Shown: positions 1-64,000 of the stretch, piece after piece
How the letters are laid out: each line of letters begins with the position of its first letter
Position numbering within the stretch: the first letter of the stretch is position 1
Source: a bacterium
Lineage (GTDB): Bacteria; Patescibacteriota; Minisyncoccia; UBA6257; WO2-44-18
Length of the DNA: 64,000 nt
Assembly: GCA_030689595.1 (NCBI GenBank)
Contig: JAUYHP010000031.1
Span: 22,666-86,665 of the forward strand
Direction: 5' to 3'
The notes under the pieces: model-generated
What the model was told of the DNA's origin: nothing
Seen by the model: the letters and a program-made list of their open reading frames with translations, nothing else
Database searches by the model: none
Position numbers and translations under genes: made by a program

Positions 1-1597
1 AGCTGATAATGGATTTATTAGCTTGGTGGCCGGTACAGCCGATCGCATCAACATGATTGAGCTGGAGGGCATAGACGCCCAAGAGGATGTAGTAACTACA
101 GCCTATGAATCAGCTCAAAAAGAGATAGCTAAGTTAATTGACTGGATGGGAGGCATTGTTAAAGAAATCGGTCAGCCTAAGGTAGAAATTAAATTTCCTG
201 AGACTGATCCTAAATTAGCAAAAACCGTTAAAGATTTTCTACACGACGGTGATCGTTTAGAAAAAGCAATGTACGTCAAAGACAAAATGGAACAGACTGC
301 CAAATTGGCTGGTCTCAAAGAATCTTTAGCTAAACATCTAGCCGACCAAGAATATGATGCTAGTGCTATGACGGACACCGAGCATATATTTGAAACCGAA
401 TTGGACGAGTTAGTCCATCGCAAGCTTTTAACTGCTGACCAAAGGCCAGACGGCCGCAAGTTAGATGAAGTCAGAGACCTCTACGGTGAAGTTGGGTTGT
501 TAAAACGAGCACATGGATCAGCCATCTTCGTTAGGGGCAACACCCAAGCTCTAGTTGTAACCACTATTGCGCCTCCAGGTTCTGAGCAATTGATAGAAAC
601 CCTGAAGTTTTCTGGCAAGCGTAGTTTCATGTTGCACTATAACTTCCCGCCATATTCAGTCGGTGAAACTGGCCGCATGGGTTCACCAGGACGCCGAGAA
701 ATCGGACACGGTGCTTTGGCAGAAAAAGCTGTCCACAATGTTATGCCCACCAAAGAAGAATTTCCTTATACCATTCGCGTAGTTTCGGAGATTATGTCGT
801 CCAATGGCTCGTCCTCGATGGCTACCGTTTGCGGCACGATATTATCTTTAATGGACGCCGGGGTACCCATCAAAAAGCCGGTAGCTGGTATCGCTATGGG
901 TATGATGACTGGGAAAGCTGGGGAATATAAAGTCTTAACTGACATCCAAGGCCCGGAAGATCATTATGGTGATATGGATTTCAAAGTTGCTGGTAGTACC
1001 GATGGTGTCCGAGCTATTCAGATGGATGTAAAAATCGATGGCGTTAACAATAAAATGTTGATAGACGGGCTGGCGCAAGCTAAAAAAGCTCGCCTGGAAA
1101 TATTGAAAGTAATGAATTCGGTAATAGCTGGACCACGCAAAGAATTATCACCTTACGCACCGGTAGTGTTGAGTATGAAAATACATCCATCTAAGATCGG
1201 TGACGTCATTGGCCCAGGTGGTAAAATTATAAACTCAATTATAGAAAAAACTGGTGCCTTAACAATAGATATCGAGCAAACTGGCGAGGTGTTTATCGCC
1301 GGACCCAACAAGGACAGCGCCCAAGCTGCTTATGATGAAGTTGCTGGTATTGTGAAAGAATATGAAGTTGGTGATATTGTCGAAGGCAAAGTTGTTAAAG
1401 TCTTAGAGTTCGGAGCCATAGTTGAATTTGGCCCCGGACGAGACGGAATGATACACGTCTCCGAGCTTAAAAATGGCTATGTACAAAAAGTGGAAGACGT
1501 CGTTAAGCTAGGTGATTCTGTAAAAGCCAAGGTGGTCAAGATTGAACGCGGCAAGATAGGGTTGAGTCTGAAGGCCTTAGATAAGCCTGATAAATAA
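1..1597 (+). CDS. pnp: polynucleotide phosphorylase (PNPase), 5'-truncated by window edge; second RNase PH domain + KH + S1 domains
   Basis: Open frame continues to nt 1; motifs GSSSMATVCG, KH-like IIEKTGA, C-terminal S1-like GDIVEGKVVKVLEFGAIVEF. Confidence 0.9.
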   Translation, partial: ADNGFISLVAGTADRINMIELEGIDAQEDVVTTAYESAQKEIAKLIDWMGGIVKEIGQPKVEIKFPETDPKLAKTVKDFLHDGDRLEKAMYVKDKMEQTAKLAGLKESLAKHLADQEYDASAMTDTEHIFETELDELVHRKLLTADQRPDGRKLDEVRDLYGEVGLLKRAHGSAIFVRGNTQALVVTTIAPPGSEQLIETLKFSGKRSFMLHYNFPPYSVGETGRMGSPGRREIGHGALAEKAVHNVMPTKEEFPYTIRVVSEIMSSNGSSSMATVCGTILSLMDAGVPIKKPVAGIAMGMMTGKAGEYKVLTDIQGPEDHYGDMDFKVAGSTDGVRAIQMDVKIDGVNNKMLIDGLAQAKKARLEILKVMNSVIAGPRKELSPYAPVVLSMKIHPSKIGDVIGPGGKIINSIIEKTGALTIDIEQTGEVFIAGPNKDSAQAAYDEVAGIVKEYEVGDIVEGKVVKVLEFGAIVEFGPGRDGMIHVSELKNGYVQKVEDVVKLGDSVKAKVVKIERGKIGLSLKALDKPDK

Positions 1598-1617
1598 TAA
1601 TCTATTATTCAAAAAGT

Positions 1618-1647
1618 GTCCCGACTACTATCGGGGCATTTTTTGTT
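1618..1647 (+). terminator. rho-independent terminator after pnp
   Basis: hairpin CCCGACTACTATCGGGG followed by CATTTTTTG. Confidence 0.55.
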
Positions 1648-1654
1648 ATAAAAA

Positions 1655-1683
1655 AGCCACCTCCAATTGGAGGTGGCTTCAAA
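1655..1683 (-). terminator. rho-independent terminator for the minus-strand gene 1687..2649
   Basis: GCCACCTCC-AATT-GGAGGTGGC stem flanked by A-run (T-run on minus strand). Confidence 0.6.
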
Positions 1684-1686
1684 AAC

Positions 1687-2649
1687 TTATAAAATAATTC
1701 CCTCTTTACGCAATCGATCATTGGCGATATCTCGCAACGCTTCCCAAGCCAACCCACTACCAAGCTCACGAGAAGAGCCGCCGATAATATCAGATCCATT
1801 CCATCCATTTTCCGGGGTCAATCTCTCGGCCTCATTAAAATCACTATACAACTTGGTGACTGGGAATGGGATATATCGCGATCTCCTGCCGACAGAAAAG
1901 ACACAACGACCGTCTGGCCTCCGAGCTACCAATGAAATAAATGCATCCATGCCGTTACTGAAAAGGTAATAACGAGCTTCATTCCCACCGATTTCGTCAA
2001 CGATCTTGAATTGAGGAGAGTCGTGCAAAATCTCATGACGCGTATCTAGCTCAGTCTCTTCAGCTTGACCCATTAAATATTTATCCAATCTAGACAAAAC
2101 TGCTTCTAAATTATTAAGCATGATTTCTGGAGTAGCTGACGCCAAGCCGCCAGATTTTCTAAGTTCAGCATAAGGCCTGAACACCCAATTATGCTGCCTG
2201 ATCAACTGATCATCCAAATTCATCGGGAAAGCCCCGCCTGTAATATCCCAACGATCATCAAGCGCCAAAAGTCGATTGATATGTGGGATGTTTTGAGTGC
2301 CTTCAAATTTCTTGTAATTGATCAGCAACCACACAGCGAAGGCCGTATCTTGATCGGTGTCATTAATATAAATATTTGCATCAATTCGGCCATTCCTAGC
2401 CAGTGCCTTGGCCAAACCACCTTTAATTGCAAAGAACACTTGCATGGCGGTGCTCATGGTTGCTTCACGAACAACACCGCTATGATGATCGAAGTTGATA
2501 TGATTAGTCGTCGGATCGTAATTTGGTCCGCCGTGAACCATGCCATCAAGAGCGATTGAATACTCTGGCGTATTAGCAAGAAACCCTTCCCAATCCATAG
2601 TCTCGCGCGGCAATATAGTAATGTTAAAGGGCGTAAACCTGTGGGACAT
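1687..2649 (-). CDS. hypothetical protein (320 aa), no family recognised
   Basis: long ORF with own terminator; convergent with pnp. Confidence 0.5.
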   Translation of the reverse strand: MSHRFTPFNITILPRETMDWEGFLANTPEYSIALDGMVHGGPNYDPTTNHINFDHHSGVVREATMSTAMQVFFAIKGGLAKALARNGRIDANIYINDTDQDTAFAVWLLINYKKFEGTQNIPHINRLLALDDRWDITGGAFPMNLDDQLIRQHNWVFRPYAELRKSGGLASATPEIMLNNLEAVLSRLDKYLMGQAEETELDTRHEILHDSPQFKIVDEIGGNEARYYLFSNGMDAFISLVARRPDGRCVFSVGRRSRYIPFPVTKLYSDFNEAERLTPENGWNGSDIIGGSSRELGSGLAWEALRDIANDRLRKEGIIL

Positions 2650-2834
2650 AGAGATCTCCTTCTAGAATGGGTAAACGGGGACTTCTTAAAAACTAGCTAC
2701 ATTCTAACAGTTATCTTGATATTTGTAAAGATCGATATTCTATCCACAACAGCGATGTTGGTGATAAACTTGCGCTCATAGTACAATTAAGTGAACATCC
2801 AGTCGAACGAAATAACTAAGTAATATAATTTAAA

Positions 2835-3923
2835 ATGGCTGACGAACAAAATAACAACCCGGCCCCATTATCAGGCAATAATAATCCTGCACACGATCCG
2901 TTACCGATCGGTGGCCAAGCCCCTAGGCCAAGCGCACCAGCGCCCAAGCCACCTCAAGCAGAAGAGCAACCAAAAGAGGTTCCTCACTCACCGCCACCGC
3001 CACCACCAATAAGGCCCAGAGGAGGTGAATATAGTATCCGCACCATGGAAAGCGATTTAAAAACTGCGCCCAAAGAAGTCCTTCCGCAAAGCGATAGAGA
3101 AGGACCAGCGCCAGCTGAGGCCTCTACTACCATCCAAATGAAAAGCCCAGTTGTTGCAGAAGAAGCACCATCAAAGAAAAATCTTTATTGGATAATCGGC
3201 GGCGTAGTTCTAGCCTTGGCACTAGTAGCCGTTGGCTATTTTGTGGTTTATCCGATGCTAGTAGACAACGGCACAGATACGAGCACTCCTACAACCGGCA
3301 GCACCCCACCAGACACGACTCCGCCCATAACTATGGCAACCCCGGCACATCAATCATATTTCTTGACTAGCCCAGTGCGCGTTAGCGAAATGACCCTCGC
3401 ACCAATAAGCTTGCCCAATATCGCCTTTGGTTTGCAAAGCATTTCACTACAACCATTGGCTAGCGGCTCTACAGAAGAAGTCCTTGTAATCGGTGGTCAA
3501 GAGAATCAAATCCCATTTGCGACCTATATAACTCAATTATTGCCCGATGTGGATAGCAATAAATTATCCGACTTATTAGAAGATGATTTCACGGCCTTTA
3601 TTTACTATGATAACAACGGCTATTGGCCAGGATATGTGGCCAAACTAAAAACTGGCGCTAGCATCGATGATCTAAAGGCTGAGATAACTAAGCTAGAATC
3701 TACCGATCTGGAATCACTATTCATCACACCTCCAGGAACGATATCGGCCTTCAAAGATGGTCTAGCCGCTAACAGTAGCTACGCTACTCGCTACGCCGTA
3801 GGCTCGACTTCGGGGTCGGCTCTAAATTACGGTTATTTTGGAGATTACCTTATAATCTCCACCTCCTATGATGGCCTAACTGCTTCCCTTAATCTGACCG
3901 GGGTGATAGGCTTAATGGAATAA
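2835..3923 (+). CDS. hypothetical membrane-anchored protein, Pro-rich N-terminus, single TM, extracytoplasmic domain
   Basis: PPPPPPIRPRGG stretch, hydrophobic helix WIIGGVVLALALVAVGYFVV. Confidence 0.5.
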   Translation: MADEQNNNPAPLSGNNNPAHDPLPIGGQAPRPSAPAPKPPQAEEQPKEVPHSPPPPPPIRPRGGEYSIRTMESDLKTAPKEVLPQSDREGPAPAEASTTIQMKSPVVAEEAPSKKNLYWIIGGVVLALALVAVGYFVVYPMLVDNGTDTSTPTTGSTPPDTTPPITMATPAHQSYFLTSPVRVSEMTLAPISLPNIAFGLQSISLQPLASGSTEEVLVIGGQENQIPFATYITQLLPDVDSNKLSDLLEDDFTAFIYYDNNGYWPGYVAKLKTGASIDDLKAEITKLESTDLESLFITPPGTISAFKDGLAANSSYATRYAVGSTSGSALNYGYFGDYLIISTSYDGLTASLNLTGVIGLME

Positions 3924-3924
3924 T

Positions 3925-4251
3925 ATGGATACCAAAGTTTACGAAGAGAAGCTAAAAAAACTCGAAATCGAGCTTTCCGAGGAATCGAAAAAACTAGGAA
4001 CCACACCAGAAATGGGCAGTGATGTGGATTCTTATGATACCGAAACAGATGAAGCCGAAGAGTTTGCCAATTCCTTAGGCGTCAAAGAATCCATAAAAAA
4101 TCGCCTAGCAGCAGTTAGAAAAGCATTGGGAAAGATAACAGATGGCTCCTATGGCAGGTGCGAAAATTGCCAAAACGATATTCCGAAAGAAGTTTTGGAT
4201 ATCAGCCCAGAATCTAATCTCTGCAAAAATTGTAAATCCACTTCGGCCTAA
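3925..4251 (+). CDS. DksA/TraR-family C4 zinc-finger protein
   Basis: C-terminal CENC-x17-CKNC spacing typical of DksA/TraR; N-terminal coiled coil. Confidence 0.6.
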   Translation: MDTKVYEEKLKKLEIELSEESKKLGTTPEMGSDVDSYDTETDEAEEFANSLGVKESIKNRLAAVRKALGKITDGSYGRCENCQNDIPKEVLDISPESNLCKNCKSTSA

Positions 4252-4271
4252 CAATTGCCCATCATCATAAA

Positions 4272-4302
4272 AGCAACCCGGCAACGGGTTGCTTTTTGTT
4301 TA
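4272..4302 (+). terminator. rho-independent terminator
   Basis: GCAACCCG-GCA-ACGGGTTGC followed by TTTTTGTTT. Confidence 0.6.
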
Positions 4303-4325
4303 TCGCCAAACTAGTATTATTTTGA

Positions 4326-5879
4326 ATGTCAAAAATATCTAAAGTTTATTCTGCCGAACTTGAGGGCATTGATGCCAAACTGATTGAAGTTGAAACCGAT
4401 ATCAATGTCGGCTTGCATAGTTTTAATATCGTCGGGTTGGCAGACAAGGCCCTATCCGAAGCTAAAGAACGTGTTAGTTCGGCGCTTAAAAATATCGGCG
4501 TCAAGCCGCCCACTAAAGAAAATCGCAAAATAGTAGTTAATCTGGCGCCAGCCGATATCAAAAAGACTGGCTCGCAATATGACCTGGCTATCGCCATCGG
4601 CTATCTGCTTTCCAGCGGACAAATCAAAGAATTTGATGCTAGTGATAAAATTTTTGCCGGCGAGCTCTCATTGGAGGGCAAACTACGCCCCATCAACGGG
4701 GCGTTAAATATCGCCAGACTAGCCGCCAAATTGAAATATCAATATATCTTTTTGCCCGAACAAAACGCGCTCGAAGCAGCTATTGTTCCGGGCATCAAAG
4801 TAATACCGGTAGCCAATTTAAGCCAAATTATTGGCCATCTTGAGGATAGGGATGAAATAACCAATTCCCCACCAACCGAGATATCCACAGCTAATGCACA
4901 GTTATCCACACCCGGTTTTGTAAGACTTTCTGAAATCAAAGGCCAAAGCCACGCTAAGCGGGCCTTAATGATCGCCGCCGCTGGTGGGCATAATATTTTG
5001 ATGAGCGGTTCGCCCGGAACTGGTAAAAGCATGCTGGCCCAAGCCATAAATTCTATCTTACCGCCGCTGACTTTAGACGAAGCCATAGAGGTTACTCAAG
5101 TTTATAGCTCGGCTGGCTTATTGGGTGATAAATCTTTCATGAGCGCCCGCCCATTTCGCTCACCGCATCAAACCGCTTCGGCGGCGGCGGTCATCGGCGG
5201 CGGCCAAAATCCCAAACCGGGTGAAATTAGCTTAGCTCATCGCGGTGTTTTATTTCTAGACGAATTGCCGGAATTTCGTAGAGATATTTTAGAATCATTA
5301 CGCCAACCCTTAGAAAGCGGCCGAGCCATAATTTCGCGCGCTAAAAGCAATGTTGTTTTTCCGGCCAAGTTTATGTTGGTGGCCGCCATGAATCCTTGCC
5401 CCTGTGGTTATTACAACGACTCCGAAAAAGAATGCCGTTGTAGCGCCCATGAAGTCTTTCGCTATCAAAAGAAAATATCCGGCCCGCTGTTGGACCGCAT
5501 TGATATTCAAATCGGAGTGCCACGCGTAAAAATCGAACATTTGCGGCAACAAGCGGTTAACTATAAAGAAGAGACCGATATCAAAAATAATGTTCTGCGG
5601 GCGCGCCAAATTCAACAACAACGCTTCACCGGCAAACCAATTGTTACCAATACTGAAATGTCATCCAAACTTTGCGATGAGGTTATTAAACTTGATGCTG
5701 ATGCTGAAAAGTTTTTGGGTGAAGTATTTGATAAAAAGTTTGTTTCTGCTCGTGGCTATTATCGCATCCTTAAAGTAGCCCAAACCATAGCTGACTTGGA
5801 GCAGTCTGATAAGGTAACTCAAAATCACTTAGCCGAAGCCTTTAGTTATCGGCTTAAAGATGAGCCGAACCGAGGTTAG
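4326..5879 (+). CDS. comM: YifB/ComM-family Mg-chelatase-like AAA+ ATPase
   Basis: N-terminal Lon-like domain, Walker A GSPGTGKS, overall ComM architecture. Confidence 0.85.
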   Translation: MSKISKVYSAELEGIDAKLIEVETDINVGLHSFNIVGLADKALSEAKERVSSALKNIGVKPPTKENRKIVVNLAPADIKKTGSQYDLAIAIGYLLSSGQIKEFDASDKIFAGELSLEGKLRPINGALNIARLAAKLKYQYIFLPEQNALEAAIVPGIKVIPVANLSQIIGHLEDRDEITNSPPTEISTANAQLSTPGFVRLSEIKGQSHAKRALMIAAAGGHNILMSGSPGTGKSMLAQAINSILPPLTLDEAIEVTQVYSSAGLLGDKSFMSARPFRSPHQTASAAAVIGGGQNPKPGEISLAHRGVLFLDELPEFRRDILESLRQPLESGRAIISRAKSNVVFPAKFMLVAAMNPCPCGYYNDSEKECRCSAHEVFRYQKKISGPLLDRIDIQIGVPRVKIEHLRQQAVNYKEETDIKNNVLRARQIQQQRFTGKPIVTNTEMSSKLCDEVIKLDADAEKFLGEVFDKKFVSARGYYRILKVAQTIADLEQSDKVTQNHLAEAFSYRLKDEPNRG

Positions 5880-5898
5880 TCGTTTTCTAATCAATAGC

Positions 5899-5927
5899 TT
5901 GACAAGTCGTGATACATCGTCTATGCT
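5899..5927 (+). promoter_or_regulatory. sigma70-like promoter (TTGACA-17-TATGCT)
   Basis: -35/-10 hexamers with 17-bp spacer ~50 bp upstream of ORF 5976. Confidence 0.4.
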
Positions 5928-5975
5928 ACAACTAGTTTTTTAGTTCTTTCAAAACACCCAACAAAGGAGCTGGCT

Positions 5976-6359
5976 ATGTGGCTATTACTGATTGGTATTG
6001 TGTTGTTTGTCACAATGATCATTGCTGCTCATTATTATATTAAAAATAATGACGAGGGTCTCGGATACCTTCTTCCGGTTTTGTTTTTTTTGACGGTGTT
6101 CTCACTTTCGCGTGTCAATAGTGGCTATTCCGCACCTGTTTCATCCCGTGCGACTAATGATAAAGTCTATCCGGTAATCTATCAATTTGAATCGGGTGGC
6201 GAAAATTATGTTGTTGTGACTGAAGATCTGGGCGATGGAACGCCGCGCCTTTATCGCATCCCCAGTCCGCTGCCACGGGGTACAACTCATTGTTACTACA
6301 ACTACAAAGAAGGCCTGGTCGCCCAGCGTTTTTTGAAGGAAGAATTACCATCTGAATAA
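5976..6359 (+). CDS. small membrane protein, hypothetical
   Basis: two N-terminal hydrophobic helices; followed by strong terminator. Confidence 0.45.
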   Translation: MWLLLIGIVLFVTMIIAAHYYIKNNDEGLGYLLPVLFFLTVFSLSRVNSGYSAPVSSRATNDKVYPVIYQFESGGENYVVVTEDLGDGTPRLYRIPSPLPRGTTHCYYNYKEGLVAQRFLKEELPSE

Positions 6360-6365
6360 AAATTC

Positions 6366-6399
6366 TGCCCCTCGATTTCGCATCGAGGGGCTTTTTATT
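6366..6399 (+). terminator. rho-independent terminator
   Basis: GCCCCTCGAT-TTCGC-ATCGAGGGGC + TTTTTATT. Confidence 0.65.
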
Positions 6400-6494
6400 G
6401 CGGCAATTTAATGTTTTCGGATAATATTTAACTCATTTTCAACCAATTACCAGAATGATAACCACAAACCATTCGCTAATCAGCGAATGGTTTT

Positions 6495-7226
6495 TTAAAT
6501 TAAGGTGTGTATATGTTTTCGATATCCACCCAAATCAGACAATGTTTTTTTAAGTGCGGTGGCAGATACGAGTTTTAGAGATTCTAATTCTTTATCATCG
6601 CGATGTTTAAATTTTTTCAGTAAATCCTCACTATTCAATCTGAGGCTAGCTGAAAACACCAGGAATATTTTCATGGCATTGCTTTTTATTATTGATCGCA
6701 ACGTACAATCCGCAACATCACGACCATCTACACCCAATTCTTCGCGCACCTCTCTGGTAAAAGCATTAAATATGTCCTGACCGTTTTTCAATTTCATTTC
6801 ACTAGCCGAAACAACTCCACCAACCATCACTATATTAGATCTATTAGTCTTTAAGCTATCTTTGAGCCCCAATACGTATTTATCGTCAACGGTTTTTATA
6901 AGCCCGGCCGTTGATAAGCTCATTGGATAATATCTTTCATCAAATTCATCAATCTGTTGTATTGCTGGTGCGGTTTTGGCAAATTTATAAGACACTTTGC
7001 TCAAGCTCAACTCGATGCGCCCGCCCTCTTTAACTAATCGCTCCAATCGGTATATAGCTGCATCATATAATGGCAATCTCTTTTTTGCGGCTTCTGCTAA
7101 ATACCGATTCCAGATATGGCCAGATTCTTTTGAAATCAATACGGATTTCTTAAGAGAACTTTTAACATGCCTAATAACAATGTCATCTGGCGAAATACGT
7201 CCCCTAAATAGAAAATCGGTGCGCAT
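6495..7226 (-). CDS. NUDIX-like hydrolase domain protein (tentative)
   Basis: REVREELGV matches the RE-U-x-EE-x-GU core of the Nudix box; the rest of the box is imperfect. Confidence 0.4.
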   Translation of the reverse strand: MRTDFLFRGRISPDDIVIRHVKSSLKKSVLISKESGHIWNRYLAEAAKKRLPLYDAAIYRLERLVKEGGRIELSLSKVSYKFAKTAPAIQQIDEFDERYYPMSLSTAGLIKTVDDKYVLGLKDSLKTNRSNIVMVGGVVSASEMKLKNGQDIFNAFTREVREELGVDGRDVADCTLRSIIKSNAMKIFLVFSASLRLNSEDLLKKFKHRDDKELESLKLVSATALKKTLSDLGGYRKHIHTLI

Positions 7227-7245
7227 TGTATAAATATATAAAATA

Positions 7246-7611
7246 TTAAGAAATTAGACGATTAATATCTCTGGCCGTTTTTACACACGTAACTATTTTC
7301 CCACCGAAAACCGTTATTAATCTCTCCGATACTCTCTCAACTAACGTAGGTCTATCATCGGTAGCTTCAACCCCTGGCAATATAGCTTTTATAGTATACA
7401 TGGATCCTATATGCCGGGCACCTTTAATATCTTTGAATACCGATTTAGCGCTCGATATAAATCGCTCTATATGGGGTTTTATCTGTGCATCTTTTAATAG
7501 TACTAATGAAGACCGACTGTAAATCTCAACGCAATTACTTAATCTAAGCCCCCGCTTTTCAGCGAGGGCTTTTTTATAAAAAATCCCCGCAAGGCGAGGA
7601 CGGTTTATCAA
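7246..7611 (-). CDS. hypothetical protein (121 aa)
   Basis: ORF only. Confidence 0.35.
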   Translation of the reverse strand: MINRPRLAGIFYKKALAEKRGLRLSNCVEIYSRSSLVLLKDAQIKPHIERFISSAKSVFKDIKGARHIGSMYTIKAILPGVEATDDRPTLVERVSERLITVFGGKIVTCVKTARDINRLIS

Positions 7612-7630
7612 ACAAATTTATTGGGAAGGT

Positions 7631-8233
7631 CTATCTCGGCTGGAATTGTTTTGACGAGGGGCGATAGTCTGGCCGATGTTCGCCTTCATTTTCCCGCTCA
7701 CCATCACCACCCCCGAATTCAGATTCAGAGTCGGGCATGACATCTGGCCCCGATGCTTCCGGTGGTGACCATTCAAAAAATATATAATGACGCTTGCCAT
7801 TAATATACACCACTATAAAGGATCTCGGCGGGAGTTCATCAAGGCCATAGAGATATTCATTGCCATCATCATCGCTAATCCTAGCCATATAACTACCATC
7901 TGCCAATTCAAAGATTTCTTGAACAACATAGGGCCTATTTACTGCCAACCAACAGTTATCTTTGAGTGTGCCGTAACCATGAAAATAAGCCCGGTACAAT
8001 AAAGCAAGAATAACCATCGCGCCCAAAATACCAATTAAAATGCCTGGCCCCTGTCCCTGTTTCTTACTCACTGTCACCCCAGAGCCGATAAGAGCAGCCA
8101 TAGCCAGAAAAGCAATCAATACTATACCAACCACGTCCATAGCAGCCACGTCCATGCTCTGCTCCTCAAAAATGGTTATCAAAATACCTTGTGCCAGTTT
8201 AGCACAATACTCCCAGCCCGTCAAGAAAATCAA
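7631..8233 (-). CDS. membrane protein, hypothetical
   Basis: two TM helices then acidic/Gly-rich C-terminus. Confidence 0.4.
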   Translation of the reverse strand: MIFLTGWEYCAKLAQGILITIFEEQSMDVAAMDVVGIVLIAFLAMAALIGSGVTVSKKQGQGPGILIGILGAMVILALLYRAYFHGYGTLKDNCWLAVNRPYVVQEIFELADGSYMARISDDDGNEYLYGLDELPPRSFIVVYINGKRHYIFFEWSPPEASGPDVMPDSESEFGGGDGERENEGEHRPDYRPSSKQFQPR

Positions 8234-8354
8234 CTAATATGAATACGAAAGTCAACCAGGCGTCATATAAGTTTTTTTGATAATACTTTCTAGTGCTCAT
8301 AATAGCGTTCGATTGGATATTTATCAGTTTGTACCATAATTTTGCGCTATCTAA

Positions 8355-8910
8355 GTGTGAAACATCGCGAAAAGTGTGAAACATTGGTTATTTCAGCTTT
8401 ATGGCGAAAATCTCCATAAATAATCGTATTTTATCAAAAATGAGCTCATATAAATGTTTCACACTAGTGTGAAACATTTATATGGCTAAAAATTGCCTGT
8501 AAAGTGTTTGCCGGCAAACACTTTGCGCCAAAATGCGCTACGGTCTGGCGAGATGTTTCACGTGAAACATTTTAATGCTTATTAGCCACATAATGCTGGC
8601 GATGTTTGACGTGAAACATCGGGCATTGGCTTTGTAGTCTTACTCAAACATGTTTCACGGCAAACATCTGTAGCAATCAGCCACAATTGCGCATCAATTG
8701 TTTCACGTGAAACACTGGTGAGATTCCAAGCTATATTCTGGCAAATTGTTTCACGTGAAACATCTGATACCGAAATTAGTGTATAGTGATACTATCTGTT
8801 TACCGGCAAGCATGTGGTCGGAAGCGGTCATGGTCCAACATAAATGTTTCACGTGAAACAATTGTGAAACCTCAAGCTATATTTTAGCCGAATGTTTCAC
8901 GTGAAACATT
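8355..8910. repeat. tandem array of parS-type centromere palindromes (TGTTTCACGTGAAACA) at ~48-bp phasing
   Basis: perfect 16-mers at 8554, 8699, 8747, 8845 and 8893; variants at 8603 (TGTTTGACGTGAAACA), 8651 (TGTTTCACGGCAAACA), 8454-8477 (split palindrome), 8504-8521 and 8797-8812 (degenerate); two direct half-sites GTGTGAAACAT at 8355 and 8374. Confidence 0.85.
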
Positions 8911-8916
8911 CTATAT

Positions 8917-9294
8917 ATGAAAAACACATCTGCTACCGGACAATTGGGCGAGGATCTAGCCTGCGAATATCTCAAGGAAGGGGGATATAAGGTAATCGAT
9001 AGGAATTTTAGGAAGCCGTGGGGAGAATTAGATATTATCGCAAAAAGCAAAGGCGGAGTTTTGGTGTTTGTGGAAGTAAAAACTATCCGGCAATACGGCA
9101 ATGCGGCAATTGAAATTGTCCCAGAAGATAACCTAACTTCAGCTAAGTTAAAAAAGCTTCAACGTACGGCACAGATGTTTGTCGGCAAACACCCAGAATT
9201 AATAAATGACGACAGGGGATGGCAGATAGATCTAATCGCCATAACCTTGTTAGATGATGCCGAACCTAAAATAACCCATTACGAGAATATATAG
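8917..9294 (+). CDS. yraN: YraN-family (UPF0102) endonuclease
   Basis: GEDLACEYL...GELDIIA...LVFVEVKTR pattern of the YraN family. Confidence 0.75.
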   Translation: MKNTSATGQLGEDLACEYLKEGGYKVIDRNFRKPWGELDIIAKSKGGVLVFVEVKTIRQYGNAAIEIVPEDNLTSAKLKKLQRTAQMFVGKHPELINDDRGWQIDLIAITLLDDAEPKITHYENI

Positions 9295-9350
9295 CCCAAC
9301 CCATCCGTCATCCAGTCAATCTATCTATCCAAACCCGATAAATTATTAAT

Positions 9351-9390
9351 TATACCCTACTGCTTTCACATGTGAAAGCAGTAGGGTATA
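9351..9390. repeat. perfect 40-bp palindrome TATACCCTACTGCTTTCACA|TGTGAAAGCAGTAGGGTATA
   Basis: read directly; core TTTCACATGTGAAA resembles the parS core with a 2-bp centre insertion. Confidence 0.8.
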
Positions 9391-9504
9391 ATCTGGTAAT
9401 AACAAATGGTAATAACGCCAGTAATTATACTGATAATAAATAATGATTGGCGATAATAATTAGTAGTAATGAATATAAGGTCGGTATAATAATATCAACA
9501 ATAA

Positions 9505-10014
9505 TTGACAATGCACATTCCGAAAGAAAGCCCCAAAAATTTGAGCGGAAAATCAGCAATACAATGGTCAGAAAAATTATGGGATGAATTATTAGAGAAA
9601 TTGGCTAAGATTGATTCCAAAGATATTTTGAAAGACGTATTAGAAAAACTCATTAGCAACAATGAAAAAGATATGATTTTGCGCAGGCTAGCTGTAGCTG
9701 CCTTGATTCGTGATGGTAAATCTTATCGTGAAATTAGCGAAGCCCTTTGGCTATCCCACCCCACTATAAGTACCATTAAGAAAAATGTATTAGGTGATTC
9801 CAAAAATTATAAAAGTTATCGCTCTTTTTATGGCAGGCCGACTAAATGGAGTAATGACAGCAAAATCCGAAAAGAAACCAATGACGAATTTATCAATATT
9901 ATAAATGACATATCTATGTTAATTGATAAAATATCCAAGACATCGGGTCTGGGGATTCTAAGTTCTCAGGATGCACAAGCATATAGAAAAAGAGTTAGGG
10001 GAGCTAATAAATAA
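9505..10014 (+). CDS. TrpR/YerC/YecD-like helix-turn-helix DNA-binding protein
   Basis: ILRRLAVAALIRDGKSYREISEALWLSHPTISTIKKN resembles the TrpR-family HTH. Confidence 0.55.
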   Translation: MTMHIPKESPKNLSGKSAIQWSEKLWDELLEKLAKIDSKDILKDVLEKLISNNEKDMILRRLAVAALIRDGKSYREISEALWLSHPTISTIKKNVLGDSKNYKSYRSFYGRPTKWSNDSKIRKETNDEFINIINDISMLIDKISKTSGLGILSSQDAQAYRKRVRGANK

Positions 10015-10027
10015 TCACCGAACAAAT

Positions 10028-10061
10028 CCCCACTGCTTTCACATGTGAAAGCAGTAGTGGG
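10028..10061. repeat. second, imperfect copy of the CTGCTTTCACATGTGAAAGCAG palindrome
   Basis: CCCACTGCTTTCACATGTGAAAGCAGTAGTGGG immediately after the TrpR-like stop. Confidence 0.8.
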
Positions 10062-10147
10062 GGCGGCTATTTTACAAATAAGAAATATGTTGCTAATAAA
10101 AAAGCCCATCTCTGATAAAGATAGGCTTGAATCTAGGTATCCGGCGA

Positions 10148-10399
10148 TTAAGCAACCAAGATTCTCTCCAGCTCGAAATATGCTTTGAGTACATCAGAAT
10201 CTGATTTTTCTTGAAGATCTGCTCTATTTTGCTCGTCACTTATGCTTAAAAAGAATGCCATATCCATAAGCCGCCTGGTCTGAACTCGGTCTAAATAGTG
10301 CATTCCTGCTCTGTCATAAGCCCAGCTGATTACGGCGTTCGCGAATCTCCTGTCTATATTTTTGTATTTCCTTCTTGTGACGCCGATCTTGAATAACAA
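10148..10399 (-). CDS. hypothetical protein (83 aa); a 45-codon alternative ORF with GGAGG RBS starts at ~10446 on the same strand
   Basis: ORF only; model uncertain. Confidence 0.25.
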   Translation of the reverse strand: MLFKIGVTRRKYKNIDRRFANAVISWAYDRAGMHYLDRVQTRRLMDMAFFLSISDEQNRADLQEKSDSDVLKAYFELERILVA

Positions 10400-10795
10400 A
10401 ACTGATGAAGCAAAGAGCCAAAACTGACGCAGTAAGTATATCCATGACGTCCTCCTATGGTAAGTACATAAATGCTAAAGAACAGAACCCATAACAAGAT
10501 ATCACACAGAGTGCAGTTTTGTCAACCCACCCCACAGTGATTTAGTGCGTGGGGTGGATTGACATTAATATACTACTTGCTATCATATTGTAATATTGAT
10601 ATTTGAAAACAAGAATAAGGATCCACCGATGATCAGATTTTCCCATCTGGTACTGATGTTTTTCGCTGGTATTTTAATTAACGGCCACGCGGTCGGACGA
10701 AAACAACGATATGAGCAAGAATATATTGACTAATCTGCTGCTCTACCCCAAATTAACCAGTCAGTGCAGAACTTGCCACGCAACATGCGGGGGGG

Positions 10796-10824
10796 TTGAC
10801 AAAAAAATCTAGGCATGCTATACT
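10796..10824 (+). promoter_or_regulatory. near-consensus sigma70 promoter TTGACA-17-TATACT preceded by a G7 run
   Basis: -35 at 10796-10801, -10 at 10819-10824. Confidence 0.6.
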
Positions 10825-10830
10825 CTTCTA

Positions 10831-11489
10831 GCGAACGTTGAAATATTGAATATTGTTCATAAGCCGTCAGAGGCAAATGAGCATAGACCCCGAGGCCACA
10901 CATAATGAATCTATATGAATCATAAGGGCTTTCGGGGTCCTTTATTCCTAATAAACAATAAGGTTGTCTGTGGTGCCGCTCTCGAGTGGCACTGGTGCTT
11001 CACCTATCTAGCCTATATGGCTATGGTGGGATATCTAAGGCCGATACAGGAACCAAAAAGACCTCCGGACAGGGGGCGTGAAAGGAGGTGATGGTCTATG
11101 AGCCTGCCGTTCGGTTAGCTTAGGTGGCCCACCCGGCATCGATCAGATAGGATAACGGGTTTGTATATAGCTGTAGCCAGAGGATGCAATCCTCCCCGCC
11201 GTATCTGACGCAGGTGCCAAACGACCGAGCGACGTACGATGATACATAACACCCTGCGCTAGGCCCTCACCGACTGAGGCCGGCGCGCAACCCACCTGCC
11301 CTCAGAGGCGACCCCATGACGAGACGTCTCTAGCGCTCCCCCTGAGCTTATCTCGGGGGGAGCCAACAAAAAAACGACGCACCTGTCGTTGGGTAGTACC
11401 CCAACGACCGCGAATTTAAGCACCCGACCCTCGAAGTCATCTACCAAAGGCGATCAGCCACCGGTACGACTTCGAGGGTCATTTTTTTA
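10831..11489 (+). ncRNA. candidate large (~650 nt) GC-rich structured non-coding transcript of unknown class
   Basis: bounded by consensus promoter and a 13-bp-stem terminator; ~58% GC against ~40% background; no plus-strand ORF over 25 codons; many internal hairpins (e.g. GACCCCGAGG...CTTTCGGGGTC at 10884-10945). Confidence 0.45.
11425..11489 (+). terminator. strong rho-independent terminator
   Basis: GACCCTCGAAGTC ... GACTTCGAGGGTC followed by T7. Confidence 0.7.
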
Positions 11490-11558
11490 TCTGCCCTTTC
11501 TTTTTTCAAAAATATGGTATAATATACACAGCAAATTAGAACCTTATAACAAAATCAA

Positions 11559-13712
11559 ATGTTCCAACTGAACACCGAACTAGCCAAAATAAATGGTATC
11601 GGACAAAAATTTCTGGCTCGACTGGCTAAATTACAAATCAAAACCGTGCGTGATTTGCTCTGGCACTTTCCTTTTAGATATGAAGATTATTCTAAAGTGG
11701 TAAAAATTGACGATTTGCAGATAAATCAATCGGCCACTGTTCGAGCTACAGTACAAAAAATATCTGTCCGCCGCACTTGGCGCCGAAAGATGTTAATCGT
11801 TGAAGCCTTGCTAGTAGACGAAACTGGTGGCATAAAAGCTATTTGGTTCAACCAGCCCTATGTGGCCCAAATTTTAAAAGATGGCGTAGAGGCCAATTTC
11901 GCTGGCAAAGTAACGGCTTCGGATGAGGAAATATATATGTCTAGTCCAGCGTATGAAGTTGTTCGGGGATCCACTAGCGAGACTAAGCATACAGCCGGCC
12001 TAATACCTATCTATCCCGAAACTCGTAGCCTTACTTCCAAGGGTATAAGATTTCTGGTTAAACCAATTTTAAATAATTTAGAAACTATACCCGATTTTGT
12101 CCCCAGTGAAGTTTTAGAATCTAACGATCTGCCCAATATTAATACAGCCCTAAAACGGATACATTTCCCCTTTGCTCTTGAAGATGCCGAAATAGCCCGA
12201 AAGCGCTTCGCTTTTGAAGATCTTTTCTTGCTCCAGCTTAATAATCTAAAGATCCGCCTGCAGCTGGCTAAAGAAAAGGCGCCTCCAATTGCAGTAAGTC
12301 AAAAAGAATTGGACAAGATTATAGCCAGTCTTCCATTCGAGCTGACAGCATCGCAAAAACAAAGCCTGGATGAAATAGTTGCTGACTTATCTAAACCAAT
12401 GCCAATGAATCGATTACTGCAGGGTGATGTCGGTTCTGGCAAAACAGTGATCGTGGCTATAGCTGGAATTATCGCGGCAAAAAATAATAAACAAACAGCC
12501 TTCATGGCCCCGACTGAAGTCCTGGCGCGCCAACATTATCAAACACTCACAAAAATTTTTGGCAAATTAAACGTAGGTATTTGTCTTTTGACCAGTAACG
12601 AAGCTAGGTCGTTTTATGGCGACGACTTAGAGGGCAAACGACAAAAGAGCGAATTATTAAAAGAAATTGAGGATGGTAAAATACAAATCATCATCGGCAC
12701 GCACGCCATCATCTCTTCGTACAAAGGCAAGCCAGTCATGTTTAGAGATCTAGCATTGGCCATTATAGACGAACAGCATCGCTTTGGTGTTGAACAGCGC
12801 GCCGCATTGGTAAAACAAGAAAAAGATAAAGGCGCAGAAACTACCATTCACTTTCTATCCATGAGCGCCACGCCTATACCGCGTACATTATCACTAACAT
12901 TATTTGGCGATCTAGATTTATCTATTATTAATGAACTGCCAAAGGGTCGCAAACCAATTATCACCAAAGTTGTTGATCCAAAGAATAGGCCTAAGGCTTA
13001 TGAATTTATCCGAGAGCACGTTAAAGCAGGCCGGCAAGTCTTCGTAATTTATCCACGCATTGAGCCAAGCTCTAAAGAAAATACTGAATCTAAGATTGTT
13101 AGCGCACGCCAGAAAGTCTGGAATGAGGTTAAAGCCGTTAAAGAAGAATATGAAAAACTATCCACGAAAATCTTTCCCGATCTGAAAGTAGGAATGCTCC
13201 ATGGGAAATTGAAAGCTGCTGAAAAAGAAAAAGTTATGTCAGCTTTTTCTGGTGGCGATTTAAATATTTTAGTTTCGACATCAGTAATCGAAGTAGGAGT
13301 TGACGTGCCTAATGCGACTATTATGGTGATTGAAGGCGCTGACCGATTCGGCTTGTCGCAGCTTTATCAATTTCGCGGTCGAGTTGGGCGTAGCGAGCAT
13401 CAATCGTTCTGCTTCTTGTTCACTGATTCGTCTTCGCAAACCACAGCCCAACGACTCGACGCTTTATTAGAAGCCAAAAATGGTTTCGAGCTGGCGGAGA
13501 AGGATTTGGCCATTCGCGGTCCGGGACAATTCTTGGGCGACAAACAAACTGGCATACCAGATTTGGCTATGCGTGCGCTTAACAACATCGAGCTGATAAA
13601 AACAGCCAGATCGGCTGCAGAAGAAGTTCTGAAAAAAGATCCTACATTGAAAAAACACGCTCCACTCCGTACCAGGCTGAAAGATTTCCAAAAACAAATT
13701 CATTTAGAATGA
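11559..13712 (+). CDS. recG: ATP-dependent DNA helicase RecG
   Basis: N-terminal wedge/OB domain, Walker A GDVGSGKT, DEQHRFGV, QxxGRxGR motifs. Confidence 0.9.
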   Translation: MFQLNTELAKINGIGQKFLARLAKLQIKTVRDLLWHFPFRYEDYSKVVKIDDLQINQSATVRATVQKISVRRTWRRKMLIVEALLVDETGGIKAIWFNQPYVAQILKDGVEANFAGKVTASDEEIYMSSPAYEVVRGSTSETKHTAGLIPIYPETRSLTSKGIRFLVKPILNNLETIPDFVPSEVLESNDLPNINTALKRIHFPFALEDAEIARKRFAFEDLFLLQLNNLKIRLQLAKEKAPPIAVSQKELDKIIASLPFELTASQKQSLDEIVADLSKPMPMNRLLQGDVGSGKTVIVAIAGIIAAKNNKQTAFMAPTEVLARQHYQTLTKIFGKLNVGICLLTSNEARSFYGDDLEGKRQKSELLKEIEDGKIQIIIGTHAIISSYKGKPVMFRDLALAIIDEQHRFGVEQRAALVKQEKDKGAETTIHFLSMSATPIPRTLSLTLFGDLDLSIINELPKGRKPIITKVVDPKNRPKAYEFIREHVKAGRQVFVIYPRIEPSSKENTESKIVSARQKVWNEVKAVKEEYEKLSTKIFPDLKVGMLHGKLKAAEKEKVMSAFSGGDLNILVSTSVIEVGVDVPNATIMVIEGADRFGLSQLYQFRGRVGRSEHQSFCFLFTDSSSQTTAQRLDALLEAKNGFELAEKDLAIRGPGQFLGDKQTGIPDLAMRALNNIELIKTARSAAEEVLKKDPTLKKHAPLRTRLKDFQKQIHLE

Positions 13713-13761
13713 AACTGCCTTGACTCCCAGCCTTCGACGCCAGGGATTTTGTCCCGAGTAG

Positions 13762-13796
13762 TAAAAAAACTGCCCCGCATTGCGGGGCAGTTTTTA
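13762..13796. terminator. bidirectional terminator between recG and doxX
   Basis: AAAAAAA-CTGCCCCGC-ATT-GCGGGGCAG-TTTTT. Confidence 0.65.
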
Positions 13797-14219
13797 AAAG
13801 AATCTTATATGCCAATAGCTATCAAGGGAGTACATACCACCAGCCAAAGTCGCCAACAATAAAGCGCTTACCGCTAATATCAAGTCTAATTCATAACCGC
13901 TGACTAGTAGCTGGCCTTTTTTTATCTTCCAAAGAGTAGCCACAGTCATGTTGATAGCGATCAATATTGCCACGATCGAAGTATATAGTCCCAAAATCAA
14001 GAATATCGCACCAAAAAATTCCACCAAGGCCACGATTGTGCCCCAGAAAAATCCTGGCCTGAAGCCCATAGAATCGAAGTCCTTGGCATTGGCTTTAAGA
14101 TCTTTGATCTTCGACCAACCATGCACCAAGAAAATCAAACCCAAAACCAATCTTAATAATAAAATCCCCCAGTCACTATAAATTAGAAATATCTGCGCCA
14201 TATCTTTCCATGATAGCAT
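13794..14219 (-). CDS. DoxX-family membrane protein
   Basis: LLRLVLGLIFLVHGWSKI DoxX signature, four TM helices. Confidence 0.65.
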   Translation of the reverse strand: MLSWKDMAQIFLIYSDWGILLLRLVLGLIFLVHGWSKIKDLKANAKDFDSMGFRPGFFWGTIVALVEFFGAIFLILGLYTSIVAILIAINMTVATLWKIKKGQLLVSGYELDLILAVSALLLATLAGGMYSLDSYWHIRFF

Positions 14220-14267
14220 ATTAGATTGATTTTGATGATATTATATAATAGAATAGGTTAACAATTT

Positions 14268-14345
14268 GCTCCTATCGTCTAGTCCGGTCTAGGACGCCGC
14301 CCTTTCACGGCGGAAACTCGGGTTCGAATCCCGATGGGAGCACCA
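14268..14345 (+). tRNA. tRNA-Glu (anticodon UUC), CCA encoded
   Basis: cloverleaf folded by hand: acceptor GCTCCTA/TGGGAGC, anticodon loop CTTTCAC, T-arm GGGTTCGAATCCC. Confidence 0.85.
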
Positions 14346-14398
14346 AAATTTAACTTTCCGGTTCCTGTTGACAGATATGATAAATATATGATATCCTA

Positions 14399-14932
14399 TT
14401 GACCATGAAACAATTACATCCAAAGGCTCGCACGCTTTTATTTTTAACCTATATTGTGCGTGCTTTCCCATTCCTATTAGTATTAACTATTATCGGCTTA
14501 GTCACCTTGTTCGGCATACGGGCAGATGCCGAGATCAGTTCTGGCGTCACCTTTATGAAATGGCTCTGGCTACCGGCAGATATACTGGCTGTCCTAGCTA
14601 CTTGGTATTGGGCTAAATGGGTTTATGACAACTATCGCTATGAAATAACTCCCGATGGTTTTAAAAGCGAATATGGTGTTATCAGAAAAAAATATATCTC
14701 CATTCCTTACGAGCGCATACAAAATGTCGATATACATCGAGGCATAATCTATCGCATTATGGGATTATCTGATTTACAAATACAAACTGCCAGCAATAGC
14801 TTTGTACACACTGGTGGCCGTCATGGACGGATAAAGTCATTACCGGAAGGACGACTGCCCGGTATTGATAAAGATGAGGCCAAGCAATTGCAAGAAGAAT
14901 TATCAAAAAAAGCGCGCGGAAATAAGGGCTAA
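14399..14932 (+). CDS. bacterial PH-domain (YdbS/YdbT-like) membrane protein
   Basis: two N-terminal TM helices then a small soluble domain; family assignment tentative. Confidence 0.4.
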   Translation: MTMKQLHPKARTLLFLTYIVRAFPFLLVLTIIGLVTLFGIRADAEISSGVTFMKWLWLPADILAVLATWYWAKWVYDNYRYEITPDGFKSEYGVIRKKYISIPYERIQNVDIHRGIIYRIMGLSDLQIQTASNSFVHTGGRHGRIKSLPEGRLPGIDKDEAKQLQEELSKKARGNKG

Positions 14933-14987
14933 AATAAAAAGCTCCTCTGTCAGTTGACCGGGGAGTTTTTGATATATACTTATATTT

Positions 14988-16010
14988 ATGAACATATTGG
15001 CCATCGAAACAAGCTGTGATGAGACTTCTCTAGCCCTAATTGAGGCCAAAGGCGGCCTGCGCCAGCCGCGGTTTAAAGTTATAAAACATATCATTTCATC
15101 GCAAATAAAAATTCATCGCCCCTTCGGCGGCGTTGTCCCCAATCTCGCCAAACGCGAGCATCTTAAAAACCTACCGCTTATTTGGAAGCAATTTTCCAGA
15201 TATAAAAATAAAATAGACAAAATCGCGGTAACGGTCGGTCCAGGACTGGAACCGGCACTCTGGACCGGAATTGAGTTTGCTAAAATCTTAGCTAAAGAAT
15301 TAAAAAAACCATTGATTGGCGTTAATCATATGGAGGGTCATTTATATTCCAGTCTGTTGTCACAAACTAGCAAGGCACGAAGCGCGCGCAAAACTAAAAA
15401 ATTATCATTTCCGGCAATAGCACTAGTGGTGAGCGGTGGGCACACAATTTTACTGCATATGAAATCGCTGACTAAATGGAAAAATCTAGGCGAAACCCGT
15501 GATGATGCCGCCGGCGAGGCATTTGATAAAGTGGCACGCCTATTGGGCTTACCCTATCCCGGCGGGCCTGAAATAGAGAAGCTGGCCAGAAAGGGCAACC
15601 CTAAAGCCATTAATTTCCCGAGGCCGATGTTGCGGGATAAAAATTATGAATTCAGCTTTTCCGGCTTAAAAACTTCGGTTCTATATTTTTGGCGAGATAA
15701 TCCGAAAGCCAATAAGGCCGATATCGCCGCCTCATTCCAACAAGCGGTGATAGACGTTTTGGTCGGCAAAACCATTCGCGCCGCTAAAGAATTTAAAACT
15801 AAATCCATAATTTTATGCGGTGGCGTGGCCGCCAGTAAAGCTTTGCGCCAACAACTGAAAGGCGAGGCGGAGAATATAACCAACGAATTGCTGGTGCCCG
15901 ATTTTGAATATAATACCGATAACGCCGCCATGATCGGCGCGGCGGCTTATATTACTCTGCTACGCAAAAAGCAATTACGCCTTACCGCCCAAGGGGGCTT
16001 GGATTTGTAA
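14988..16010 (+). CDS. tsaD: tRNA N6-adenosine threonylcarbamoyltransferase TsaD (Kae1/Gcp family)
   Basis: MNILAIETSCDETSLAL start, HxEGH metal site, GGVAAS motif. Confidence 0.9.
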   Translation: MNILAIETSCDETSLALIEAKGGLRQPRFKVIKHIISSQIKIHRPFGGVVPNLAKREHLKNLPLIWKQFSRYKNKIDKIAVTVGPGLEPALWTGIEFAKILAKELKKPLIGVNHMEGHLYSSLLSQTSKARSARKTKKLSFPAIALVVSGGHTILLHMKSLTKWKNLGETRDDAAGEAFDKVARLLGLPYPGGPEIEKLARKGNPKAINFPRPMLRDKNYEFSFSGLKTSVLYFWRDNPKANKADIAASFQQAVIDVLVGKTIRAAKEFKTKSIILCGGVAASKALRQQLKGEAENITNELLVPDFEYNTDNAAMIGAAAYITLLRKKQLRLTAQGGLDL

Positions 16011-16135
16011 TCTACTTGACGCATCATTAAGCCCGTGCTATCTTAGACACAGTTTGTAGAATTGTCGTACTTTGTAAACTCTAACTATCGTTCGTTATAA
16101 AATACTGTAACCCAATCGTCCTGCCGTTCTGGGCA

Positions 16136-16423
16136 TTGGTCGGTATTGCGATGGGAATCTATTTCACCGCCAAGCATTCGGCTAGATTCGTTGTGATGTT
16201 TCCCAAAATCATTACGACATTTGCCAAATTCATTAAGCAAGTTTTCATCTACATCCATTCCGGTGAACAAACGGTGGCCTGTGTCTACGGAGCCATCTTC
16301 GCCACTGTCGGATTTTTTCTCGGTAGCGCCATCGTCGGCGCCCTAGTTGGCTACGCCGTTTCTCGTGTCAGCCTTGAGCTAATCTCGGTCCGTTGGCTGA
16401 AGTTGGTCAATGGACGAGCATAA
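16136..16423 (+). CDS. small membrane protein, hypothetical (model uncertain)
   Basis: TTGACG-17-TATCTT-like promoter at ~16013 and plus-strand terminator at 16431. Confidence 0.3.
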   Translation: MVGIAMGIYFTAKHSARFVVMFPKIITTFAKFIKQVFIYIHSGEQTVACVYGAIFATVGFFLGSAIVGALVGYAVSRVSLELISVRWLKLVNGRA

Positions 16424-16430
16424 TCATTCA

Positions 16431-16466
16431 CATCCCCCCCGATGAGTATCGGGGGGTTTTTGTTTG
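16431..16466 (+). terminator. rho-independent terminator
   Basis: CCCCCCC-GATGAGTAT-CGGGGGG + TTTTTGTTT. Confidence 0.65.
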
Positions 16467-16665
16467 ACACGCCTACGCACGTCGAGGCAGGGCCAATCTA
16501 TGCAAAGAACTTCGGCGAGGCAAAGAGTTATCCACAGTTGCGGTTTGCGAATCTGCGCCACTGTTCTACAATTAACTTAGATCTTCGAAAAGGGAATACT
16601 TACAACTCCTCCCAACACAGAGGAATATAATGCGAACGCAACGTTCGCAAAAAAATTATAAAGTA

Positions 16666-16698
16666 TGGGCAACCAAGTGGTTGCCCTATTTTTTTATT
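16666..16698 (+). terminator. rho-independent terminator in the valS upstream region
   Basis: GGGCAACCA-AGT-GGTTGCCC + TATTTTTTTATTT. Confidence 0.55.
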
Positions 16699-16812
16699 TA
16701 AAAAGCCCATATAGGGGAGTTTTTTAATATCATCCTCCTATTAAGATCAAGTGCTAAGGAATTATGATTATCCTAGCCATCATGTCACCGAAACGCTATA
16801 ATCTTATTAACT

Positions 16813-18993
16813 ATGACGGATGAGCTACCCAAAAAATACGACCACAATGTCAGTGAAGAAAAAATATACCAACTCTGGGAGGATTCGGGCTATTTTAATC
16901 CCGATAATCTACCTTATCCCAAATCAGCCAAGCCGTTTACTATTATAATGCCCCCGCCAAATTCCAATGGCTCGCTTCATATGGGCCATGCGGTTTTCGT
17001 AACTTTGCAAGATATTTTAGTACGTTTCTGGCGAATGCGCGGCCGCAAAGCACTTTGGCTGCCCGGCGCCGACCATGCTGGTTTTGAGACGCAGGTGGTG
17101 TTTGATAAAAAGCTAGATAAAGAGGGGCGAAATAGATTTGCTATGAAGCGCGAAGAGCTTTGGCAAGAAATTTGGAATTTTACTCAAGAAAATAAAAAAG
17201 TCATGGAGGGCCAACTGCGCAAACTAGGCGCATCCTGCGATTGGTCTAGGGAAAAATTCACACTTGATCCGAATATCGTCGAAGAAGTTCAAAAAACTTT
17301 TATCCAACTCTATGAAGACAAGTTAATCTACCGAGATATTAGAGTCATCAACTGGTGCCCGAAACATCAGACTGCCCTATCAGATCTTGAAGTTAAATAT
17401 GTAGAGCGCACCGACCCTCTCTATTATATAAAGTACGGCCCACTTACAGTGGCCACAGTCCGACCAGAAACAAAATTTGGCGATACGGCTTTGGCGGTTA
17501 ATCCCAAGGACAAGCGCTATAAAAAATATATTGGCCAAGAAATTGAGGCCAAAGGAATACTGGGCCCACTTAAATTCAAGGTTATCGGCGATGACGCCGT
17601 TGACCCAGAATTCGGCACGGGTGTTGTAAAGATAACTCCGGCCCACGATGCCAACGATTTTGAAATGTGGAAAAGACACAAGGATGAAATTGATGGACCG
17701 AAAGTTATTATTGATGAGCGCGGCAAGCTGACTGGCGATGTGGGTGAGTTCGCCGGCTTGAAAGTTGATGAAGCGCGCGAGAAAGTTGCCGAAGCTATGG
17801 AAAAAATCGGCATCTTAGAAAAAACTGATACCGATTATAAACACCAAATCGCTACTTGTTATAAATGTGGGCGCACATTGGAGCCGCTGCCTCGCGATCA
17901 ATGGTTTGTGAAAATGGAGCCGCTGGCTAAAAAGGCTATTGATGTAGTCAATCAGGGCAAAATTAAATTTCACCCTGATCGCTCTAAAAAAGTTTATCTA
18001 CATTGGCTAGAAAACATCCGCGATTGGAATATCTCACGCCAAATCGTTTGGGGCATAAGAATCCCAGCTTGGTTCCATGAACCAAAATGCATTCCCAAGA
18101 AAGGCCACGAAGATGAAGTCAAAAAATGCAAAGAAATCATAGTTTCGATAGATAAACCCACGTGCGAATTTTGTGATGCCGAATTTATACAAGACCCCGA
18201 TGTATTCGATACTTGGTTTTCTTCGGGTCAGTGGCCATTTCTAACCTTGGGCTATCCCGATGGCAAGGACTCAAAAGATTTCTACCCGACCGACGTGATG
18301 GAAACCGGTTATGACATCTTATTCTTTTGGGTGGCGCGCATGATTATGATGGGTCTCTATTGTACCGATAAAATTCCATTTAAAGATGTCTATCTACACG
18401 GTCTAGTGCGCGACAAAGATCGTCAAAAAATGTCTAAATCTAAAGGCAACGTCACCGACCCACTAGGAGTAGCCGATCAATACGGCACTGACGCCGTGCG
18501 CATGGCTCTGGTAATTGGCAATACTGCCGGTAACGATATGGTGATTTCGGAAGATAAAATTCGTGGCTATAGAAATTTCGCTACTAAAATTTGGAATGTG
18601 GCTAGATTCGTGGCTATGTACGACAAGCCCGAATTTAAAAACGCTAAAATCAAGCCCACTGATGCAGATAAAAAATATTTAACAGAAATTCAAGCCACAC
18701 AAGAAGAGATAACAAAACATATCGAGAATTTCGAATTCCATTTGGCGGGTGAAAAAATATACCATTACTTCTGGCATACATTTGCTGATAAGATAATAGA
18801 AGAGGCCAAACCTCGATTAGGTGGTGACGATACCGATGATGCCGCTGCGGCTCATAAGACGCTGCGGGAGATATTATTCAAGTGCCTGGTTATACTGCAT
18901 CCATTCATGCCTTATGTGACTGAAGAAATCTATCAAACTCTAAGCCAAGACATGAAAACACAAAAATTGTTGATGATTGAAAAATGGCAATAA
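16813..18993 (+). CDS. valS: valyl-tRNA synthetase (compact form lacking the C-terminal coiled-coil)
   Basis: PPPNSNGSLHMGHA (HIGH region), KMSKSKGN, WCxRH editing-domain motifs. Confidence 0.9.
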   Translation: MTDELPKKYDHNVSEEKIYQLWEDSGYFNPDNLPYPKSAKPFTIIMPPPNSNGSLHMGHAVFVTLQDILVRFWRMRGRKALWLPGADHAGFETQVVFDKKLDKEGRNRFAMKREELWQEIWNFTQENKKVMEGQLRKLGASCDWSREKFTLDPNIVEEVQKTFIQLYEDKLIYRDIRVINWCPKHQTALSDLEVKYVERTDPLYYIKYGPLTVATVRPETKFGDTALAVNPKDKRYKKYIGQEIEAKGILGPLKFKVIGDDAVDPEFGTGVVKITPAHDANDFEMWKRHKDEIDGPKVIIDERGKLTGDVGEFAGLKVDEAREKVAEAMEKIGILEKTDTDYKHQIATCYKCGRTLEPLPRDQWFVKMEPLAKKAIDVVNQGKIKFHPDRSKKVYLHWLENIRDWNISRQIVWGIRIPAWFHEPKCIPKKGHEDEVKKCKEIIVSIDKPTCEFCDAEFIQDPDVFDTWFSSGQWPFLTLGYPDGKDSKDFYPTDVMETGYDILFFWVARMIMMGLYCTDKIPFKDVYLHGLVRDKDRQKMSKSKGNVTDPLGVADQYGTDAVRMALVIGNTAGNDMVISEDKIRGYRNFATKIWNVARFVAMYDKPEFKNAKIKPTDADKKYLTEIQATQEEITKHIENFEFHLAGEKIYHYFWHTFADKIIEEAKPRLGGDDTDDAAAAHKTLREILFKCLVILHPFMPYVTEEIYQTLSQDMKTQKLLMIEKWQ

Positions 18994-19658
18994 GCTATCT
19001 CGTGCCCATAGTACTTGGATTACTACCCAGCTTCGCCTGGATAGTTTTCTTTTTACGCGAGGATAAAGATCACCCTGAACCTAAAAAGTTAATTTTTTAT
19101 ACTTTTATAGTCGGCGCCGCCAGTTCATTCTTGGTGTTACCATTTCAAATATTTATCAATGAACGGCTGATAGCTGTTGGCACACCAATTTATGGCGCAA
19201 CCTCTCTGTTCCTATTGGCGGCTGTTGAAGAAATCTTTAAATTCGCAGTGGTCTATTGGGCCATCAGCAAACGCCGCGAATTCGATGAACCTCTGGATGC
19301 AATGATTTATATGATCATAGCTGCTCTAGGATTTGCCGCCGTCGAAAACGTAGCTTCACTTTTCCAAGTAATCGGCAATTTGGAAACTGTAGCCCTTAGA
19401 TTTATAGGCGCCACCCTGCTTCATAGCTTGGCATCGGGGCTTGTAGGTTTCTATTGGGCCAAGGCCATGCTCAAAAAAAGATCCTTTGCCAGCAATATTA
19501 TTTGGGGGCTGTTATTAGCCACCGTGTTGCATGCTATTTTCAACTATCTTATAATAAATACAGGCCCAGTAGGCTTTTCGATAGTATTTTTAGTATTCAT
19601 AGCCTACTTTTTACTTAACGATTTCGAAGTTATTAAGCAAGCTGAAGCCAAACAATAA
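18984..19658 (+). CDS. PrsW-like intramembrane protease family membrane protein (tentative)
   Basis: multi-TM with EEIFK and FAAVEN motifs; 10-nt overlap with valS. Confidence 0.45.
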   Translation: MAISYLVPIVLGLLPSFAWIVFFLREDKDHPEPKKLIFYTFIVGAASSFLVLPFQIFINERLIAVGTPIYGATSLFLLAAVEEIFKFAVVYWAISKRREFDEPLDAMIYMIIAALGFAAVENVASLFQVIGNLETVALRFIGATLLHSLASGLVGFYWAKAMLKKRSFASNIIWGLLLATVLHAIFNYLIINTGPVGFSIVFLVFIAYFLLNDFEVIKQAEAKQ

Positions 19659-19659
19659 T

Positions 19660-20154
19660 ATGAATGAGGAAAGCCAAAATTTAGACAATTTTATGGAGCC
19701 GGATGAGCCGGTTGATTCAGAGGTAATCGCTGATATATCCGACAACGATGTCGAATTAGCCAAAGCCAGCTCGTCGGTAGTAAAAAAGAGAGCGACTCCA
19801 GACCTTTCTGACTTAGATGATGGCGAAGGCCAACTTACTATAGATGTTTTTCAGACACCGCAAGAGATAGTCGTCGAGTCACCTATTGCTGGCGTAAAAC
19901 CAGAAGATTTGGATGTCCAAATAACCAGCGAATCGGTAACTATTAGGGGTAGGCGTGAAAAAGAAAAAGCCGTCAAAGAAGAGGATTATTTCTATCAAGA
20001 ATGTTATTGGGGTAGGTTTTCGCGCTCAATTATCTTGCCACAGGAAGTGGACGCCGATGAAGCTAAGGCCAATCTTAAAAATGGAGTTCTGACTATAAGA
20101 TTACCTAAAATCAATCGCCAGAAAGTAAAAAAGTTGAATGTTAAATTCGACTAG
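19660..20154 (+). CDS. Hsp20/alpha-crystallin small heat-shock protein
   Basis: alpha-crystallin-domain pattern ...VKPEDLDVQITSESVTIRG...GVLTIRLPK. Confidence 0.8.
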   Translation: MNEESQNLDNFMEPDEPVDSEVIADISDNDVELAKASSSVVKKRATPDLSDLDDGEGQLTIDVFQTPQEIVVESPIAGVKPEDLDVQITSESVTIRGRREKEKAVKEEDYFYQECYWGRFSRSIILPQEVDADEAKANLKNGVLTIRLPKINRQKVKKLNVKFD

Positions 20155-20178
20155 GCACTGGCGACTGATCTGATAGCC

Positions 20179-20703
20179 ATGATTGAATATTGCACTGAAG
20201 CCATAGTGTTGGCTAAGGAAGATGCTGGCGAAGCTGATTCGCGAGTTTTTTTATACACTCCCGATAATGGCCTTATTATCGCCAAATCCAAAAGCACTCG
20301 TAAAATAACCTCTAAATTAGCTGCCCATCTAGAGCCGCTAAATTGGTCAACGGTTCGTTTGGTTAATAATAAGTCTTGGCAAATTGTTGACGCCCTAAGA
20401 ATGAAGCGACTATCTAATCTAAGATTTTTAGAAGTATTCCGCCTAGTCAAAGAGGTGTCGGCTGCTGAACAGCCAGATCAATGGATGTGGCAATTACTTA
20501 AAACTCTTTATGATGACGACTACAATGCGGCCGCCGCTATTGCGGCAGTATTAAAGATAGCTGGCTTCGATCCCCAGGAGGCAACCTGCCACAGCTGCCA
20601 ATCCGAACAACCGAATAGCTTTTTATTAAATAGCGCTAAATATATCTGCCAACAATGCCTGTATCTTAGCGGCGACTCAGAACCTAGCTTTAAGTGGTCA
20701 TAA
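20179..20703 (+). CDS. recO: DNA repair protein RecO-like (short form)
   Basis: N-terminal OB-fold pattern AIVL..D.GE.D..V.L.T...G...AKSKSTRK, C-terminal Cys4 finger CHSC...CQQC. Confidence 0.5.
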   Translation: MIEYCTEAIVLAKEDAGEADSRVFLYTPDNGLIIAKSKSTRKITSKLAAHLEPLNWSTVRLVNNKSWQIVDALRMKRLSNLRFLEVFRLVKEVSAAEQPDQWMWQLLKTLYDDDYNAAAAIAAVLKIAGFDPQEATCHSCQSEQPNSFLLNSAKYICQQCLYLSGDSEPSFKWS

Positions 20704-20735
20704 AGTTTATCATATTAAAATAGACCACAACTGAT

Positions 20736-22451
20736 ATGAATAAAAAGAAGATTATTTGGACAATTAGTATTGTAGCCGTAATATTAATAGCCGTTTTCGG
20801 TTTTATGTGGCTGCAATCTTTGCGCGGCCGCAATTTAATGGTCAGCTTCACCAGCCCTGACGACGTGTTAGTCGGTGTGCCGTTTGTAGTTTCTGTAAAT
20901 GTAGTTAATGATGCTGGCAATATTCTCAAAGATGCCAGCTTAACATTAAGCCTACCAGACGATGTCAATTTCCTAGGCAGCGGCGCCAATAAGCGAACTG
21001 AATCCATTGATTTGGGAAATCTTGGAAGCGGCACGTTGCTGAAAGAGGATTTCCAATTGATAGCCCTAGGTGAGGGCAGTACAATTAAAAAGATTGAAGC
21101 TGTGGTGACTTATTCCCCCGGAGCAATCTCATCCAAATTTGAAAAAACGGCCAATCTAGACTTAGTGGTTAAAGACCTTGGTCTAGCATTAGACGTCTCA
21201 GCGCCGGTTAAGGTGTTCAACGGTGAAAATTTTGAGATTAAAATATCTTATCGCAATGCCTCCAATATTGATTTTAACGATATAAGCCTCACCATCAATT
21301 ACCCACCAACTTTTAGTTTTAAATCTGCCACCTTAAAGCCTGATGCCTCTAATAATAGTTGGCAGTTAGGCGACCTGCGCAGCGGTTCTGAAATGGAATT
21401 CACCATAACGGGGACGGTGGTTGGCCCAGCCAATGCTTTCTTCGAATTCCCAGCTATATTAGAAACTGGCTTCTTGGGTAAGCGTTATGCAGTTTCTATT
21501 AAATCAGCTGCCCTATCTATAGCCCCGTCGCCACTAGCACTGAACATTGTGCTTAATGGAAACAATAATACCATCATCTATCCCGGCGACACCTTGGTTT
21601 ATAAATTAAATTATGCCAACAATACCGATATTGGATTGCGTGATGTAATTATTGAAGCACAATTATCAGGATCGTTGTTAAACCTATCTACTTTGATTAC
21701 TGGTGGCGTGCTTAGATCGGCCGATAATACAATTATCTGGAACGCATCCCGCGTGTCGGAGCTTAAATCGATAGCCCCGGGTGGTTCTGGTTCAGTGGAG
21801 TTTCGCGTACAAACAGGAGACTATCCAATTAGACGCTTAAGTGATAAAGATTTTATCGTTAGCGTAACCGGCAGAATAGAATCACCAACAGTACCCTCAT
21901 TTGTAGCCGCCGACAAAATCATCGGAGCAGCTTTCTTGGAAAATAAAGTCGGTGGCGGCCTGTTAGTAGACGCCCAAGCACTATTTCGCGACGCCGCCTC
22001 TGGCATCTTAAATCAAGGGCCACTGCCACCAAGAGTTGGCCAACCAACCAACTTTACTATCCACTGGCTGGTGAGTAGCTTTGCCACCGACATGCGCGAC
22101 ATAGAGGTCCGAGCATTTTTGGGCGGTAACGTAAAATTTACCGGCGTAGTAAAGAGCAATACCTCTTCCAAGCCAACATACAACGATCGAACCCAGGAAA
22201 TAGTCTGGCGCATAGATAGGGTGGCGGCCAACAAGGGCGTTTTGGGTGAGCCGTTCGAAGCTATTTTCCAAGTTGAAGCCATACCAGCAGTCGACCAAGT
22301 CGGTAGATATATGACTCTGATGCAAGCAACCTCCGCCAGCGGCGTTGATGAGTTTACTGGCGCCCAAGTTGCTAGTAGCGACCTGCCATTAAGTACCAGA
22401 CTAGACGACGACTCAACTGTCAGCGACTCACAGGGCATAATCGCTAATTAA
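20736..22451 (+). CDS. large secreted/cell-surface protein, hypothetical (N-terminal TM anchor, repeated beta-rich modules)
   Basis: signal-anchor IIWTISIVAVILIAVFGF; no enzyme motifs. Confidence 0.5.
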   Translation: MNKKKIIWTISIVAVILIAVFGFMWLQSLRGRNLMVSFTSPDDVLVGVPFVVSVNVVNDAGNILKDASLTLSLPDDVNFLGSGANKRTESIDLGNLGSGTLLKEDFQLIALGEGSTIKKIEAVVTYSPGAISSKFEKTANLDLVVKDLGLALDVSAPVKVFNGENFEIKISYRNASNIDFNDISLTINYPPTFSFKSATLKPDASNNSWQLGDLRSGSEMEFTITGTVVGPANAFFEFPAILETGFLGKRYAVSIKSAALSIAPSPLALNIVLNGNNNTIIYPGDTLVYKLNYANNTDIGLRDVIIEAQLSGSLLNLSTLITGGVLRSADNTIIWNASRVSELKSIAPGGSGSVEFRVQTGDYPIRRLSDKDFIVSVTGRIESPTVPSFVAADKIIGAAFLENKVGGGLLVDAQALFRDAASGILNQGPLPPRVGQPTNFTIHWLVSSFATDMRDIEVRAFLGGNVKFTGVVKSNTSSKPTYNDRTQEIVWRIDRVAANKGVLGEPFEAIFQVEAIPAVDQVGRYMTLMQATSASGVDEFTGAQVASSDLPLSTRLDDDSTVSDSQGIIAN

Positions 22452-22476
22452 AGACTTTTATTAATTTATTACAAAC

Positions 22477-23805
22477 ATGTCAGAAGCGGAAAATAAAATG
22501 GAAAAAATTATAAGCTTGTGCAAAAGGCGTGGCTTCGTTTTTCCCGGCTCGGAAATTTATGGTGGCCTAGCTAATTCTTGGGATTACGGCCCACTAGGTG
22601 TGGAGTTAAAAAATAATATTAAAAATGAGTGGTGGAAGATTTTTGTCCAGCAACGCAGCGACGTCGTTGGTCTAGATGCCGCCTTAATAATGAACCCAAA
22701 AGTCTGGGAAGCTAGCGGGCACCTAAAAGGCTTCACTGACCCCCTAGTAGAGTGCAAAAAATGCCATGGACGCTTTCGCACTGATCAAATTGATATCGAG
22801 GCCGCCTGCGCAAAATGCGGTGCCGAAGCTGATTTTACCGACACCAAACAATTCAATATGATGTTCAAAACTAATCTTGGGCCAGCTGCAGATAGCGCCA
22901 GTGAAGTCTATTTACGACCGGAGACGGCACAAGCTATGTTTGTAGATTTTAAACTGATAGCCGAAACCACCCGCAAGCGCCTTCCTTTCGGCATAGCTCA
23001 AATCGGCCGATCTTTCAGAAACGAGATTACTCCTGGTAATTTTATTTTTCGCACACGTGAATTTGAGATGATGGAAATAGAATACTTCGTTAAAGAAGCT
23101 GATTGGAAAAATAATTTTGAAATGTGGCGCAGCGAAATGGAGAAATGGCTACGACATTTAGGCGTTGACTTAGCTAATATTCATTTCGAAGAAGTTGAAG
23201 AAAAAGATCGCGCCCATTATTCCAGCCGCACTATAGATATAGAATACGACTTTCCTTTCGGGCAAGACGAATTATATGGGCTGGCCTATCGCAGCGATTT
23301 TGATTTAAAAAATCATATGGAAAATAGTAATCAAGATCTTTCCTATACTGATCCGGACAGTGGCGAAAAAGTCATACCCCACGTGATAGAGCCGACTTGG
23401 GGTGTTGATCGCTCGATGCTAGTAGCACTATTAGAAGCCTACCAAGAAGAAGTGGCGCCAAGCGCCGATGGAACAGAAGAACAACGCGTAGTCTTAAAAT
23501 TCCCCAAATGGCTCGCCCCAATTAAGATAGCTGTTCTGCCATTGTCAAAAAAAGAAAATTTAGCCGCAGTAGCCAAACCGCTCTATGAACAATTAACCAA
23601 AAGGTTTGCTTGCGAATATGACGAAACCCAAAGCATTGGCAAGCGCTATCGTCGTCAAGATGAAATCGGCACGCCTTATGCAGTAACAGTCGACTTTGAT
23701 ACGCTGGAAGATGAAGCCGTTACAGTTCGCGACCGAGACACTATGAAACAAGAAAGAATCAAGATCGATGAATTAGAAAACTATTTAGAGGAGCGACTTA
23801 AATAG
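22477..23805 (+). CDS. glyQS: glycyl-tRNA synthetase (alpha2 dimeric type)
   Basis: class II motifs, GFVFPGSEIYGGLANSWDYGPLG N-terminus. Confidence 0.9.
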   Translation: MSEAENKMEKIISLCKRRGFVFPGSEIYGGLANSWDYGPLGVELKNNIKNEWWKIFVQQRSDVVGLDAALIMNPKVWEASGHLKGFTDPLVECKKCHGRFRTDQIDIEAACAKCGAEADFTDTKQFNMMFKTNLGPAADSASEVYLRPETAQAMFVDFKLIAETTRKRLPFGIAQIGRSFRNEITPGNFIFRTREFEMMEIEYFVKEADWKNNFEMWRSEMEKWLRHLGVDLANIHFEEVEEKDRAHYSSRTIDIEYDFPFGQDELYGLAYRSDFDLKNHMENSNQDLSYTDPDSGEKVIPHVIEPTWGVDRSMLVALLEAYQEEVAPSADGTEEQRVVLKFPKWLAPIKIAVLPLSKKENLAAVAKPLYEQLTKRFACEYDETQSIGKRYRRQDEIGTPYAVTVDFDTLEDEAVTVRDRDTMKQERIKIDELENYLEERLK

Positions 23806-23844
23806 CCCCAAATATTAACCCATAACCATAAACTAAAAACCGCC

Positions 23845-25116
23845 ATGAAATATTTTAAAAGAATTGTTTTAAAAAATGGCCTACGCATAATCTTGGCTCC
23901 ACAGCCAAGCAGCTTAGCTACTACGGTATTAGTGCTGGTTGAAGCCGGATCAAAATATGAAACTAAAAACATCAACGGTTTATCGCACTTCCTAGAGCAT
24001 ATGTGCTTTAAAGGCACGACTAAGCGGCCGCAGGCCATTGATATCGCCTCTGAACTTGACGCCCTTGGAGCATCTTATAATGCCTTCACCTCTCAAGAAT
24101 GGACCGGCTATTACGCTAAAGTGGAAACTAACAATGCTGACAAAGCCCTGGATATAATTAGTGATCTATATCTAAACCCAACTTTTGCCGCCGCCGAAAT
24201 CGAAAAAGAAAAAGGTGTTATTATCGAAGAGCTTAACATGTACGAAGACACGCCACAGCGCAAAGTGCACGACCTCTTCTCAACAGTGCTCTATGGTGAC
24301 CAGCCAGCTGGGTGGGATATTGGTGGGCGCAAAGAGGTCATTAGAAAACTTAATCGCAATAATTTTATAAAATATCGTGATAAGCATTATGTAGCTAAGG
24401 CTACTACGGTAGTTATTGCTGGTGCTATCGATGAAAAATCGTTGTTGCCAAAAATAAAGGACCACTTCATAAATATCAGCTCCGGTCAAAAGTCTAGAAA
24501 AATAAAAACCATCGAGATACAAGCCCGCCCGAAAAGCTTAGTTAGATTTAAAGAGTCTGATCAAACACATTTAATTATCGGCTGTCGAGCGTTCAACGCA
24601 TTTGATAAGAGACGGTATGCGCTAGATGTATTAAGCAATATCTTAGGCGGGGGGATGAGCTCGCGACTATTCCAAAAGGTCCGCGAAGAACTGGGCGCGG
24701 CGTATTATATCGGTAGCAACTCAGAACTATTTACGGATCATGGCTATTTTGCAGCTGCCGCCGGCGTCGATCATCAGAAAATAGAAATAGTGATCAAAGC
24801 TATTCTTAAAGAATTCTCAGCACTAACAGACAAAAACGTACCCGCTTCAGAATTACGTCGCGCCAAAGACAGTTTGAGCGGCCGATTGATTTTGGGACTC
24901 GAGACATCAGACGCTCTAGCTATGTTTTATGGTGGGCAAGAGGTTATGAAAGAAAAGATTGTTACACCAAAGGAAATATTACAAAAAATTAGACTAGTGA
25001 CACCAGAAGAAGTAAAAGCAGTGGCTAAATACATCTTCCAAAATAATAAGCTCAACTTATCCGTAATTGGACCATATAAGAATTCAGCCAAGATCGCTGG
25101 CTTACTGAGGCTATAA
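23845..25116 (+). CDS. M16-family (insulinase/pitrilysin-like) zinc peptidase
   Basis: HFLEHMCFKGT inverted zinc-binding HxxEH motif. Confidence 0.8.
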   Translation: MKYFKRIVLKNGLRIILAPQPSSLATTVLVLVEAGSKYETKNINGLSHFLEHMCFKGTTKRPQAIDIASELDALGASYNAFTSQEWTGYYAKVETNNADKALDIISDLYLNPTFAAAEIEKEKGVIIEELNMYEDTPQRKVHDLFSTVLYGDQPAGWDIGGRKEVIRKLNRNNFIKYRDKHYVAKATTVVIAGAIDEKSLLPKIKDHFINISSGQKSRKIKTIEIQARPKSLVRFKESDQTHLIIGCRAFNAFDKRRYALDVLSNILGGGMSSRLFQKVREELGAAYYIGSNSELFTDHGYFAAAAGVDHQKIEIVIKAILKEFSALTDKNVPASELRRAKDSLSGRLILGLETSDALAMFYGGQEVMKEKIVTPKEILQKIRLVTPEEVKAVAKYIFQNNKLNLSVIGPYKNSAKIAGLLRL

Positions 25117-25162
25117 TTGCGCTTTAAGGCCTTCTACCTTATATTTAGGTTATACACTATAA

Positions 25163-26188
25163 ATGGAGCCGCATAATTTCAACATAACCTGGGGAAGTCT
25201 ATGGAAAATACTTTTTATGCTCTTATTATCCTGGGCGCTGTTTCTGGCCATCGATATAGTTTTGGCATTATTTTTAGCCGTGGTGATTTCAGCCGCACTA
25301 GATCCAGTCGTCACTTGGCTAGAAGTTAAAAAAATACCTAGGATATTGAGCACTCTGGGTATATATATAGTGGCGCTTTTTATGTTGGCCCTGCTGGTCT
25401 ATCTAATCGTGCCTATTGCCCTGACAGAATTCAGCAATCTAATCGCCAGCTTAAATGAGAGCATCGGCAATGGCGATCTAGATTTTCTTAATATATCCAA
25501 AGGCATAGAGGTTATAAATCAGTCACTAACTAATGTTAGCAATTTACTACTCGGCGGTGGCCGTTCGTTCTTTGAAATCATATCTAAATTCTTTGGTGGA
25601 CTAGCGTTAACTGGATCGGTATTCGTACTGTCATTTTATCTAACAGTTGGTAGAGATGGCACCGAGAAATTTTTCATCAACATATTGCCAGCAATATATG
25701 AAAATCGAGCCATCGAACTTTATAATCGCATCCGCCGTAAATTGGGGCGCTGGCTACGAGGGCAACTACTCCTAAGCTTGGGTATAGGTGTGCTGGTGTT
25801 TATTGCACTCTCAATTTTGAATGTAAAATACAGTCTAGTTTTGGCGATCATTGCCGCCATCTTGGAGCTCATCCCATATGTGGGTCCAATCTTTAGCGGT
25901 GGCGTGGCAATCTTAGTGGCCTCCACCACCTCTTTAACATTGGGTCTTTATGTATTGATAGTATTTATAGTCATCCAGCAATTGGAAAACCAGATATTGG
26001 TACCGGCTGTGACTAATTTAACCACCAGCCTAAACCCAGTGGTTGTGTTAGTGGCATTACTAATGGGCGCACAGATATTCGGCTTTATTGGGTTGATACT
26101 AGCCGTCCCAGCTGCAGTATTAATACAAGAATTATTAGAAGATTGGGCAGCGGCCAACAAAAAGCGCAGCCGCGGCTTAGGGGTTTAA
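25163..26188 (+). CDS. AI-2E family transporter (UPF0118/PerM-like)
   Basis: 8-TM topology and conserved C-terminal GLIGLILAVP-like segment. Confidence 0.75.
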   Translation: MEPHNFNITWGSLWKILFMLLLSWALFLAIDIVLALFLAVVISAALDPVVTWLEVKKIPRILSTLGIYIVALFMLALLVYLIVPIALTEFSNLIASLNESIGNGDLDFLNISKGIEVINQSLTNVSNLLLGGGRSFFEIISKFFGGLALTGSVFVLSFYLTVGRDGTEKFFINILPAIYENRAIELYNRIRRKLGRWLRGQLLLSLGIGVLVFIALSILNVKYSLVLAIIAAILELIPYVGPIFSGGVAILVASTTSLTLGLYVLIVFIVIQQLENQILVPAVTNLTTSLNPVVVLVALLMGAQIFGFIGLILAVPAAVLIQELLEDWAAANKKRSRGLGV

Positions 26189-26194
26189 AAAACG

Positions 26195-26878
26195 ATGCCT
26201 TATAAAGACGGCAAAATCAGACTTTCGCCCTCGACTTTAAATTTATTTTTAGACTGCCAAAGATGCTTCTGGTTACACCACGTGCGAGGCGTACATCGCC
26301 CCCGTGGTATATTTCCATCATTGCCAAGCGGCATGGATATTTTAATCAAAACTTATTTTGATAAATATAGAAATGTTGGCCAATTGCCACCAGAGATTGA
26401 TGGATCGGTAGATGTAAAATTATTCCCCGATGTTGAAGTCTTAAATAAATGGCGCAACTGGCGCACTGGCCTAAACTATATCGACTCTGATACCGGAGCG
26501 ACACTGGGTGGCGCCCTGGATGATCTGGGCATAAAAGATGGCCTCTATGTTCCACTGGACTACAAAACACGCGGCTTTGACGTTAAGCCCGGCGGCGAAA
26601 GTTATTATAAAAACCAACTTAATTGCTACGGCTTGTTATTGCGCAAAAACGATCTGCCACCAGCCGATCACGCTTACTTGATATATTACATACCCAAAGA
26701 GATCAGCGAAAAGGGCATGGTCAGGTTCGATATAGTGCCCAAAAAGGTGCCCATCGACCCCGACGAAGCCCTTAAAACATTTCAAGAGGCAGTTGAATTA
26801 ATTAAAAGCCCGGCTCCTAGCAAACACACCGAATGTGAATATTGCTCTTGGGGCAGTGGGCTGTTGTTAGAGGATTAG
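26195..26878 (+). CDS. PD-(D/E)XK nuclease, Cas4/RecB-like with Fe-S cysteines (stand-alone)
   Basis: N-terminal CxxC-like Cys (LDCQRC), D...LDYKT (D/ExK) motif, QLNCYG, C-terminal CEYCSW. Confidence 0.5.
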   Translation: MPYKDGKIRLSPSTLNLFLDCQRCFWLHHVRGVHRPRGIFPSLPSGMDILIKTYFDKYRNVGQLPPEIDGSVDVKLFPDVEVLNKWRNWRTGLNYIDSDTGATLGGALDDLGIKDGLYVPLDYKTRGFDVKPGGESYYKNQLNCYGLLLRKNDLPPADHAYLIYYIPKEISEKGMVRFDIVPKKVPIDPDEALKTFQEAVELIKSPAPSKHTECEYCSWGSGLLLED

Positions 26879-26879
26879 A

Positions 26880-28469
26880 ATGAAAGAAGTATTAGAAAAA
26901 TTAATTACTCAAGCCATTGGCCAGAAAGCTGACTTTGATTTAACCGCTCCAGATAAATCTGATTTCGGTGATTATGCCACTAACGTGGCCTTTGTTTTGT
27001 CTAAAGCAGATGGACGAAGCCCTCTATCTATCGCTCAAGAATTAGTTGAAAAGATAAAATCAACCGATAATGGCAAGGTCATAAATAAAGCGGAAGCGGT
27101 AGCGCCAGGCTTCATCAATTTTTGGTTGAATCCAGAGATATTACTACAGGAACTAGCGGATATTCTAGATCAAAAAAATAAATATGGACGATTTAAGACG
27201 GCTACGCCGCAAAAGATACAAGTTGAGTTTGTTTCAGCTAATCCTACTGGCCCATTGACTATGGCCAATGGGCGCGGCGGTTTTTTAGGAGCAACGCTGG
27301 CTAACGTCCTGGAAGCGGCTGGTAATAAAGTTGTACGCGAATTTTATATCAATGATGCTGGCAATCAAGTTAAGTTATTAGGCGAAAGTGTTTTGGCAAT
27401 TATAGAGTCCACCGAGCTCAAAGACGAATATTATAAAGGCGACTATATAAAAAAACTAGCTGATAAATTCAAGAATAAGGCCGGCCGGATTAAAAAAACC
27501 GGAGGCCGCATAGTGGCCGATTACTTACTGCGACGCCATCTCAAGCCATCATTAAAAAATGCGGGTATTAAATTTGACAACTGGTTTTCAGAATATAGAA
27601 ATCTTCACAAAAAGGGTGAGCTGCAGAAAGTCTTAGAATTTTTGGAGGATAAGGGCCTCGCGATTGAGCATGATGGCGCTACTTGGTTAAAAACATCAGA
27701 TATAGCTGACGAAAAGGATCGAGTGTTAGTGAAATCGGATGGTTCGCCAACTTATTTCTTAGCAGATGTCGCCTATCATTACGACAAATTCATCAAGCGC
27801 AAATTTGATAAGGTGATAGATATTTGGGGGGCAGATCATCATGGTTATGTGGCCCGGCTCAAGGCGGGGGCAAAAACGATCGGTGCCGATCCGGAAAAGC
27901 TGGAAATAATTCTAGTTCAATTAGTGCGCTTAATGAAAGACGGGCAAGAATCACGAATGTCTAAACGAGCTGGTCAATTCATAACATTAGACGAGTTATT
28001 AAATGAGGTTGGTAAAGATGCTGCCCGTTTTCATTTTCTGATGTATGCCCCAGAAACACATATGGATTTTGATTTAGAATTGGCTAAAGAAAAATCTCTT
28101 AAAAATCCGGTTTATTATGTGCAATATGCTTATGTCAGGGCATTGGGTGTTTTATCTAAAGGTAGTGGTAGTATCGCCAATCATGCCGGCCTCAAAGAAC
28201 TTTCTAGTGACAGTGAGTTGCGGCTGATCAAGGAATTGATAAAATGGCCCGATATATTGAGGCAAACCACTGAAGACTATCAGATCAATAGGCTACCTCG
28301 ACATGCCATCGATATCTCGCGAGCATTTCATAACTTCTACGAACACGAAAGAGTGGTGTGTGTTGATCCGGCGATCATGAAAGCCAGACTGGCGCTCGTG
28401 TCAGCTACTAAAATTGTCTTGGAGAATGTTTTAAACATCTTGGGAGTTGACCTGCCGAAAAAGATGTAA
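26880..28469 (+). CDS. argS: arginyl-tRNA synthetase
   Basis: FVSANPTGPLTMANGRGG (HIGH-equivalent) and C-terminal DALR anticodon-binding domain. Confidence 0.9.
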   Translation: MKEVLEKLITQAIGQKADFDLTAPDKSDFGDYATNVAFVLSKADGRSPLSIAQELVEKIKSTDNGKVINKAEAVAPGFINFWLNPEILLQELADILDQKNKYGRFKTATPQKIQVEFVSANPTGPLTMANGRGGFLGATLANVLEAAGNKVVREFYINDAGNQVKLLGESVLAIIESTELKDEYYKGDYIKKLADKFKNKAGRIKKTGGRIVADYLLRRHLKPSLKNAGIKFDNWFSEYRNLHKKGELQKVLEFLEDKGLAIEHDGATWLKTSDIADEKDRVLVKSDGSPTYFLADVAYHYDKFIKRKFDKVIDIWGADHHGYVARLKAGAKTIGADPEKLEIILVQLVRLMKDGQESRMSKRAGQFITLDELLNEVGKDAARFHFLMYAPETHMDFDLELAKEKSLKNPVYYVQYAYVRALGVLSKGSGSIANHAGLKELSSDSELRLIKELIKWPDILRQTTEDYQINRLPRHAIDISRAFHNFYEHERVVCVDPAIMKARLALVSATKIVLENVLNILGVDLPKKM

Positions 28470-28579
28470 TTGTATGAGGATTAACCCATGCAATGCGAGG
28501 GTTTTTGTTTATATTGAAAAAAGTAAACGAATAATATATTCTAACAATAACTCAGTTTCTTGATAAAGGAGGCCCAACA

Positions 28580-28852
28580 ATGGTGATTCTTATTACCATC
28601 GCCATTCTATGGCTAGGACTCGGCCTAACCGCCTATGGATTATTTAAAGGAACTTTTATTAATGCGGTCATGATGGGGCAAGACCCCGATCTTAAGTGGA
28701 GACTTGGAGAAGAGCATCTATCCCACCTAGTCGTCCTTATGGGCGCCTATGGGCTTTGGGTGGTAATCAAAAATATTAAAAAAGCTAAAAAAATGTACCC
28801 AGATATGAAAATGGGCTTTAGCTTCTCGATTCCTCGAGAGTTTCAGGAATAA
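28580..28852 (+). CDS. small membrane protein, hypothetical
   Basis: two TM helices; RBS AAGGAGG upstream. Confidence 0.4.
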   Translation: MVILITIAILWLGLGLTAYGLFKGTFINAVMMGQDPDLKWRLGEEHLSHLVVLMGAYGLWVVIKNIKKAKKMYPDMKMGFSFSIPREFQE

Positions 28853-28878
28853 CATTAGGCCATTGAAAGGTGGCTTTT

Positions 28879-28913
28879 GCCCTCCATCGCCCTGGCGAAG
28901 GAGGGCCTTTTTA
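28879..28913 (+). terminator. rho-independent terminator
   Basis: GCCCTCC-ATCGCCCTGGCGAA-GGAGGGC + TTTTT. Confidence 0.55.
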
Positions 28914-28972
28914 TAATTTGCCCAGCGAGAGCATAATAGACGCCGAGTTGATTTTCCATTAACATAGATAAT

Positions 28973-31900
28973 ATGCTGCGTGGCCTAAAGCAATTTAATC
29001 TTCCCGACCTAGAGGAGAAAGTCCTCAAATTTTGGCAAGAAAATAATGTTTTTAAAAAATCGATAACTAATCGGGAGAAAAGTGGGGCCAAGCCCTTCCG
29101 TTTTTTTGAAGGCCCACCGACAGCCAACGGCCAACCGGGCATGCACCACGTCCTCGGTCGGGCCTTTAAAGATATCATGCTGCGCTATAAAACAATGCGC
29201 GGCTATTATGTTTGGCGAAGGGCCGGCTGGGACACGCACGGTTTGCCGGTAGAGATACAGGTTGAAAAAGAACTGGGCATAAAAAACAAGTCTGAGATCG
29301 AAAAATTTGGCATAGCAGGGTTTAATACTCGCGCCAAAGCTTCGGTGTGGAAGTATAAAATAGAATGGGAAAAATTAACCAACAGAATTGGTTTTTGGTT
29401 GGATTTTGAGAATCCATACATAACTTACGACAATAATTATATCGAAAGTCTGTGGTGGACTCTAAGCCAAATAAATAAACGCGGTCTACTTAAAAAAATA
29501 TATAAGGTGGTGCCCTGGTGCCCACGCTGCCAAACACCACTATCCAGCCACGAACTGGGTCAACCTGGCGCATATCAGAAAACCAAGGATCCATCGGCTT
29601 ACGTTAAGTTTGCATTGAAACCCCCCTCCGCCAAGACTTCGAAGGACAAACCAGCAAAAACTAAAGAGTTTTTGCTGGTTTGGACTACTACTCCATGGAC
29701 ATTGCCGGCCAATACGGCTATAGCCGTAAACCCGAAATTGACCTATACCAAATACAAAATAGGCAATGAGTATTTGTGGAGCTACAACCCGCCACCAGCG
29801 AACGATAAGACATCGGAAATACAGGTAGTAGAAAAAATATCCGGCAATAAATTAGTCGGGATCGAATATAAACCGTTATATCCAAATACAGGAACCCATA
29901 AAGTTATTGGGGCAGATTTCGTTTCCACCGAAGACGGCACAGGTTTAGTGCATATAGCTCCGGCCTTTGGCGAAGAGGACCTGAAAGCCATGTCAAGAGA
30001 AAATTTTCCGCTAGCAGATATACCAATAACCATTGACGATCTGGGGATCGTGAATAAAGGCTTGCCTGGTGCTGGTAAATTTATTAAAGATGCTGACAAA
30101 GATATATCGGCCGATTTAGCAGAGCGCGGCTTACTGTATCATCAGGATAAAATTGAACATGAATATCCATTTTGTTGGAGATGCTCGGCGCCATTGATAT
30201 ATTTTGCTCGCGATTCGTGGTTTATATCCATGAGCAAATTACGCACTAGCTTATTAGCCGCTAATAAAACAATCAACTGGGTGCCAGCACATATAAAAGA
30301 AGGGCGGTTTGGAGAGTGGCTAAGAGAAGTTAAGGATTGGGCCATATCTCGCAATCGCTACTGGGGAACGCCGCTGCCCATATGGGAATGTAACAATGAC
30401 CACAAGCTAATAATCAGCGATCTTGATGATTTGAATAAACATCGTTATAGCTTAAATAAAATCTTATATGTCAGGCATGGTGAGTCTGACCACAACCTAA
30501 GCAAGATATTGGCTAGTGGGGCTGAGCGTGGCAATAAAAAATCTAAGCTCACTAAACTAGGCACAGAACAAGTAAGTAAGTTGGCTAAAAAACTTAAGAA
30601 GGAAAACATAGATGCCATTTATGCCTCTCCTTATTTCAGGACTCGACAAACAGCAGAAACGATCGGCAAAGAGCTGGGGCTGAAAGTCGTTTATGATGAA
30701 CGCCTGGGGGAAATCCAGTTGGGTGTGTTCAATGGCATGCATGAAAGAGAGTACCGCAACTTCTTTGCCAACCCACTGGAACGATTCATTAAAACACCGC
30801 CGGGTGGAGAAAATCTAGCCGACGTTAGAAAGCGAATGCTATCGGCCGTAGCTGATATACGAGCCAAACATTCTGACAGCAATATCATAATAGTGGGACA
30901 TGGTGATCCATTGTGGCTTATGGCCAGCGGCATAAGGGGTTTGTCGAACGAAGAAACTCTGGAGGCTGATTATCCTAAGGTCGGATCATCTAGTAAATTA
31001 GCATCAAATAATTGGCCAATGGATCAAAACGGCCAACTAGATTTACATAGGCCATATATAGATAGCATATTTTTGAAATGTCCCAACTGCAAAGAGAAAA
31101 TGACCCGGATAAAAGAGGTGGCTGACGTTTGGTTCGATTCGGGTGCCATGCCTTATGCGCAATGGCATTATCCATTTGAAAACAAAGAACTGGTTGATAA
31201 GAAGCTACAATACCCGGCCGATTATATCGTTGAGGGCGTAGACCAAACCCGCGGCTGGTTTTATACCCTCTTGGCAGTCAGTACGTTACTTAAGCGTGGC
31301 GCGCCATATAAAAACGTGGTTTCGCTAGGATTGTTGTTAGATAAAAACGGACAGAAGATGTCTAAATCGAAGGGGAACGTAGTTGACCCATGGGAAATGA
31401 TTCAAAAATATGGAGCTGATACAATACGTTGGTTTTTCTATACCATCAACGCGCCCGGTGAAACTAAAAAATTCGACGAGAATGAATTGTCCAAAGTTTT
31501 GCGCAATTTCTTTTTGATGATTTACAACTCTTACAACTTTTTACAAACTTACGATGCCAGCTCCGTGGGCAAGCCCATCAAAATACTCGACACCTGGATC
31601 TTGGCTAGATTGCATCAGACAACGGCCGATGTCACCTCGAACTTGGAAAAATATGAAATCGGACAAGCAGCTAAGGTCATAGAAAAATTTGTTAATGACC
31701 TGTCACGCTGGTATATCCGACGCTCTAGAAAAAATGTATCGCCTAAAATCCTTAAGCAATCCCTAGAAACTCTAGCCAAATTGATGGCACCATTTTCACC
31801 ATTTTTTGCCGAAACGCTATATCAGGCCCTAAATGATGGAAAACAATTTAAATCTGTCCATTTAGTTGATTGGCCGGAAACTAACAAAAAGGCTCTAGAC

Positions 31901-32404
31901 GAAAATTTGTTGTCAGCTATGGATGAGTTAAGAAAATTAGCAGCCCTAGCCTTAGCGGCCAGAGAGAAAGCCGGCATAAAAGTCAGGCAACCACTTAATG
32001 TTTTAAAAATATATAGCACTAAATCTGAAATTAAAAATTATAAAGAGTTACTAATCATATTGGCCGATGAAATCAATGTTAAAAAAGTCGTTTTCGATGA
32101 AGAAGTAGACGACGTTGAATTGGATATTGAAATAACGCCGGAATTAAAAGCCGAAGGAACGATGCGTGAATTAATGCGATCTGTACAAAAACTGCGACAC
32201 GACGCTAAGTTGCAGCCCAAGGATATGATTAATCTATATATGGAATTACCAGATCAACTGAAGACCGTAGCTACAGCCAATTTGGCCAAACTTAAAAAAG
32301 ATATTAAAGCTAAATCCATAGATTTTAAAAAGGGCAAAATAGATGCCGAAACAAGTACAAAACTAGATAATCAACCCATCTGGGTAGGGCTTAAGAAAAT
32401 ATAG
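28973..32404 (+). CDS. ileS: isoleucyl-tRNA synthetase with an inserted histidine-phosphatase (PGAM/SixA-like) domain (~nt 30430-31030)
   Basis: PPTANGQPGMHHVLGRAF HIGH region, WAISRNRYWGTPLP, KMSKSKGN; internal RHGESDHN ... RTRQTA ... IIIVGHGD block matches the histidine phosphatase superfamily. Confidence 0.9.
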   Translation: MLRGLKQFNLPDLEEKVLKFWQENNVFKKSITNREKSGAKPFRFFEGPPTANGQPGMHHVLGRAFKDIMLRYKTMRGYYVWRRAGWDTHGLPVEIQVEKELGIKNKSEIEKFGIAGFNTRAKASVWKYKIEWEKLTNRIGFWLDFENPYITYDNNYIESLWWTLSQINKRGLLKKIYKVVPWCPRCQTPLSSHELGQPGAYQKTKDPSAYVKFALKPPSAKTSKDKPAKTKEFLLVWTTTPWTLPANTAIAVNPKLTYTKYKIGNEYLWSYNPPPANDKTSEIQVVEKISGNKLVGIEYKPLYPNTGTHKVIGADFVSTEDGTGLVHIAPAFGEEDLKAMSRENFPLADIPITIDDLGIVNKGLPGAGKFIKDADKDISADLAERGLLYHQDKIEHEYPFCWRCSAPLIYFARDSWFISMSKLRTSLLAANKTINWVPAHIKEGRFGEWLREVKDWAISRNRYWGTPLPIWECNNDHKLIISDLDDLNKHRYSLNKILYVRHGESDHNLSKILASGAERGNKKSKLTKLGTEQVSKLAKKLKKENIDAIYASPYFRTRQTAETIGKELGLKVVYDERLGEIQLGVFNGMHEREYRNFFANPLERFIKTPPGGENLADVRKRMLSAVADIRAKHSDSNIIIVGHGDPLWLMASGIRGLSNEETLEADYPKVGSSSKLASNNWPMDQNGQLDLHRPYIDSIFLKCPNCKEKMTRIKEVADVWFDSGAMPYAQWHYPFENKELVDKKLQYPADYIVEGVDQTRGWFYTLLAVSTLLKRGAPYKNVVSLGLLLDKNGQKMSKSKGNVVDPWEMIQKYGADTIRWFFYTINAPGETKKFDENELSKVLRNFFLMIYNSYNFLQTYDASSVGKPIKILDTWILARLHQTTADVTSNLEKYEIGQAAKVIEKFVNDLSRWYIRRSRKNVSPKILKQSLETLAKLMAPFSPFFAETLYQALNDGKQFKSVHLVDWPETNKKALDENLLSAMDELRKLAALALAAREKAGIKVRQPLNVLKIYSTKSEIKNYKELLIILADEINVKKVVFDEEVDDVELDIEITPELKAEGTMRELMRSVQKLRHDAKLQPKDMINLYMELPDQLKTVATANLAKLKKDIKAKSIDFKKGKIDAETSTKLDNQPIWVGLKKI

Positions 32405-32408
32405 ACAA

Positions 32409-32439
32409 ATAAAAAGGCCCCCTGAAATTTCAGGGGGCT
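32409..32439. terminator. hairpin terminator shared by ileS (+) and the minus-strand gene 32447..32887
   Basis: AAAAA-GCCCCCTGAAATTTCAGGGGGC; T-run on the minus strand. Confidence 0.55.
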
Positions 32440-32446
32440 ATATCCA

Positions 32447-32887
32447 TCAGACAATCACCGTAGCGAAGCGGCAGACGGGTGCCCAGTGGAAATTGGCTGC
32501 CATATGCAGCGAAACAATACGATTGTTACCTTCGCCCTGAAGACTGTCAGTCCCCAGATAGGGAGCCAGATAATTCCCAGGAGAATGCTCCAGCTGAGAT
32601 CCCAAGCCGACGATGGGATACTCCTTCTGAAGATAGGGGAATTGCCAACCCAATTCCAGCAACAGACGAAGATTGACTGGAGTAACCGCGTTGGCTTTCA
32701 AGCCACGCAAAACCTCACCTGTCTCAACCTCCGAGTCAAGATGGATTAATGAGATGCGTGCCTCTGTGACGCCAGCCAAGCTATAGCCAGCTGGCACTTC
32801 ATCGATGACCGGACTCACGCTGCTGTAGCCACCCTTCTGCAACAACTCCTCAATGGTAAGTCCAGACAACCTGACACTATATAACAT
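32447..32887 (-). CDS. hypothetical protein (146 aa) encoded in a GC-rich (~56%) islet
   Basis: AAGGAG RBS 8 nt before ATG; protein-like composition; own consensus promoter. Confidence 0.45.
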   Translation of the reverse strand: MLYSVRLSGLTIEELLQKGGYSSVSPVIDEVPAGYSLAGVTEARISLIHLDSEVETGEVLRGLKANAVTPVNLRLLLELGWQFPYLQKEYPIVGLGSQLEHSPGNYLAPYLGTDSLQGEGNNRIVSLHMAANFHWAPVCRFATVIV

Positions 32888-32993
32888 AGGCCACGCTCCT
32901 TACTGCGATTGGGATTGTGCAGCTCACGCCATTCCTCACTCCAAGCGAGAGAGCGCCAGCTACTAATCAAAGAACAAGTTGTCGTGAAAGTAT

Positions 32994-33028
32994 ATAATAA
33001 AACAACGAGTGCGTCAACCATATAGATT
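32994..33028 (-). promoter_or_regulatory. near-consensus sigma70 promoter (TTGACG-17-TATATACT) on minus strand
   Basis: -35 at 33026-33021, extended TA-rich -10 at ~33003-32996. Confidence 0.5.
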
Positions 33029-33075
33029 GCGGAGCAAGCCCACGCGGGTTACAGAATAACCCTACTCTAACCGTA

Positions 33076-34062
33076 CTACTTGCTACTCAATAGTTTAATG
33101 GCGTCTTTAACCCCAGCCATTTTAGCCGATGCCATCTTATAACCCACAGCATTGCCGTCAGCTAGCTGTTTTCTAACTTGAGAAATCTTTTTAGATAACT
33201 GCCGCTTCTTTTTATTGAATGGCTCAAAATAAGAGACAACTAAATCGGCTAAATCGTCCTTAAAATGAGAATATTGTTTGCCGGCAAACTTTTTTTCTAC
33301 TTTAGCGTTAGTTAAACCAGAAAGCTCACCATAGATCAACATTAGGTTGGAAATGGCCGGTTTTTTAGATTCGTCGAATCTGACTTCGCTCCCGGAATCG
33401 GTGACTGCCCTCATCACTTTATTTTTGACGACTTCTGGTGCGTCATCCAAAAACAAACAACCCTGAGGCAATGACTTAGACATTTTCTTAGTTGGATCAT
33501 CCAAGCTCATTAACCTAGGCGTTTTAGACAAAATAGCTTCAGGCTCAATGAATGTTTTGCCAAATTTTTTATTAAACTTGCGAGCTATTTCTCTGGTTAA
33601 TTCTAAATGCTGCAACTGATCTTCGCCCACTGGTACAAACTTAGGATCATAAAGCAATATATCCGCCGCCATTAAAGTTGGATAAGTTAGCAACCCAGCG
33701 TTCTGACTATTTTTTTGTGATGACTTATCTTTAAATTGGGTCATGCGATATAAATCACCAAGCGGGGTTAGCGTATTGAATATCCACGCCAATTCTGTGG
33801 AAAATGGAACGGACGATTGCATAAAAATAGTCGATTTCTTAGCATCTAGGCCGCTAGCTAAATAATCGACTACCAAATTAAGACTATACTGACCGATCTC
33901 GTCGCTATAATTAGTCAAAGAATGATAATCGGCTATAAAAAAGTAGCATTGGTACTTGCCCGAATTTTGAAGTTCGATAAATTGTTTTAAGGCACCCAAG
34001 TAATTACCAATATGTAGCCTGCCCGTTGGTTGAATGCCCGATATAAGAACTGGCTTAGCCAT
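33076..34062 (-). CDS. trpS: tryptophanyl-tRNA synthetase
   Basis: SGIQPTGRLHIGNYLGA (HIGH) and KMSKS motifs. Confidence 0.9.
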   Translation of the reverse strand: MAKPVLISGIQPTGRLHIGNYLGALKQFIELQNSGKYQCYFFIADYHSLTNYSDEIGQYSLNLVVDYLASGLDAKKSTIFMQSSVPFSTELAWIFNTLTPLGDLYRMTQFKDKSSQKNSQNAGLLTYPTLMAADILLYDPKFVPVGEDQLQHLELTREIARKFNKKFGKTFIEPEAILSKTPRLMSLDDPTKKMSKSLPQGCLFLDDAPEVVKNKVMRAVTDSGSEVRFDESKKPAISNLMLIYGELSGLTNAKVEKKFAGKQYSHFKDDLADLVVSYFEPFNKKKRQLSKKISQVRKQLADGNAVGYKMASAKMAGVKDAIKLLSSK

Positions 34063-34064
34063 GA

Positions 34065-35813
34065 TTAAATTTCTATTAGCACCGGCAATATCATAGGTCG
34101 GCGCTTAGTCTTAGTATACAAGAGTTGGCCGATTTGGTCGCGAATCAATGATTTAATATAATCCGGCTCTGGGTGCTGATGTCTAGGAATGCGAACTAAA
34201 AGTGATTTCAATTTACCTCTTATATCATCTAATAATTTTCTGTTCTCTTTCAGATAAATGAAGCCGCGCGATATTATATCTGGAGTCTTTAGTAGGCGCC
34301 CATTTTCACGAGAGATAGTAGCAATAACTACCACCATGCCTTCTTCGGCTAACAACAATCTATCGCGCAACACTACCTCCTCAACGTCACCCACGCCAAG
34401 GCCATCAACCATGACATAATCGGTGGGAACCTTTTCCTTGCTTACCTCAAAACCGTCTTTAGTTAATAGCGCCACTTGGCCATTATCTAATATATTAGTA
34501 TTGCTTTGTGGTATGCCCACCTTATGCGCAATTCTAACGCAAGCTTTCAGCTTAAAGTAATAACCATGTATAGGCACCATAAAACGCGGCTTGACCGCCC
34601 TGAGAACCAATTCGATATCGTCGGCCAATGAATGACCGCTGGAATGAATATCTAGGAACTTAGAATTATAGACCTCCTCAACTTGGCGTGAAATATTGTC
34701 TTGCAACAACTGCACGCTACGCTCATTGCCTGGCACGACCGAAGAAGAAAAAATGACCGTATCGGATTGCTTTAGCTGAACATGACGATGCTCACCGTTA
34801 GCCATGCGAGTCAATCCAGCCTTTGGCTCTCCTTGGCCACCAGTAGAAAGAATTAAGATATCGCTATCTTTGTGTTTATTTATCTCCTCCATTGGAATAA
34901 TGGTGCCCTTTTTAGTTTTAATGAAGCCTAGTTTTTGAGAAATCTCAACGTTGTTTTTCATGCTGCGGCCGTTAAGCGCAATCTTACGATTAAGTTGTTC
35001 AGCAATTTTTATAATCTCTGCTAAACGAGTCAGCAAAGAGGCAAAGGTGGTGATAATTAATCTCCCCTTGGCCTTTTTCATTAATTTATCTAGCTCATTG
35101 CGCACAACATCCTCAGACAAAGAATGGCCCTCAAAATCAGCATTAGTGGAATCAATAAATGCGGTGTGTATGTTCATGTCGCCCAATCTCTCAAAGACAT
35201 CTGTGTGTTGCGGCTTACCATTAATATCGTACCCCACCCTAAAGTCACCAAAATGAACCATCTTGCCCGCGGGGGTGTCTAAAATAAAGCCGAGAGAATC
35301 AGGAATAGTGTGATCGACATAGAAAAATTCGGCGCTAAAATTATCAGAGAGCTTTAATTTATCTCCACCTTTAACGACTTGGAATTTGGGCTTGGGAACA
35401 TTTGGAAATTCAGCGAATCGATTCTCAATCAGAGCTCTAGTAAACTCAACGCAATAAATTATTGGGTTACCTAGTTTTTCAATTACATATGGCAATGCAT
35501 GGATATGGTCATAGTGGCCATGAGTTAGGATAATGCCCCTAATGTCATCCTTCCTGGGAGTTAGATAGGTCATGTTTGGTATTATGTAGTCGATACCAGG
35601 AGTCTCCTCCTCAGGAAATTGTATACCAACATCTACGACTATGATCTCCTTCTTATATTCAAAGAATGCGCAATTGCGACCAATTTCTTCCAGTCCACCC
35701 AACGGCACGAATCTAACTGCGTCTTTTACTTTATGATTAGCAGTCTTTGAGCTCTCATTGTGCACCTTGGTGCTTTTCCGCACTTCTGGCGGAGTTATTC
35801 TTTTGCGTATCAT
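34065..35813 (-). CDS. rnj: ribonuclease J (metallo-beta-lactamase/beta-CASP RNase)
   Basis: ILTHGHYDHIHALP MBL motif, beta-CASP and C-terminal domains. Confidence 0.9.
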   Translation of the reverse strand: MIRKRITPPEVRKSTKVHNESSKTANHKVKDAVRFVPLGGLEEIGRNCAFFEYKKEIIVVDVGIQFPEEETPGIDYIIPNMTYLTPRKDDIRGIILTHGHYDHIHALPYVIEKLGNPIIYCVEFTRALIENRFAEFPNVPKPKFQVVKGGDKLKLSDNFSAEFFYVDHTIPDSLGFILDTPAGKMVHFGDFRVGYDINGKPQHTDVFERLGDMNIHTAFIDSTNADFEGHSLSEDVVRNELDKLMKKAKGRLIITTFASLLTRLAEIIKIAEQLNRKIALNGRSMKNNVEISQKLGFIKTKKGTIIPMEEINKHKDSDILILSTGGQGEPKAGLTRMANGEHRHVQLKQSDTVIFSSSVVPGNERSVQLLQDNISRQVEEVYNSKFLDIHSSGHSLADDIELVLRAVKPRFMVPIHGYYFKLKACVRIAHKVGIPQSNTNILDNGQVALLTKDGFEVSKEKVPTDYVMVDGLGVGDVEEVVLRDRLLLAEEGMVVVIATISRENGRLLKTPDIISRGFIYLKENRKLLDDIRGKLKSLLVRIPRHQHPEPDYIKSLIRDQIGQLLYTKTKRRPMILPVLIEI

Positions 35814-35844
35814 GTTTTTTATTAATTAATAATTATAGTAATTG

Positions 35845-35927
35845 TGAGCGAGAGAGGAGTCGAACCTCCACGGGATTGCTCCCACTGACTCCTGAAGCCA
35901 GCGCGTCTGCCATTCCGCCACTCGCCC
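35845..35927 (-). tRNA. tRNA-Leu (anticodon CAG), type II long variable arm, CCA not encoded
   Basis: reverse complement folds: acceptor GGGCGAG/CTCGCTC, anticodon loop TTCAGGA, variable arm TGGGAGCAATCCCGT, T-arm GGAGGTTCGACTCCTC. Confidence 0.8.
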
Positions 35928-36138
35928 TAATTTTTAGTCTGCCTACCACGCGGCTAGCTCTGTTTTATATAGTAAGTCCACTACTATTGGCCAAAGTGGT
36001 TCCTATATAAAACAAAAGGTGGCAGCCAGGTCGACTGTTGCTAATTGCAGATTGGGCTTTCTGATCACTGTTGATGCCAGCATTTATAAGAGGTTTAATG
36101 TTGCTTCCAGTATAGCATTGTCCAGCAATAAATGCAAG

Positions 36139-37791
36139 CTAGCGAAGCACCCTATTAGTCTTGAGAAACCAGCCTTCGACGTTTTTAAATCTATCAGAAG
36201 CCAAAACTAACACATTGTTTTCCAACCCGCCTAAGTTTTTAACTGCGACATACAAATAGTTGGGTGACAGCAAGAAAACAGCCGGTTGGTCGCCTCTTAT
36301 TATGTTTTGCAATCTTGTTAATTTTTCTTTTCTGATTTCGTCGTCAAAATCTTGACGGATGTTTTCTAGCAAACTGTCAACAGTTTTATCATTATAAATA
36401 GCTAGATTCAATCCTGGATAAAATCTCTCTGAAGAATGCCAAAATGAAAATGCATCCGGATTGCCACGGAGAGTATTGCCAAAAATTATCAACGAATAAT
36501 TGCGATTGCGAATAACCTCATTGGCCTCTACAGCCGACAACACAACTATTTTGATATGTACGCCGATACTAGATAGCTGATCACTGATCATGTCGGCAGT
36601 CTTGATGAGAAAATCTACTTGCGGCACCTGAAGAGTGAAATCCAATTTGACCTTACGTTTATCAATCGTCTTTTCGCGAACCCCATCGGCATTCAATTCC
36701 CAGCCAGATTTTTCCAATGACGCCACCACGTCGCTTAAGTCAGTTGCGCCTCCTCCCGACTTTGGACTGTAGCCGTCAATGATAGATGGCAATGGGCCAT
36801 CAACCACAACGGCCTGATTATCAAAAACAGTCTTAATTATAGCCGACCGGTCAATAGCCGTAGCCATGGCATCTCTAACAGTTTTTTCTTTCAAGGCAGG
36901 ATGAGTGCTTTGATTAATAAAAATTGCGTAGTATCGCGGCATGTTGATGCTGAGAACCTTGTGCCCAATTCTTAGATTCTCCAAGCCCTGCGGGGATAAC
37001 CCGCCCAAACCATCGATCTCTCTGCGATTAAAACTCTTGACCGCATCGACTTCATTAATAAAAAACGTCATGCCAAAATCTTCAATGAATGGCTCCTGGC
37101 CAGCGTAATATTCATTAGTCCCTAAAGTGTATCGGCTGATAAAACCATTCCGCTCCTTATCGTAACTAACAAACTTATAGGGGCCGCTACCGATCGGTTC
37201 TAGGTTGTAATTGGACAGCCTCAAATTGGATGGTGGTATGTTGCCAAATATATGTCTAGGTACGATCTTCAATGTCTTTAAATTATCGGCAAAAAATACA
37301 TAAGGATTTTTTAACGCGAAATGTATTTCTTGATCGCTGATCCTCTGGCCGACCACGCCCTGCCAGGTGCTAAAAGTTGGTGATTGTGTATCTGGATTCT
37401 GGATGGTCTCCAGTGTAAACAAGACATCAGCAGTAGTCAGCGGCTCGCCATCAGACCACTTCAACTTTGGCTTTAAAGTAACGATCCAAGTTTTGTTGTC
37501 GTCGCTGACTTTAATATTTTCAGCTAGCTCATCTAGATCAGCGAATAGTAATTCCACCAAATCCCTATCAGCTCCACCCACGCCAGATATTAATGGGTTT
37601 AAGGAAACTGGCTGGCCAACCACGCCCTCGGTATAATGCCCACCACGCGCTGGCGCCACAACTGTCAAATTGTCATAAATGTGAAGTAACCAAAAACCAC
37701 CAGCTACCAATAGGATAATCAGCGTACCTATGAAAACATAGCGCTCTAATTTAGAAAAGCTAGTAGCTATTTTAACTAGTTCTTTAAACAC
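36139..37791 (-). CDS. ABC transporter substrate-binding protein (family 5, peptide/nickel type), membrane-anchored
   Basis: N-terminal TM anchor then an SBP_bac_5-like fold. Confidence 0.6.
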   Translation of the reverse strand: MFKELVKIATSFSKLERYVFIGTLIILLVAGGFWLLHIYDNLTVVAPARGGHYTEGVVGQPVSLNPLISGVGGADRDLVELLFADLDELAENIKVSDDNKTWIVTLKPKLKWSDGEPLTTADVLFTLETIQNPDTQSPTFSTWQGVVGQRISDQEIHFALKNPYVFFADNLKTLKIVPRHIFGNIPPSNLRLSNYNLEPIGSGPYKFVSYDKERNGFISRYTLGTNEYYAGQEPFIEDFGMTFFINEVDAVKSFNRREIDGLGGLSPQGLENLRIGHKVLSINMPRYYAIFINQSTHPALKEKTVRDAMATAIDRSAIIKTVFDNQAVVVDGPLPSIIDGYSPKSGGGATDLSDVVASLEKSGWELNADGVREKTIDKRKVKLDFTLQVPQVDFLIKTADMISDQLSSIGVHIKIVVLSAVEANEVIRNRNYSLIIFGNTLRGNPDAFSFWHSSERFYPGLNLAIYNDKTVDSLLENIRQDFDDEIRKEKLTRLQNIIRGDQPAVFLLSPNYLYVAVKNLGGLENNVLVLASDRFKNVEGWFLKTNRVLR

Positions 37792-37810
37792 TCAGATTAT
37801 ACTATTAAAT

Positions 37811-38038
37811 TTATAGCAGGAGATTCAACAGGGCCAAAACACCGAAAAGGATAGTCAAAACTACCGTGGCTCCGAAGATCAATTTTTCCATACCGCGCCG
37901 CGCCTGATAGAATCCGCCGCCGCCGTCACCACCGCCACCGCCAAGAACGCCGGACAAACCCGAAGACCGCTCCTGTAATAGGATTAATACAATGATTACT
38001 ATAGCGACTACAATTTGAATTATGGTAAGCCAGTTCAT
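37811..38038 (-). CDS. secG: preprotein translocase subunit SecG
   Basis: two TM helices separated by a Gly-rich loop (LLQERSSGLSGVLGGGGG). Confidence 0.6.
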   Translation of the reverse strand: MNWLTIIQIVVAIVIIVLILLQERSSGLSGVLGGGGGDGGGGFYQARRGMEKLIFGATVVLTILFGVLALLNLLL

Positions 38039-38391
38039 GATTTTTTAAATGCTTGAGCTCCTAAGGCAAAAAGCGCATTAATAACGCCGAATAGAATGGT
38101 AGCATAGAGGAGCGGCAATAATCCATTTATTGTAATGCTATCTGAGAAAAAGTCAACCAAATAAATCATGGCACCATTTAATACCACGGCTAACAAACCG
38201 GCTGTTAGCCAGATAAAGGGCTTGAACATAAAGCGCAACATCGGCAAGAAAAATGAATTGGCTATAGCCAATAGAATTACCACTATGACAAACGGCGTAG
38301 TTTCATTAACAACATCAAAATTAACGATATACTTATCGCTAAGCCATAGTGCCAGCCAGTTAGATAATAGAGCCATAATTATTCTAGCCAT
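38035..38391 (-). CDS. small 4-TM membrane protein (DUF360/holin-family-like, tentative)
   Basis: 4 TM helices; 4-nt overlap with secG. Confidence 0.35.
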   Translation of the reverse strand: MARIIMALLSNWLALWLSDKYIVNFDVVNETTPFVIVVILLAIANSFFLPMLRFMFKPFIWLTAGLLAVVLNGAMIYLVDFFSDSITINGLLPLLYATILFGVINALFALGAQAFKKS

Positions 38392-38490
38392 ATTTTAATT
38401 GTACAGTCTGTAAGATAACTTGGAAAGTCGTAATAATTATTAAGCTAAAATATGATATAATAGGAAATATTAGAATCATTATCCACGAAC

Positions 38491-38820
38491 ATGGGATTAC
38501 ATTCGCTATCATTATATGTAGTTGCCGCCGCCATAGCCAGCATATTTCTGATGGCTTGGGTGGTCGTTTTGTCGTTGAGCGCCCCCAAGAAAACAACGCC
38601 CAACTCGACCATCGCAATCGCTTTCGTAGTAGGTGTCGCCTCGGCTTTTTTGGCAATAATAGTAGAGCAGGCAGCCTACCTTTCCAATATAGGGCTAGAG
38701 CTTTTTAGCCCAGATTTTTCGGCTACTACGCTTCATGATTTGATTAATGCAGCAATTTTTGCCTTTGCCTTCGTGGCCGTCGTTGAAGAGGGTATAAAGT
38801 TCCTGATATTAAAACACTAA
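38491..38820 (+). CDS. small membrane protein, hypothetical
   Basis: three hydrophobic helices. Confidence 0.35.
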   Translation: MGLHSLSLYVVAAAIASIFLMAWVVVLSLSAPKKTTPNSTIAIAFVVGVASAFLAIIVEQAAYLSNIGLELFSPDFSATTLHDLINAAIFAFAFVAVVEEGIKFLILKH

Positions 38821-38845
38821 AAAAGACACTAATAGAAGAGGCAAT

Positions 38846-40105
38846 GTGGCCCCCAGAAAAGCAAGGCCTGTATACATTGAGCCGGCGACTACAACGCCGA
38901 CCACAACGCCGACAATATTACCTGCGATGACTCCACCTGCACAACCACCGGTCAGCACCAGCACTCTATCAGTAATGTTGGATCCAAGCAGCCCAAGCCG
39001 GAGATTAGTAAACGCCAATACTACTGGCAACATCTTAACCAGATTAAGGTTTGACGCTGACGGCGAAGCCATTAATGTTACTCAGCTAGGTCTTCAATTA
39101 AGCTACACTAATTTAAATTCCCCTGTAGATTTGGCTCGAGTAACGCTGTGGGCCGACGATAGTGGGACACTAGTTGGCGAAGTAATATTTACCAGCGACT
39201 ATGCCACTGCCACCATATCCGGCTTCACCGTGCCATCTGACAGCTACCGCATAATGGCAATAAAAGGCGACATTGCAGCTATCGGTACTGCCGATCCGGC
39301 TCGCCCAGGACATTTAGTTGCCGTAGATTACGATGCAGCTGCTGGCGATTCATCTGGTAATTCCACGCGCGGCATTGCAGCTTCTGGCCTCCCCGTTTAC
39401 GCAATTCCGATTGGCAACGCCAATGACACCAGATCAAGCGGCGTTAGAATTTTTAAATCTATACCCACATTAGCCAGATTGTCCGTCCCCAGTCTAGGCC
39501 TAGTTAACGGCTCTGACAGGATTTTGTATAGATTTTCTGTCACCGCTCCATCAACCGGCTCGGTGGGGTTGTATAAGTTTACCTTCGGTATCTCTACCAC
39601 AACTTCCGGCGTTACGAGTTACGTAGTTAATGCCTTTTCTGTCCATGGCTATAGCGATTCTGCATTCTCGCAAGCCGCTTATGGCAACAACGGCAGGCTA
39701 AACAGTGCTACTGCTGGCTACAACGTTGCGGTCCAAGATGGCCAAAATAGCGTTGTTGAAATATATTTTGATCCAATAACGCAGTCTGGCACCAATGAAG
39801 CCATTCAAGTCCCCGCTGGCCAGACCCGTTATTTCGAATTGATGGGAACCATTGCTAATTCAAGCGCAACCTCGTCTACTCTGACAGTGGATTTAAGAGG
39901 CGATGAAATATATAACGTGCGTGATACTGGCGAAACAACATCCGCAGCAAGCTTTTTTAGTAGTATATACAGCATACACAACGACTTCATCTGGTCGGGA
40001 AATTCAACCACAACTTCCAGCGTAGCCCACCCTGACTGGGCCAACGGCGCCAATGTATCCGACTTACCTGGTGCATATATGGCCCCAAACATATTTACTC
40101 CATAA
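38846..40105 (+). CDS. Thr/Pro-rich hypothetical surface protein
   Basis: TTTPTTTPTILPAMTPPAQPP linker then a Ser/Thr/Gly-rich beta-type domain. Confidence 0.45.
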   Translation: MAPRKARPVYIEPATTTPTTTPTILPAMTPPAQPPVSTSTLSVMLDPSSPSRRLVNANTTGNILTRLRFDADGEAINVTQLGLQLSYTNLNSPVDLARVTLWADDSGTLVGEVIFTSDYATATISGFTVPSDSYRIMAIKGDIAAIGTADPARPGHLVAVDYDAAAGDSSGNSTRGIAASGLPVYAIPIGNANDTRSSGVRIFKSIPTLARLSVPSLGLVNGSDRILYRFSVTAPSTGSVGLYKFTFGISTTTSGVTSYVVNAFSVHGYSDSAFSQAAYGNNGRLNSATAGYNVAVQDGQNSVVEIYFDPITQSGTNEAIQVPAGQTRYFELMGTIANSSATSSTLTVDLRGDEIYNVRDTGETTSAASFFSSIYSIHNDFIWSGNSTTTSSVAHPDWANGANVSDLPGAYMAPNIFTP

Positions 40106-40111
40106 GCCAAA

Positions 40112-40585
40112 ATGGCACAACAAATTCCCATAAAAGATTTTATGACCAAAAATGTACTCGTGGTACATCCCGAAACGCCATTACTTGATGCGGCGAAAAT
40201 TATTATCGACCACAGCTTTAATGGCTTACCGGTAGTTGATAAAAATAACGAAGTTGTCGGTATTCTGACCCAATATGATTTGGTTGGTAAGGGCTCGATA
40301 TTACATCTACCGACACTGCAATATATAGCCAAAAATCTGCAACCAGCAGAACAAAGTCAATTCAAAGCCGAGGGCGATAAAATATCTGACCTAACGGTCG
40401 GAGATGTAATGCGCCGAGAACATCTAACCCTAAACGAAAATGATTCCATGGAAACGGCAATAGAGCTTTTCGCTAATAATCATATAAACCCCGTACCTGT
40501 GATAGACGCTGGCGGCAAGCTAGTCGGACTGATAAGCCGGTTTGATCTTATCAAGCCACTCATGACGTTGCATCCTGGTCAATAA
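40112..40585 (+). CDS. CBS-domain pair protein
   Basis: two CBS repeats (GLPVVD..., NPVPVID...). Confidence 0.7.
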   Translation: MAQQIPIKDFMTKNVLVVHPETPLLDAAKIIIDHSFNGLPVVDKNNEVVGILTQYDLVGKGSILHLPTLQYIAKNLQPAEQSQFKAEGDKISDLTVGDVMRREHLTLNENDSMETAIELFANNHINPVPVIDAGGKLVGLISRFDLIKPLMTLHPGQ

Positions 40586-41879
40586 ATCTTTTTTGGCGCA
40601 CTTGACGATGATAGCGGATAACAAAGTTATGTGTGTAATAAATCGCTTTTTCTATTAAGCGCTGAAATTCTAATGGCAGCTCCACCAACGGAGTCGGCTC
40701 ATCGTTTTTCTTCAGACCATAAACCCACTTGTTTGGCTTAGCAAAAGAAATCAATCTTGGACGACTAGTCGGCGGCAATTGGCTTAACGCTAATCTAGCA
40801 GCGCGGAACTGCGTCAGGCCGCCATCAATAATGATTAAATCTGGATAAGGCCATTCAGCGTGTTTTAGGCGACGGGACAGCACTTCGCCGATCATGCGCG
40901 GATCATCTCGTTGCGGTGTAAATTTTATTTTAAATTTTCGGTAACCACTTTTATCAGGAACCCAAGTGGATCCATCGTGCTGTAATACAGTTAGAGCTCC
41001 AACGGCTTCCTTACCAGCAAAATTAGAATTGTCATAACACTCAACTCTTTTGGGACTAAAGATGTCGTCGCCACGCTTCTTAGTGGTGGCCAAATATGGC
41101 TTATGTTCAATTATTTTCCCAAGTGCTGCTACTTCGCGACTATCTTTTAAGATTTTCAATAACTTTTTTGATCTACCGGTTAGAACAGCTTTTATGTCCC
41201 TGATATTCTTTTGATATTTCTTCAAATCATCACTGGCAATCTTGCTATCATCTTTCTGACAACAACTACCAAAGCACCTCCCCATTTGTGCGTTTAGACA
41301 ATCGCGCAGGTGCGATTGCTTGCAAGTGCAATATGGAATAAAGCGACGCAATAATTTCATAACTAGGCGCAGAGCGTTACCGTCAGTAAATGGCCCAATC
41401 AACTGGGATCTTATATGTTTCTTGCTAGGTTTGAGATTCCTATGCGTTATAAAAATTTTTGGAAACTTTTCATGGGCTTGCCCTGAACTTGCCTGTCTCG
41501 CCGTGGCGGTGGTCAAACGGGTGATAGCTACATATAAATAAGATTTATCGTCACGCCACAATACATTATATCTTGGCTTCAGCTTTTGAATTAATTTCGA
41601 TTCCTCAATCAAGGCCTCTATTTCGGATGTCAGCACAATATATTTTAATTTAGACGATTCCTCTTGTAATGATTGGGTTTTGGCATCTGTAATTTTTAAG
41701 TACGACTTCAATCGCTGGCGCAAATTATTTGCCTTACCAACATAAAGCACAGATCGCTTTGGGCCATAAAAAATATAGCAACCAGGCTCACGCGGAGCGT
41801 TTTTAATGGACTTGATTATGTTAGCCGCAAAAGAATCTGACATCGGCAAAATTATAAGATAAAGATTGACATTAATCAA
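40560..41879 (-). CDS. uvrC: UvrC-like excinuclease (GIY-YIG N-terminus, RNase-H-like endonuclease domain; short form)
   Basis: GCYIFYGPKRSVLYVGKANNLRQRLKSY GIY-YIG motif. Confidence 0.7.
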   Translation of the reverse strand: MINVNLYLIILPMSDSFAANIIKSIKNAPREPGCYIFYGPKRSVLYVGKANNLRQRLKSYLKITDAKTQSLQEESSKLKYIVLTSEIEALIEESKLIQKLKPRYNVLWRDDKSYLYVAITRLTTATARQASSGQAHEKFPKIFITHRNLKPSKKHIRSQLIGPFTDGNALRLVMKLLRRFIPYCTCKQSHLRDCLNAQMGRCFGSCCQKDDSKIASDDLKKYQKNIRDIKAVLTGRSKKLLKILKDSREVAALGKIIEHKPYLATTKKRGDDIFSPKRVECYDNSNFAGKEAVGALTVLQHDGSTWVPDKSGYRKFKIKFTPQRDDPRMIGEVLSRRLKHAEWPYPDLIIIDGGLTQFRAARLALSQLPPTSRPRLISFAKPNKWVYGLKKNDEPTPLVELPLEFQRLIEKAIYYTHNFVIRYHRQVRQKRFIDQDATS

Positions 41880-42060
41880 ATAATAAACCCCTCTGTAAAG
41901 TCGACCCCTTTTGTTGCCTAATCCTATATTAAGCAGTACAATGATATGGAATTGGAGGCCTGCCTACCGGCAGGTAGACGTGGCTGCCCGTCCGCCGAAG
42001 CCTTGTGCAAAGGCGGAAGTGGGTACCCGAAGCCACGCTCTATAAAGTTAATCCAAAATT

Positions 42061-42150
42061 GGAGGCGTGGCTGAGTGGCTGAAAGCAGCAACCTGCTAAG
42101 TTGTTAGGGGAGAAATCCTCTCGAAGGTTCGAATCCTTCCGCCTCCGCCA
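42061..42150 (+). tRNA. tRNA-Ser (anticodon GCU), type II, CCA encoded
   Basis: acceptor GGAGGCG/CGCCTCC, anticodon loop CTGCTAA, long variable arm, T-arm GAAGGTTCGAATCCTTC. Confidence 0.85.
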
Positions 42151-42267
42151 AGAATCACATTTCGAAAAATCAAGGTTGGAAATGGTGTGAATACAAACCC
42201 AACCATTGAAACACTAACTAAGATCGCCAAGGCGCTTGAAGTTGGTGTTGATGATTTAATAAAGTAA
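42151..42267 (+). pseudogene. N-terminally truncated XRE-family HTH gene remnant (...NPTIETLTKIAKALEVGVDDLIK*) abutting the tRNA-Ser 3' end
   Basis: in-frame reading back through the tRNA has no start codon; C-terminal HTH_3-like helix retained. Confidence 0.5.
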
Positions 42268-42272
42268 AAAAT

Positions 42273-43106
42273 ATGAATAACTACAAAGGTGACATTATAG
42301 AGGAATCTTTGGAAGACAGAGATGTTCTCAAAGGATTAAACATAATTTCAACAAGAGTTGAAAAAGTTACGGACGAACATAAAACGCCGTGGCTTTCGCA
42401 ATGGACATTGGACACAATCGAAGTTACTGAAAATGAGGCAGAAAGTTTAGCCGAAAAATTAAGCAAAGCACTTGACCCTGAACACGGCTGGTATATTGAT
42501 TATCGCAACGATCAGTATCATTTTGTAATTTTCAAAGACAAAGTTTTCAAGATAGACCGCAGTAAAAAATCTGACTACGACGGAATGATTAAATACGGCT
42601 TGTCTGTCGGCACGCCTGGTTATCAGTTACCAAATTTCTCAGATTTACCGATTGATGTTTTAGACGCTTTTTTGAGAGAAGCGAATCTGAACACTTACGC
42701 CAATGAAAATGTCAAAAAAGCATCTCCGCTACGCCCCGGCTCAAGCGACTATCATTTTGAAAAAGGCGACTTAACTTATCACGACACTTATTTTGGCGCC
42801 ACTAAATTTATTGGCGAGGAAATCGTTTACAAAAACGGCAATCCTGCTTGGGGTATGAATTACTACGGCTTTACAGTTAGCAACGAGATCAGCGAAGGTT
42901 TGTTTGATGCGATTTTGCGTCCCGCTCTCATGTCCGGCTCTGGCGATAATATCCCAGTTCGAGGACCGAAAGAATTTATAAATGGCGAATGGAAATATAC
43001 TTTTAATACCGATGGCGATTTGGAAAACTTTACAGGCATCGAGGAAATTTCTAAAAACGGTAAAGTGGTTTGTCGGTTGCATTGTCACGGCGGATTTATT
43101 GAATGA
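42273..43106 (+). CDS. hypothetical protein (277 aa)
   Basis: ORF with 4-nt ATGA overlap to the next gene. Confidence 0.5.
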   Translation: MNNYKGDIIEESLEDRDVLKGLNIISTRVEKVTDEHKTPWLSQWTLDTIEVTENEAESLAEKLSKALDPEHGWYIDYRNDQYHFVIFKDKVFKIDRSKKSDYDGMIKYGLSVGTPGYQLPNFSDLPIDVLDAFLREANLNTYANENVKKASPLRPGSSDYHFEKGDLTYHDTYFGATKFIGEEIVYKNGNPAWGMNYYGFTVSNEISEGLFDAILRPALMSGSGDNIPVRGPKEFINGEWKYTFNTDGDLENFTGIEEISKNGKVVCRLHCHGGFIE

Positions 43107-44089
43107 AAATGAAAAAAGCAATCAAACTTAAACTACAAAAAACCATAAAAGTTAAGCCAACAAAACCATTTGCCTTTGACCCAACTTTTCACAAACCAGA
43201 TCATTTTACTTCGGGTGATAACTATTGGGAACAAGGTATTCGTTGGCAAACCTGGAATTGGCAAGGTAAACCGCTTGGCATTAAATTTTCAAATATAGGA
43301 ACGCTCGAAAATCCACTCGTAGAAATAAAAGTTTATGCCAAAGACAAGTTAGCAAACGATTTTGTTGACTCGCTTATTGAAGAAATAAAGTATCTCTATA
43401 ATTTTAATCTTGATTTGAGTGATTTCTATAGTACTTTCAAGAAAGATGATTTTCTTAGTCCGATTTTGAAAAAATGGCGCGGTATGCGTCCCGGACATCC
43501 AAGCTGTTTGTATGAATATCTGATAATTGGAATGGTTTTGCAAAATGCTTCTGTCCGACGATCTGTTCAAATGTTCAAAGCTCTTTTAGAAAATTACGGA
43601 ACTTTACTTGAATTTGACAGCAAAAAATTATGGTGTTTTTGGAGTTCGGGAAAACTTCAAAAAGTAAGTGAGGATGATTTGCGGGCCTTGAAAGTCGGTT
43701 ATCGGGCAAAGTCAATCAAAAAACTTGATGATTATTTTTTGCAGGGGTTGATTAACGAAAAAGAGTTACGAGCCAAAGATAGAGAAACGCAAATGACTGA
43801 ATTGTTGAAACTTTATGGCGTTGGGCCCGCAACTGTTTGGTATCTACTTTTTGATGTTTTCCACCATTGGGATTTTTTCAATCATGTTTCGCCGTGGGAA
43901 CAGAAGATTTATTCAAAATTATTTTTTGATCGTGAGCCAGAAAATCCTGTACCCGTCGAAAAATTACTAAAACATTTTGAAAAATTTGGAAAATATAAAC
44001 AGCTTGCCGTTCATTATATTTGGGAAGATTTATTTTGGAAACGAAAGAACGAAAAAATCTCATGGTTAGAAAAGGAAATCCGACTTTGA
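43103..44089 (+). CDS. HhH-GPD superfamily DNA glycosylase (AlkA/Ogg-like)
   Basis: helix-hairpin-helix LKLYGVGPATVWYLLFDVF followed by a GPD-type region. Confidence 0.5.
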   Translation: MKMKKAIKLKLQKTIKVKPTKPFAFDPTFHKPDHFTSGDNYWEQGIRWQTWNWQGKPLGIKFSNIGTLENPLVEIKVYAKDKLANDFVDSLIEEIKYLYNFNLDLSDFYSTFKKDDFLSPILKKWRGMRPGHPSCLYEYLIIGMVLQNASVRRSVQMFKALLENYGTLLEFDSKKLWCFWSSGKLQKVSEDDLRALKVGYRAKSIKKLDDYFLQGLINEKELRAKDRETQMTELLKLYGVGPATVWYLLFDVFHHWDFFNHVSPWEQKIYSKLFFDREPENPVPVEKLLKHFEKFGKYKQLAVHYIWEDLFWKRKNEKISWLEKEIRL

Positions 44090-44278
44090 TTTTTTGACAT
44101 TTTTTGCTAAATTAAAGATGTAAAAAGGTGGCGTGCCAGTTTTCAACTGGCACGAAATTCGGAAGCGAAAAAGGAAAGGTTCAAAAACCCGCCCGCATTC
44201 CTCCCCAAACCCCTCCTGCGGGCGGGAAGAAAGCTCTGTGGTTTAGGTTTAGACCAAGCCCATCAACTCCTTAACGCA

Positions 44279-44311
44279 CTCCGCTAGTCATCAACTAGCG
44301 GAGTTTTTTAT
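44279..44311 (+). terminator. rho-independent terminator
   Basis: CTCCGCTAG-TCATCAA-CTAGCGGAG + TTTTTTATTT. Confidence 0.65.
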
Positions 44312-45451
44312 TTACAAACTGATTTGGTAGCGTCGGCGATGACGAATATAAGAGATTAGAGCTGTTACGGCCAAGATAATCGTAACCCACGCCAATGGGA
44401 CATAGAGTCCGATAATCTCCCAGATACTAATCCATTTCAAAGTTATGGTGCCATTAACCGTAGCTACATTATCAAGCAAGTTTTGATCCTGCTGGTAGGT
44501 TTGCTCCAAATTATTTTCGGTATTGCGCATACGATTGTCTAAAAAATTGAGCTTCCGGGCATGTACAGCATTAACATCGGTCAAGAAAGTAGTTAACACG
44601 CCTTGCTCGTCAGAAAGTTCTAATATTCTAGCCTCTATCTCCGATATTCTTTCGGAGTCGTCGGTCTGCTCGGACCTCAAAGCCATGAGCTCGACTTCAA
44701 TAGAGTCCAATCGTGAACGCACAGGATAAACCGCACGATTATAATCAGTGACAAGCTTTTTACGATCAGATTTTAGGTCGCTTAGTGTTTGATTAAGATA
44801 CCCCTGCTGCTTTTCAATGGATTGCTTTTGCGGCAAAAGATTGGTCGCGTTAATATTAGTAGTTATAAATTTTGAACCAACCAGGCTCTCAATCTCTAAA
44901 CGGAACAACTCAAATTCACTAGCCGGCACGATAAAACTCACAAAGCCATATTCGGGAGAAATACTAGCTCGATCTAGCCGACCACCAAAACCTCGAACAG
45001 TCGTTTCTACGCGTCGAGTAAGCTCATCAACGCTACGCGTGCGCAGAACGGCATTATAATCAGTTTTAAGAAATTCGCGTGTATCAGTAATTGAAGCTTC
45101 TGACATGGGCCTAACCATTAATGGCGACGGCTCGTCTACAAATCCCTCTAGTCCCTCTGACACCGCATCAGCATTGCTATGATAATCTCCGCCACTATTA
45201 CTAAACGACTGAATTCCTGGCAACACATTAATATTTGACGAACCAAAATGAATTAGTAGGGTGAATACCGCTAAACCGGACAGAGCTAGAGATAACCATG
45301 GCCGGTTGCGACCGGGGCCCGTGGCCACTGACGCAGTCGGCTCAACGCCGGCTAATAAACTTTGCTTTAATGTCTCGCTCTCGTTAGGCAAACGACGCTC
45401 TTGGCGCCCCCAACTAGTTAATATTTGATGAATAGTATATTTATTTTTCAT
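44312..45451 (-). CDS. anti-sigma-factor-like membrane protein with DUF4349-type coiled-coil domain
   Basis: immediately downstream of and overlapping the ECF sigma gene; central and C-terminal TM helices. Confidence 0.45.
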   Translation of the reverse strand: MKNKYTIHQILTSWGRQERRLPNESETLKQSLLAGVEPTASVATGPGRNRPWLSLALSGLAVFTLLIHFGSSNINVLPGIQSFSNSGGDYHSNADAVSEGLEGFVDEPSPLMVRPMSEASITDTREFLKTDYNAVLRTRSVDELTRRVETTVRGFGGRLDRASISPEYGFVSFIVPASEFELFRLEIESLVGSKFITTNINATNLLPQKQSIEKQQGYLNQTLSDLKSDRKKLVTDYNRAVYPVRSRLDSIEVELMALRSEQTDDSERISEIEARILELSDEQGVLTTFLTDVNAVHARKLNFLDNRMRNTENNLEQTYQQDQNLLDNVATVNGTITLKWISIWEIIGLYVPLAWVTIILAVTALISYIRHRRRYQISL

Positions 45452-45986
45452 AGTTTTTATTATTATTTGATATTAGAATATCGCGCACGTTAGCTATGGC
45501 TCGATGGATACGCACACGCACAGTTACGAAATTAAGTTCAAGTAAGTTGGCGATGTCCTTAACGGGTAGATCCGCTATATAACGAAGCCGCAACAATTCA
45601 CGATCGTCTTCCGAAAGCGAAGCCAGAATCTGGTCGGTCAAAATCTTGTTTTCTATTTTAGAACCGCCGACATCAGGAACATCATGCTCTTCGATGTCGA
45701 AGGCCGTTTCTCGACCGGTCTTCCGCCAATGTTCACTACATTCATTGCGAGCAATCGCAAACAACCAAGCACCAATGCTAACGCCGCGACTCTCAAAACG
45801 CGGCAGGGCATCAACGGCTTTAAGCCAAGTAGCCTGCAAAACATCCTCAGCCAAAGCACGATTACGCACCGTGTTCATGAGATAGCCGAAAAGCTTCGGA
45901 GTAAACATGTCCCATAAAGTGCCAACGGCTTCCCGATCACCGCCTTGAGCCCTTAGAACAATTGATTTTTCGTTATTAGAAATCAT
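45441..45986 (-). CDS. ECF-type RNA polymerase sigma factor (sigma-70 regions 2 and 4)
   Basis: region 2 (FTPKLFGYLMNTVRNRALAEDVLQATWLKA) and region 4 HTH (LPVKDIANLLELNFVTVRVRIHRA). Confidence 0.8.
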   Translation of the reverse strand: MISNNEKSIVLRAQGGDREAVGTLWDMFTPKLFGYLMNTVRNRALAEDVLQATWLKAVDALPRFESRGVSIGAWLFAIARNECSEHWRKTGRETAFDIEEHDVPDVGGSKIENKILTDQILASLSEDDRELLRLRYIADLPVKDIANLLELNFVTVRVRIHRAIANVRDILISNNNKNYEK

Positions 45987-46097
45987 AATGTTATGTATTC
46001 AATGGCCATCATAAGGACAATGCAGCAGCCTGTCAAAATGTTACAATGAGATTAATGTGGCTGGAAAAATCACTTATGGCAATATACTATATGACGC

Positions 46098-47678
46098 ATG
46101 GAACATATGGCAAAGAAAAGTGAAACAGAATTAGCGTTTCTAGAAGCTGTTGAAGCTGGAATAGAACAGACTCCTGAAATAAAGGAAGTGGCTGATAAAT
46201 TAACTGCCGCTGGTTTTGAGCCATATTTAGTTGGTGGCTGTTTGCGCGATCTTGTTATTGGCGCCATGAGTGGTGTGGGGGCGAAACCTAAAGACTGGGA
46301 TATAACCACCAATGCTAAACCCGAAGAAATATTAAAAATATTTCCCGATAGCGTTTATGAAAATCAATTTGGCACAGTCGGCGTTAAAACCGGATCGGAC
46401 GATCCAACTTTGGCTTTGGTGGAAGTAACAACCTTTCGTCTGGAAGGTAAATATACCGATAAGCGCCACCCCGATGAAATAACTTTTGCTGAAACTGTTG
46501 AAGAAGATTTGTCGCGGCGTGATTTTACTATCAACGCCATGGCCTATGAAATATCTACTGGCCAAAGACGAGCTAAGGGACTGATAGATCCTTTCGGTGG
46601 TAAAGAAGATTTGGAAAAAGGCATTATAAGATCGGTTGGCAATGCCGCCGAGCGTTTTGAAGAAGATGCTTTGCGTTTGATGCGCGCCATAAGGTTTGCC
46701 GCTAGATTTGGTTTTGACATAGAAGATCAGACTTCTGCTGCCATCAAAGAAAAGGCTGGTTTGTTAGAATTTATAGCCAAAGAGCGAATCGCTGATGAAT
46801 TTAATAAAATTTTGATGACTGACAACGCCGCAGAAGCCATCCGCCGCATGGAAGAACTTGGTCTACTCAAATATGTTTTACCAGAATTATGCGAAGGCGT
46901 AGATATGGAACAAAATAAGCATCACAAATTTAGCGTCTTTGAACATAATGTGCGTGCCTTAGAATATGCCACCGATCAGAAATTCCCATTGACCTTACGC
47001 CTGGCTTCGTTACTTCATGATGTTGGCAAGCCTCGATCACGCCAATGGCGAGATGACCCACGTGGAGAGAAAACTCAAGATGGCAAAAAGGGGGATTGGA
47101 CTTTTTATCAACATCAATACATCGGCGAACGCATAGTTGCACAAACTTTGGGTAGATTAAAATATCCTCGCAAAATGATTGAAGATATAGCCCTGTTGGT
47201 GCGCGAGCATATGTTTGTTTACGATCCAGAAATGGTGACGCCGCGTGGTGTGAGGCGATTAGTAAGCCGCGTCGGCTCTGACAATGTCGATGACTTGTTG
47301 CGCCTAAGAGAAGCGGATCGCATCGGCTCCGGAGTTCCTAAGGCCCAGCCATATCGCCTGCGCGCTCTGAAGGCAGAAATCGAAAAAGCCAAGCAAGAAC
47401 CAATACATCCCAAAATGTTAGCAATCAAAGGCGGAGATGTGATAGAAGCGCTAGCTATTGAACCCGGACCGAAAGTCGGTCAAATACTGGCCATATTGCT
47501 TGACGCTGTTTTAGACAATCCTGATTTAAACGACAAAAAATCCTTGCTGACTGAAATCAAAAAACTAGGTACGCTAGCCGATGATGAATTAAAGAGGTTA
47601 GCTGACACGTCCAAACAAAAAGCTCGTGAGGTCCAGGAACGTATTGATAAAGAGATTGAAAAGCAGTATTTTGTATAA
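46098..47678 (+). CDS. cca: CCA-adding tRNA nucleotidyltransferase (Pol-beta head domain + C-terminal HD domain)
   Basis: GGCLRD and RDFTINA head motifs; HD motif LLHDVGK. Confidence 0.8.
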   Translation: MEHMAKKSETELAFLEAVEAGIEQTPEIKEVADKLTAAGFEPYLVGGCLRDLVIGAMSGVGAKPKDWDITTNAKPEEILKIFPDSVYENQFGTVGVKTGSDDPTLALVEVTTFRLEGKYTDKRHPDEITFAETVEEDLSRRDFTINAMAYEISTGQRRAKGLIDPFGGKEDLEKGIIRSVGNAAERFEEDALRLMRAIRFAARFGFDIEDQTSAAIKEKAGLLEFIAKERIADEFNKILMTDNAAEAIRRMEELGLLKYVLPELCEGVDMEQNKHHKFSVFEHNVRALEYATDQKFPLTLRLASLLHDVGKPRSRQWRDDPRGEKTQDGKKGDWTFYQHQYIGERIVAQTLGRLKYPRKMIEDIALLVREHMFVYDPEMVTPRGVRRLVSRVGSDNVDDLLRLREADRIGSGVPKAQPYRLRALKAEIEKAKQEPIHPKMLAIKGGDVIEALAIEPGPKVGQILAILLDAVLDNPDLNDKKSLLTEIKKLGTLADDELKRLADTSKQKAREVQERIDKEIEKQYFV

Positions 47679-47680
47679 GC

Positions 47681-47754
47681 CGGAGCGTAGTATAGTGGTA
47701 GTACGCGGGCTTCGGGAGTCCGTAGTCCGAGTTCGATTCTCGGCGCTCCGACCA
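47681..47754 (+). tRNA. tRNA-Pro (anticodon CGG), C1:G72 pair, CCA encoded
   Basis: acceptor CGGAGCG/CGCTCCG, anticodon loop TTCGGGA, T-arm CCGAGTTCGATTCTCGG; starts 3 nt after the cca stop. Confidence 0.75.
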
Positions 47755-47792
47755 ATTCAGACATTGAGCTCTAAGTAAATTATTGTACGTAT

Positions 47793-48755
47793 ATGCGACA
47801 ACAAGGTTTTTCTAATATAGCGTTGATAACTGCAATAGTCGTTGTTGCCGGCGTGTTAGGATATCTGATATTAATTCAGAGGAATTCTGAAACTGTTCCC
47901 GCACAAGAAGCCACATCTACGCCACCAGTACAAGCTCCGATAATTGATCCGACGCCTCCGATCACAGAGCCAGATCCGATTGAGCCGACGCCACCAACAA
48001 CGCAACCGGAGCGGCTCGTTTATGAATTTTATCAGGGATATCTTAAAGTAGTTAATTGTACAGAAGAGGGCTGCTGGGAAAAGAGTAACGAATACTTGCG
48101 TCTTCATAATGATTTAACAGAAAGTTATAAAGATTTACTTTTGAATGAAGCAAGAGATTTTCATGTCGATCCAATATTATGGGCGCAGGATATTCCGCCA
48201 ATAGATAATCTACAAGTTGAAGAAGCCAAGATAATTAACGGGGACGTTTCTGTCGATGTTACATTTCTTCCGATGTGGGCGGAGCATAAAGTTCGGGTTT
48301 CTTTGCGGTTAGTAAATGACGAGTGGAAAATCACAGATATCAGAGATATGCGTGGGAGAGTTGGAGATATAGAATTTGAAACGGTAGTATTAGCCGCTGG
48401 CAATGGTAGCTATAATGATAAAAAAAATTACGTCATTACTAATGACGACGACTGGGAAAACCTTGGGCAAACAGCCGAAATAGATTTTAACAGTGATATT
48501 GTTATTGCTGCCTTTCAGGGTGAGAAGGCTAGTAGCGGATATGCAATTGAAATCAAAGAGATATTAGTCACTACAGAAAATACCGTGGAAGTCTGGGTCT
48601 TAGAAATTATCCCCGGGCCAACTTGCATAACAGCAAGCGTAATTACCTCGCCATACCATATTGTCAAAATACCGAAAACCAATAAGGAAATCGTATTCGA
48701 TATGTGGGAGTTTGTAACAGATTGTGGCGGACCACCATCAGAACCACCTCAATAA
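47793..48755 (+). CDS. hypothetical secreted protein with Pro/Thr-rich linker
   Basis: signal-anchor IALITAIVVVAGVLGYLILI then a PTPP-repeat linker. Confidence 0.5.
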   Translation: MRQQGFSNIALITAIVVVAGVLGYLILIQRNSETVPAQEATSTPPVQAPIIDPTPPITEPDPIEPTPPTTQPERLVYEFYQGYLKVVNCTEEGCWEKSNEYLRLHNDLTESYKDLLLNEARDFHVDPILWAQDIPPIDNLQVEEAKIINGDVSVDVTFLPMWAEHKVRVSLRLVNDEWKITDIRDMRGRVGDIEFETVVLAAGNGSYNDKKNYVITNDDDWENLGQTAEIDFNSDIVIAAFQGEKASSGYAIEIKEILVTTENTVEVWVLEIIPGPTCITASVITSPYHIVKIPKTNKEIVFDMWEFVTDCGGPPSEPPQ

Positions 48756-48932
48756 AAATACCTCAAGTCATTCACTCGAGGTATTTTGTTTTTTTATTGA
48801 AGTGGTACATCCCCTATCACATATATTTTTATCATTATAATAACGTCGGGGCTAAGTGTTTTTCGGTGCGCGCTGGGGGGATTGACCCCCCGACCTGTCC
48901 AATGTTCATCGGACCGCTCTATTCATTAAATT

Positions 48933-48975
48933 TGGTGGGCACACAAGGGATTGAACCTTGGACCTTCTCGGTGTA
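48933..48975 (-). pseudogene. orphan tRNA 3'-half fragment (anticodon-stem 3' side, T-arm, acceptor 3' strand, CCA)
   Basis: reverse complement reads ACACCGAGAAGGUCCAAGGUUCAAUCCCUUGUGUGCCCACCA; no matching 5' half (GGGCACA...) nearby. Confidence 0.55.
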
Positions 48976-49099
48976 GATCTCTCCACGGCATAGCCGTGGC
49001 AACTGGGGAGATCTCTGCGATAAGTATCGGCTCCGCCGATTAATAAAAACGTTCATTCTGAACTACGCAGTAAACGAGCTTTTTAAATCTAGAAAATTC

Positions 49100-49176
49100 T
49101 GGTGGACGGTGCAGGATTCGAACCTGCGGCCTTCTCGGTGTAAGCGAGACGCTCTAACCAACTGAGCTAACCGTCC
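49100..49176 (-). tRNA. tRNA-Val (anticodon UAC), CCA encoded
   Basis: reverse complement: acceptor GGACGGT/ACCGTCC, anticodon loop CTTACAC, T-arm GCAGGTTCGAATCCTGC. Confidence 0.85.
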
Positions 49177-49205
49177 ATCAACCCGACTCGTTAAAATCAA
49201 ATCTG

Positions 49206-49278
49206 TGCATCCACCAGGAATCGAACCTGGAACCTTCTCCTTAAGAGGGAGCTGCTCTGCCGATTGAGCTATGGATGC
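49206..49278 (-). tRNA. tRNA-Lys (anticodon CUU)
   Basis: reverse complement: acceptor GCATCCA/TGGATGC, anticodon loop CTCTTAA, T-arm CCAGGTTCGATTCCTGG. Confidence 0.8.
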
Positions 49279-49289
49279 CTATCGAACTA

Positions 49290-49361
49290 TGCCCTCGGAG
49301 GGAATCGAACCCCCATCCTATGGTTCGAAGCCATATATTCTATCCGTTGAACTACGAGGGC
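49290..49361 (-). tRNA. tRNA-Arg (anticodon UCG)
   Basis: reverse complement: acceptor GCCCTCG/CGAGGGC, anticodon loop CTTCGAA, T-arm GGGGGTTCGATTCCCTC. Confidence 0.8.
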
Positions 49362-49471
49362 TCGATGGCTAGCATAACATATATCAGTTTTACACAAATT
49401 TCAAGATAAATTAAGGCTAGCATGAAAACTGGCAGTCCTGCCTGCTGGTAGGCAGGCGATGAGGTGGGGGG

Positions 49472-49499
49472 TTGACAGATTATGTGGGTATGCTATAAT
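49472..49499 (+). promoter_or_regulatory. consensus sigma70 promoter TTGACA-16-TATAAT preceded by a G6 run
   Basis: -35 at 49472-49477, -10 at 49494-49499. Confidence 0.6.
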
Positions 49500-49634
49500 G
49501 CCACCAGATAGTAGTAAGTAGTTCTTTGAATGTTTTTTGCAGTTACCCATGCGCCGTGTTGGTGTTTGGGGTATGTACTTTCTGTCTGCATTGCTGTTTT
49601 TTGCTGTTTAACGCTTTTAGGAGGCCATAAGACA

Positions 49635-50588
49635 ATGGCCACAAAGGACAAGAAGAAGGCGTCCAACGAGACGCCCGAGACGATCGAGACGATCGAGACT
49701 ACCGCAGCCGCCAGCCGCACCAAACAGCCCCGACCGGAGCGAGCCCTCACGGGCCAAGCTCTGACGGAACTGAGGATCCCGGCATCATTGGCCGAAAAGC
49801 CGGTGACGCCACACGCCTTCAGCGTCGTAAATAAGGCGCTCACGCACCAGCAGCTGGCCCGCTTCATGGGCCAGATGGTGGATACGGCCACGGCCAACGT
49901 GGTCGAAGTGGTAGCCGGGTTCGAAGCTGACACCCTCAGCTTCGAACCGGATGTCCGAGTCGGTCAGGAGTTCTACTCGGAAACGAGTGGACGCCTGTCC
50001 ACCGGCGAAGACAACACGGCGGCGCTCAGCATCGGTGGAGAGGCCCACGGCGGCCTCCAGCTGACGCTGGCGCAGGTGACTCCGCTCTTGGAGGAGTTCC
50101 GGGAGCAGCTCGCGCAGGAGCGCGAGGAAAAGCAGGCGGTCTACGCATTCGCCGACGACGGCGATAAGACGTCCTGCTACCTCGCCGCCGACTGCGGCAC
50201 CAAGTCGTTCCATCCTCGCAGCCTCAACGTGGTGCGGTGGCGGAATGGCGAGGCGACCATCGTCAACGACGAGACAGGTAAGCCGAGACGCATCGGCAGC
50301 TACCGTGCCGTCGAAGTTGACGGAGTCCTGATATGTGTGGCCTTCTGCCCGAGCTGCATCAACGCAGCGAGGAAGAACCACCAGCTCGACAGCCGGTTCT
50401 TCACGTCGGAGGACGTGGATGCCCTCATCAAGAGGCGGTTGGCCCAGGCCAACAGGCAGGCCGATCGCATCTCTGGGCTCGAGAATGCCCTCGGACCGCG
50501 CACCGATCGCAACGACCGCGGAACCAGCGGCTGGAAACCCCGCTTCAAGAAGCAGCGGGGGACGCACGGCGGATCTGTCCGCCGCTGA
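49635..50588 (+). CDS. hypothetical protein (317 aa) in a ~62% GC foreign-looking islet; start chosen at the ATG with AGGAGG RBS (the ORF opens at 49530)
   Basis: AGGAGG-9nt-ATG; protein-like composition, whereas the antisense 269-aa ORF is R/A/G/P-rich and judged spurious. Confidence 0.5.
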   Translation: MATKDKKKASNETPETIETIETTAAASRTKQPRPERALTGQALTELRIPASLAEKPVTPHAFSVVNKALTHQQLARFMGQMVDTATANVVEVVAGFEADTLSFEPDVRVGQEFYSETSGRLSTGEDNTAALSIGGEAHGGLQLTLAQVTPLLEEFREQLAQEREEKQAVYAFADDGDKTSCYLAADCGTKSFHPRSLNVVRWRNGEATIVNDETGKPRRIGSYRAVEVDGVLICVAFCPSCINAARKNHQLDSRFFTSEDVDALIKRRLAQANRQADRISGLENALGPRTDRNDRGTSGWKPRFKKQRGTHGGSVRR

Positions 50589-50597
50589 ACACAACCC

Positions 50598-50646
50598 AGA
50601 GAGGAGAAGGAGAAGTTTTTCTTCTCCTCTCTGGGTATTTTTTTCT
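50598..50646 (+). terminator. rho-independent terminator
   Basis: AGAGAGGAGAAG...CTTCTCCTCTCT + GGGTATTTTTTT. Confidence 0.55.
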
Positions 50647-50911
50647 TTCGACTCTGCTCAAGACAAGTAAAATCATGAGAATTTAACTTTGCAACCCTTC
50701 GACAAGCTCAGGGCAAGCGCCCTTCGGCTTCACTCAGGGCAAGCCCTTCGGCAAGTTTATAGTGAACTCGCCGAACTACTCAGGGCAAGCCCCAATGGGT
50801 AATAAAGTTAAGTTCTTTAAAAACAAAGGTCTCTGTTTCTTAACCAGCGGTGTTTTATTGGTTTTTATCTTAAGAAACCACATAAACTCCACATTTCTAA
50901 AGGAGCGGCCG

Positions 50912-51709
50912 ATGAATAGCGGCAGCAATGAACGACCTGATGATTTTATTAATAAGGCTATGATTCTTTTCGGCAAAGGCAATATGACTGAGCCTAGTGC
51001 CGATGAGGATCATGGTATGTATGAGCGCATGCAAGCAGCTTGCAGTGGCTTGCGTGAATATCTTGACCGTCTTCGGCGTAATCAAGGGCGTGTTTGCTTT
51101 AGCACTCAGAATGCTATGAGTGATTTAAGCAAGCAATTTATCAATGCCGTCAAGAAAGGCGACTACGATGCAATAAATTTCACTGACCGCGCCATGGAAA
51201 TGTTGGCTGATGGCTTTGACGACGCCGCGAATAACGGTGAAATCGCCGAGGTCGGCAGCCGTTTCAGCCGCACCATCAGGCAGGAGCAGATGGAAGCCCT
51301 CCTCTTTGGCCAAATCTGGCCAGTCATCGTCGGCAATGAAGATGCCGTGCCAGAGCTCATCCACTGGCAAGACTTCAGAGGTAATGTGCAGGCATATCTT
51401 TATGGATATATTGATGTTGCCACCGAACTGGCCAAGGCGCTTACCGAAGTGCTGTCTAGTGAGTTGACAACGGATGGCAAGCTCATGACGCGCCAAGTTG
51501 AGATTGACATGTATCGGCGATATCTGGCCATTGCCGATTCAATTGCGCTTGGACTCTCGGGCTTCCGACATATCCCCAGCTATATCATCAGCAACGGCTA
51601 TGGACGCTGGTTGGCGTTCTCCAATAAGTTGCGGACGGTCTATGGCTGTATCGCCAATATCCGCCGCGATTATAACTTGAGGTTAAGCATACTTCGGATT
51701 GAAAAATAA
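50912..51709 (+). CDS. hypothetical all-alpha protein, possible Translin-family member (start at the ATG with AAGGAG RBS; the ORF opens at 50762)
   Basis: VQAYLYGYIDVATEL resembles the Translin YLeGlaDltGEL segment; weak. Confidence 0.3.
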   Translation: MNSGSNERPDDFINKAMILFGKGNMTEPSADEDHGMYERMQAACSGLREYLDRLRRNQGRVCFSTQNAMSDLSKQFINAVKKGDYDAINFTDRAMEMLADGFDDAANNGEIAEVGSRFSRTIRQEQMEALLFGQIWPVIVGNEDAVPELIHWQDFRGNVQAYLYGYIDVATELAKALTEVLSSELTTDGKLMTRQVEIDMYRRYLAIADSIALGLSGFRHIPSYIISNGYGRWLAFSNKLRTVYGCIANIRRDYNLRLSILRIEK

Positions 51710-51730
51710 ATTGATGCATAACAACACTAC

Positions 51731-51760
51731 GCCCTCCGATATTCATCGGAGGGCTTTTTC
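51731..51760 (+). terminator. rho-independent terminator
   Basis: GCCCTCCGAT-ATTCAT-CGGAGGGC + TTTTT. Confidence 0.65.
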
Positions 51761-51782
51761 ATAAAATCTCTAAGTCTAGAAA

Positions 51783-52823
51783 CTATTTTGCAAACGGATT
51801 TCTGGCACCCCTAACCTCAAAGTGCAGATGACAACCAGTCGGGCCATGAGTGTTGCCCGTACTGCCGATGTAAGCGATTAAATCACCTTGCAAAACATAA
51901 TCACCAACGGAGACAACATTGCGTTGAGTATGCGAATAACGAGTGACTACACTATTTGGATGCTCAATATCAATATAATGACCGTAACCGCTATTCCAGC
52001 CGTAGGAACTCTCATCAACAATTAAACCTTCGGCAGCGGCATAGATGGGCGTGCCGCAAGCATTGGCGATATCTACGGCATTATAATTATGAAGCCGGCC
52101 CCAATTCCAGCCGACTGCTGGAGAAATGAAATAACCGTCAAGATTTACTAAAGTATTATCGGATAAACTAGAAAGATATTCACGATTGGGCCGACCGCCG
52201 GGGATTATTATTTTAGTGCCGGTCACCAAATTACCATTGGCAATCGTCGGATTAACCTCAATAATTCGATCAGCACCGATACTGTATAAATTAGCAATAT
52301 GCTCTAGCGTGTCGCCCTCTTGCACTTGATGAGCTATGCCCGAGACGGGCAAGACAACTATCTCCTGACCAGGACGAATAACACTGCTCAAATCACGATT
52401 GGCCCACAGTACCGTATTGAGCGAAATTTCAAAATTAGCGGCAATAGTAGACAAAGTATCCCCAGCTTGGATTTTGTAGACCATTAGGCCATCACGAGTA
52501 GGCAACAAGCTGCTAAGTGGGTTGGAGGAATTAAGTAGAGAGCCGCTATCTAATAACAGAAATCCAGCCACATCTTGGCCATGAAAAGCCCCATCTAAAT
52601 CGCCGCTGATGCTATTTTCCGCCAAAAAAGAGTCGTAATCAGCACCGATGATCGTTTCAACGCTAGCTAACACCGGCCCACCCAAACCAGCTATACCGCT
52701 GCCAGAAAGCGACCAAAAAAGCACGTTAAACAATATGCCCCCAACTACAAAAACAACCGATATAACGGTTGTTGGCTTAATATTTCTTATGTTTTTATAT
52801 ATAGTACTAATAGCTTTAATCAT
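51783..52823 (-). CDS. LysM-domain-containing M23 (LytM-type) peptidoglycan endopeptidase, membrane-anchored
   Basis: two LysM repeats (YKIQAGDTLSTIAANF..., HQVQEGDTLEHIANLY...), C-terminal HxH zinc site GCHLHFEV. Confidence 0.8.
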   Translation of the reverse strand: MIKAISTIYKNIRNIKPTTVISVVFVVGGILFNVLFWSLSGSGIAGLGGPVLASVETIIGADYDSFLAENSISGDLDGAFHGQDVAGFLLLDSGSLLNSSNPLSSLLPTRDGLMVYKIQAGDTLSTIAANFEISLNTVLWANRDLSSVIRPGQEIVVLPVSGIAHQVQEGDTLEHIANLYSIGADRIIEVNPTIANGNLVTGTKIIIPGGRPNREYLSSLSDNTLVNLDGYFISPAVGWNWGRLHNYNAVDIANACGTPIYAAAEGLIVDESSYGWNSGYGHYIDIEHPNSVVTRYSHTQRNVVSVGDYVLQGDLIAYIGSTGNTHGPTGCHLHFEVRGARNPFAK

Positions 52824-52848
52824 AGCATACCGGTAGTATTAGACAACG

Positions 52849-54660
52849 ATGCCTAGTGGACAAAAAAACGACCTAAACCCGCAACAACAGGCCGCCGTAA
52901 ATCACCAAGACGGGCCTATTTTGATCGTCGCCGGGGCTGGATCTGGCAAGACTAGGACGCTAACTAGCCGATTGTTGCAACTCATTAAAAATGGCATAGC
53001 GCCATCTAATATAATCGCCATAACCTTCACTAACAAAGCCGCCAAGGAAATGAAAGATAGGATTATTAGTGAAGCCCGACCCGCGACAGGAGAGGCATTT
53101 GTCGGCACCTTCCATTCCTTGGGAGTCAGAATACTGAAGCGCGAAGCCAAATTATTAAAACGCACAGCAGCCTTTACGATTTTTGATGCTGACGACTCGC
53201 TAAGCTTAATCAGAAAACTTATGAAAGCCGCCGACATAAGCAAAGATCAATATAGCCCGATGAAATTGCGCAGCAAAATCTCATCTGTAAAAAATGAATT
53301 GCTCGACCCCAGAGATTTTTTAGATAAAGTGGCGCTAAGGATTTTTGAGGATTACGAATCGGCCATGATAAAAAGCAACGCCTTTGACTTCGATGACTTA
53401 ATAGAAAAAGTGGTTGTCGTTTTCGATAATCATCCGGCAGTGTTAGAAAAATATCAAAATCAATTTCGCTATATTTTAGTGGATGAGTATCAGGATGTTA
53501 ATACCTCGCAGTATCGTTTTGTAAAATTGTTGGCCGACAAACATAAAAATCTTGGCGTTGTCGGTGATGATGCTCAAAGCATCTACCGTTTCCGTGGTTC
53601 TGATTTCCGCAATTTCTTAAATTTCGAAAATGACTGGCCCAAGGCCAAGGTTATAAAACTCGAACAAAATTATCGCTCCACTGCCAACATAATCACAGCG
53701 GCATCGGCATTAATTCAAAACAATAAACTGCAAAAACCCAAAGAGCTTTGGACTGAAAACAATGATGGCAAACTAATAAAAGCTGTGCGCAACACTGACG
53801 CCGACCAAGAGGCCGACTATGTCGCCAATAGCATCGGTGAGGCAGTTTATGCACAGGACAATAGCTCTAGCGCTTCTCAATTCGCTATATTATATCGAAC
53901 CAATGCCCAATCAAGATCAGTGGAACAGGCTTTGATTGTCGCCAATATGCCATACAAAATCTTCGGCGGACTGAAATTTTATGAGCGCAAAGAGGTTAAA
54001 GACATCATCGCCGCCCTACGCTTGGCCTCTAATCCTAAAGATGCCATCAGCATAGATAGATTGACCAAAAACTTCCGCAAAGCAATCGCCGCCAACCTGA
54101 TAAAAGAACTCCCGCGCTTATGTAAAGAGTTAAAAATTCTCGAATTGATTAATTTTTTCCTACACGACACAAATTATTTCGATTATCTAGCCAAAAATTT
54201 TAAAAACCCACAAGAAAGGATAGAAAACATAAATGAATTGATAAGTTTCGCTGGAGATTTTGATAATCTGCCAGACTTTTTAGAGCGCGTATCTTTGCTC
54301 CAGTCCGCCGATGCGCCAACGCAATCGCCAGCAATCAGTGGTCGCGTGTTAAGCCCAGTTAATTTGATGACTATCCATTTAGCCAAAGGCTTGGAATTCG
54401 ACAATGTGTTCGTTATCGGTTGTAACGAAGGTATATTGCCGCATCAAATGTCATACGGCTCCATGGATGAACTAGAAGAGGAGCGTCGGCTTATGTATGT
54501 AGCGATGACTCGAGCCCGCCAAGATCTATGCTTGAGTTTTTATGGCACGCCGTCGAGATTCATCTATGAGATACCGCCGGAACTAACTGAATTTGTTAAT
54601 CTGGCCACCAATAACGATCGCCTTCCAGATGAAGATGAGATGTATATAGAGGATTACTAA
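52849..54660 (+). CDS. UvrD/PcrA/Rep-family ATP-dependent DNA helicase (compact)
   Basis: Walker A AGAGSGKTRTLT, DEYQD motif, helicase motifs IV-VI. Confidence 0.85.
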   Translation: MPSGQKNDLNPQQQAAVNHQDGPILIVAGAGSGKTRTLTSRLLQLIKNGIAPSNIIAITFTNKAAKEMKDRIISEARPATGEAFVGTFHSLGVRILKREAKLLKRTAAFTIFDADDSLSLIRKLMKAADISKDQYSPMKLRSKISSVKNELLDPRDFLDKVALRIFEDYESAMIKSNAFDFDDLIEKVVVVFDNHPAVLEKYQNQFRYILVDEYQDVNTSQYRFVKLLADKHKNLGVVGDDAQSIYRFRGSDFRNFLNFENDWPKAKVIKLEQNYRSTANIITAASALIQNNKLQKPKELWTENNDGKLIKAVRNTDADQEADYVANSIGEAVYAQDNSSSASQFAILYRTNAQSRSVEQALIVANMPYKIFGGLKFYERKEVKDIIAALRLASNPKDAISIDRLTKNFRKAIAANLIKELPRLCKELKILELINFFLHDTNYFDYLAKNFKNPQERIENINELISFAGDFDNLPDFLERVSLLQSADAPTQSPAISGRVLSPVNLMTIHLAKGLEFDNVFVIGCNEGILPHQMSYGSMDELEEERRLMYVAMTRARQDLCLSFYGTPSRFIYEIPPELTEFVNLATNNDRLPDEDEMYIEDY

Positions 54661-54663
54661 ATC

Positions 54664-55449
54664 ATGCCGCGCTATTTAGGCCAACATTTTATTACCAACA
54701 AAACTGCTATCGACAAAATAGTCAGATCTTTGGAATTAAAAAGTGGCGATACAATTATCGAAATCGGGCCGGGCAAGGGGGCAATTACCATGCCGCTAGC
54801 CGGCAATTGCCAACAGATTGGCTGCCAGATAATTGGTATTGAAAAAGACGATGATCTGATTGACCAATTAGCGCTCTCAATGGTTAATAAGCAATGCGTA
54901 AAAATTATAAGTGGCGATGTCTTAGAAGAGCTACCAGAAATAACCAAGCAACTGATTGATTATAAAATTGTCGGCAATATACCATATTACATAACTGGAA
55001 AAATATTGAGATCCTTAAGCGAGCTCGGCAACAAGCCGAAAATAGCAATTTTAACTGTTCAGAAAGAGGTAGCCGAAAGATTATCGGCTAAGCCTGACCA
55101 TATGAACTTATTAGCTGCGGCGGTACAAATTTGGGCTGAGCCAGTTATAATAAGTCATCTCAAGGCCAGCGACTTTAAGCCCAGACCAGAAGTTGACTCA
55201 GCTATAATCAAACTAGAAACTAGAAAAAAATCACTAGGCACCAGCAGCGAGATAGCTCGATATTACAAATTTATAAAAATCGTCTTCAAACAACCACGAA
55301 AAACTCTAGTCAATAATCTCTGCGATGAGCTGGACTTAGATAAGGAAAATATAGTCAAAACACTTACGGCTTTAGGCCTAAATTCGGATATTAGGCCCCA
55401 AAATTTGAGGATAGAAGATATTTTGGCGCTTGTTGATAAGTTGGCTTAG
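54664..55449 (+). CDS. rsmA: 16S rRNA (adenine1518/1519-N6)-dimethyltransferase RsmA/KsgA
   Basis: YLGQHFITNKTAIDKIV ... IIEIGPGKGAIT SAM-binding motif. Confidence 0.9.
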   Translation: MPRYLGQHFITNKTAIDKIVRSLELKSGDTIIEIGPGKGAITMPLAGNCQQIGCQIIGIEKDDDLIDQLALSMVNKQCVKIISGDVLEELPEITKQLIDYKIVGNIPYYITGKILRSLSELGNKPKIAILTVQKEVAERLSAKPDHMNLLAAAVQIWAEPVIISHLKASDFKPRPEVDSAIIKLETRKKSLGTSSEIARYYKFIKIVFKQPRKTLVNNLCDELDLDKENIVKTLTALGLNSDIRPQNLRIEDILALVDKLA

Positions 55450-55482
55450 ATTTATCTACCATAGGTCTGCTATAATAAAGTA

Positions 55483-56202
55483 ATGCTGAGGAAAAAGCTA
55501 AATTTTTCCATAGCGATTATCGTTCTTATTGGGGCCGCTATATTTTCCGGCCTGTTAATTTTAGGCAAAAACTATAATCCTCATTCGGCAGAAAATGAAA
55601 AGCCACCAGTTTTGGGAGCCGATGGTCTAAATATCCCCAATCTGACCAATGACGAAAACAATATAACTAGCCAACTTACGCAAACAATCAGTCAGCAAAT
55701 AGCTGTCCAAAACCCACAACCGCAAAATGGCTTGGATGTGCCCAGAGCTGAAGAAATTGTCAATAAATATTTGGCTGAGGGTATAGCCAGTTTTGATTAT
55801 GAATCCTTGAAACCCGCCGTGCCTGAAAGCGACTTAAAAATCATCAATAACAGCGGCCGCCAGCTTACCGAAAGCTACCTAACTAATTTGAACTCAATAA
55901 TCCAAGATAATTTTCAGGGGGTAGTTATAAATCTAGATGATATTTATTCTTCTGATTGGGATATTTTACAACTGACTTATGACCGAACTCTAGCCGACCT
56001 CTATGATTTGCCGGTGCCGAAAGATATCGCGCCACTGCATCAACAAGAAATCAGACTAGTCGCCGCTCAGCAAAAAATATTTGAATATATACAAAATTAT
56101 GAAAAGGACCCTTTATTGGCTTGGTTAGCGATAGAAGCCAATCAACAATTAAGTCAAGAATTTAAAGATTTGGGTCTAGTAATAAATCAATTGTTGCAAT
56201 GA
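55483..56202 (+). CDS. membrane-anchored hypothetical protein (first gene of the T4SS-like cluster)
   Basis: N-terminal TM; 4-nt overlap with the next gene. Confidence 0.45.
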   Translation: MLRKKLNFSIAIIVLIGAAIFSGLLILGKNYNPHSAENEKPPVLGADGLNIPNLTNDENNITSQLTQTISQQIAVQNPQPQNGLDVPRAEEIVNKYLAEGIASFDYESLKPAVPESDLKIINNSGRQLTESYLTNLNSIIQDNFQGVVINLDDIYSSDWDILQLTYDRTLADLYDLPVPKDIAPLHQQEIRLVAAQQKIFEYIQNYEKDPLLAWLAIEANQQLSQEFKDLGLVINQLLQ

Positions 56203-57650
56203 TTAAAAGAACCCTAGCAAAAATGTTATTAGTGGTAACGCTCAGCTTAAGCATAGCACAACCTTTTGTTTTTAAAGCGAATGCACAATATGTAGTTATA
56301 GACCCAGCCGCAATATCTGTACAAGAGATTATAGCTGGCACCGAAATTACGAACTTAGCACAAAAAATCTTTGAATGGGGCCTAACTTTTGTTTTAGAAA
56401 CATTGAAAAAGAGACTGCTAGACATGATGGTTGACCAAATTGTCCAGTGGGTGCAAGGCGGCGGCGACCCGAAATTCGTCACTGATTGGGGCGGCTTTTT
56501 GAGAGATGCCGGCCAAGCCGCCGCAGGAGATTTTGCTAAGGAATTAGGCCTGGGATTTCTCTGCGACTCATTCAGCGCAAAAATTAGGATATCACTGCAG
56601 AATTCCAGACCGTTTAGTCAAAGAGCTGATTGTACTTTAGACGACATTGTGGGCAATATCCAAAATTTCGCCAATGATTTTAGAAATGGCGGCTGGATAG
56701 CTTACACAGAATCATTAAAGCCACAAAATAATTATTACGGCGCTCTGTTGATGGCCATGGAAGAACGCGAAAGACGCGTCGGCACAGCACAATCAGCAGC
56801 CAGAGATGAAGCTATTTCTGGAGGCGGATTTATAGGCATTAGAGGCGCCGACGGCACCATTAGCACGCCTGGCGCTGTCCTCGGCGCTACTATCGCTAAA
56901 GCTGTCGGTTCTGATATTGATTATATCGTTAACGCCGACCAGCTAGCGTCATACGTGGCGGCCATTGCTGATGCTCTGGTCAATCGGTTAATCAAAGAAG
57001 GGGTTAATGGCTTGCGTGGCGTCAGCACCAGTAATGCTCCGCGTGGCGGCTCTATATCACGTGGGTCAACAAATGACCCATGTGCCGGCCTAAGCGGCGC
57101 GGCCTTGCGAGATTGTTTGGCATACAACCAAACCAACACTAGCAATAATGTAGGAAATAGAAATTATCTTGTTGAGCAAATCAATGGCACTCTCTTGCCG
57201 CGCCTATCAGCCCAAAATGCCTGGGCCGATGGAATCAATACCATCAATGCCTTTGAATCTTCGGCAACCGCTATATACGACAAACTAGCTGACCCCAACT
57301 TGAGGCCAGACCCCTATGGTTCATGCGGAAAGCCAAAAGAACAATTCCAACAAGAAATATTATTGGCCATAGACCGCCAGAAAGCCAAAATAGACGGCTT
57401 ACAGACAAAATCGGACTCTAATCAGATTATTATTGATTCTCTAGTGGAAGCTAAAAATCTGCTCACGCAAACCGATCCAAACGATCAAGTTGCTCTTAGC
57501 CAATCTAGCGGGCTCGTCCAATCTCAATTAGACCCGTTCGCGGCGGAAAAATTAAGGGATTCCGCCAGAAATAGCCGCAACAGTATAAATTCTGAAACTA
57601 CCAGCTTGCTAAATAGCTTCAACCAAGAAATAGCAACGTGTTATGAATAA
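56199..57650 (+). CDS. secreted hypothetical protein
   Basis: signal peptide ...SLSIAQPFVFKANAQ; 8-nt overlap with the next gene. Confidence 0.45.
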   Translation: MIKRTLAKMLLVVTLSLSIAQPFVFKANAQYVVIDPAAISVQEIIAGTEITNLAQKIFEWGLTFVLETLKKRLLDMMVDQIVQWVQGGGDPKFVTDWGGFLRDAGQAAAGDFAKELGLGFLCDSFSAKIRISLQNSRPFSQRADCTLDDIVGNIQNFANDFRNGGWIAYTESLKPQNNYYGALLMAMEERERRVGTAQSAARDEAISGGGFIGIRGADGTISTPGAVLGATIAKAVGSDIDYIVNADQLASYVAAIADALVNRLIKEGVNGLRGVSTSNAPRGGSISRGSTNDPCAGLSGAALRDCLAYNQTNTSNNVGNRNYLVEQINGTLLPRLSAQNAWADGINTINAFESSATAIYDKLADPNLRPDPYGSCGKPKEQFQQEILLAIDRQKAKIDGLQTKSDSNQIIIDSLVEAKNLLTQTDPNDQVALSQSSGLVQSQLDPFAAEKLRDSARNSRNSINSETTSLLNSFNQEIATCYE

Positions 57651-59811
57651 GCTTGTGAAGAATATTGTATCTCTGGCTATAATCGCTGTCATAACGCTGA
57701 CAATAGCTCAACCCCTGGTGGCATCAGCACAGGTTGAAATGCCGTTCGACCTAGAAGAAGAGAGGAGGCATGAAGAAGATATTGTAGATAAACCTGTGAC
57801 CGATGAGTATCGTTACGAAATAGATGAGTACAAAAAGGCTTTAGAACTTTCGGACGAAGAAGCCCAGAGCAAGAAGATAAAAGAAATCAATGAGGGAATT
57901 ATCCGCCAAGAATACGAGAAGAGAAAAGACAATGGAAAAAGCCTCAGCCAAAACAGTGAAGAGATCTCCAAAATCCAAGGACAAGTTGAAGAACGGGCCA
58001 AAATAGAAAAATCTCGGGAAAATGTAGGAAGCTGCGGTTGGAATGACTTCGGCTGTCACCTTACGCTGTTTGTCGGGAAATTATTAAATGGCGTCGCCTA
58101 TGGAATTAATCTTGTAGTTGGCACACTAATAGCCTTAGCTGGAGCGCTAATAAATATACTAGCCACACTTAGCAGTACACTACCCCGGAATCAATTTGTG
58201 CTAACCGGCTTCGCGCTAACGCTTAATTTTGCCAATCTCGGCTTTGTATTGGCTATTATATTTATAGCCCTTACTACCATACTTAGATTAGAAAAATATA
58301 AAACCAAAGATTTATTATGGAAGCTGATTGTAGCTGCTGTTCTGGTAAATTTTAGCTTTGCTATAACCGGTTTTATATTAGACTTTGCCAATATTATTGG
58401 TTCGTTATTCTTAGAAGCCGCTACCGGAGGGGACGTCGCAGATATAGCCGCCAGCTTGTCCAATACTGTTGATTTGGGGAAACTTAGTACTATACAAAGT
58501 GGTGGCAGCATAAGCACATTGATTGAATTATTAGTATTATTTTCTGGGTTTGTAATAAAAATAATATTCAGCGTTATGGTGATGGTAACATTTTTCGTTT
58601 TTGCCTTTATGATGTTGATGAGGAATATCTGGCTAATAATGTTATTGATACTTATGCCCGCGGTTTGGCTACTCTGGATTTTTCCCGATACATCTCAACA
58701 TTGGAAAAATTGGTGGAATAAATTCATATCATGGACATTTTTCTATCCGATATCAATGTTCTTCTTCTATCTGGCGATTAACTCTTCAGGTAATGTCTCT
58801 GATAAAATCACCGAAAATTTAAATAACCAAAGTAATACGATAATTGCCTTTGGAAATCTCGATATTGACGCGGATGGGCTAACCACTTATCTGGGACTGT
58901 TCGTAAAAATAGGCCTAATTATTGGCGGGCTTATAGCCGCTCAACAAATGGGCATAGCTTCCGCTGGAATTGGCTTAAAAGCCGCCGGGGGCATCAAGGG
59001 TTGGGCTACCGGAAAAGCCGGGAAAATTACCAAGGGTGCGGCCAAGGCCACAGCTGGTGCTGGCGCTAAGGCAGCTGGTGCTACGCTAGGTCAAAAGATG
59101 ACATCATCCAAGCCTTGGAAGGGCGCTGCCAATCTTGCTTCCAAGATGGGCCTCACGGGATTAGCTGCTGGCATGTATAATCGCACTGAAGCGCCTAAGC
59201 GCGCGGCGGCCGAGTCACAAAAACAGCTTGCCAGCGATAGCAATGACGCAATATTGGCCAAATCTAAGAGGGCTTACTCGCCACAAGAAAAAGCCGCTCA
59301 TGCTAATGAGTTGGTTAAGCGTGGTATAGAGGGAGACTTTATTAAAAAATATGGCCAAGCATCCTTTGGTTCTCTACTTAATGCCGCTAAAGATACCGGC
59401 CATAACAAAGACATCTTAGAAAATTCAATGGAATATGGAAAGAAAGTTATACACGAATCGAAGCTGGTAGATAATGATGGTAAGAAGCTGGAGGGTGGCG
59501 CTCGCGATAATAAAATTCTTGAGATTGCGGCCACAGCATATAATCCGGCTAAAACTGCTAAAATCAAGACTGGTTATATTAAAGAAGGCGCCCAGTATTT
59601 CAACCTGAAGCTAGCAAGAACCATATTTAAAGATGGCAACGCGGAACAAACGGGTGCATTGAAAGAAGTGGCAAATGAAATAGCAAAAACAGAGGGGGGC
59701 TCACAACATCCATTAGTCAGAATGATGAAAATAACACCAGCGGCACAGCAAGGTGAAACAACAAGCCATAAAAAATTCGGCGGACGGAAAGACTTCAAGA
59801 AGGGAAACTAA
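57643..59811 (+). CDS. polytopic membrane protein, VirB6/TrbL-like (tentative)
   Basis: signal peptide, coiled region, about 6 TM helices, long Lys/Ala/Gly-rich cytoplasmic tail. Confidence 0.4.
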   Translation: MNKLVKNIVSLAIIAVITLTIAQPLVASAQVEMPFDLEEERRHEEDIVDKPVTDEYRYEIDEYKKALELSDEEAQSKKIKEINEGIIRQEYEKRKDNGKSLSQNSEEISKIQGQVEERAKIEKSRENVGSCGWNDFGCHLTLFVGKLLNGVAYGINLVVGTLIALAGALINILATLSSTLPRNQFVLTGFALTLNFANLGFVLAIIFIALTTILRLEKYKTKDLLWKLIVAAVLVNFSFAITGFILDFANIIGSLFLEAATGGDVADIAASLSNTVDLGKLSTIQSGGSISTLIELLVLFSGFVIKIIFSVMVMVTFFVFAFMMLMRNIWLIMLLILMPAVWLLWIFPDTSQHWKNWWNKFISWTFFYPISMFFFYLAINSSGNVSDKITENLNNQSNTIIAFGNLDIDADGLTTYLGLFVKIGLIIGGLIAAQQMGIASAGIGLKAAGGIKGWATGKAGKITKGAAKATAGAGAKAAGATLGQKMTSSKPWKGAANLASKMGLTGLAAGMYNRTEAPKRAAAESQKQLASDSNDAILAKSKRAYSPQEKAAHANELVKRGIEGDFIKKYGQASFGSLLNAAKDTGHNKDILENSMEYGKKVIHESKLVDNDGKKLEGGARDNKILEIAATAYNPAKTAKIKTGYIKEGAQYFNLKLARTIFKDGNAEQTGALKEVANEIAKTEGGSQHPLVRMMKITPAAQQGETTSHKKFGGRKDFKKGN

Positions 59812-59853
59812 AAGAAGGGCAGGACCAAAACAATACTAATTAATACTCAAAAA

Positions 59854-60765
59854 ATGAACTTTTCAGAATTACCAGAACCAATTAGAGATTGGCTGTCCTC
59901 ATCTACTATCTCCTTACTCATAGAAAAGTTAAATGATAAATATGATATACCAGTCGAAAAAGAATCTGTTATAGCCACTATGATATTGGAGCTAGCCGTG
60001 GGGGAATTAAAGGCAAGTAATTTTATAAATGAATTGGGACTTAGATTGTCAATGGATATTAAGAAAAGCAGCGATGTAGCAAAAGAGATAGATCAAAAAA
60101 TTGTTCGCTCCATCGAACAAGACTTAAGAAGAATAGGCATCGAAGTCGGATTTTTATCTTCACAATCATCAGCAAAAGCAGTGCCACCACCCGGCCAACC
60201 ACCACTTAAAAAACAACCGCCAGGGATAGCCAGTAACGAAAACCGTCCTGTTGTCACGGAGCCACAATCAGCTTCGCTACCCAAAACAGAAACGTCACAA
60301 TCATCAATCGCAGCTAAAGCACTACAACCGCAGCAGCAGCCAGTGAGATCGTCAAAGCCACAGCTTAAAAACAGAGGCGACCAACCATTCCTGGTTTACC
60401 ATGAGCAGCGTGGCGTCGGAGAAGTTCCAGAATCACTACCAACAAAACCAGCTGAACAGCGGCAGCCTGAACCACAAATGCGGCCCACGCAGTCAAATGA
60501 AAAACAACCGACAAGCGGTAGCAACGCGAATATCAACATTCCAATTAGGACCAACCAAGCACTTACACCACCGCCAGAGGTAGCACGACCAACGCCACCA
60601 CCAACTCTACCAGTTGCCCCACCTAGGCCAATTAGTAGACCGCCTTCTGCGCGACCCACGCCGAAACCTCCATCACCACCGCCAATTGCCAGCCCAACCG
60701 CCACGCGAATAGTCCATTACAGCAACTATCTAACCCAATTCAAAGACAAGGGGGTGATCGTTTAG
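59854..60765 (+). CDS. hypothetical protein with Pro-rich C-terminal tail
   Basis: PPPTLPVAPPRPISRPPSARPTPKPPSPPP. Confidence 0.4.
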   Translation: MNFSELPEPIRDWLSSSTISLLIEKLNDKYDIPVEKESVIATMILELAVGELKASNFINELGLRLSMDIKKSSDVAKEIDQKIVRSIEQDLRRIGIEVGFLSSQSSAKAVPPPGQPPLKKQPPGIASNENRPVVTEPQSASLPKTETSQSSIAAKALQPQQQPVRSSKPQLKNRGDQPFLVYHEQRGVGEVPESLPTKPAEQRQPEPQMRPTQSNEKQPTSGSNANINIPIRTNQALTPPPEVARPTPPPTLPVAPPRPISRPPSARPTPKPPSPPPIASPTATRIVHYSNYLTQFKDKGVIV

Positions 60766-60820
60766 TTTTTTGTAGTTAAGTCGTCTGCGCCACAGCGTAG
60801 GCTAATAAATTTAGACAACC

Positions 60821-61354
60821 ATGGCACAATATCAAGTACCACAATTTATCGAAGCGGAAGATAAAATCGTCGGACCACTAACCTTAAAGCAATTTTTATA
60901 TATAGGCGCAGGTGCAGCGGTGATTTTTCTGACGTTTTTTATATTGAAATTTTTTCTCTGGCTTATTCTGGCATCGGTGGTGGCCATATTATCGCTCGCC
61001 ATGGCTTTCGTAAAATATAATGGTCGGCCGCTACCGAAGATAATGGTATCGGCTTTCCAATATTTCTGGAGTCCACGCATGTACACCTGGCAAAGAGAAG
61101 ATACTAAAATCGAGGTCCCTGACGTCAAAATACCAAAAATGCCACAAGCGCCCACACCAATCAAAGTTGTACCAAGGGAAGAAATCGAAGAAAAGCCGCC
61201 AGTGCCACTTAAAAAACTGAAGCTGAAACTATCAACTAGCAACGAAGCTGCGACAGTCCAGCCGAATGCAGAAAAAGGTAGGCATGACCTATTCCAAATT
61301 TTTAGAAAAACCACCGGCGAGAGAGATGTGGCCAGAAGAATAGATTATAGATAA
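60821..61354 (+). CDS. small 2-TM protein, PrgI/VirB3-like (tentative)
   Basis: hairpin of two TM helices immediately upstream of VirB4-like genes. Confidence 0.4.
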   Translation: MAQYQVPQFIEAEDKIVGPLTLKQFLYIGAGAAVIFLTFFILKFFLWLILASVVAILSLAMAFVKYNGRPLPKIMVSAFQYFWSPRMYTWQREDTKIEVPDVKIPKMPQAPTPIKVVPREEIEEKPPVPLKKLKLKLSTSNEAATVQPNAEKGRHDLFQIFRKTTGERDVARRIDYR

Positions 61355-61376
61355 TAAACAAGATATCAGCTATTCG

Positions 61377-62081
61377 TTGTATAATAAGAATATGGCAAAG
61401 AAATCCGACACAAAACCAACACAACAATTTGTAGAAATCGAAGGGGTTCGTGATGGTGTTTTGACATTAAAAAATGGCGGCTTGCGTAGAATATTAATGG
61501 TCAACGGTGTCAATTTTGACCTGAAGTCAGAAGAAGAACAAAATTTGATAATCTTCAGTTATCAAAATTTTATTAATGGCTTGGATTTTTCCGTGCAAAC
61601 TCTGGTACATTCACGCAAATTGAATATCGACACTTATTTGGGAAAGTTGGATGACCGACGCTCTCAAGAAGACAATGAGCTGTTGCGTAATCAAATTGGT
61701 GAATATCAACAATTTATACGCTCTTTTGTAAACGAAAATGCGATTATGGAGAAAACCTTCTTCGTGGTTGTGTCATTCGATGGTATCCAAATAGGAGAAG
61801 TCGGTCAAAAATTGTCTGAAAAGCTTTTGAGCTTCCTACCGTTTAAAAAAACAGCTGCCAAAAAAAATGAAGCCGCCGAAGCCGCTAAAGCTCAAAAAGA
61901 GCAGAGCCGAGTACACAATATCGAACAACTGGATCAGCGCGTTAACCAGGTTATAGCGGGATTGCGCCAGATAGGTCTAAACGTAGCTCAACTCAATGAC
62001 GAACAAATTATTGAATTATTCTATAATCTATACAATCCCAAGACCGTCGAGAAAGAAACGCTAGAAATAGCGCGACGATAA
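61377..62081 (+). CDS. VirB4/TrsE N-terminal-domain-like protein (separate ORF)
   Basis: ends TAA 4 nt before the VirB4 ATPase ORF; length 234 aa plus 569 aa is about a full VirB4. Confidence 0.35.
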   Translation: MYNKNMAKKSDTKPTQQFVEIEGVRDGVLTLKNGGLRRILMVNGVNFDLKSEEEQNLIIFSYQNFINGLDFSVQTLVHSRKLNIDTYLGKLDDRRSQEDNELLRNQIGEYQQFIRSFVNENAIMEKTFFVVVSFDGIQIGEVGQKLSEKLLSFLPFKKTAAKKNEAAEAAKAQKEQSRVHNIEQLDQRVNQVIAGLRQIGLNVAQLNDEQIIELFYNLYNPKTVEKETLEIARR

Positions 62082-62085
62082 TAAT

Positions 62086-63795
62086 ATGGAAAATAAATTT
62101 GAAGAAATAAAAAACGTTATAGCACCGGCGGCCCTAGAGGTATCGTCTAACTATATTAAAATCGGCGATAAAGTTACTAAGACGTTGTTTATCTTTACTT
62201 ACCCCCGCTATCTTTCCACTGGTTGGTTCTCTCCAATCATCAATTTGCCGGAATTATTAGATATATCGATTTTCGTACATCCGGTAGAAACCGCTTTAGC
62301 TCTAAAAAATCTCCGCAAAAAAGCCACCCAAATACAGGCCCAACTTAGCGAACGAGAAGAAAAGGGCCTAGTCAGAGATCCAATCTTGGAAACAGCTTTT
62401 CAAGATATTGAAAATCTGCGTGATTCATTGCAACAATCACGCGAAAATCTATTTAATATCGGGGTCTATATTACGCTATATGCTGACAACGTTGAAGAGC
62501 TTAGTAAGCTAGAGTCACGCGTGACCTCTATGCTAGAAAGTCGTCTGGTATATCTCAAATCAGCGGCCTTTCAACAAATCGATGGCTTCACTTCCACGCT
62601 GCCAATAGCTTCTGATAAATTATCTATACACACATCACTAAACTCGAGCCCAGCCTCATCACTGTTCCCGTTTTCTTCAGCCAATTTAACTTCTGATGAA
62701 GGCGTGCTTTACGGCATAAACCGCCATAACAATACCCTAATTATCTTTGACCGATTTTCACTGGAGAACGCTAACGTGGTTATTTTTGCTAAATCAGGCG
62801 CTGGTAAATCATATTTCACCAAATTGGAGGCGCTAAGATTAATGATGCTAGGAACTGACGTCTTGATCATTGATCCTGAAAATGAATATGAAAACTTAGC
62901 CACAGCAGTCGGGGGTAGTTTTTTCAAAATATCTTTAACCTCTGACAACAATATCAATCCCTTTGATATCCCGCCCATACCCAAAGGCGAGTCGTCTGGC
63001 GAAGTGCTTAGATCACATATAGTCAATTTAACTGGTTTGATAAAATTGATGCTGGGCAAGATAACTCCATCCGAAGACGCATTATTGGACCAGGCAATTT
63101 CCGAAACTTATGCCGCTAACGATGTTGTCCCAGGTAAAGACTTCGCTAACGCTCCACCACCACTCTTGGAAAATCTGCAGACTGTTCTAGAAAACATGGA
63201 AGGTGGCCGTGAGATGGCCCAACGTCTATATAAATTCGTTAAAGGTAGTTATGCGGGTTTCACTAATAAGCCAACTAATATAGATATTAAAAATAGACTG
63301 ATCGTATTTTCGATACGCGACCTAGAAGAAGAATTGAGACCAATAGCTATGTATATAATTCTTAATTTTATCTGGAATTTAATCAGATCTAACCTTAAGC
63401 GCCGAACGTTATTTATCGATGAAGCTTGGTGGATGATGAAACACGAAGATGGCGCCACTTTTCTATTCAGTCTAGTAAAAAGAGCGCGCAAATATTATTT
63501 GGGCGTTACAACCATAACTCAAGACATAGAAGACTTCCTTAATTCACCTTATGGCCGCCCGATCTTAACTAATTCATCGCTGCAGCTGCTATTGAAACAA
63601 TCATCAGCTACGATAGATATCTTAGGCAAAGCCTTTAATCTAACTCAAAGCGAAAAAAATTTGTTGCTGGAAGCCGAAGTGGGTCAAGGCCTGTTCTTCG
63701 CTGGACCAAATCACGTTGCCATCCAGATTATAGCTTCTTACTATGAAGATAAGATTATCACCACCAATCCCGAACAGTTATTACAACAGCAATAA
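62086..63795 (+). CDS. VirB4/TrsE-family type IV secretion ATPase (C-terminal ATPase portion)
   Basis: Walker A AKSGAGKS, Walker B LFIDEAWWMM, VirB4 C-terminal motifs. Confidence 0.75.
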   Translation: MENKFEEIKNVIAPAALEVSSNYIKIGDKVTKTLFIFTYPRYLSTGWFSPIINLPELLDISIFVHPVETALALKNLRKKATQIQAQLSEREEKGLVRDPILETAFQDIENLRDSLQQSRENLFNIGVYITLYADNVEELSKLESRVTSMLESRLVYLKSAAFQQIDGFTSTLPIASDKLSIHTSLNSSPASSLFPFSSANLTSDEGVLYGINRHNNTLIIFDRFSLENANVVIFAKSGAGKSYFTKLEALRLMMLGTDVLIIDPENEYENLATAVGGSFFKISLTSDNNINPFDIPPIPKGESSGEVLRSHIVNLTGLIKLMLGKITPSEDALLDQAISETYAANDVVPGKDFANAPPPLLENLQTVLENMEGGREMAQRLYKFVKGSYAGFTNKPTNIDIKNRLIVFSIRDLEEELRPIAMYIILNFIWNLIRSNLKRRTLFIDEAWWMMKHEDGATFLFSLVKRARKYYLGVTTITQDIEDFLNSPYGRPILTNSSLQLLLKQSSATIDILGKAFNLTQSEKNLLLEAEVGQGLFFAGPNHVAIQIIASYYEDKIITTNPEQLLQQQ

Positions 63796-63806
63796 TATGG
63801 AACAAA

Positions 63807-64000
63807 AGCCAAAATTATATCTCGCCGAAACCATAATCCTATTGATGATAGCTGTCATAATTGATGCTACCGGAATCTTCTTGTTATTCTTCGCCCTGGA
63901 CGACTTCTTTATAACGGATATTTTTGGCCTGACTATGAACGGTTATTTCCGAATCAGAAAAGTAAATGGGGCTGGCTATGATTTAGTCGCCTCTTTACTT
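63807..64000 (+). CDS. membrane protein, 3'-truncated by window edge
   Basis: ATG after VirB4 with hydrophobic helices; runs off the window. Confidence 0.3.

Follow-up and report, generated by a model that had tools for sequence, protein, structure and literature searches.

I found that positions 8353-8908 of a 64,000-nucleotide stretch of DNA (hereafter, the window) probably serve a Parcubacteria (CPR) bacterium as a compact centromere of its chromosome, at which ParB would be loaded. Ten in-phase copies or variants of the 16-bp parS palindrome lie inside about 450 bp of non-coding DNA (8456-8908), within a gene-free region of 761 bp upstream of yraN (8156-8916). A ParB dimer reads the parS palindrome via its two HTH domains, and parS triggers the CTP-dependent closure of the ParB clamp, which then slides off the site and allows repeated loading. 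ParA moves the ParB complex that builds up in this way, and SMC is recruited to it. The direct observations comprise the sites and how they are phased, their excess over chance, the chromosomal context and the clade-wide conservation of the array beside yraN. Among the possibilities raised in an earlier note on this DNA, a compacted chromosomal centromere is the one that best fits the evidence. The CPR (Patescibacteria) are ultra-small, mostly uncultured bacteria. A literature search on parS/ParB or chromosome segregation in CPR, Patescibacteria, Parcubacteria or Saccharibacteria returned nothing relevant, and no paper describing phased parS arrays in CPR was found. The locus offers a concrete and conserved cis element, about ten phased parS sites, for work on CPR chromosome segregation.

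The individual features are listed in Table 1. A pattern search of the 64-kb window recovered all five perfect copies of TGTTTCACGTGAAACA reported in the earlier note, each matching canonical parS at 16 of 16 positions. When up to three mismatches were allowed, seven matches were found in the 64 kb, all in the array and none elsewhere in the window. The chance expectation is 0.16, and none of 100 shuffles reached seven. Thus, the palindrome had been correctly recognized as canonical parS. The TGTTNCACGTGNAACA-type 16-bp palindrome of chromosomal parS is represented by the five perfect sites and by two sites with one and two mismatches (starting at 8603 and 8651). The variant sites starting at 8505 and 8797 came from the repeat search and, with the split palindrome, bring the total to about ten, as had been counted before. 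The split palindrome is real and lies roughly in phase with the array, 46 bp centre to centre. It was also confirmed that the array ends just before yraN. The further variant site within the yraN ORF may merely mirror conserved coding sequence; comparable sites occur at roughly this position in the yraN gene of the related locus L370.

Table 1. Sites of the array and flanking genes, in window coordinates
Feature	Position	Strand	Evidence and remarks
Left neighbour, 174-aa orphan, probably a membrane protein	7631-8155	-	Divergent from yraN; sole database match is its own NCBI entry, the MAG hypothetical protein Q8O87_02895
Two lone parS half-sites AAGTGTGAAACAT	8353-8365, 8372-8384	+	Same orientation, towards yraN; repeat-family search
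Split palindrome TGTTTCAC-ACTAGT-GTGAAACA	8456-8463 and 8470-8477		19-nt perfectly complementary arms (8447-8484); sequence reading and repeat search
Variant site TGTTTGCCGGCAAACA, itself a perfect palindrome	8505-8520		parS outer arms and GCCGGC core; opens the first three-site unit
Perfect parS TGTTTCACGTGAAACA	8554-8569		Pattern search
parS with one mismatch TGTTTGACGTGAAACA	8603-8618		Pattern search
Hybrid site with two mismatches TGTTTCACGGCAAACA	8651-8666		Canonical half and variant (GGC) half
Perfect parS	8699-8714		Pattern search
Perfect parS	8747-8762		Pattern search
Degenerate variant site TGTTTACCGGCAAGCA	8797-8812		Repeat search
Perfect parS	8845-8860		Followed by a 1-mismatch half-site GTGAAACC at 8863-8870
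Perfect parS	8893-8908		8 nt between the site end and the yraN ATG (8917)
yraN, UPF0102 family, predicted PD-(D/E)xK nuclease	8917-9294	+	PF02021, E 1e-21
Further variant site TGTTTGTCGGCAAACA	9176-9191		Within the yraN ORF; codons M-F-V-G-K-H

The spacing of the sites is as regular as had been claimed. The centres of the ten sites are 46-50 bp apart (mean 48.2, s.d. 1.0), and the start-to-start steps from 8505 to 8893 are 49, 49, 48, 48, 48, 50, 48 and 48 bp. The eight spacers are 32-34 nt in length, and their mean pairwise identity is 0.28, which is about random. The length is held although the sequences are unrelated, which indicates selection on the spacing; it appears to be the spacing itself, and not the inter-site sequence, that is selected. 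Only one pair of spacers is similar (identity 0.66), and this pair carries the CAAGCTATATT motif, whose two copies in the array had already been noticed. The sites with a G/C-rich core occur at every third position (8505, 8651 and 8797), and the alignment of units of about 146 bp revealed a faint three-site higher-order unit. Three spacings, about 145 bp, would amount to roughly 14 helical turns at 10.4-10.5 bp per turn. The earlier note had also proposed an ancient tandem duplication of a 48-bp unit. The spacer identity in general and Tandem Repeats Finder, which detected no tandem repeat in the array, speak against this proposal, so that a simple 48-bp duplication is doubtful.

The array is not an assembly artefact, because an exact copy exists in an independent Logan assembly of the read set SRR13727534; the contig L001 (924 bp) is identical to positions 8455-9378 of the window.

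The window DNA is chromosomal DNA of a Parcubacteria (CPR) bacterium and not of a plasmid or phage. It encodes PNPase, a ComM-like Mg-chelatase, RecG, TsaD, the N-terminal domain of RecO, several aminoacyl-tRNA synthetases, RNase J, UvrC, UvrD/PcrA, KsgA, an ECF-type sigma factor, a CCA-adding enzyme and seven tRNAs. The 8 kb to the left of the window contain rpsA, an MBL-fold gene and gyrA, which places gyrA about 12 kb from the array. No plasmid resembling the array was found in PLSDB. The chromosomal assignment is made because of these housekeeping genes and tRNAs and the lack of a similar plasmid. The homologues of the window YraN are up to 68% identical to it, and the named ones belong to Candidatus Harrisonbacteria, Candidatus Wolfebacteria and a "Parcubacteria group bacterium". 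Since the pairing of the array with yraN also recurs in other chromosomal contigs of Parcubacteria, the plasmid or phage centromere that the density of sites had suggested was rejected. The 174-aa orphan on the left is absent from the loci of the relatives and thus probably lies outside the system.

Is the array shared by related genomes? Arrays of parS or of the half-site GTGAAACA were found in gene-free DNA upstream of yraN at no fewer than eight related loci. In L364, L365 and L367/L368, about 640-690 bp immediately before yraN are free of genes. In the 64-kb window, 16 of the 18 copies of the GTGAAACA 8-mer lie within 750 bp upstream of yraN, and a similar confinement to the yraN gap was found in L364 (9 of 9 copies), L367 (9 of 9), L365 (7 of 9), L369 (5 of 5) and L370 (2 of 2). 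In L369, the boxes lie at a greater distance upstream and a LAGLIDADG ORF separates them from yraN; L371 has the LAGLIDADG ORF and lacks the exact box. Split palindromes with a spacer of 6-9 bp are also present in L364, L365, L367, L369 and L370, where near-complete sites are few. In L364, L365 and L367, the boxes are mainly lone half-sites in one orientation (8:1, 5:2 and 7:2, respectively). Across all of the yraN loci, the box-to-box spacings form two groups, one of 13-19 bp and one of about 40-57 bp.

More distant relatives have kept the full palindrome. A tblastn screen of the parS-array loci yielded L331, L340 and L344, whose YraN proteins are 37-44% identical to the window YraN. Perfect canonical parS sites lie 70-200 bp upstream of yraN in all three (four in L331, four or five in L340 and six in L344). 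The nusA gene comes after yraN in these three loci, as it does in L365 and L367. The conservation in related genomes that is expected of a chromosomal parS was thus found, as perfect sites in L331, L340 and L344 and as half-sites or imperfect sites in L364, L365, L367, L369 and L370. Since parS has been kept despite such a low identity of YraN, the linkage is old and the conserved sequence is exactly parS. In 20 perfect sites from four genomes, the flanks are also conserved symmetrically (A at -2 in 15 of the 20 and T at +2 in 18), which is the pattern that a dimeric binder would give. As judged from these sequence comparisons, what is conserved is an array of parS or half-parS boxes linked to yraN, and the window has one of its most regular versions. 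Taken together, the relatives grade from perfect palindromes to split palindromes and on to oriented half-sites, a natural series that could reveal how ParB recognition and clamp loading tolerate an altered site architecture.

I also surveyed phased parS arrays in other bacteria. In genomes (one per species), at least 120 loci have two parS sites 36-66 bp apart, and in metagenomes at least 120 loci have three perfect parS sites 41-56 bp apart. Thus, the density of the sites in the window is not as exceptional as the earlier note had it. Among the matches listed, the two densest clusters of the genome scan both belong to CPR (L097 of the Parcubacteria group and L085 of the Moranbacteria), and roughly half of the metagenome loci have parA (KGGVGKT) and parB (GERRWRA) directly adjoining the array. 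Several Clostridia-like loci have the order rsmG-[array]-soj-spo0J. L323 has 10 perfect parS sites about 55 bp apart beside soj-spo0J, and the 23 sites of L335 are spaced at 42 bp and lie between tadA and gyrA; L097 and L090 also have their arrays beside gyrA. In L351, a 44-bp unit, conserved along with its spacers as a true tandem repeat, occurs at least 18 times immediately after parA, in an origin region with the order gyrA-gyrB-dnaN-dnaA / rnpA-yidD-yidC-parA. The homologues of the L351 ParA are of the Soj type, without CPR names or a clear taxon. The Parcubacterium L261 has five perfect parS sites beginning 270 bp upstream of dnaA, and its gyrA lies 6-8 kb from dnaA; a stretch of about 10 kb takes in gyrA, dnaN, dnaA and the parS array.

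These arrays support the centromere reading of the window because they sit beside parAB, dnaA and gyrA, where centromeres are expected. The position of gyrA to the left of the array in this genome may point the same way, given the distance between gyrA and dnaA in L261. Textbooks describe a few dispersed parS sites per chromosome, a picture that the survey qualifies; dense phased arrays of 3 to 23 canonical parS sites are a widespread centromere layout in uncultured bacteria and have apparently been under-described. Short-read contigs tend to stop at phased parS arrays (both of the L351 assemblies end inside the array), and it is because of this tight phasing that short-read assemblies often break at such loci. 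Phased parS arrays may serve as practical markers for origin regions in MAGs.

Where are the partner genes? As had been stated before, the window has no parA or parB gene. A Pfam search detected no ParA, ParB, DnaA or SMC domain in the ORFs of at least 100 aa that it covered, and the GERRxRA, KGGxGKT and RDHTTV motifs do not occur in any frame of the 64 kb. The 8 kb to the left have no parA, parB or smc gene, so that parA, parB and dnaA are absent from about -8 to +55 kb of the array. Likewise, no parA, parB, smc or dnaA was found within 10 kb on either side of yraN at seven related loci, and the Parcubacteria loci examined contained no ParB. The contigs having both parAB and an array that I inspected are Clostridia- or Proteobacteria-like by gene content. 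The absence of parA, parB and smc from the window, from the 8 kb to its left and from the surroundings of yraN at the seven related loci counts against the centromere reading. A ParB that is encoded elsewhere in this genome and binds to the array is predicted from the sites themselves.

If such a ParB exists, the array may work as follows. It would offer about ten ParB-binding sites, namely five perfect, two near-perfect and three core variants, with lone and split half-sites alongside. I infer the steps of clamp loading, geometry and repression from this arrangement. ParB dimers would recognize the sites specifically and load as CTP-dependent clamps as in other ParABS systems, and the outcome would be one large partition complex for ParA and/or SMC to act on. 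With seven good sites in 350 bp, a high loading rate might be attained with a very small footprint. The interval of about 48 bp would place successive dimers about one-third of a turn apart around the helix, and a fixed interval in which the spacer sequence is free to vary suggests that neighbouring dimers must meet a steric or helical-phase requirement. Any promoter of yraN must be in the array, because the last site is so close to the ATG and the upstream gene is divergent. The partition complex would thus probably also damp yraN transcription.

The lone half-sites in one orientation in L364, L365 and L367 are unlike classical chromosomal parS and count against the centromere reading, and such a bias is not predicted by simple palindrome decay. 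[quoted passage not shown] These loci may instead reflect a distinct centromere design of Parcubacteria, in which a yraN-linked landing pad is uncoupled from parAB and dnaA, the spacing is selected (about 48 bp, three sites per about 14 turns), same-orientation half-sites replace the palindromes in some lineages, and the YraN nuclease is perhaps functionally tied to the system. I consider such a design rather unlikely. If it were true, ParB would nucleate on oriented half-sites without a full parS, or another protein would have taken over the half-site.

A takeover of the latter kind leads to a further reading, in which a lineage-specific binder other than ParB, of an iteron or nucleoid-organizing type, reads an oriented 8-11-mer, G(C/T)GTGAAACAT, and the palindromes of the window are inverted pairs of this box that coincide with parS. 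The boxes of the relatives, mainly single and in one orientation, extend to GCGTGAAACAT, direct box pairs 13-19 bp apart recur, and parAB is absent near all of the yraN-linked arrays, as this reading would have it. However, the 8-mer is an exact parS half-site, and the full 16-mer consensus is present in four genomes with five (the window), four, four and six copies, respectively, and with symmetrically conserved flanks. No conserved candidate gene for such a binder lies nearby. Moreover, ParB is a documented binder of half-parS: the half-sites GTTTCAC and GTTCCAC are bound by ParB, and several ParBs bind half-parS in ChIP-seq (PMC7022226; PMC10419367). A binder other than ParB is thus improbable. 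A local regulator was also considered, with the TrpR-like gene at 9505-10014, which comes after yraN in the window, as the binder. It was rejected since the gene at this place is not conserved; L364, L365 and L367 have a gene for a small HExxH protein there.

It was also considered whether the region is oriC, with TGTTTCACA as a divergent DnaA box. Such a reading would suit the large conserved gene-free region (about 650-760 bp) with its many oriented 9-mer-like boxes, the A+T-rich left part of this region (62-74% at 8234-8480) and the proximity of gyrA. In my own comparison, TGTTTCACA matches TTATCCACA at six of nine positions including the CACA end. However, the window has 17 canonical DnaA boxes where 15.9 would be expected by chance, and the array itself contains a single box, with one mismatch. 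In L261, canonical TTATCCACA boxes flank dnaA on each side, and the parS sites form a cluster of their own next to them. Neither dnaA nor dnaN is present from -8 to +55 kb in this genome, nor within 10 kb on either side in the relatives. The genes on both sides of the array run mostly in the same direction in the window, L367 and L369, without a strand switch, and the GC skew has no clean sign change at 8.5 kb, although the window scale makes the skew uninformative. The oriC reading, which I regard as highly improbable, was rejected on the DnaA boxes, the L261 layout, the lack of a nearby dnaA and the lack of a strand switch.

The palindromic repeats of 16-20 bp and the unrelated spacers of 32-34 nt might also suggest a repeat-spacer array that yields RNA, as CRISPR or TIGR arrays do, but CRISPR repeats are not known to be this short. 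Parcubacteria do have arrays of the TIGR-Tas type, some of which are linked to ParB-like genes (PMC12045711), but Pfam detected no cas or Tas (Nop-domain) gene in the window, the second (loop) repeat and the box C/D motif of TIGR arrays are absent, the repeat is the universal parS of distantly related genomes, the arrays of the relatives are irregular with single half-sites, and no Rfam family reached the gathering score in the array (the one sub-threshold hit, WsnRNA46, has 31 bits against 65 and is not meaningful). This extremely improbable reading was rejected for the lack of cas/tas genes, of a second repeat and of a matching RNA family.

A chromosomal centromere thus remains the preferred reading, and it can be compared with known systems. 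The window palindrome is identical to the consensus of chromosomal ParABS systems (that of B. subtilis Spo0J and the origin-proximal clusters of Caulobacter, Pseudomonas, Corynebacterium, Myxococcus and Streptomyces), and as in these systems there are several sites, with degenerate ones (one or two mismatches) beside perfect ones. The window array differs from them in having ten sites in about 450 bp at a fixed interval, whereas known chromosomal parS sites are kilobases apart. It also differs in the absence of parAB over the range given above, in the conserved position upstream of yraN and in the predominance of oriented half-sites in its relatives. The published consensus is TGTTNCACGTGAAACA, and B. 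subtilis has 10 parS sites in total, eight of them in the ori domain, while S. pneumoniae has four (Table 1 of PMC7022226). Genes adjoining intergenic parS sites can be repressed, which is documented for parS3 and parS4 of P. aeruginosa (PMC7022226), and the window sites are likewise intergenic and adjoin a gene that they could repress. The half-parS binding of Pseudomonas aeruginosa ParB is another likeness, since GTTTCAC is contained in the GTGAAACA/TGTTTCAC boxes of the window. In Pseudomonas, hundreds of half-sites are dispersed across the genome; in the present case, they are at one locus, phased, and in some relatives mostly in one orientation.

The array also resembles a plasmid centromere in its layout. 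In the sopC centromere of the F plasmid, a 43-bp unit is repeated 12 times in tandem, and SopB binds to a 16-bp inverted repeat within each unit. Like sopC, the window array would make up a single centromere from about ten regular 16-bp palindromes at a fixed interval, 43-48 bp across the two. However, the repeats of sopC are truly tandem, spacers included, have a site sequence of their own and adjoin sopAB on a plasmid. The window array has unrelated spacers, a chromosomal parS sequence in a chromosomal context and no adjacent partner genes, and so it has neither the plasmid or phage setting with its own parAB nor the conserved repeat unit, spacer included, that characterize centromeres of the sopC type. 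A closer analogue of sopC is L351. A further likeness is found in the parAB-adjacent parS triplets of uncultured bacteria, which have three to ten perfect sites 41-56 bp apart. The triplets adjoin the par operon and could serve as its operator, whereas the window array is detached from par genes. In summary, the array is probably a very dense, phased and parAB-detached form of the known chromosomal parS centromere, and is not categorically new.

It was found that a putative ORF of the Wzy_C (O-antigen-ligase-like) family spans perfect parS sites without interruption of its reading frame at four loci of other CPR genomes. The number of sites within this membrane-protein ORF ranges from 6 to 10. 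In L097, they are grouped as three-site modules of about 130 bp each, and gyrA adjoins the ORF in both L097 and L300. The coordinates are listed below together with those of other genes near yraN, in the window and in its left flank.

Coordinates of features in the window, its left flank (L372) and other loci
Feature	Locus	Coordinates	Remark
Wzy_C putative ORF with internal parS	L097	6840-7934	
Wzy_C putative ORF with internal parS	L300	1654-2529	
Wzy_C putative ORF with internal parS	L085	6189-7973	
Wzy_C putative ORF with internal parS	L292	~2300-3800	
LAGLIDADG homing-endonuclease ORF	L369	9454-9963	Directly upstream of yraN; Harrisonbacteria genome
LAGLIDADG homing-endonuclease ORF	L371	9448-9918	Directly upstream of yraN; Wolfebacteria genome
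Class-I aminoacyl-tRNA synthetase, 1143 aa	Window	28973-32404	Domains tRNA-synt_1, Anticodon_1
Type IV secretion-like genes (PrgI family, TraC-like, VirB4/TraG P-loop ATPase)	Window	60821-63795	Right end
T4SS-pilin genes	L372	16101-16790	Adjoin gyrA, left of window

The surroundings of yraN vary among the related Parcubacteria. In L369, the LAGLIDADG ORF stands between the box array and yraN. Directly 3′ of yraN, three relatives (L364, L365, and L367) have a conserved small protein with an HExxH motif (119-177 aa), and this position is taken in the window by the TrpR-like gene. A pilin-SBP-gyrA block is common to the left flank of the window and L364.

The TrpR-like ORF (9505-10014) is flanked on both sides by copies of a 22-nt palindrome, CTGCTTTCACATGTGAAAGCAG, whose centre, TTTCAC-AT-GTGAAA, resembles the parS core with a 2-bp insertion. 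The window has two exact copies (9360-9381 and 10033-10054), with none expected. The palindrome may serve as a terminator or operator, or it may be a small mobile hairpin. A GC-rich segment without an ORF (10880-11495, forward strand) separates the TrpR-like gene from recG and ends in a strong hairpin and a T-run. Its predicted fold has an energy of -243.6 kcal/mol (z = -5.6 against shuffles), and an Rfam search of the segment gave no match at E ≤ 1. The segment may be an undescribed structured RNA.

Elsewhere in the window, residues 498-665 of the class-I synthetase form an inserted histidine-phosphatase domain, which is complete (His_Phos_1, E 4e-38). In the region 49000-52000, the local GC content rises to 0.52-0.54 against about 0.43 elsewhere. 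This region, which may be acquired DNA, covers two ORFs (49530-50588 and 50762-51709) without a match in a Pfam search, and a cluster of three tRNA genes adjoins it.

Among the matches listed (L122-L241), dozens of IMG/VR contigs of about 11 kb (for example L126, L128, and L135) have a canonical parS pair; they come from a single human-gut data set (3300045988). The two sites of a pair are about 42 bp apart, and such a pair lies at one or both contig ends. These contigs probably represent small circular elements, plasmid-like or phage-plasmid in kind, whose centromere is of the chromosomal type.

Large arrays were also found at other loci. L335 has 23 parS sites with a strict period of 41-42 bp (10443-11380), flanked by a tadA-like deaminase gene and gyrA on a contig of 23% GC. 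L351 (13219-14014; the same array as L373 and L374) is a true tandem repeat of at least 18 units of 44 bp. Both public assemblies stop in the array interior. Every unit contains TGTTCCACGTGGAACA, and the spacers are conserved. In an origin region ordered dnaA-rnpA-yidD-yidC-parA, the array begins at the stop codon of parA, a gene of the Soj type. Among the loci examined, it is the nearest chromosomal analogue of F sopC.

Follow-up and report, generated by a model that had tools for sequence, protein, structure and literature searches.

A short frame with an extended Shine-Dalgarno sequence as the possible maintained core of a GC-rich transcription unit upstream of recG in Parcubacteria

In a genome of the Parcubacteria (CPR), a promoter-to-terminator unit occupies the forward strand upstream of recG, at positions 10796-11488 of the 64-kb stretch of DNA that we analyzed (hereafter the window). 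The features that this unit shares with its relatives are limited to a Shine-Dalgarno (SD) sequence with a mini-ORF, one block of approximately 48 nt in the nearest relative, and the neighboring recG promoter. Because only the frame of 6-7 codons and its strong SD are conserved, the unit looks like a small ribosome-engaging regulatory transcript. Based on these sequence comparisons, the explanation that we tentatively favor, at somewhat less than an even chance, is that the unit is a stand-alone transcript in which the translated mini-ORF is the only maintained core and may act in cis as a ribosome-loading or ribosome-pausing element within a fast-evolving structured RNA.

Results

Limits of the transcription unit

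The unit is preceded by a G7 run (10789-10795, plus strand) and opens with the sigma-70-type promoter TTGACA-17-TATACT (10796-10824), in which TGC stands directly 5′ of the −10 hexamer. Perfect TTGACA-N16/17-TATAMT sites occur only twice in the 64 kb, and this promoter is one of the two. At the other end, sequence and fold define an intrinsic terminator (11426-11488, plus strand) that consists of a 13-bp stem with the arms GACCCTCGAAGTC (11426-11438) and GACTTCGAGGGTC (11468-11480), a 29-nt loop and a T7 run (11482-11488); its end lies 70 nt before the recG ATG (11559). The first-pass annotation of this DNA had described a consensus sigma70 promoter with a preceding G7 run and a terminator of this form 70 bp before recG, and both descriptions were borne out, which supports its proposal that the segment is transcribed on its own, from a strong promoter to an intrinsic terminator. 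A self-similarity search of the 64 kb revealed no second copy, and the unit is thus single-copy. When strain variation was sought by means of the neighboring 34-aa ORF, the Logan contig recovered was identical to the window; the Logan run SRR13727534 represents this same genome.

A start-of-transcript motif, GAACGTTGA (10833-10841, plus strand; consensus GAAYRTTGA), is conserved in relatives, in which it takes the forms GAACATTGA (L083), GAATGTTGA (L081) and GAACATTAA (L060) and lies 8-15 nt past the −10 element. The occurrence of this motif in the window and these three loci shows that the 5′ ends of the units are orthologous. Promoters of the style TTGACA-N16-18-(A)TGCTAT.. start the units in L060, L083, L001, L011, L006 and L096, and every related unit closes with a GC-rich hairpin and a T-run ahead of the recG promoter.

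Known RNA families

The absence of a match to tmRNA and to RNase P RNA, which had already been noted from the letters of the sequence, was confirmed. Rfam, searched at the gathering threshold over the window and at E<=10 over 10400-11700, returned no family match to the unit; neither bacterial type of RNase P RNA (A or B) was recovered at the gathering score or at E<=10, and OLE, GOLLD, ROOL, HEARO, raiA and all other Rfam 15 families were rejected in the same manner, with no covariance-model match. The Rfam comparison that the first-pass annotation had proposed thus yielded no described RNA family. Applied to the related units, Rfam returned only tRNAs and chance-level matches. ARAGORN found no tmRNA, standard or permuted, and only seven tRNAs in the window. 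The tag frame of a tmRNA has neither an SD nor an ATG; the mini-ORF described below has both, and tmRNA was rejected on this ground as well as on the negative Rfam and ARAGORN results. The motif GGGCGUGAAAGGAGGUGA, in which a resemblance to P10-P12 of RNase P RNA had been seen, is actually the SD sequence of the conserved mini-ORF. In phage and plasmid collections, searched with blastn in distant mode, the unit had no match, and the literature on CPR structured RNAs, on the peptide sequence and on leader peptides of Parcubacteria contained nothing relevant that we could find. A CsrA sponge, a type I toxin-antitoxin system, a retron, a diversity-generating retroelement (DGR) and an alternative genetic code were also considered and dropped, as there was no supporting RT gene, repeat pattern, antisense overlap or single-type stop pattern.

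Composition, folding and coding capacity of the body

The unit had been described as a 58% GC segment. This value suits the GC-rich body, which has a GC content of 56.7% at 10976-11488 and 59% at 11119-11425 compared with 42.9% in the window, but it does not hold for the full segment 10796-11489 (52%), and the first ~145 nt of the transcript have only 41%. That a non-coding stretch has kept so high a GC content in a genome of 43% GC hints that the RNA body is itself under selection. The GC-richness of the body is left unexplained by the mini-ORF reading and counts against it.

The 5′ part (10831-11060, plus strand) is a lineage-specific, hairpin-rich leader with a fold z-score of −2.4, no DNA- or protein-level homology to relatives and no codon periodicity. 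The 3′ body (11119-11425, plus strand), which is also hairpin-rich and without periodicity, has fold z-scores of −3.7 (plus strand) and −2.9 (minus strand) and includes perfect hairpins at 11335-11363 and 11385-11408. The z-score of the whole unit, −7.8, is inflated because the composition is mixed, and the compositionally homogeneous parts have values of −3.7 (3′ part) and −2.4 (5′ part). Moreover, the minus-strand z-scores (−4.7 and −2.9) are about equal to those of the plus strand.

In regard to coding capacity, the statement that no plus-strand ORF exceeds ~25 codons proved to be incorrect, since the ORF list includes a 58-codon ATG ORF (10915-11091) and a 60-codon TTG ORF (11389-11571) on that strand, both without any sign of coding; the 62-codon minus-strand ORF that had been reported is present at 11259-11447. 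The wider claim that the unit lacks long coding capacity is supported by the results of several searches. Pfam, run on all ORFs of the unit and its surroundings, gave no match for the unit, including the 58-codon ORF; tblastx found no relatives of the unit ORFs in the RecG-anchored loci; HMMs of families X and Y, two families of small proteins encoded in related loci, did not match the unit; the 58-codon ORF is absent from the NCBI and Logan gene calls; and the unit ORFs are absent from a collection of 15 billion proteins. Three-nucleotide periodicity is absent from the unit (phase-GC range, p = 0.13-0.78, compared with p < 0.001 for recG and a 317-aa ORF). A protein gene or a recent pseudogene was therefore rejected, there being no periodicity and no similarity by Pfam, by tblastx or to families X and Y.

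Turnover of the slot upstream of recG

The RecG-anchored loci used for comparison all belong to Patescibacteria/Parcubacteria, and the informative relatives added from Logan/ENA contigs were L081, L083, L087 and L089. In the nearest relative, L060, the RecG of which is 83% identical, the same slot runs from a promoter through a GC-rich body to a terminator, beyond which lies the recG promoter. The related units are also GC-richer than their host genomes. However, blastn and nhmmer searches of the unit against 80 RecG-anchored loci recovered only the recG promoter, and an all-against-all comparison of the units matched only the mini-ORF and promoter regions. A MAFFT global alignment of the unit with that of L060 was uninformative, and Smith-Waterman alignment showed that the ~650-nt body is not conserved and that the 5′ parts align at the level of shuffled sequences. 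The one exception is a block of ~48 nt common to the window and L060 (11290-11336, plus strand), the local alignment score of which, 33, was reached by 0/200 shuffles (mean 19.4, sd 3.0). This block contains a possible second mini-ORF, ATGACGAGACGTCTCTAG (MTRRL*, 11316-11333, plus strand), the aligned place of which in L060 reads ATGAAGAAAAATCGCGATTTTCTCTAG; the comparison comprises these two sequences only.

The contents of the slot differ among relatives and include small protein genes: family X occurs in L060, L081, L087, L096 and L101, family Y in L011, L006 and L096, and other small ORFs in L083 and L098. The GC-rich region upstream of the mini-ORF in L060 is itself a gene of family X and is therefore not homologous to the GC-rich region of the window. 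The slot is frequently flanked by tRNA genes. Elsewhere in the window, a second island at 49472-50640 combines a promoter of the same type with an AGGAGG and a GC3 of 82%, and it belongs to no known family.

These observations bear on two further explanations of the body. According to the first, the unit encodes a lineage-specific large structured noncoding RNA that acts in trans, by protein sequestration or as a scaffold, and the mini-ORF is either incidental or part of a dual-function RNA. A non-coding body of 57-59% GC in a 43% GC genome, a strong promoter and terminator of its own, several perfect hairpins, a folding energy below that of all or nearly all shuffles, the GC enrichment of the related units and the 48-nt block would all be expected of such an RNA. 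Nevertheless, the body cannot be aligned with that of L060, although the adjoining recG promoter is 86% identical; the GC-rich region of L060 is an unrelated family X gene; both strands fold equally well; and Rfam offers no match. We consider this explanation unlikely. The first-pass annotation had proposed a large ornate or ribozyme-like RNA and had named a lack of conservation in relatives as evidence against it; in the orthologous loci, lack of conservation of the ~650-nt body is largely what we found, even in L060, and the large structured RNA is thus not supported.

According to the second, the slot is a hotspot of small, GC-rich, SD-bearing and strongly promoted cassettes, possibly acquired horizontally, and the body is a functionless remnant of such cargo. 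The rapid turnover of families X and Y and of the other small ORFs, the tRNA genes often found beside the slot and the similar second island fit this explanation. However, the body has no residual codon periodicity and no similarity to X, Y or other translated sequences in the loci, and the phage and plasmid collections contain no match to it. In addition, neutral high GC is expected to erode in an AT-biased genome, and the unit retains an intact promoter, SD, mini-ORF and terminator. Decayed cargo is accordingly improbable in our judgment.

The mini-ORF and its relatives

The conserved core of the unit in the window is the mini-ORF ATG AGC CTG CCG TTC GGT TAG, which encodes MSLPFG* (11098-11118, plus strand) and has orthologues in six other genomes: MGRLPYG* in L060, MGRCPYG* in L089, L001, L011 and L096, and MGRCPFG* in L006. 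L001, L006, L011, L060 and L089 were retrieved by RecG similarity alone, and L096 came from a metagenome pattern scan. The five RecG-retrieved loci share the pattern AGGAGG, then ATG GGN MGN YKN CCN TWY GGN stop, the chance expectation of which is ~1e-3 in ~0.65 Mb on both strands if uniform base frequencies are assumed. Across the seven genomes, the SD, the start, the reading frame, the peptide and the position of the stop are conserved, and third positions are free. The third positions of all six sense codons vary; the Arg codon is CGT, CGG or AGG; the stop is TAG, TGA or TAA; second-position changes are limited to Cys/Leu and Tyr/Phe; and length differences stay in frame. The variable third positions and the use of all three stop codons argue for selection on translation and on the peptide. 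The features by which translated small ORFs are recognized, namely a kept SD, start, frame and stop with mostly synonymous variation, are thus seen in seven distinct sequences, which constitute the entire family. Conservation does not extend past the SD and the ORF into the flanks, which cannot be aligned.

The element is dispensable, as it is absent in L083, L084-L086 and L097-L103, and it has shrunk to MPG*, M* or MR* in L087, L081 and L101. The metagenome pattern scan yielded only two further true loci (L090/L094, equal to L006, and L096) in addition to false positives, and a scan of viral contigs found no mini-ORF. L006/L090, L089 and L096 are carried at Hainich or other groundwater sites. 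Extension of the mini-ORF by read-through or frameshifting was rejected, since the continuations differ between L089, L001, L087 and L011, and the use of TAG and TAA among the stops excludes a selenocysteine reading.

The copy in the window is the most divergent, with no Arg codon, Leu in place of Cys and a longer spacing between SD and ATG. A DNA profile built from the six other mini-ORFs did not retrieve it; it is therefore counted as a member because it resembles L060 in pairwise comparison, shares the 12-nt SD and ends in LP(F/Y)G-stop.

The SD itself, AAAGGAGGTGAT (11081-11092), is complementary over 11-12 nt to the 3′ tail of 16S rRNA, which was assumed to be canonical because the window contains no 16S gene, and it is the strongest and sole such site in the 64 kb. 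By comparison, ~46/50 long ORFs in the window stay below 6 nt of SD complementarity, also with alternative starts taken into account. With the same assumed tail, AAAGGAGGTGAT has the sequence hallmark of an SD-type stabilizer, extended complementarity to the 16S tail that serves no long ORF. Upstream, ACCUCC (11061-11066) is predicted to pair with GGAGGU of this SD in both the MFE and the centroid folds (11061-11092, plus strand).

Purifying selection on the peptide and very strong translation signals could also mean that the transcript simply encodes a free peptide of six or seven residues with a function of its own, for example as a signal, in metal binding or as an inhibitor. Against this explanation, Cys and Arg are not both kept in the window and L060, and the truncated in-frame MPG* forms retain the SD, start, stop and downstream context instead of the peptide. 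Furthermore, known short signaling peptides are cut out of longer precursors, and to our knowledge, there is essentially no precedent in bacteria for a functional peptide of 6-7 residues made by direct translation. A free peptide product is for these reasons quite unlikely.

Hairpins and terminators downstream of the mini-ORF

In most relatives, a stable hairpin opens 4-8 nt past the stop of the mini-ORF, with energies of −20 to −36 kcal/mol in L089, L001, L006, L011 and L096. The 5′ arms in L089, L011 and L001 have the form GCYYCGR, and pairing is kept despite changes on both sides. Only a weak or displaced hairpin is present in the window and L060. When the 75 nt past the stop were folded, the hairpin formed in 5/8 sequences and no conserved alternative pairing was seen; the hairpin is the terminator in L006 only. 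The distance from stop to terminator ranges from 33 to 370 nt across the related units, and there is thus no single conserved geometry.

The recG gene has an extended −10 promoter of its own, TGGTATAAT (11515-11523, plus strand), which is a neighbor of the unit and lies outside it. In most close relatives, the corresponding TGnTATAATA precedes the recG ATG by 15-65 nt, and these include the unit-less loci L084, L097, L098, L002 and L007.

The mini-ORF is upstream of and co-oriented with recG in 7/7 genomes, with an intrinsic terminator between them, and in L006 the terminator stem begins 7 nt past the stop, where a terminating ribosome would block the stem. This arrangement recalls a leader-peptide transcription attenuator, in which translation of the mini-ORF would decide terminator formation and read-through into recG. 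However, recG keeps its conserved promoter past the terminator with or without the unit, the variable stop-to-terminator distance does not suit such a device, and neither inspection nor folding indicated a conserved antiterminator alternative. Moreover, a promoter and two small genes lie between the mini-ORF and recG in L096, and a further ORF lies there in L006. We regard attenuation of recG as very unlikely.

Discussion

If the unit is, as we tentatively propose, a stand-alone transcript with a translated mini-ORF at its core, the mini-ORF would work in cis. The very strong SD would capture a ribosome, subject in the window to masking by the upstream ACCUCC, as the predicted pairing implies. 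The ribosome would make the short peptide and might dwell at P-(Y/F)-G-stop ahead of the hairpin, and its occupancy could decide the fate of the transcript, either because the GC-rich RNA that follows is shielded from decay or because it folds differently. The GC-rich hairpins on both sides of the mini-ORF would then represent a lineage-specific scaffold with fast turnover instead of a conserved catalytic or ornate fold. A bolder version of this proposal, which we put forward as speculation and consider doubtful, is that MGRCP(Y/F)G-stop (MSLPFG-stop in the window) is a new nascent-peptide element of the CPR. In a lineage that hardly uses SDs, the extended SD would capture the ribosome and the heptapeptide would hold it at the stop before the hairpin, so that the element, as an occupancy switch or by sensing free anti-SD or translation status, would control a family of small GC-rich transcripts.

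If the proposal is true, a supposed giant ribozyme would turn out to be an ultra-short translated frame under peptide selection, which is an under-explored layer in uncultivated CPR bacteria. The case also calls for caution, as a GC-rich unit that runs from promoter to terminator without an ORF does not, in an AT-rich genome, by itself count as evidence for a conserved structured RNA; here, the GC-rich body turned over completely between species with 83% identical RecG.

With OLE, GOLLD, ROOL, HEARO, raiA, RNase P RNA and tmRNA, the unit shares a length of ~650 nt, GC enrichment in an AT-rich genome, a promoter and terminator of its own and many hairpins, but unlike these large or housekeeping RNAs, it has no covariance-model match, no tRNA-like domain and no core conserved across relatives. 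RNAIII/hld, SgrS/SgrT and SR1/SR1P are likewise structured transcripts with a short translated frame; however, their peptides have 26-43 residues and their RNA bodies are conserved, whereas the unit has a frame of 6-7 residues in a body that is not conserved. Leaders such as ErmCL/ErmBL, CatA86L, CmlAL, TnaC and those of the pyrL type resemble the unit in their very short ORF, good ribosome-binding site, selected peptide, close hairpin and terminator, and co-oriented downstream gene. The differences are that MGRCP(Y/F)G and MSLPFG bear no sequence relationship to these peptides, that recG has its own promoter and that no antiterminator or anti-SD pairing is conserved.

The SD-type 5′ stabilizer STAB-SD of cryIIIA and the mRNA stabilization by a stalled ribosome in the ermC leader, both from Firmicutes, are similar in that a GAAAGGAGG-type perfect complement of the 16S tail, with no long ORF, lies upstream of a structured RNA. 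In the window, however, a conserved peptide frame follows the SD of this putative stabilizer. Finally, according to two reports on Flavobacteriia, the extended SD of rpsU stands out in SD-poor genomes in which the anti-SD is normally sequestered (PMC9976891, PMC7797042). The likeness lies in a lone extended SD amid mostly SD-less genes; the difference is that the SD in the window serves an ORF of 6-7 codons instead of a ribosomal protein gene and is matched to an assumed 16S tail. By analogy with the rpsU case as described there, a lone extended SD in an SD-poor genome suggests that access to the 16S 3′ tail may be what is read out. The rules of translation initiation in the CPR are poorly known, and this lone 12-nt SD offers a handle on whether the ribosomes of Parcubacteria use the anti-SD and whether they use it for regulation, as in the rpsU of Flavobacteriia.

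Transcription unit upstream of recG

The segment upstream of recG is a genuine, independent transcription unit that looks non-coding. A perfect sigma-70-type promoter on the plus strand (10796-10824; TTGACA, a 17-nt spacer with TGC at its end, TATACT) is preceded by a G7 run (10789-10795, plus strand), and TTGACA-N16/17-TATAMT has one other match in the 64 kb, at 49472. The unit closes with a plus-strand intrinsic terminator, in which a 13-bp stem (11426-11438 paired with 11468-11480) is followed by T7 at 11482-11488, and recG starts 70 nt beyond it, at 11559. The first-pass annotation had correctly placed both the consensus promoter and the strong terminator. Its figure of 58% GC is too high for the flagged segment as a whole, which has 52%; GC is 41% in the first 145 transcribed nt, 56.7% in 10976-11488, 59% in 11119-11425 and 42.9% in the window. 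The fold of the entire unit is stable relative to shuffles (z = -7.8), a value partly inflated because AT-rich and GC-rich parts were shuffled together; for the homogeneous parts, z is -3.7 and -2.4, and the opposite strand folds comparably (z = -4.7 and -2.9).

A search of the whole window against Rfam 15 at gathering thresholds returned tRNAs only, matches at E<=10 over 10400-11700 were just chance-level snoRNAs and miRNAs, and ARAGORN found no tmRNA. The unit therefore lies outside every described RNA family, in agreement with the first-pass annotation, which could match it to neither tmRNA nor RNase P RNA. The units of relatives, whose recG-bearing loci carry L numbers here, were equally negative. 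A sub-threshold match to Phe_leader (28.3 bits, E = 0.86) at L096 880-1000 covers an SD-led 12-codon ORF (MCSLQQTPSFLP*) and a terminator between a family X gene (see below) and the recG promoter; this ORF differs from the mini-ORF described below, and the match is probably due to generic leader-plus-terminator architecture.

The body of the unit is neither coding nor conserved. Contrary to the claim that no plus-strand ORF exceeds about 25 codons, a 58-codon ATG ORF (10915-11091) and a 60-codon TTG ORF (11389-11571) exist, and nothing suggests that they are genes. No ORF of the unit has a Pfam family, the 58-codon ORF and a 62-codon ORF are called neither in the NCBI record nor in Logan assemblies, and the sole tblastx match of the unit among all recG-upstream regions is the mini-ORF region of L060, the nearest relative. 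In a test of phase-specific GC, the unit has no 3-nt periodicity (p = 0.13-0.78), compared with p < 0.001 for both recG and a GC-rich 317-aa ORF. The latter (49635-50588; 65-69% GC, GC3 82%) lies in a second island (49461-50640) with a promoter of the unit's style (GGGGGGTTGACA-N16-TATAAT), a leader of ~140 nt, AGGAGG and a terminator; it encodes the hypothetical MDP2696211.1, forms a singleton cluster without a Pfam family, and may have been horizontally acquired.

The RecG-anchored loci, taken from 80 species genomes, all belong to Patescibacteria/Parcubacteria; Logan and ENA contigs added L081, L083, L087 and L089. In L060 (JAUYMR010000020.1; RecG 83% identical over the available N-terminal part), the slot upstream of recG holds a TTGACA-N16-TATAAT promoter, ~600 nt at 54-65% GC, a terminator and the recG promoter, in that order. 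Blastn and nhmmer align the recG promoter region alone (86% over 49 nt), and a MAFFT alignment with L060 was uninformative. The window unit and its three closest counterparts, in L060, L081 and L083, have the promoter style in common, as well as a motif at the start of the transcript, GAAYRTTGA, which makes their 5′ ends orthologous. Next comes an ORF of 35 codons in L083, 71 in L081 and 96 in L060, and nothing recognisable in the window, where the 5′ part of the unit has no match by Smith-Waterman with shuffling. In the 3′ part, a single block (11290-11336) is shared with L060 (score 33 vs a shuffle mean of 19.4 +/- 3.0, reached by 0 of 200 shuffles). Within this block lies a candidate second mini-ORF (11316-11333; GAGG-N8-ATGACGAGACGTCTCTAG, MTRRL*), with a counterpart at about 3711-3737 of L060 (GAGG-N6-ATGAAGAAAAATCGCGATTTTCTCTAG, MKKNRDFL*). 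The GC-rich region is downstream of the mini-ORF in the window and upstream of it in L060, where it is a family X gene, so the GC-rich bodies of these units are not homologs. The body of the unit is lineage-specific, and the comparison with relatives lends no support to a large ornate or ribozyme-like RNA, although the observation behind that proposal was largely right.

Two small-protein families fill the slot in Parcubacteria relatives; their genes have strong SDs and raised GC and are unannotated. Family X (~60-96 aa; ..EELWEEELK..R.RSAERAAI..DRP..DP.) occurs in L060 (3310-3600), L081 (60-275), L087 (about 565-768), L096 (613-795) and L101 (1845-2039), and its members have no Pfam match. 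Family Y (~55-86 aa; ..W..KSLKKLG..RV.) occurs in L011 (about 3362-3547), L006 (about 700-880) and L096 (311-571). Searches of the window unit with HMMs of X and Y detected neither family; that its body is the decayed cargo of a cassette seems doubtful.

A conserved mini-ORF

Comparison of sequences indicates that the unit carries a conserved, translated frame of 6-7 codons behind the strongest Shine-Dalgarno sequence (SD) of the region. The supposed P10-P12 resemblance is in fact this SD, AAAGGAGGTGAT (11081-11092), followed after 5 nt by ATG AGC CTG CCG TTC GGT TAG (MSLPFG*; 11098-11118, plus strand). L060 has AAAGGAGGTGA and then ATG GGC AGG CTG CCC TAT GGC TAG (MGRLPYG*). MGRCPYG* is found in L089 (position 388), L001 (2403) and L011 (3754), and MGRCPFG* in L006 (1057); these four, all upstream of recG, were collected through RecG similarity alone. 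A metagenome pattern scan yielded one new copy, in L096 (MGRCPYG*, with TAA as its stop), and recovered L006 again, as L090/L094, and viral contigs contained no match to the pattern. By our estimate, ~1e-3 chance matches to the degenerate pattern are expected in ~0.65 Mb. A DNA profile built from the other six copies did not recover the window copy, which is assigned by an SD near-identical to that of L060, the same position and LP(F/Y)G-stop.

In the seven sequences, third positions vary at all six sense codons, the Arg codon is CGT, CGG or AGG, all three stops (TAG, TGA and TAA) are in use, second-position changes are limited to Cys/Leu and Tyr/Phe, and length differences stay in frame. Conservation ends at the borders of SD and ORF. 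This pattern marks a translated frame in which the peptide counts, rather than an RNA helix; a free micropeptide is a rather improbable product. L087 has a degenerate copy (MPG*) with the post-stop context of L089, M* in L081 and MR* in L101 may be further ones, and L083 and L097-L103 have none, so the mini-ORF is dispensable.

With a canonical 16S tail assumed, the mini-ORF SD is exceptional for the genome, being alone in a complementarity of at least 8 nt. Under the same assumption, and with alternative in-frame starts allowed, ~46 of the 50 long ORFs of the window have less than 6 nt, so translation initiation seems to be largely SD-independent. In predicted folding, the window SD pairs with ACCUCC at 11061-11066. 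Just past the stop, at a distance of 4-8 nt, a hairpin (-20 to -36 kcal/mol) begins in L089, L001, L006, L011 and L096, and homologous arms (GCYYCGR...) in L089, L011 and L001 keep their pairing despite changes on both sides; the hairpin is weaker or displaced in the window and L060. An intrinsic terminator closes every unit 33-370 nt after the mini-ORF stop.

A separate extended -10 promoter (TGnTATAATA) belongs to recG in most close relatives, 15-65 nt ahead of the ATG, even at the unit-less loci L084, L097, L098, L002 and L007. At 11515-11558 of the window, and in the corresponding stretch of ~24 related loci, there is a highly conserved consensus, TG(G/T)TATAATATA(G/T).CAA.., and a very short recG leader without an SD. 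In L096, the mini-ORF is separated from recG by another promoter and two small genes. This makes attenuation of recG in the classic sense unlikely, and among the explanations weighed we give a recG attenuator the least credence; the link looks like a conserved neighbourhood.

Other features of the window

Between a 200-aa minus-strand ORF and yraN, at least nine copies of the perfect palindrome ATGTTTCACGTGAAACAT (variants TGTTTGCCGGCAAACA) are spaced by ~48 nt (8447-8909, plus 9174-9192). The arrangement resembles an operator array or an iteron field of the replication or partition type, and comparable palindromes lie upstream of yraN in L060. A 30-nt palindrome, CCCTACTGCTTTCACATGTGAAAGCAGTAGGG, whose core TTTCACATGTGAAA is similar to that of the array, flanks a TrpR-family HTH gene (9505-10014) on either side (9355-9386 and 10028-10057). 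Two divergent small hydrophobic ORFs, of 43 aa (10314-10445, minus strand; MDILTASVLALCFISFVIQ...) and 34 aa (10630-10733, plus strand; MIRFSHLVLMFFAGILINGH...), both appear among the gene calls of a Logan assembly, and their promoter-like sites (10525-10496 and 10559-10586) lie around the hairpin CCCACCCCACAG..GTGGGGTGG.

Discussion

We tentatively favor a mechanism in which the mini-ORF acts in cis. The extended SD would capture a ribosome, which would dwell on the very short frame ending P-(Y/F)-G-stop, just ahead of a structured segment, and its occupancy would protect or remodel the transcript. This mechanism leaves the persistent high GC of a non-coding stretch unexplained, which is the chief argument for a lineage-specific structured RNA with a function in trans, a reading that we consider unlikely.

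The new element is a conserved mini-ORF that forms a small family in Parcubacteria. Closest to it among known systems are short regulatory leader peptides and RNA stabilizers of the stalled-ribosome or SD type. A further precedent is rpsU of the SD-blind Flavobacteriia, with its lone strong SD (PMC9976891 and PMC7797042).

What the first reader, a model, noticed from the sequence alone, without database searches (positions are those of the whole stretch)
30430..31030. Isoleucyl-tRNA synthetase carrying an embedded histidine-phosphatase (PGAM/SixA-like) domain
Within ileS, between the conserved WAISRNRYWGTPLP segment and the Zn-finger/KMSKS region (CPNC...DVWFDSG), there is a ~190-aa insertion with the complete histidine phosphatase signature. 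It has the catalytic RHG (LYVRHGESDHN), a second Arg (YFRTRQTAETIG), an acidic residue (LGEIQLG) and the distal His (IIIVGHGDPLW). All catalytic residues appear intact, so this is probably an active phosphatase rather than a degenerate linker. A phosphatase fused inside an aminoacyl-tRNA synthetase catalytic core is unusual. It could act on nucleotide or phospho-substrates at the active site, or be a moonlighting regulatory module. I do not recall this architecture being described, but I cannot check.
Basis: partly seen in the sequence, partly recalled or inferred. Interest (0 to 1): 0.6.

Follow-up and report, generated by a model that had tools for sequence, protein, structure and literature searches.

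The report
Isoleucyl-tRNA synthetase with nested histidine phosphatase
The enzyme that loads isoleucine onto tRNA in this tiny-genome (Patescibacteria/CPR) bacterium has a complete, apparently active histidine phosphatase built into its catalytic core. Hundreds of related species share this arrangement, no searchable paper describes it, and the phosphatase's substrate is still unknown.

Summary
ORF 28973-32404 (+, 1143 aa) is one uninterrupted type-2 IleRS. A ~196-aa His_Phos_1 domain (Pfam E=3.7e-38; aa 492-687, nt 30446-31033) sits between the two halves of a Zn-knuckle hairpin, where Priestia megaterium IleRS2 has ~6 residues.

It is a clade trait, not an artefact. All 120 closest homologues carry it, with the catalytic R-H/R/E/H residues invariant. 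At least 308 GTDB species genomes match one motif of the insert. All 80 loci fetched encode it within a single IleRS open reading frame.

New here:
- In lineages whose IleRS lacks the insert, the same phosphatase is a separate ~190-aa gene next to ileS and/or argS in all 7 informative contigs. In four it lies directly upstream of ileS (overlapping its start by 10 nt in one).
- The domain is also nested in ValRS at two recurrent sites, at a second IleRS site, and in up to four copies per protein. It is also fused to TsaC/Sua5 and ATP sulfurylase.

So this is an active phosphohydrolase persistently linked to IleRS. My best guess is that it clears pyrophosphate, the product shared by all fusion partners, at about 0.35 confidence. 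An unrelated housekeeping phosphatase locked in by chance is nearly as likely.

Ten literature searches found no description. I rate it a new variant of a known kind, interest 0.65.

The parts
28973..32404 (+). ileS: a single 1143-aa ORF encoding a type-2 IleRS with a nested histidine phosphatase domain
   Evidence: ORF list. TIGR00392 863 bits against cutoff 621. Pfam tRNA-synt_1 + His_Phos_1 + Anticodon_1 + DUF5915. The AF2 model matches IleRS2 8c8v with target-normalised TM 0.79.
28973..30445 (+). IleRS N-terminal part (aa 1-491): first half of the catalytic fold, the CP1 editing domain, the WAISRNRYWGTPLP motif and the first half of the Zn knuckle
   Evidence: Aligns to 8c8w residues 12-478. 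The editing motif WTTTPWT (aa 237-243) and G322/G324/V326/H327/P330/G333/D336 are invariant in 120 homologues.
29138..29149 (+). G-M-H-H (aa 56-59): the non-canonical GXHH form of the class I HIGH motif
   Evidence: Sequence. GXHH dominates in the clade. Brkic et al. 2023 (PMC10485003) link this motif to mupirocin hyper-resistance in IleRS2.
30383..30400 (+). First half of the Zn knuckle, degenerate here (W-E-C-N-N-D; only one Cys)
   Evidence: C473 is present in 104/120 homologues. Some homologues keep a second Cys here (e.g. IWECEKCDAT), as does the alignment consensus.
30446..31033 (+). Inserted segment (aa 492-687): histidine phosphatase domain plus short linkers
   Evidence: Absent from 8c8w and from insert-less CPR IleRS. 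Insert length is 194-207 aa in all 120 homologues. AF2 of the insert alone gives pLDDT 89.3; the Foldseek best match is PspA 4ij6 (E=1.7e-15, TM 0.72-0.79).
30464..30967 (+). Pfam His_Phos_1 (PF00300) match, aa 498-665
   Evidence: E=3.7e-38, 131.6 bits, profile positions 2-169 of 194.
30473..30478 (+). R501-H502: the RHG motif with the phospho-accepting histidine
   Evidence: 120/120 conserved. Conserved in every architecture class and in 48/48 ValRS inserts.
30638..30640 (+). R556: second phosphate-binding arginine
   Evidence: 120/120; 48/48 in ValRS inserts.
30710..30712 (+). E580: general acid (proton donor)
   Evidence: 119 Glu + 1 Asp of 120. 48/48 Glu in ValRS inserts. Replaced by Gln only in the ATP-sulfurylase fusion.
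30899..30901 (+). H643: second catalytic histidine, within the subfamily motif [SG]HG[DH]PLW
   Evidence: 120/120. This motif alone retrieved 308 GTDB species genomes.
31079..31090 (+). Second half of the Zn knuckle (C-P-N-C, aa 703-706)
   Evidence: C703 and C706 are 120/120. Aligns to CPVC of 8c8w.
31034..32401 (+). IleRS C-terminal part (aa 688-1143): second half of the catalytic fold with KMSKS (nt 31355-31369), the anticodon-binding domain and the type-2 C-terminal domain
   Evidence: Aligns to 8c8w 485-856. K795 M796 S797 K798 are invariant. Pfam Anticodon_1 and DUF5915.
26880..28469 (+). argS, directly upstream. In insert-less lineages the free-standing phosphatase gene usually lies between argS and ileS
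   Evidence: Pfam Arg_tRNA_synt_N / tRNA-synt_1d / DALR_1. argS lies directly upstream of the fused ileS in 39 of 59 loci with enough upstream sequence. Gene order around the solo phosphatase.
28580..28852 (+). 90-aa hydrophobic ORF between argS and ileS. It is not a phosphatase remnant
   Evidence: No Pfam hit. No match to the insert HMM.

Best explanation
The gene encodes a Patescibacteria IleRS of type 2 (the MupA-like, mupirocin-resistant lineage). A catalytically competent small histidine phosphatase of the PhoE/PspA type is nested in the tip of a Zn-knuckle hairpin of the catalytic domain. The claim has four layers, with separate confidence for each.

(a) Architecture, about 0.97. It is one polypeptide with two intact enzymes.

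(b) The phosphatase is active, about 0.85. It should use the standard two-step chemistry of its superfamily. H502 attacks a terminal phosphoryl group held by R501, R556 and H643. E580 protonates the leaving group, and the phospho-histidine is then hydrolysed.

(c) The pairing with IleRS is persistent rather than accidental, about 0.75. Sister lineages encode the same phosphatase as a separate gene next to ileS and/or argS, usually directly upstream of an insert-less ileS. Nesting has happened repeatedly in IleRS and ValRS.

(d) Substrate, inferred, about 0.3-0.35. The domain most likely removes a phosphate-bearing product of the adenylation reaction. Inorganic pyrophosphate is the best candidate: ATP + Ile gives Ile-AMP + PPi. 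Hydrolysing PPi would prevent pyrophosphorolysis of Ile-AMP and pull activation forward, in the way soluble pyrophosphatase does elsewhere.

Steps (a) to (c) rest on sequence and comparative data obtained here. Step (d) is an inference from the set of fusion partners.
For: Architecture and integrity.

Catalytic competence:
- R501, H502, R556 and H643 are invariant and E580 is 119/120 across homologues that are only about 48% identical within the insert, against about 63% in the IleRS body.
- The same residues are conserved in 48/48 ValRS inserts and in the solo, tandem and Sua5-fused forms.
- The fold matches PspA, PhoE and Rv2419c phosphatases.

The IleRS itself looks functional: GXHH and KMSKS motifs, editing motifs and Zn ligands are conserved.

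Spread:
- All 120 best full-length hits carry PF00300.
- 308 GTDB species genomes match one motif, and all 80 fetched loci have the insert within a single IleRS open reading frame, cut only at contig ends.
- Named taxa include Harrison-, Colwell-, Lipton-, Brenner-, Jorgensen-, Wolfe-, Nealson- and Uhrbacteria, Paceibacter and Spechtbacterales.

Persistent linkage:
- Free-standing ~190-aa members of the same subfamily (35-44% identical to the insert, with the same SHGDPLW motif) lie next to argS and/or ileS in 7 of 7 contigs long enough to judge.
- Four solos lie directly upstream of ileS on the same strand (10-nt overlap with the ileS start for P0128; 7-10 nt gaps for P0137, P0149 and P0187). 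In a fifth (P0145) ileS is convergent on the opposite strand. Two contigs reach only argS.
- Wherever the insertion site is covered, that ileS lacks the insert. The host IleRSs are only 38-50% identical to the window's and include both GXHH and HYGH types.
- Conversely, only 1 of 80 fused loci has another His_Phos ORF within about 10 kb, and argS sits directly upstream in 39 of 59.

Recurrent nesting:
- A second IleRS site, before the anticodon domain (P0223).
- Two ValRS sites: inside the homologous Zn knuckle, and after DTWFSS..GWP.
- A further ValRS site, and four copies in one protein (P0123).
- Two or three tandem copies in IleRS (P0220, P0154).

The PPi idea:
- Among the best 150 cluster representatives from an exhaustive HMMER search, the only fusion partners are IleRS, ValRS, TsaC/Sua5 and ATP sulfurylase. 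All four make an adenylate and release PPi (established enzymology).
- ATP sulfurylase fused to a conventional inorganic pyrophosphatase is documented in stramenopiles and haptophytes, and explained there as pulling an unfavourable equilibrium (Patron et al. 2008, PMC2275785).
- Tandem amplification fits a dose-dependent scavenging activity better than a precise structural role (inference).
- No family I pyrophosphatase was found in the 1.19 Mb held. This is weak evidence.
Against: - I know of no branch-1 histidine phosphatase that acts as a pyrophosphatase. The closest structures are phosphomonoesterases: phosphoserine, glucosyl-3-phosphoglycerate and broad-specificity phosphatases, and a riboflavin-pathway phosphatase.
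- PPi diffuses freely, so tethering a hydrolase to one synthetase gives little kinetic advantage unless it is the cell's general pyrophosphatase.
- The partner argument is weaker than it first looks. CPR Sua5/YrdC is fused to many unrelated domains (Ogt, TruB, 2H phosphoesterase, NUDIX, GNAT, DNA glycosylase).
- The ATP-sulfurylase fusion has Gln in place of the catalytic Glu.
- LeuRS, MetRS and other PPi-releasing enzymes were not among the partners seen.
- Conserved gene order alone does not prove a shared function. E. coli ribF-ileS-lspA is a conserved operon of unrelated genes (my own knowledge).
- No solo phosphatase gene lies next to an insert-less valS in a close relative of the ValRS fusions.
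- I could not measure the position of the phosphatase pocket relative to the ATP site, because the tools return no model coordinates.
- I could not check whether these genomes lack ppa or hppA.
Confidence: 0.35

Rival explanations
1. An unrelated housekeeping enzyme that became locked in. The domain is a general small-molecule phosphatase or mutase that the cell needs anyway. One example is the phosphoglycerate mutase reported as missing from some Parcubacteria; others are a phosphoserine or sugar-phosphate phosphatase. It sat next to ileS by inherited gene order and was copied into a permissive surface hairpin. The solo copy was then lost, so the nested copy became indispensable (constructive neutral evolution). 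Its chemistry has nothing to do with aminoacylation.
For: - The closest characterised relatives are metabolic phosphomonoesterases.
- The top NCBIfam hit for the insert is an archaeal dPGM model.
- Jaffe et al. 2020 (PMC7304191) report PGM absent from several shallow Parcubacteria clades, possibly because of HMM thresholds. An annotation scheme that assigns one function per protein would hide a domain nested in IleRS (inference).
- CPR genomes fuse genes promiscuously, for example Sua5.
- aaRS genes are clustered in this window, with valS 10 kb from ileS, so local rearrangement could seed both hosts.
- The Zn-knuckle tip is used in both IleRS and ValRS, as expected of a permissive site.
Against: - Only IleRS, ValRS, Sua5 and ATP sulfurylase appear as partners among the best 150 representatives. 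There are no ribosomal, polymerase or other large housekeeping proteins.
- There are at least five distinct internal insertion sites, plus tandem amplification up to four copies.
- The solo gene keeps its place beside argS/ileS across IleRS lineages only 38-50% identical.
- dPGM membership fails: 99.8 bits against a cutoff of 225. The ERHYG, K100 and RR substrate-binding residues of GpmA-type mutases (from my knowledge) are absent: the sequence reads E-I-Q-L-G and there is no RR pair.
- The PspA and CobC models also fail their cutoffs.
Confidence: 0.3
2. A phosphatase acting on a nucleotide or on the tRNA 3' end. The domain would remove a 2'/3'-terminal phosphate left after RNase or toxin cleavage from tRNA, or dephosphorylate a nucleotide by-product. 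This would restore or protect the substrates of class Ia synthetases, which aminoacylate the 2'-OH of A76.
For: - All partners except ATP sulfurylase belong to tRNA metabolism: IleRS, ValRS and TsaC/Sua5, with argS as a neighbour.
- In CPR, Sua5 is also fused to 2H/CPDase-type phosphoesterases and to TruB, which suggests an RNA-end or tRNA theme.
- Actinobacteria have an RNase H-histidine phosphatase fusion, recognised by an NCBIfam model that the insert matches weakly (NF005567).
Against: - I know of no member of this superfamily that acts on RNA ends.
- TsaC does not bind tRNA (my own knowledge).
- The window already encodes a CCA-adding enzyme with an HD domain. In E. coli that domain supplies 2',3'-cyclic phosphodiesterase and phosphatase activities for end repair (my own knowledge).
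- The insert is only mildly basic (30 K+R against 24 D+E), much like the rest of the protein (144 against 117), so there is no obvious added RNA-binding surface.
- The ATP sulfurylase fusion does not fit.
Confidence: 0.12
3. A regulatory or self-protecting protein phosphatase. The domain would remove inhibitory phosphorylation from the synthetase itself (as installed on other synthetases by HipA-type toxin kinases) or from a partner protein. Alternatively it would degrade a phosphate-bearing inhibitor. The IleRS with a GNAT domain recognised by NCBIfam would be a possible analogue.
For: - The superfamily includes protein phosphatases such as SixA, PGAM5 and Sts-1 (my own knowledge).
- An IleRS with an accessory GNAT domain exists as a curated NCBIfam exception model (NF040702).
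- The clade's GXHH motif suggests a history of antibiotic pressure on this enzyme.
Against: - There is no evidence for such kinases or inhibitors in these organisms.
- The closest structural relatives are small-molecule phosphatases, not SixA-type enzymes.
- Tandem copies and the ATP sulfurylase and Sua5 fusions are hard to explain this way.
Confidence: 0.07
4. A structural spacer, or an artefact. Either the domain no longer catalyses anything and merely replaces or stabilises the degenerate Zn knuckle, or the fusion is an assembly or frameshift error joining two genes.
For: The first CxxC of the knuckle is degenerate in the window protein (C-N-N-D), so the hairpin may need another stabiliser.
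Against: - The catalytic residues are invariant, while the rest of the insert evolves faster than the host.
- Some homologues keep a second Cys in the first half of the knuckle and still carry the insert, as does the alignment consensus.
- The same ORF appears in two independent assemblies and in 80 loci from different species.
- There is no compositional break at the insert.
Confidence: 0.03

Closest known systems
Type-2 (MupA-like, mupirocin-resistant) bacterial IleRS, e.g. Priestia megaterium IleRS2 (PDB 8c8u/8c8w) and Thermus thermophilus IleRS (1ILE)
   Same: Same family and fold: E=5.6e-229 to 8c8w and Foldseek target-normalised TM 0.79 to 8c8v. It shares the CP1 editing domain, KMSKS, the type-2 C-terminal domains (Anticodon_1 + DUF5915) and the non-canonical GXHH signature described for IleRS2.
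   Different: It has a 196-aa catalytic phosphatase domain where the reference has about 6 residues between the two CxxC halves of a Zn knuckle. The first CxxC is degenerate in the window protein.
PhoE / PspA / Rv2419c-type small histidine phosphatases (branch 1 of the histidine phosphatase superfamily, PF00300)
   Same: Same fold and the same full catalytic set, R-H-G ... R ... E ... H-G. About 26-28% identity to PspA and PhoE. It also has the GGE..R motif common to this subgroup.
   Different: It is not free-standing but nested in another enzyme. It has its own subfamily signature, [SG]HG[DH]PLW. It fails the curated cutoffs of the PspA, CobC, GpmB and dPGM models. Its substrate is unknown.
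Lineage-specific modules in or on aaRS catalytic cores (the LeuRS leucine-specific domain; the IleRS with a GNAT domain, NCBIfam NF040702)
   Same: An extra module attached to a class Ia synthetase. The segment between WGxPxP and DxWFxS is, to my knowledge, a region where class Ia enzymes differ by lineage-specific insertions.
   Different: To my knowledge the LeuRS module has no independent catalytic activity. Here the insert is a complete second enzyme from an unrelated superfamily. It also exists as a separate gene next to ileS. The window protein does not belong to the GNAT-containing family (301 bits against a cutoff of 1999).
ATP sulfurylase fused to inorganic pyrophosphatase in stramenopiles and haptophytes (Patron et al. 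2008, PMC2275785)
   Same: A PPi-releasing adenylyl-transfer enzyme covalently joined to a phosphohydrolase. This is the functional analogy behind the proposed mechanism.
   Different: In that case the hydrolase is a conventional pyrophosphatase fused end to end. Here it is a PGAM-fold histidine phosphatase inserted internally, and pyrophosphatase activity is only hypothesised.
Bifunctional RNase H / acid phosphatase of Actinobacteria (NCBIfam NF005567, PRK07238)
   Same: A histidine phosphatase of the same branch fused to a nucleic-acid enzyme. The insert matches this model at 82 bits.
   Different: That is a terminal fusion to a different partner, and to my knowledge its functional logic is also unresolved. 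The insert does not reach that model's cutoff of 326 bits.

Membership tests
Isoleucine--tRNA ligase (NCBIfam TIGR00392 equivalog), type 2 | Whole-protein score above the curated cutoff | tested here: met
   863.2 bits against a cutoff of 621.4, in two stretches split by the insert.
Isoleucine--tRNA ligase (NCBIfam TIGR00392 equivalog), type 2 | Class I signature motifs: HIGH (or the IleRS2 variant GXHH) and KMSKS | tested here: met
   GMHH at aa 56-59 and KMSKS at aa 795-799. Both are conserved in the clade. GXHH is a documented functional variant in IleRS2.
Isoleucine--tRNA ligase (NCBIfam TIGR00392 equivalog), type 2 | CP1 editing domain with a Thr-rich motif and the conserved His/Asp region | tested here: met
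   WTTTPWT at aa 237-243 and G322/G324/V326/H327/P330/G333/D336 are invariant in 120 homologues. aa 201-399 match the isolated T. thermophilus editing-domain structures.
Isoleucine--tRNA ligase (NCBIfam TIGR00392 equivalog), type 2 | Type-2 C-terminal organisation (anticodon-binding domain plus ARD-type C-terminal domain, no C-terminal Zn treble clef) | tested here: met
   Pfam Anticodon_1 at 873-1010 and DUF5915 at 994-1142. The best structural matches are IleRS2 and eukaryotic IleRS.
Isoleucine--tRNA ligase (NCBIfam TIGR00392 equivalog), type 2 | Isoleucine-specific aminoacylation activity | not testable with these tools
   Needs an enzyme assay. Whether this is the only ileS in the genome could not be checked, because only the 64-kb window and loci of +-10 kb were available.
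Histidine phosphatase superfamily, branch 1 (Pfam PF00300) | Profile score above the gathering threshold | tested here: met
   131.6 bits against 21.7, E=3.7e-38, profile positions 2-169 of 194.
Histidine phosphatase superfamily, branch 1 (Pfam PF00300) | Catalytic core: RHG histidine nucleophile, two arginines, a second histidine and an acidic proton donor | tested here: met
   R501, H502, R556, E580 and H643 are present and conserved at 119-120 of 120.
Histidine phosphatase superfamily, branch 1 (Pfam PF00300) | PGAM-like alpha/beta fold | tested here: met
   The AF2 model of the insert (pLDDT 89.3) matches PspA, PhoE and Rv2419c with TM 0.70-0.79.
Histidine phosphatase superfamily, branch 1 (Pfam PF00300) | Phosphatase or mutase activity through a phospho-histidine intermediate | not testable with these tools
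   Needs biochemistry.
Cofactor-dependent phosphoglycerate mutase (dPGM) | Curated model score, and the substrate-binding residues of GpmA-type mutases (ERHYG Tyr, Lys100, Arg116-Arg117; residue list from my knowledge) | tested here: not met
   dPGM_arch NF038349 scores 99.8 bits against a cutoff of 225. GpmB scores 61.9 against 261, and PRK01295 39.5 against 316. The sequence after the catalytic Glu is E-I-Q-L-G, and there is no RR pair before the PPGGE motif.
PspA-type phosphoserine phosphatase (NF045917) and alpha-ribazole phosphatase CobC (TIGR03162) | Curated equivalog cutoffs | tested here: not met
   PspA scores 91.5 bits against 350. CobC scores 81.1 against 162.9.
Inorganic pyrophosphatase (family I) | Sequence homology to Ppa | tested here: not met
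   No Pfam or NCBIfam pyrophosphatase model matches the protein. The suggestion that it works like a pyrophosphatase is functional only and untested.
Intein (considered because the insert lies in a conserved site of an essential enzyme) | Hint/splicing domain; nucleophile at the N-terminal junction; His-Asn plus Cys/Ser/Thr at the C-terminal junction | tested here: not met
   No Hint or intein family appears in the Pfam scan. The junction sequences (..HR|YSLNK.. and ..QNG|QLDLH..) lack the splicing residues. The insert is a conserved enzyme domain.
Acquired mupirocin-resistance IleRS (MupA/MupB) and the GNAT-containing IleRS (NF040702) | Curated exception-model cutoffs | tested here: not met
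   MupB scores 754 and MupA 753 bits against 1900. ileS_w_GNAT scores 301 against 1999.

The most novel reading that the evidence does not exclude
The nested domain and its free-standing relatives next to ileS are a new kind of inorganic pyrophosphatase built on the histidine-phosphatase (PGAM) fold. They would serve as the main, or a dedicated, pyrophosphate sink of a large part of the Patescibacteria, physically integrated into class Ia aminoacyl-tRNA synthetases so that amino-acid activation carries its own driving force. A variant of similar novelty is that the domain is the glycolytic phosphoglycerate mutase reported as missing from some Parcubacteria, hidden inside IleRS and overlooked by annotation that assigns one function per gene.
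Probability: 0.25. Interest if true: 0.85.

Novelty: new variant of a known kind. Interest (0 to 1): 0.65.

Why it matters
Aminoacyl-tRNA synthetases are among the most conserved enzymes known, and their catalytic cores rarely acquire a whole second enzyme. Here a complete, conserved phosphatase is tied to IleRS across a large bacterial radiation. It is either nested in the catalytic core or encoded next to the gene. It has also been nested independently in ValRS, sometimes in several copies.

- If the phosphatase acts on a product of the aminoacylation reaction, this would be a new form of product removal wired into translation. It would also be a new activity for the PGAM fold.
- If it is an unrelated housekeeping enzyme, it is a clean natural example of a free-standing gene and an internal domain of an essential protein occurring as alternative states in related lineages. 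It would also be a likely source of false "missing enzyme" calls in metabolic reconstructions of CPR genomes.
- Public annotation often labels these proteins only as "class I tRNA ligase family protein".

Either way the question is directly testable with one recombinant protein and one point mutant.

Tried and rejected
1. Frameshift or two genes. Rejected: a single ORF, the identical protein in two independent assemblies, and a single IleRS ORF carrying the insert in all 80 species-level loci, cut only at contig ends.

2. A Zn/CP module misread as a phosphatase. Rejected by Pfam (E=3.7e-38) and by the fold match.

3. Intein. Rejected: no Hint domain and no splicing residues.

4. Recent foreign insertion. 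Rejected: GC and GC3 match the host gene, and the insert is clade-wide.

5. Membership in dPGM, GpmB, PspA, CobC, SixA-like or RNase H/acid phosphatase families. All curated cutoffs failed.

6. Fold search with the full model returned only IleRS structures. No coordinates are returned, so I could not measure the distance or orientation between the phosphatase pocket and the synthetic site.

7. Search for a family I pyrophosphatase in the window plus 80 loci (1.19 Mb) found none. Because the sample is centred on ileS, this says little.

8. A solo phosphatase gene next to an insert-less valS of a close relative of the ValRS fusions. Not found.

9. The "all partners release PPi" argument was tested with a Sua5-fusion query. 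Four clusters of Sua5-phosphatase fusions are real. However, CPR Sua5 is also fused to Ogt, TruB, 2H phosphoesterase, NUDIX, GNAT and a DNA glycosylase, which weakens the argument. The ATP-sulfurylase fusion has Glu replaced by Gln.

10. Literature. Ten searches found no description of the architecture and nothing on pyrophosphatase content of these lineages.

11. The Rfam scan and the promoter/terminator scan around the gene showed nothing relevant.

Full report
**1. What is in the sequence**

The interval lies inside one long ORF, 28973..32404 on the + strand, 1143 aa. NCBIfam identifies it as isoleucine--tRNA ligase (TIGR00392, 863 bits; cutoff 621). The match comes in two pieces, aa 6-483 and a C-terminal part. 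Pfam finds tRNA-synt_1, Anticodon_1 and DUF5915. Between the two halves of tRNA-synt_1 it finds His_Phos_1 (PF00300) at aa 498-665, E=3.7e-38.

Alignment to the crystal-structure sequence of Priestia megaterium IleRS2 (8c8w) pairs query 12-491 with 12-478 and query 688-1050 with 485-856. About 196 residues (aa 492-687, nt 30446-31033) therefore replace about six.

The insertion point is the tip of a Zn-knuckle hairpin. The reference reads WECEGC...(short loop)...CPVC. The window protein reads WECNND...[phosphatase]...CPNC.

AlphaFold2 with a 120-sequence alignment gives mean pLDDT 91.7 and pTM 0.85, with the insert as confident as the rest. The model matches IleRS2 structures, with target-normalised TM up to 0.80. 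The insert modelled alone (pLDDT 89.3) matches the phosphoserine phosphatase PspA, PhoE and the glucosyl-3-phosphoglycerate phosphatase Rv2419c at TM 0.70-0.79.

**2. Not an artefact, not recent**

The identical protein occurs on an NCBI contig of 191.6 kb and on an independent Logan assembly of run SRR13727534. GC and GC3 of the insert equal those of the host gene. There is no intein signature. No promoter or terminator signal stands out inside the gene.

**3. A clade-wide, selected feature**

All 120 best full-length homologues (53-68% identity by BLASTP, 1119-1241 aa) carry PF00300. The insert is 194-207 aa in all of them. Within it R501, H502, R556 and H643 are 120/120 and E580 is 119/120, together with T527, G530, S552, G584, E613 and R621. 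Overall the insert is less conserved than the IleRS body (48% against 63% mean identity to the query).

That pattern, invariant catalytic residues on a faster-evolving scaffold, indicates retained enzymatic activity. The IleRS motifs are conserved too: GXHH, KMSKS, the editing-site motifs and the Zn ligands.

A scan of one genome per GTDB species with the single peptide pattern [SG]HG[DH]PLW[VML][LM] gave 308 confirmed genomes. All 80 loci kept show the insert within a single IleRS open reading frame, cut only at contig ends. Record titles name Harrison-, Colwell-, Lipton-, Brenner-, Jorgensen-, Wolfe-, Nealson- and Uhrbacteria, Paceibacter, Tyrphobacter and Spechtbacterales. That covers much of the Parcubacteria/Paceibacteria part of the Patescibacteria.

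**4. The relatives of the inserted domain**

An exhaustive HMMER search of 1.84 billion cluster representatives with the insert alone gave 2170 hits at E<=1e-10. I classified the best 150 by local BLAST and Pfam:

- about 90 IleRS or IleRS fragments with the domain at the same site, whose N-terminal IleRS parts are mostly only 36-65% identical to the window's;
- about 55 proteins of 137-260 aa, some of them fragments, including complete free-standing ~190-aa proteins that are 35-44% identical to the insert and share the SHGDPLW motif;
- five two-domain tandem proteins;
- ValRS fusions (P0263, P0123);
- one His_Phos + PUA_2 + ATP-sulfurylase protein (P0146, whose 90% cluster has three members from three data sources);
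- one Sua5/YrdC + His_Phos protein (P0230).

No other partner type occurs. Solo and nested domains are interleaved by similarity.

**5. The key comparative result**

I looked up the genomic context of the free-standing members. P0128 lies, in four contigs from four JGI and ENA samples, between argS and an IleRS of 938 aa that has no insert. Its stop codon overlaps the ileS start by 10 nt. The other solos:

| Solo | Context |
|---|---|
| P0187 | argS, phosphatase, insert-less ileS (962 aa), with gaps of 1 and 9 nt |
| P0137 | argS, two small ORFs and a 164-aa ORF, phosphatase, insert-less ileS 7 nt downstream |
| P0149 | phosphatase directly upstream of ileS, argS 3.8 kb further up |
| P0145 | directly after argS, with ileS convergent next to it |
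| P0129, P0143 | directly after argS, then the contig ends or is too short |
| P0160 | contigs too short to judge |

Seven of seven informative cases are therefore at the argS/ileS locus. Wherever the insertion site is covered, that ileS lacks the insert. These IleRSs are only 38-50% identical to the window's and include both GXHH and canonical HYGH types.

Conversely, in the fused lineages argS sits directly upstream of ileS in 39 of 59 loci with enough upstream sequence. Only 1 of 80 loci has any other His_Phos ORF within about 10 kb. The window itself reads argS (26880-28469), a 90-aa hydrophobic ORF, then ileS with the insert.

The solo gene and the nested domain thus look like alternative states of the same component at the same locus.

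**6. Recurrent nesting**

ValRS fusions are common in another part of the radiation (Magasanikbacteria, Falkowbacteria). Of the 120 best ValRS hits, 48 carry the domain, all with R, H, R and E intact and the second His in 47 of 48 (a gap in the last). Close relatives, up to 71% identical over the aligned N-terminal part, lack it.

Two ValRS sites recur. One is inside the homologous Zn knuckle (CxxC...[domain]...CxxC...DTWFSS, about 11 proteins). The other is after DTWFSS..STLGWP and before the FHPTSVLETGYDI strand (about 35 proteins).

- P0123, a ValRS, has one copy between CP1 and the WCISRQ motif and three more after IPVWY. All four have RHG.
- P0223, an IleRS, has one copy at the usual site and a second between the KMSKS region and the anticodon-binding domain.
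- P0220 and P0154 have tandem copies.

That makes at least five distinct insertion sites in two paralogous synthetases. In the window's own organism ValRS (16813-18993) has no insert.

**7. What it most likely does**

Two things are shown: two intact enzymes in one chain, and a persistent, repeatedly reinvented linkage between this phosphatase subfamily and IleRS (and ValRS).

The substrate is inferred. The domain belongs to the small PhoE/PspA-like group but fails the curated cutoffs of every characterised family: dPGM, GpmB, PspA, CobC and the RNase H/acid phosphatase. It also lacks the GpmA-type mutase residues (sequence; residue list from my knowledge).

The one property shared by all four fusion partners is that each forms an adenylate from ATP and releases pyrophosphate. 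ATP sulfurylase fused to a conventional pyrophosphatase is a documented way of pulling that reaction (PMC2275785). I therefore favour a product-clearing role, with PPi as the best candidate substrate, at about 0.3-0.35.

The counter-arguments are real:
- I know of no branch-1 histidine phosphatase that is a pyrophosphatase.
- PPi diffuses freely.
- CPR Sua5 is fused to many unrelated domains.
- The ATP-sulfurylase fusion has Gln at the proton-donor position.
- Conserved gene order can persist without a shared function.

The main rival, at about 0.3, is a housekeeping phosphatase or mutase that was copied from its neighbouring position into a permissive hairpin and then became indispensable. 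The report that PGM is not detected in several Parcubacteria clades (PMC7304191) makes a hidden-PGM version of this rival worth testing, although the dPGM membership tests failed.

A tRNA-end or nucleotide phosphatase (about 0.12) and a protein-phosphatase or self-protection role (about 0.07) are less supported. The window already encodes a CCA-adding enzyme with an HD domain.

**8. Comparison with what is known, and novelty**

The host is an ordinary IleRS2 with the GXHH motif described by Brkic et al. 2023. The guest is an ordinary-looking member of PF00300. What is new is the combination and its comparative pattern.

Full-text searches for IleRS or tRNA synthetase together with histidine phosphatase, His_Phos_1 or phosphoglycerate-mutase domain returned nothing relevant. 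A 2026 preprint that annotated domain architectures of 96,219 IleRS sequences from GTDB does not mention a phosphatase insert.

Databases do contain the proteins. NCBI calls many of them only "class I tRNA ligase family protein". IMG calls some ValRS versions "valyl-tRNA synthetase/broad specificity phosphatase PhoE". The sequences are therefore public but the feature appears undescribed.

I rate it a new variant of a known kind: an accessory domain in an aaRS, and a PGAM-family fusion protein. Interest is 0.65.

**9. Limits**

- The tools return no model coordinates, so the geometry between the two active sites is unknown.
- Only +-10 kb around each gene could be read. I therefore could not determine whether the fused gene is the sole ileS, or whether these genomes lack pyrophosphatase or PGM genes.
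- Names attached to many MAG records (for example "uncultured Candidatus Saccharibacteria" for TPA bins) may be generic.

Noticed in passing
window 29138-29149 (aa 56-59 of ileS): The class I HIGH motif is the swapped form G-M-H-H. This GXHH variant is the one shown to give mupirocin hyper-resistance in IleRS2 (PMC10485003). It dominates in the whole insert-bearing clade, although a few members have H-M-G-H.
   Followed up: partly
window 30383-30400 versus 31079-31090: The first half of the Zn knuckle that hosts the insert is degenerate in this protein (C-N-N-D instead of CxxC). The second half (CPNC) is invariant, and some homologues keep a second Cys in the first half. Whether zinc is still bound here is unclear.
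   Followed up: partly
window 16813-18993 (+): The ValRS is only 726 aa and matches the valS models up to position ~695 of 860. It therefore lacks the C-terminal coiled-coil tRNA-binding arm. It has no phosphatase insert. The next ORF (18984-19658), which overlaps its end, is a PrsW-like intramembrane protease, not the missing ValRS tail.
   Followed up: partly
window 14988-34062: A dense cluster of translation genes: TsaD, ValRS, GlyRS, ArgRS, IleRS and TrpRS within about 19 kb, with RNase J just beyond. A RecO-like gene lies nearby, as it does downstream of ileS in the loci that carry the solo phosphatase.
   Followed up: partly
P0123 (ENA, contigs up to 3.9 kb): A ValRS with four histidine phosphatase domains: one between CP1 and the WCISRQ motif and three in tandem after IPVWY. 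All have RHG. The protein is truncated by the contig end.
   Followed up: partly
P0146 / P0271 / P0272 (contigs up to 114 kb): An ATP sulfurylase with an N-terminal domain of the same phosphatase subfamily, in which the catalytic Glu is replaced by Gln (..RRLSQMNCG..). It may bind a ligand rather than hydrolyse it.
   Followed up: partly
hits (P0392-P0508): In Patescibacteria the Sua5/YrdC (TsaC) domain is fused to a striking variety of partners. These include methylguanine methyltransferase (very common), TruB, 2H/CPDase-type phosphoesterases, NUDIX, GNAT, a purine DNA glycosylase, and the histidine phosphatase (four clusters).
   Followed up: no
L020 1743-2531: This is the only one of the 80 fused-ileS loci with a second histidine-phosphatase ORF (263 aa stop to stop). 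It matches the insert profile weakly (86 bits) and lies about 6 kb upstream of ileS.
   Followed up: no
window 46098-47678 (+): A CCA-adding enzyme with an HD domain (PolyA_pol head, RNA-binding, HD and tRNA_NucTran2_2 domains). In E. coli this type has 2',3'-cyclic phosphodiesterase and phosphatase activities (my own knowledge), which is relevant to the tRNA-end-repair rival.
   Followed up: no
window 49500-52000: A stretch with raised GC (0.52 against a window mean of 0.43). It contains overlapping ORFs on both strands (49530-50588 +, 49785-50594 -) and a 315-aa ORF (50762-51709), none of the scanned ones with a Pfam hit. It lies next to a tRNA-Val/Lys/Arg cluster at 49100-49361.
   Followed up: no
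window 57643-59811, 59854-60765, 43103-44089, 1687-2649, 38846-40105, 44312-45451: Several sizeable ORFs (303-722 aa) have no Pfam match at E<=0.001. This is typical of CPR genomes.
   Followed up: no
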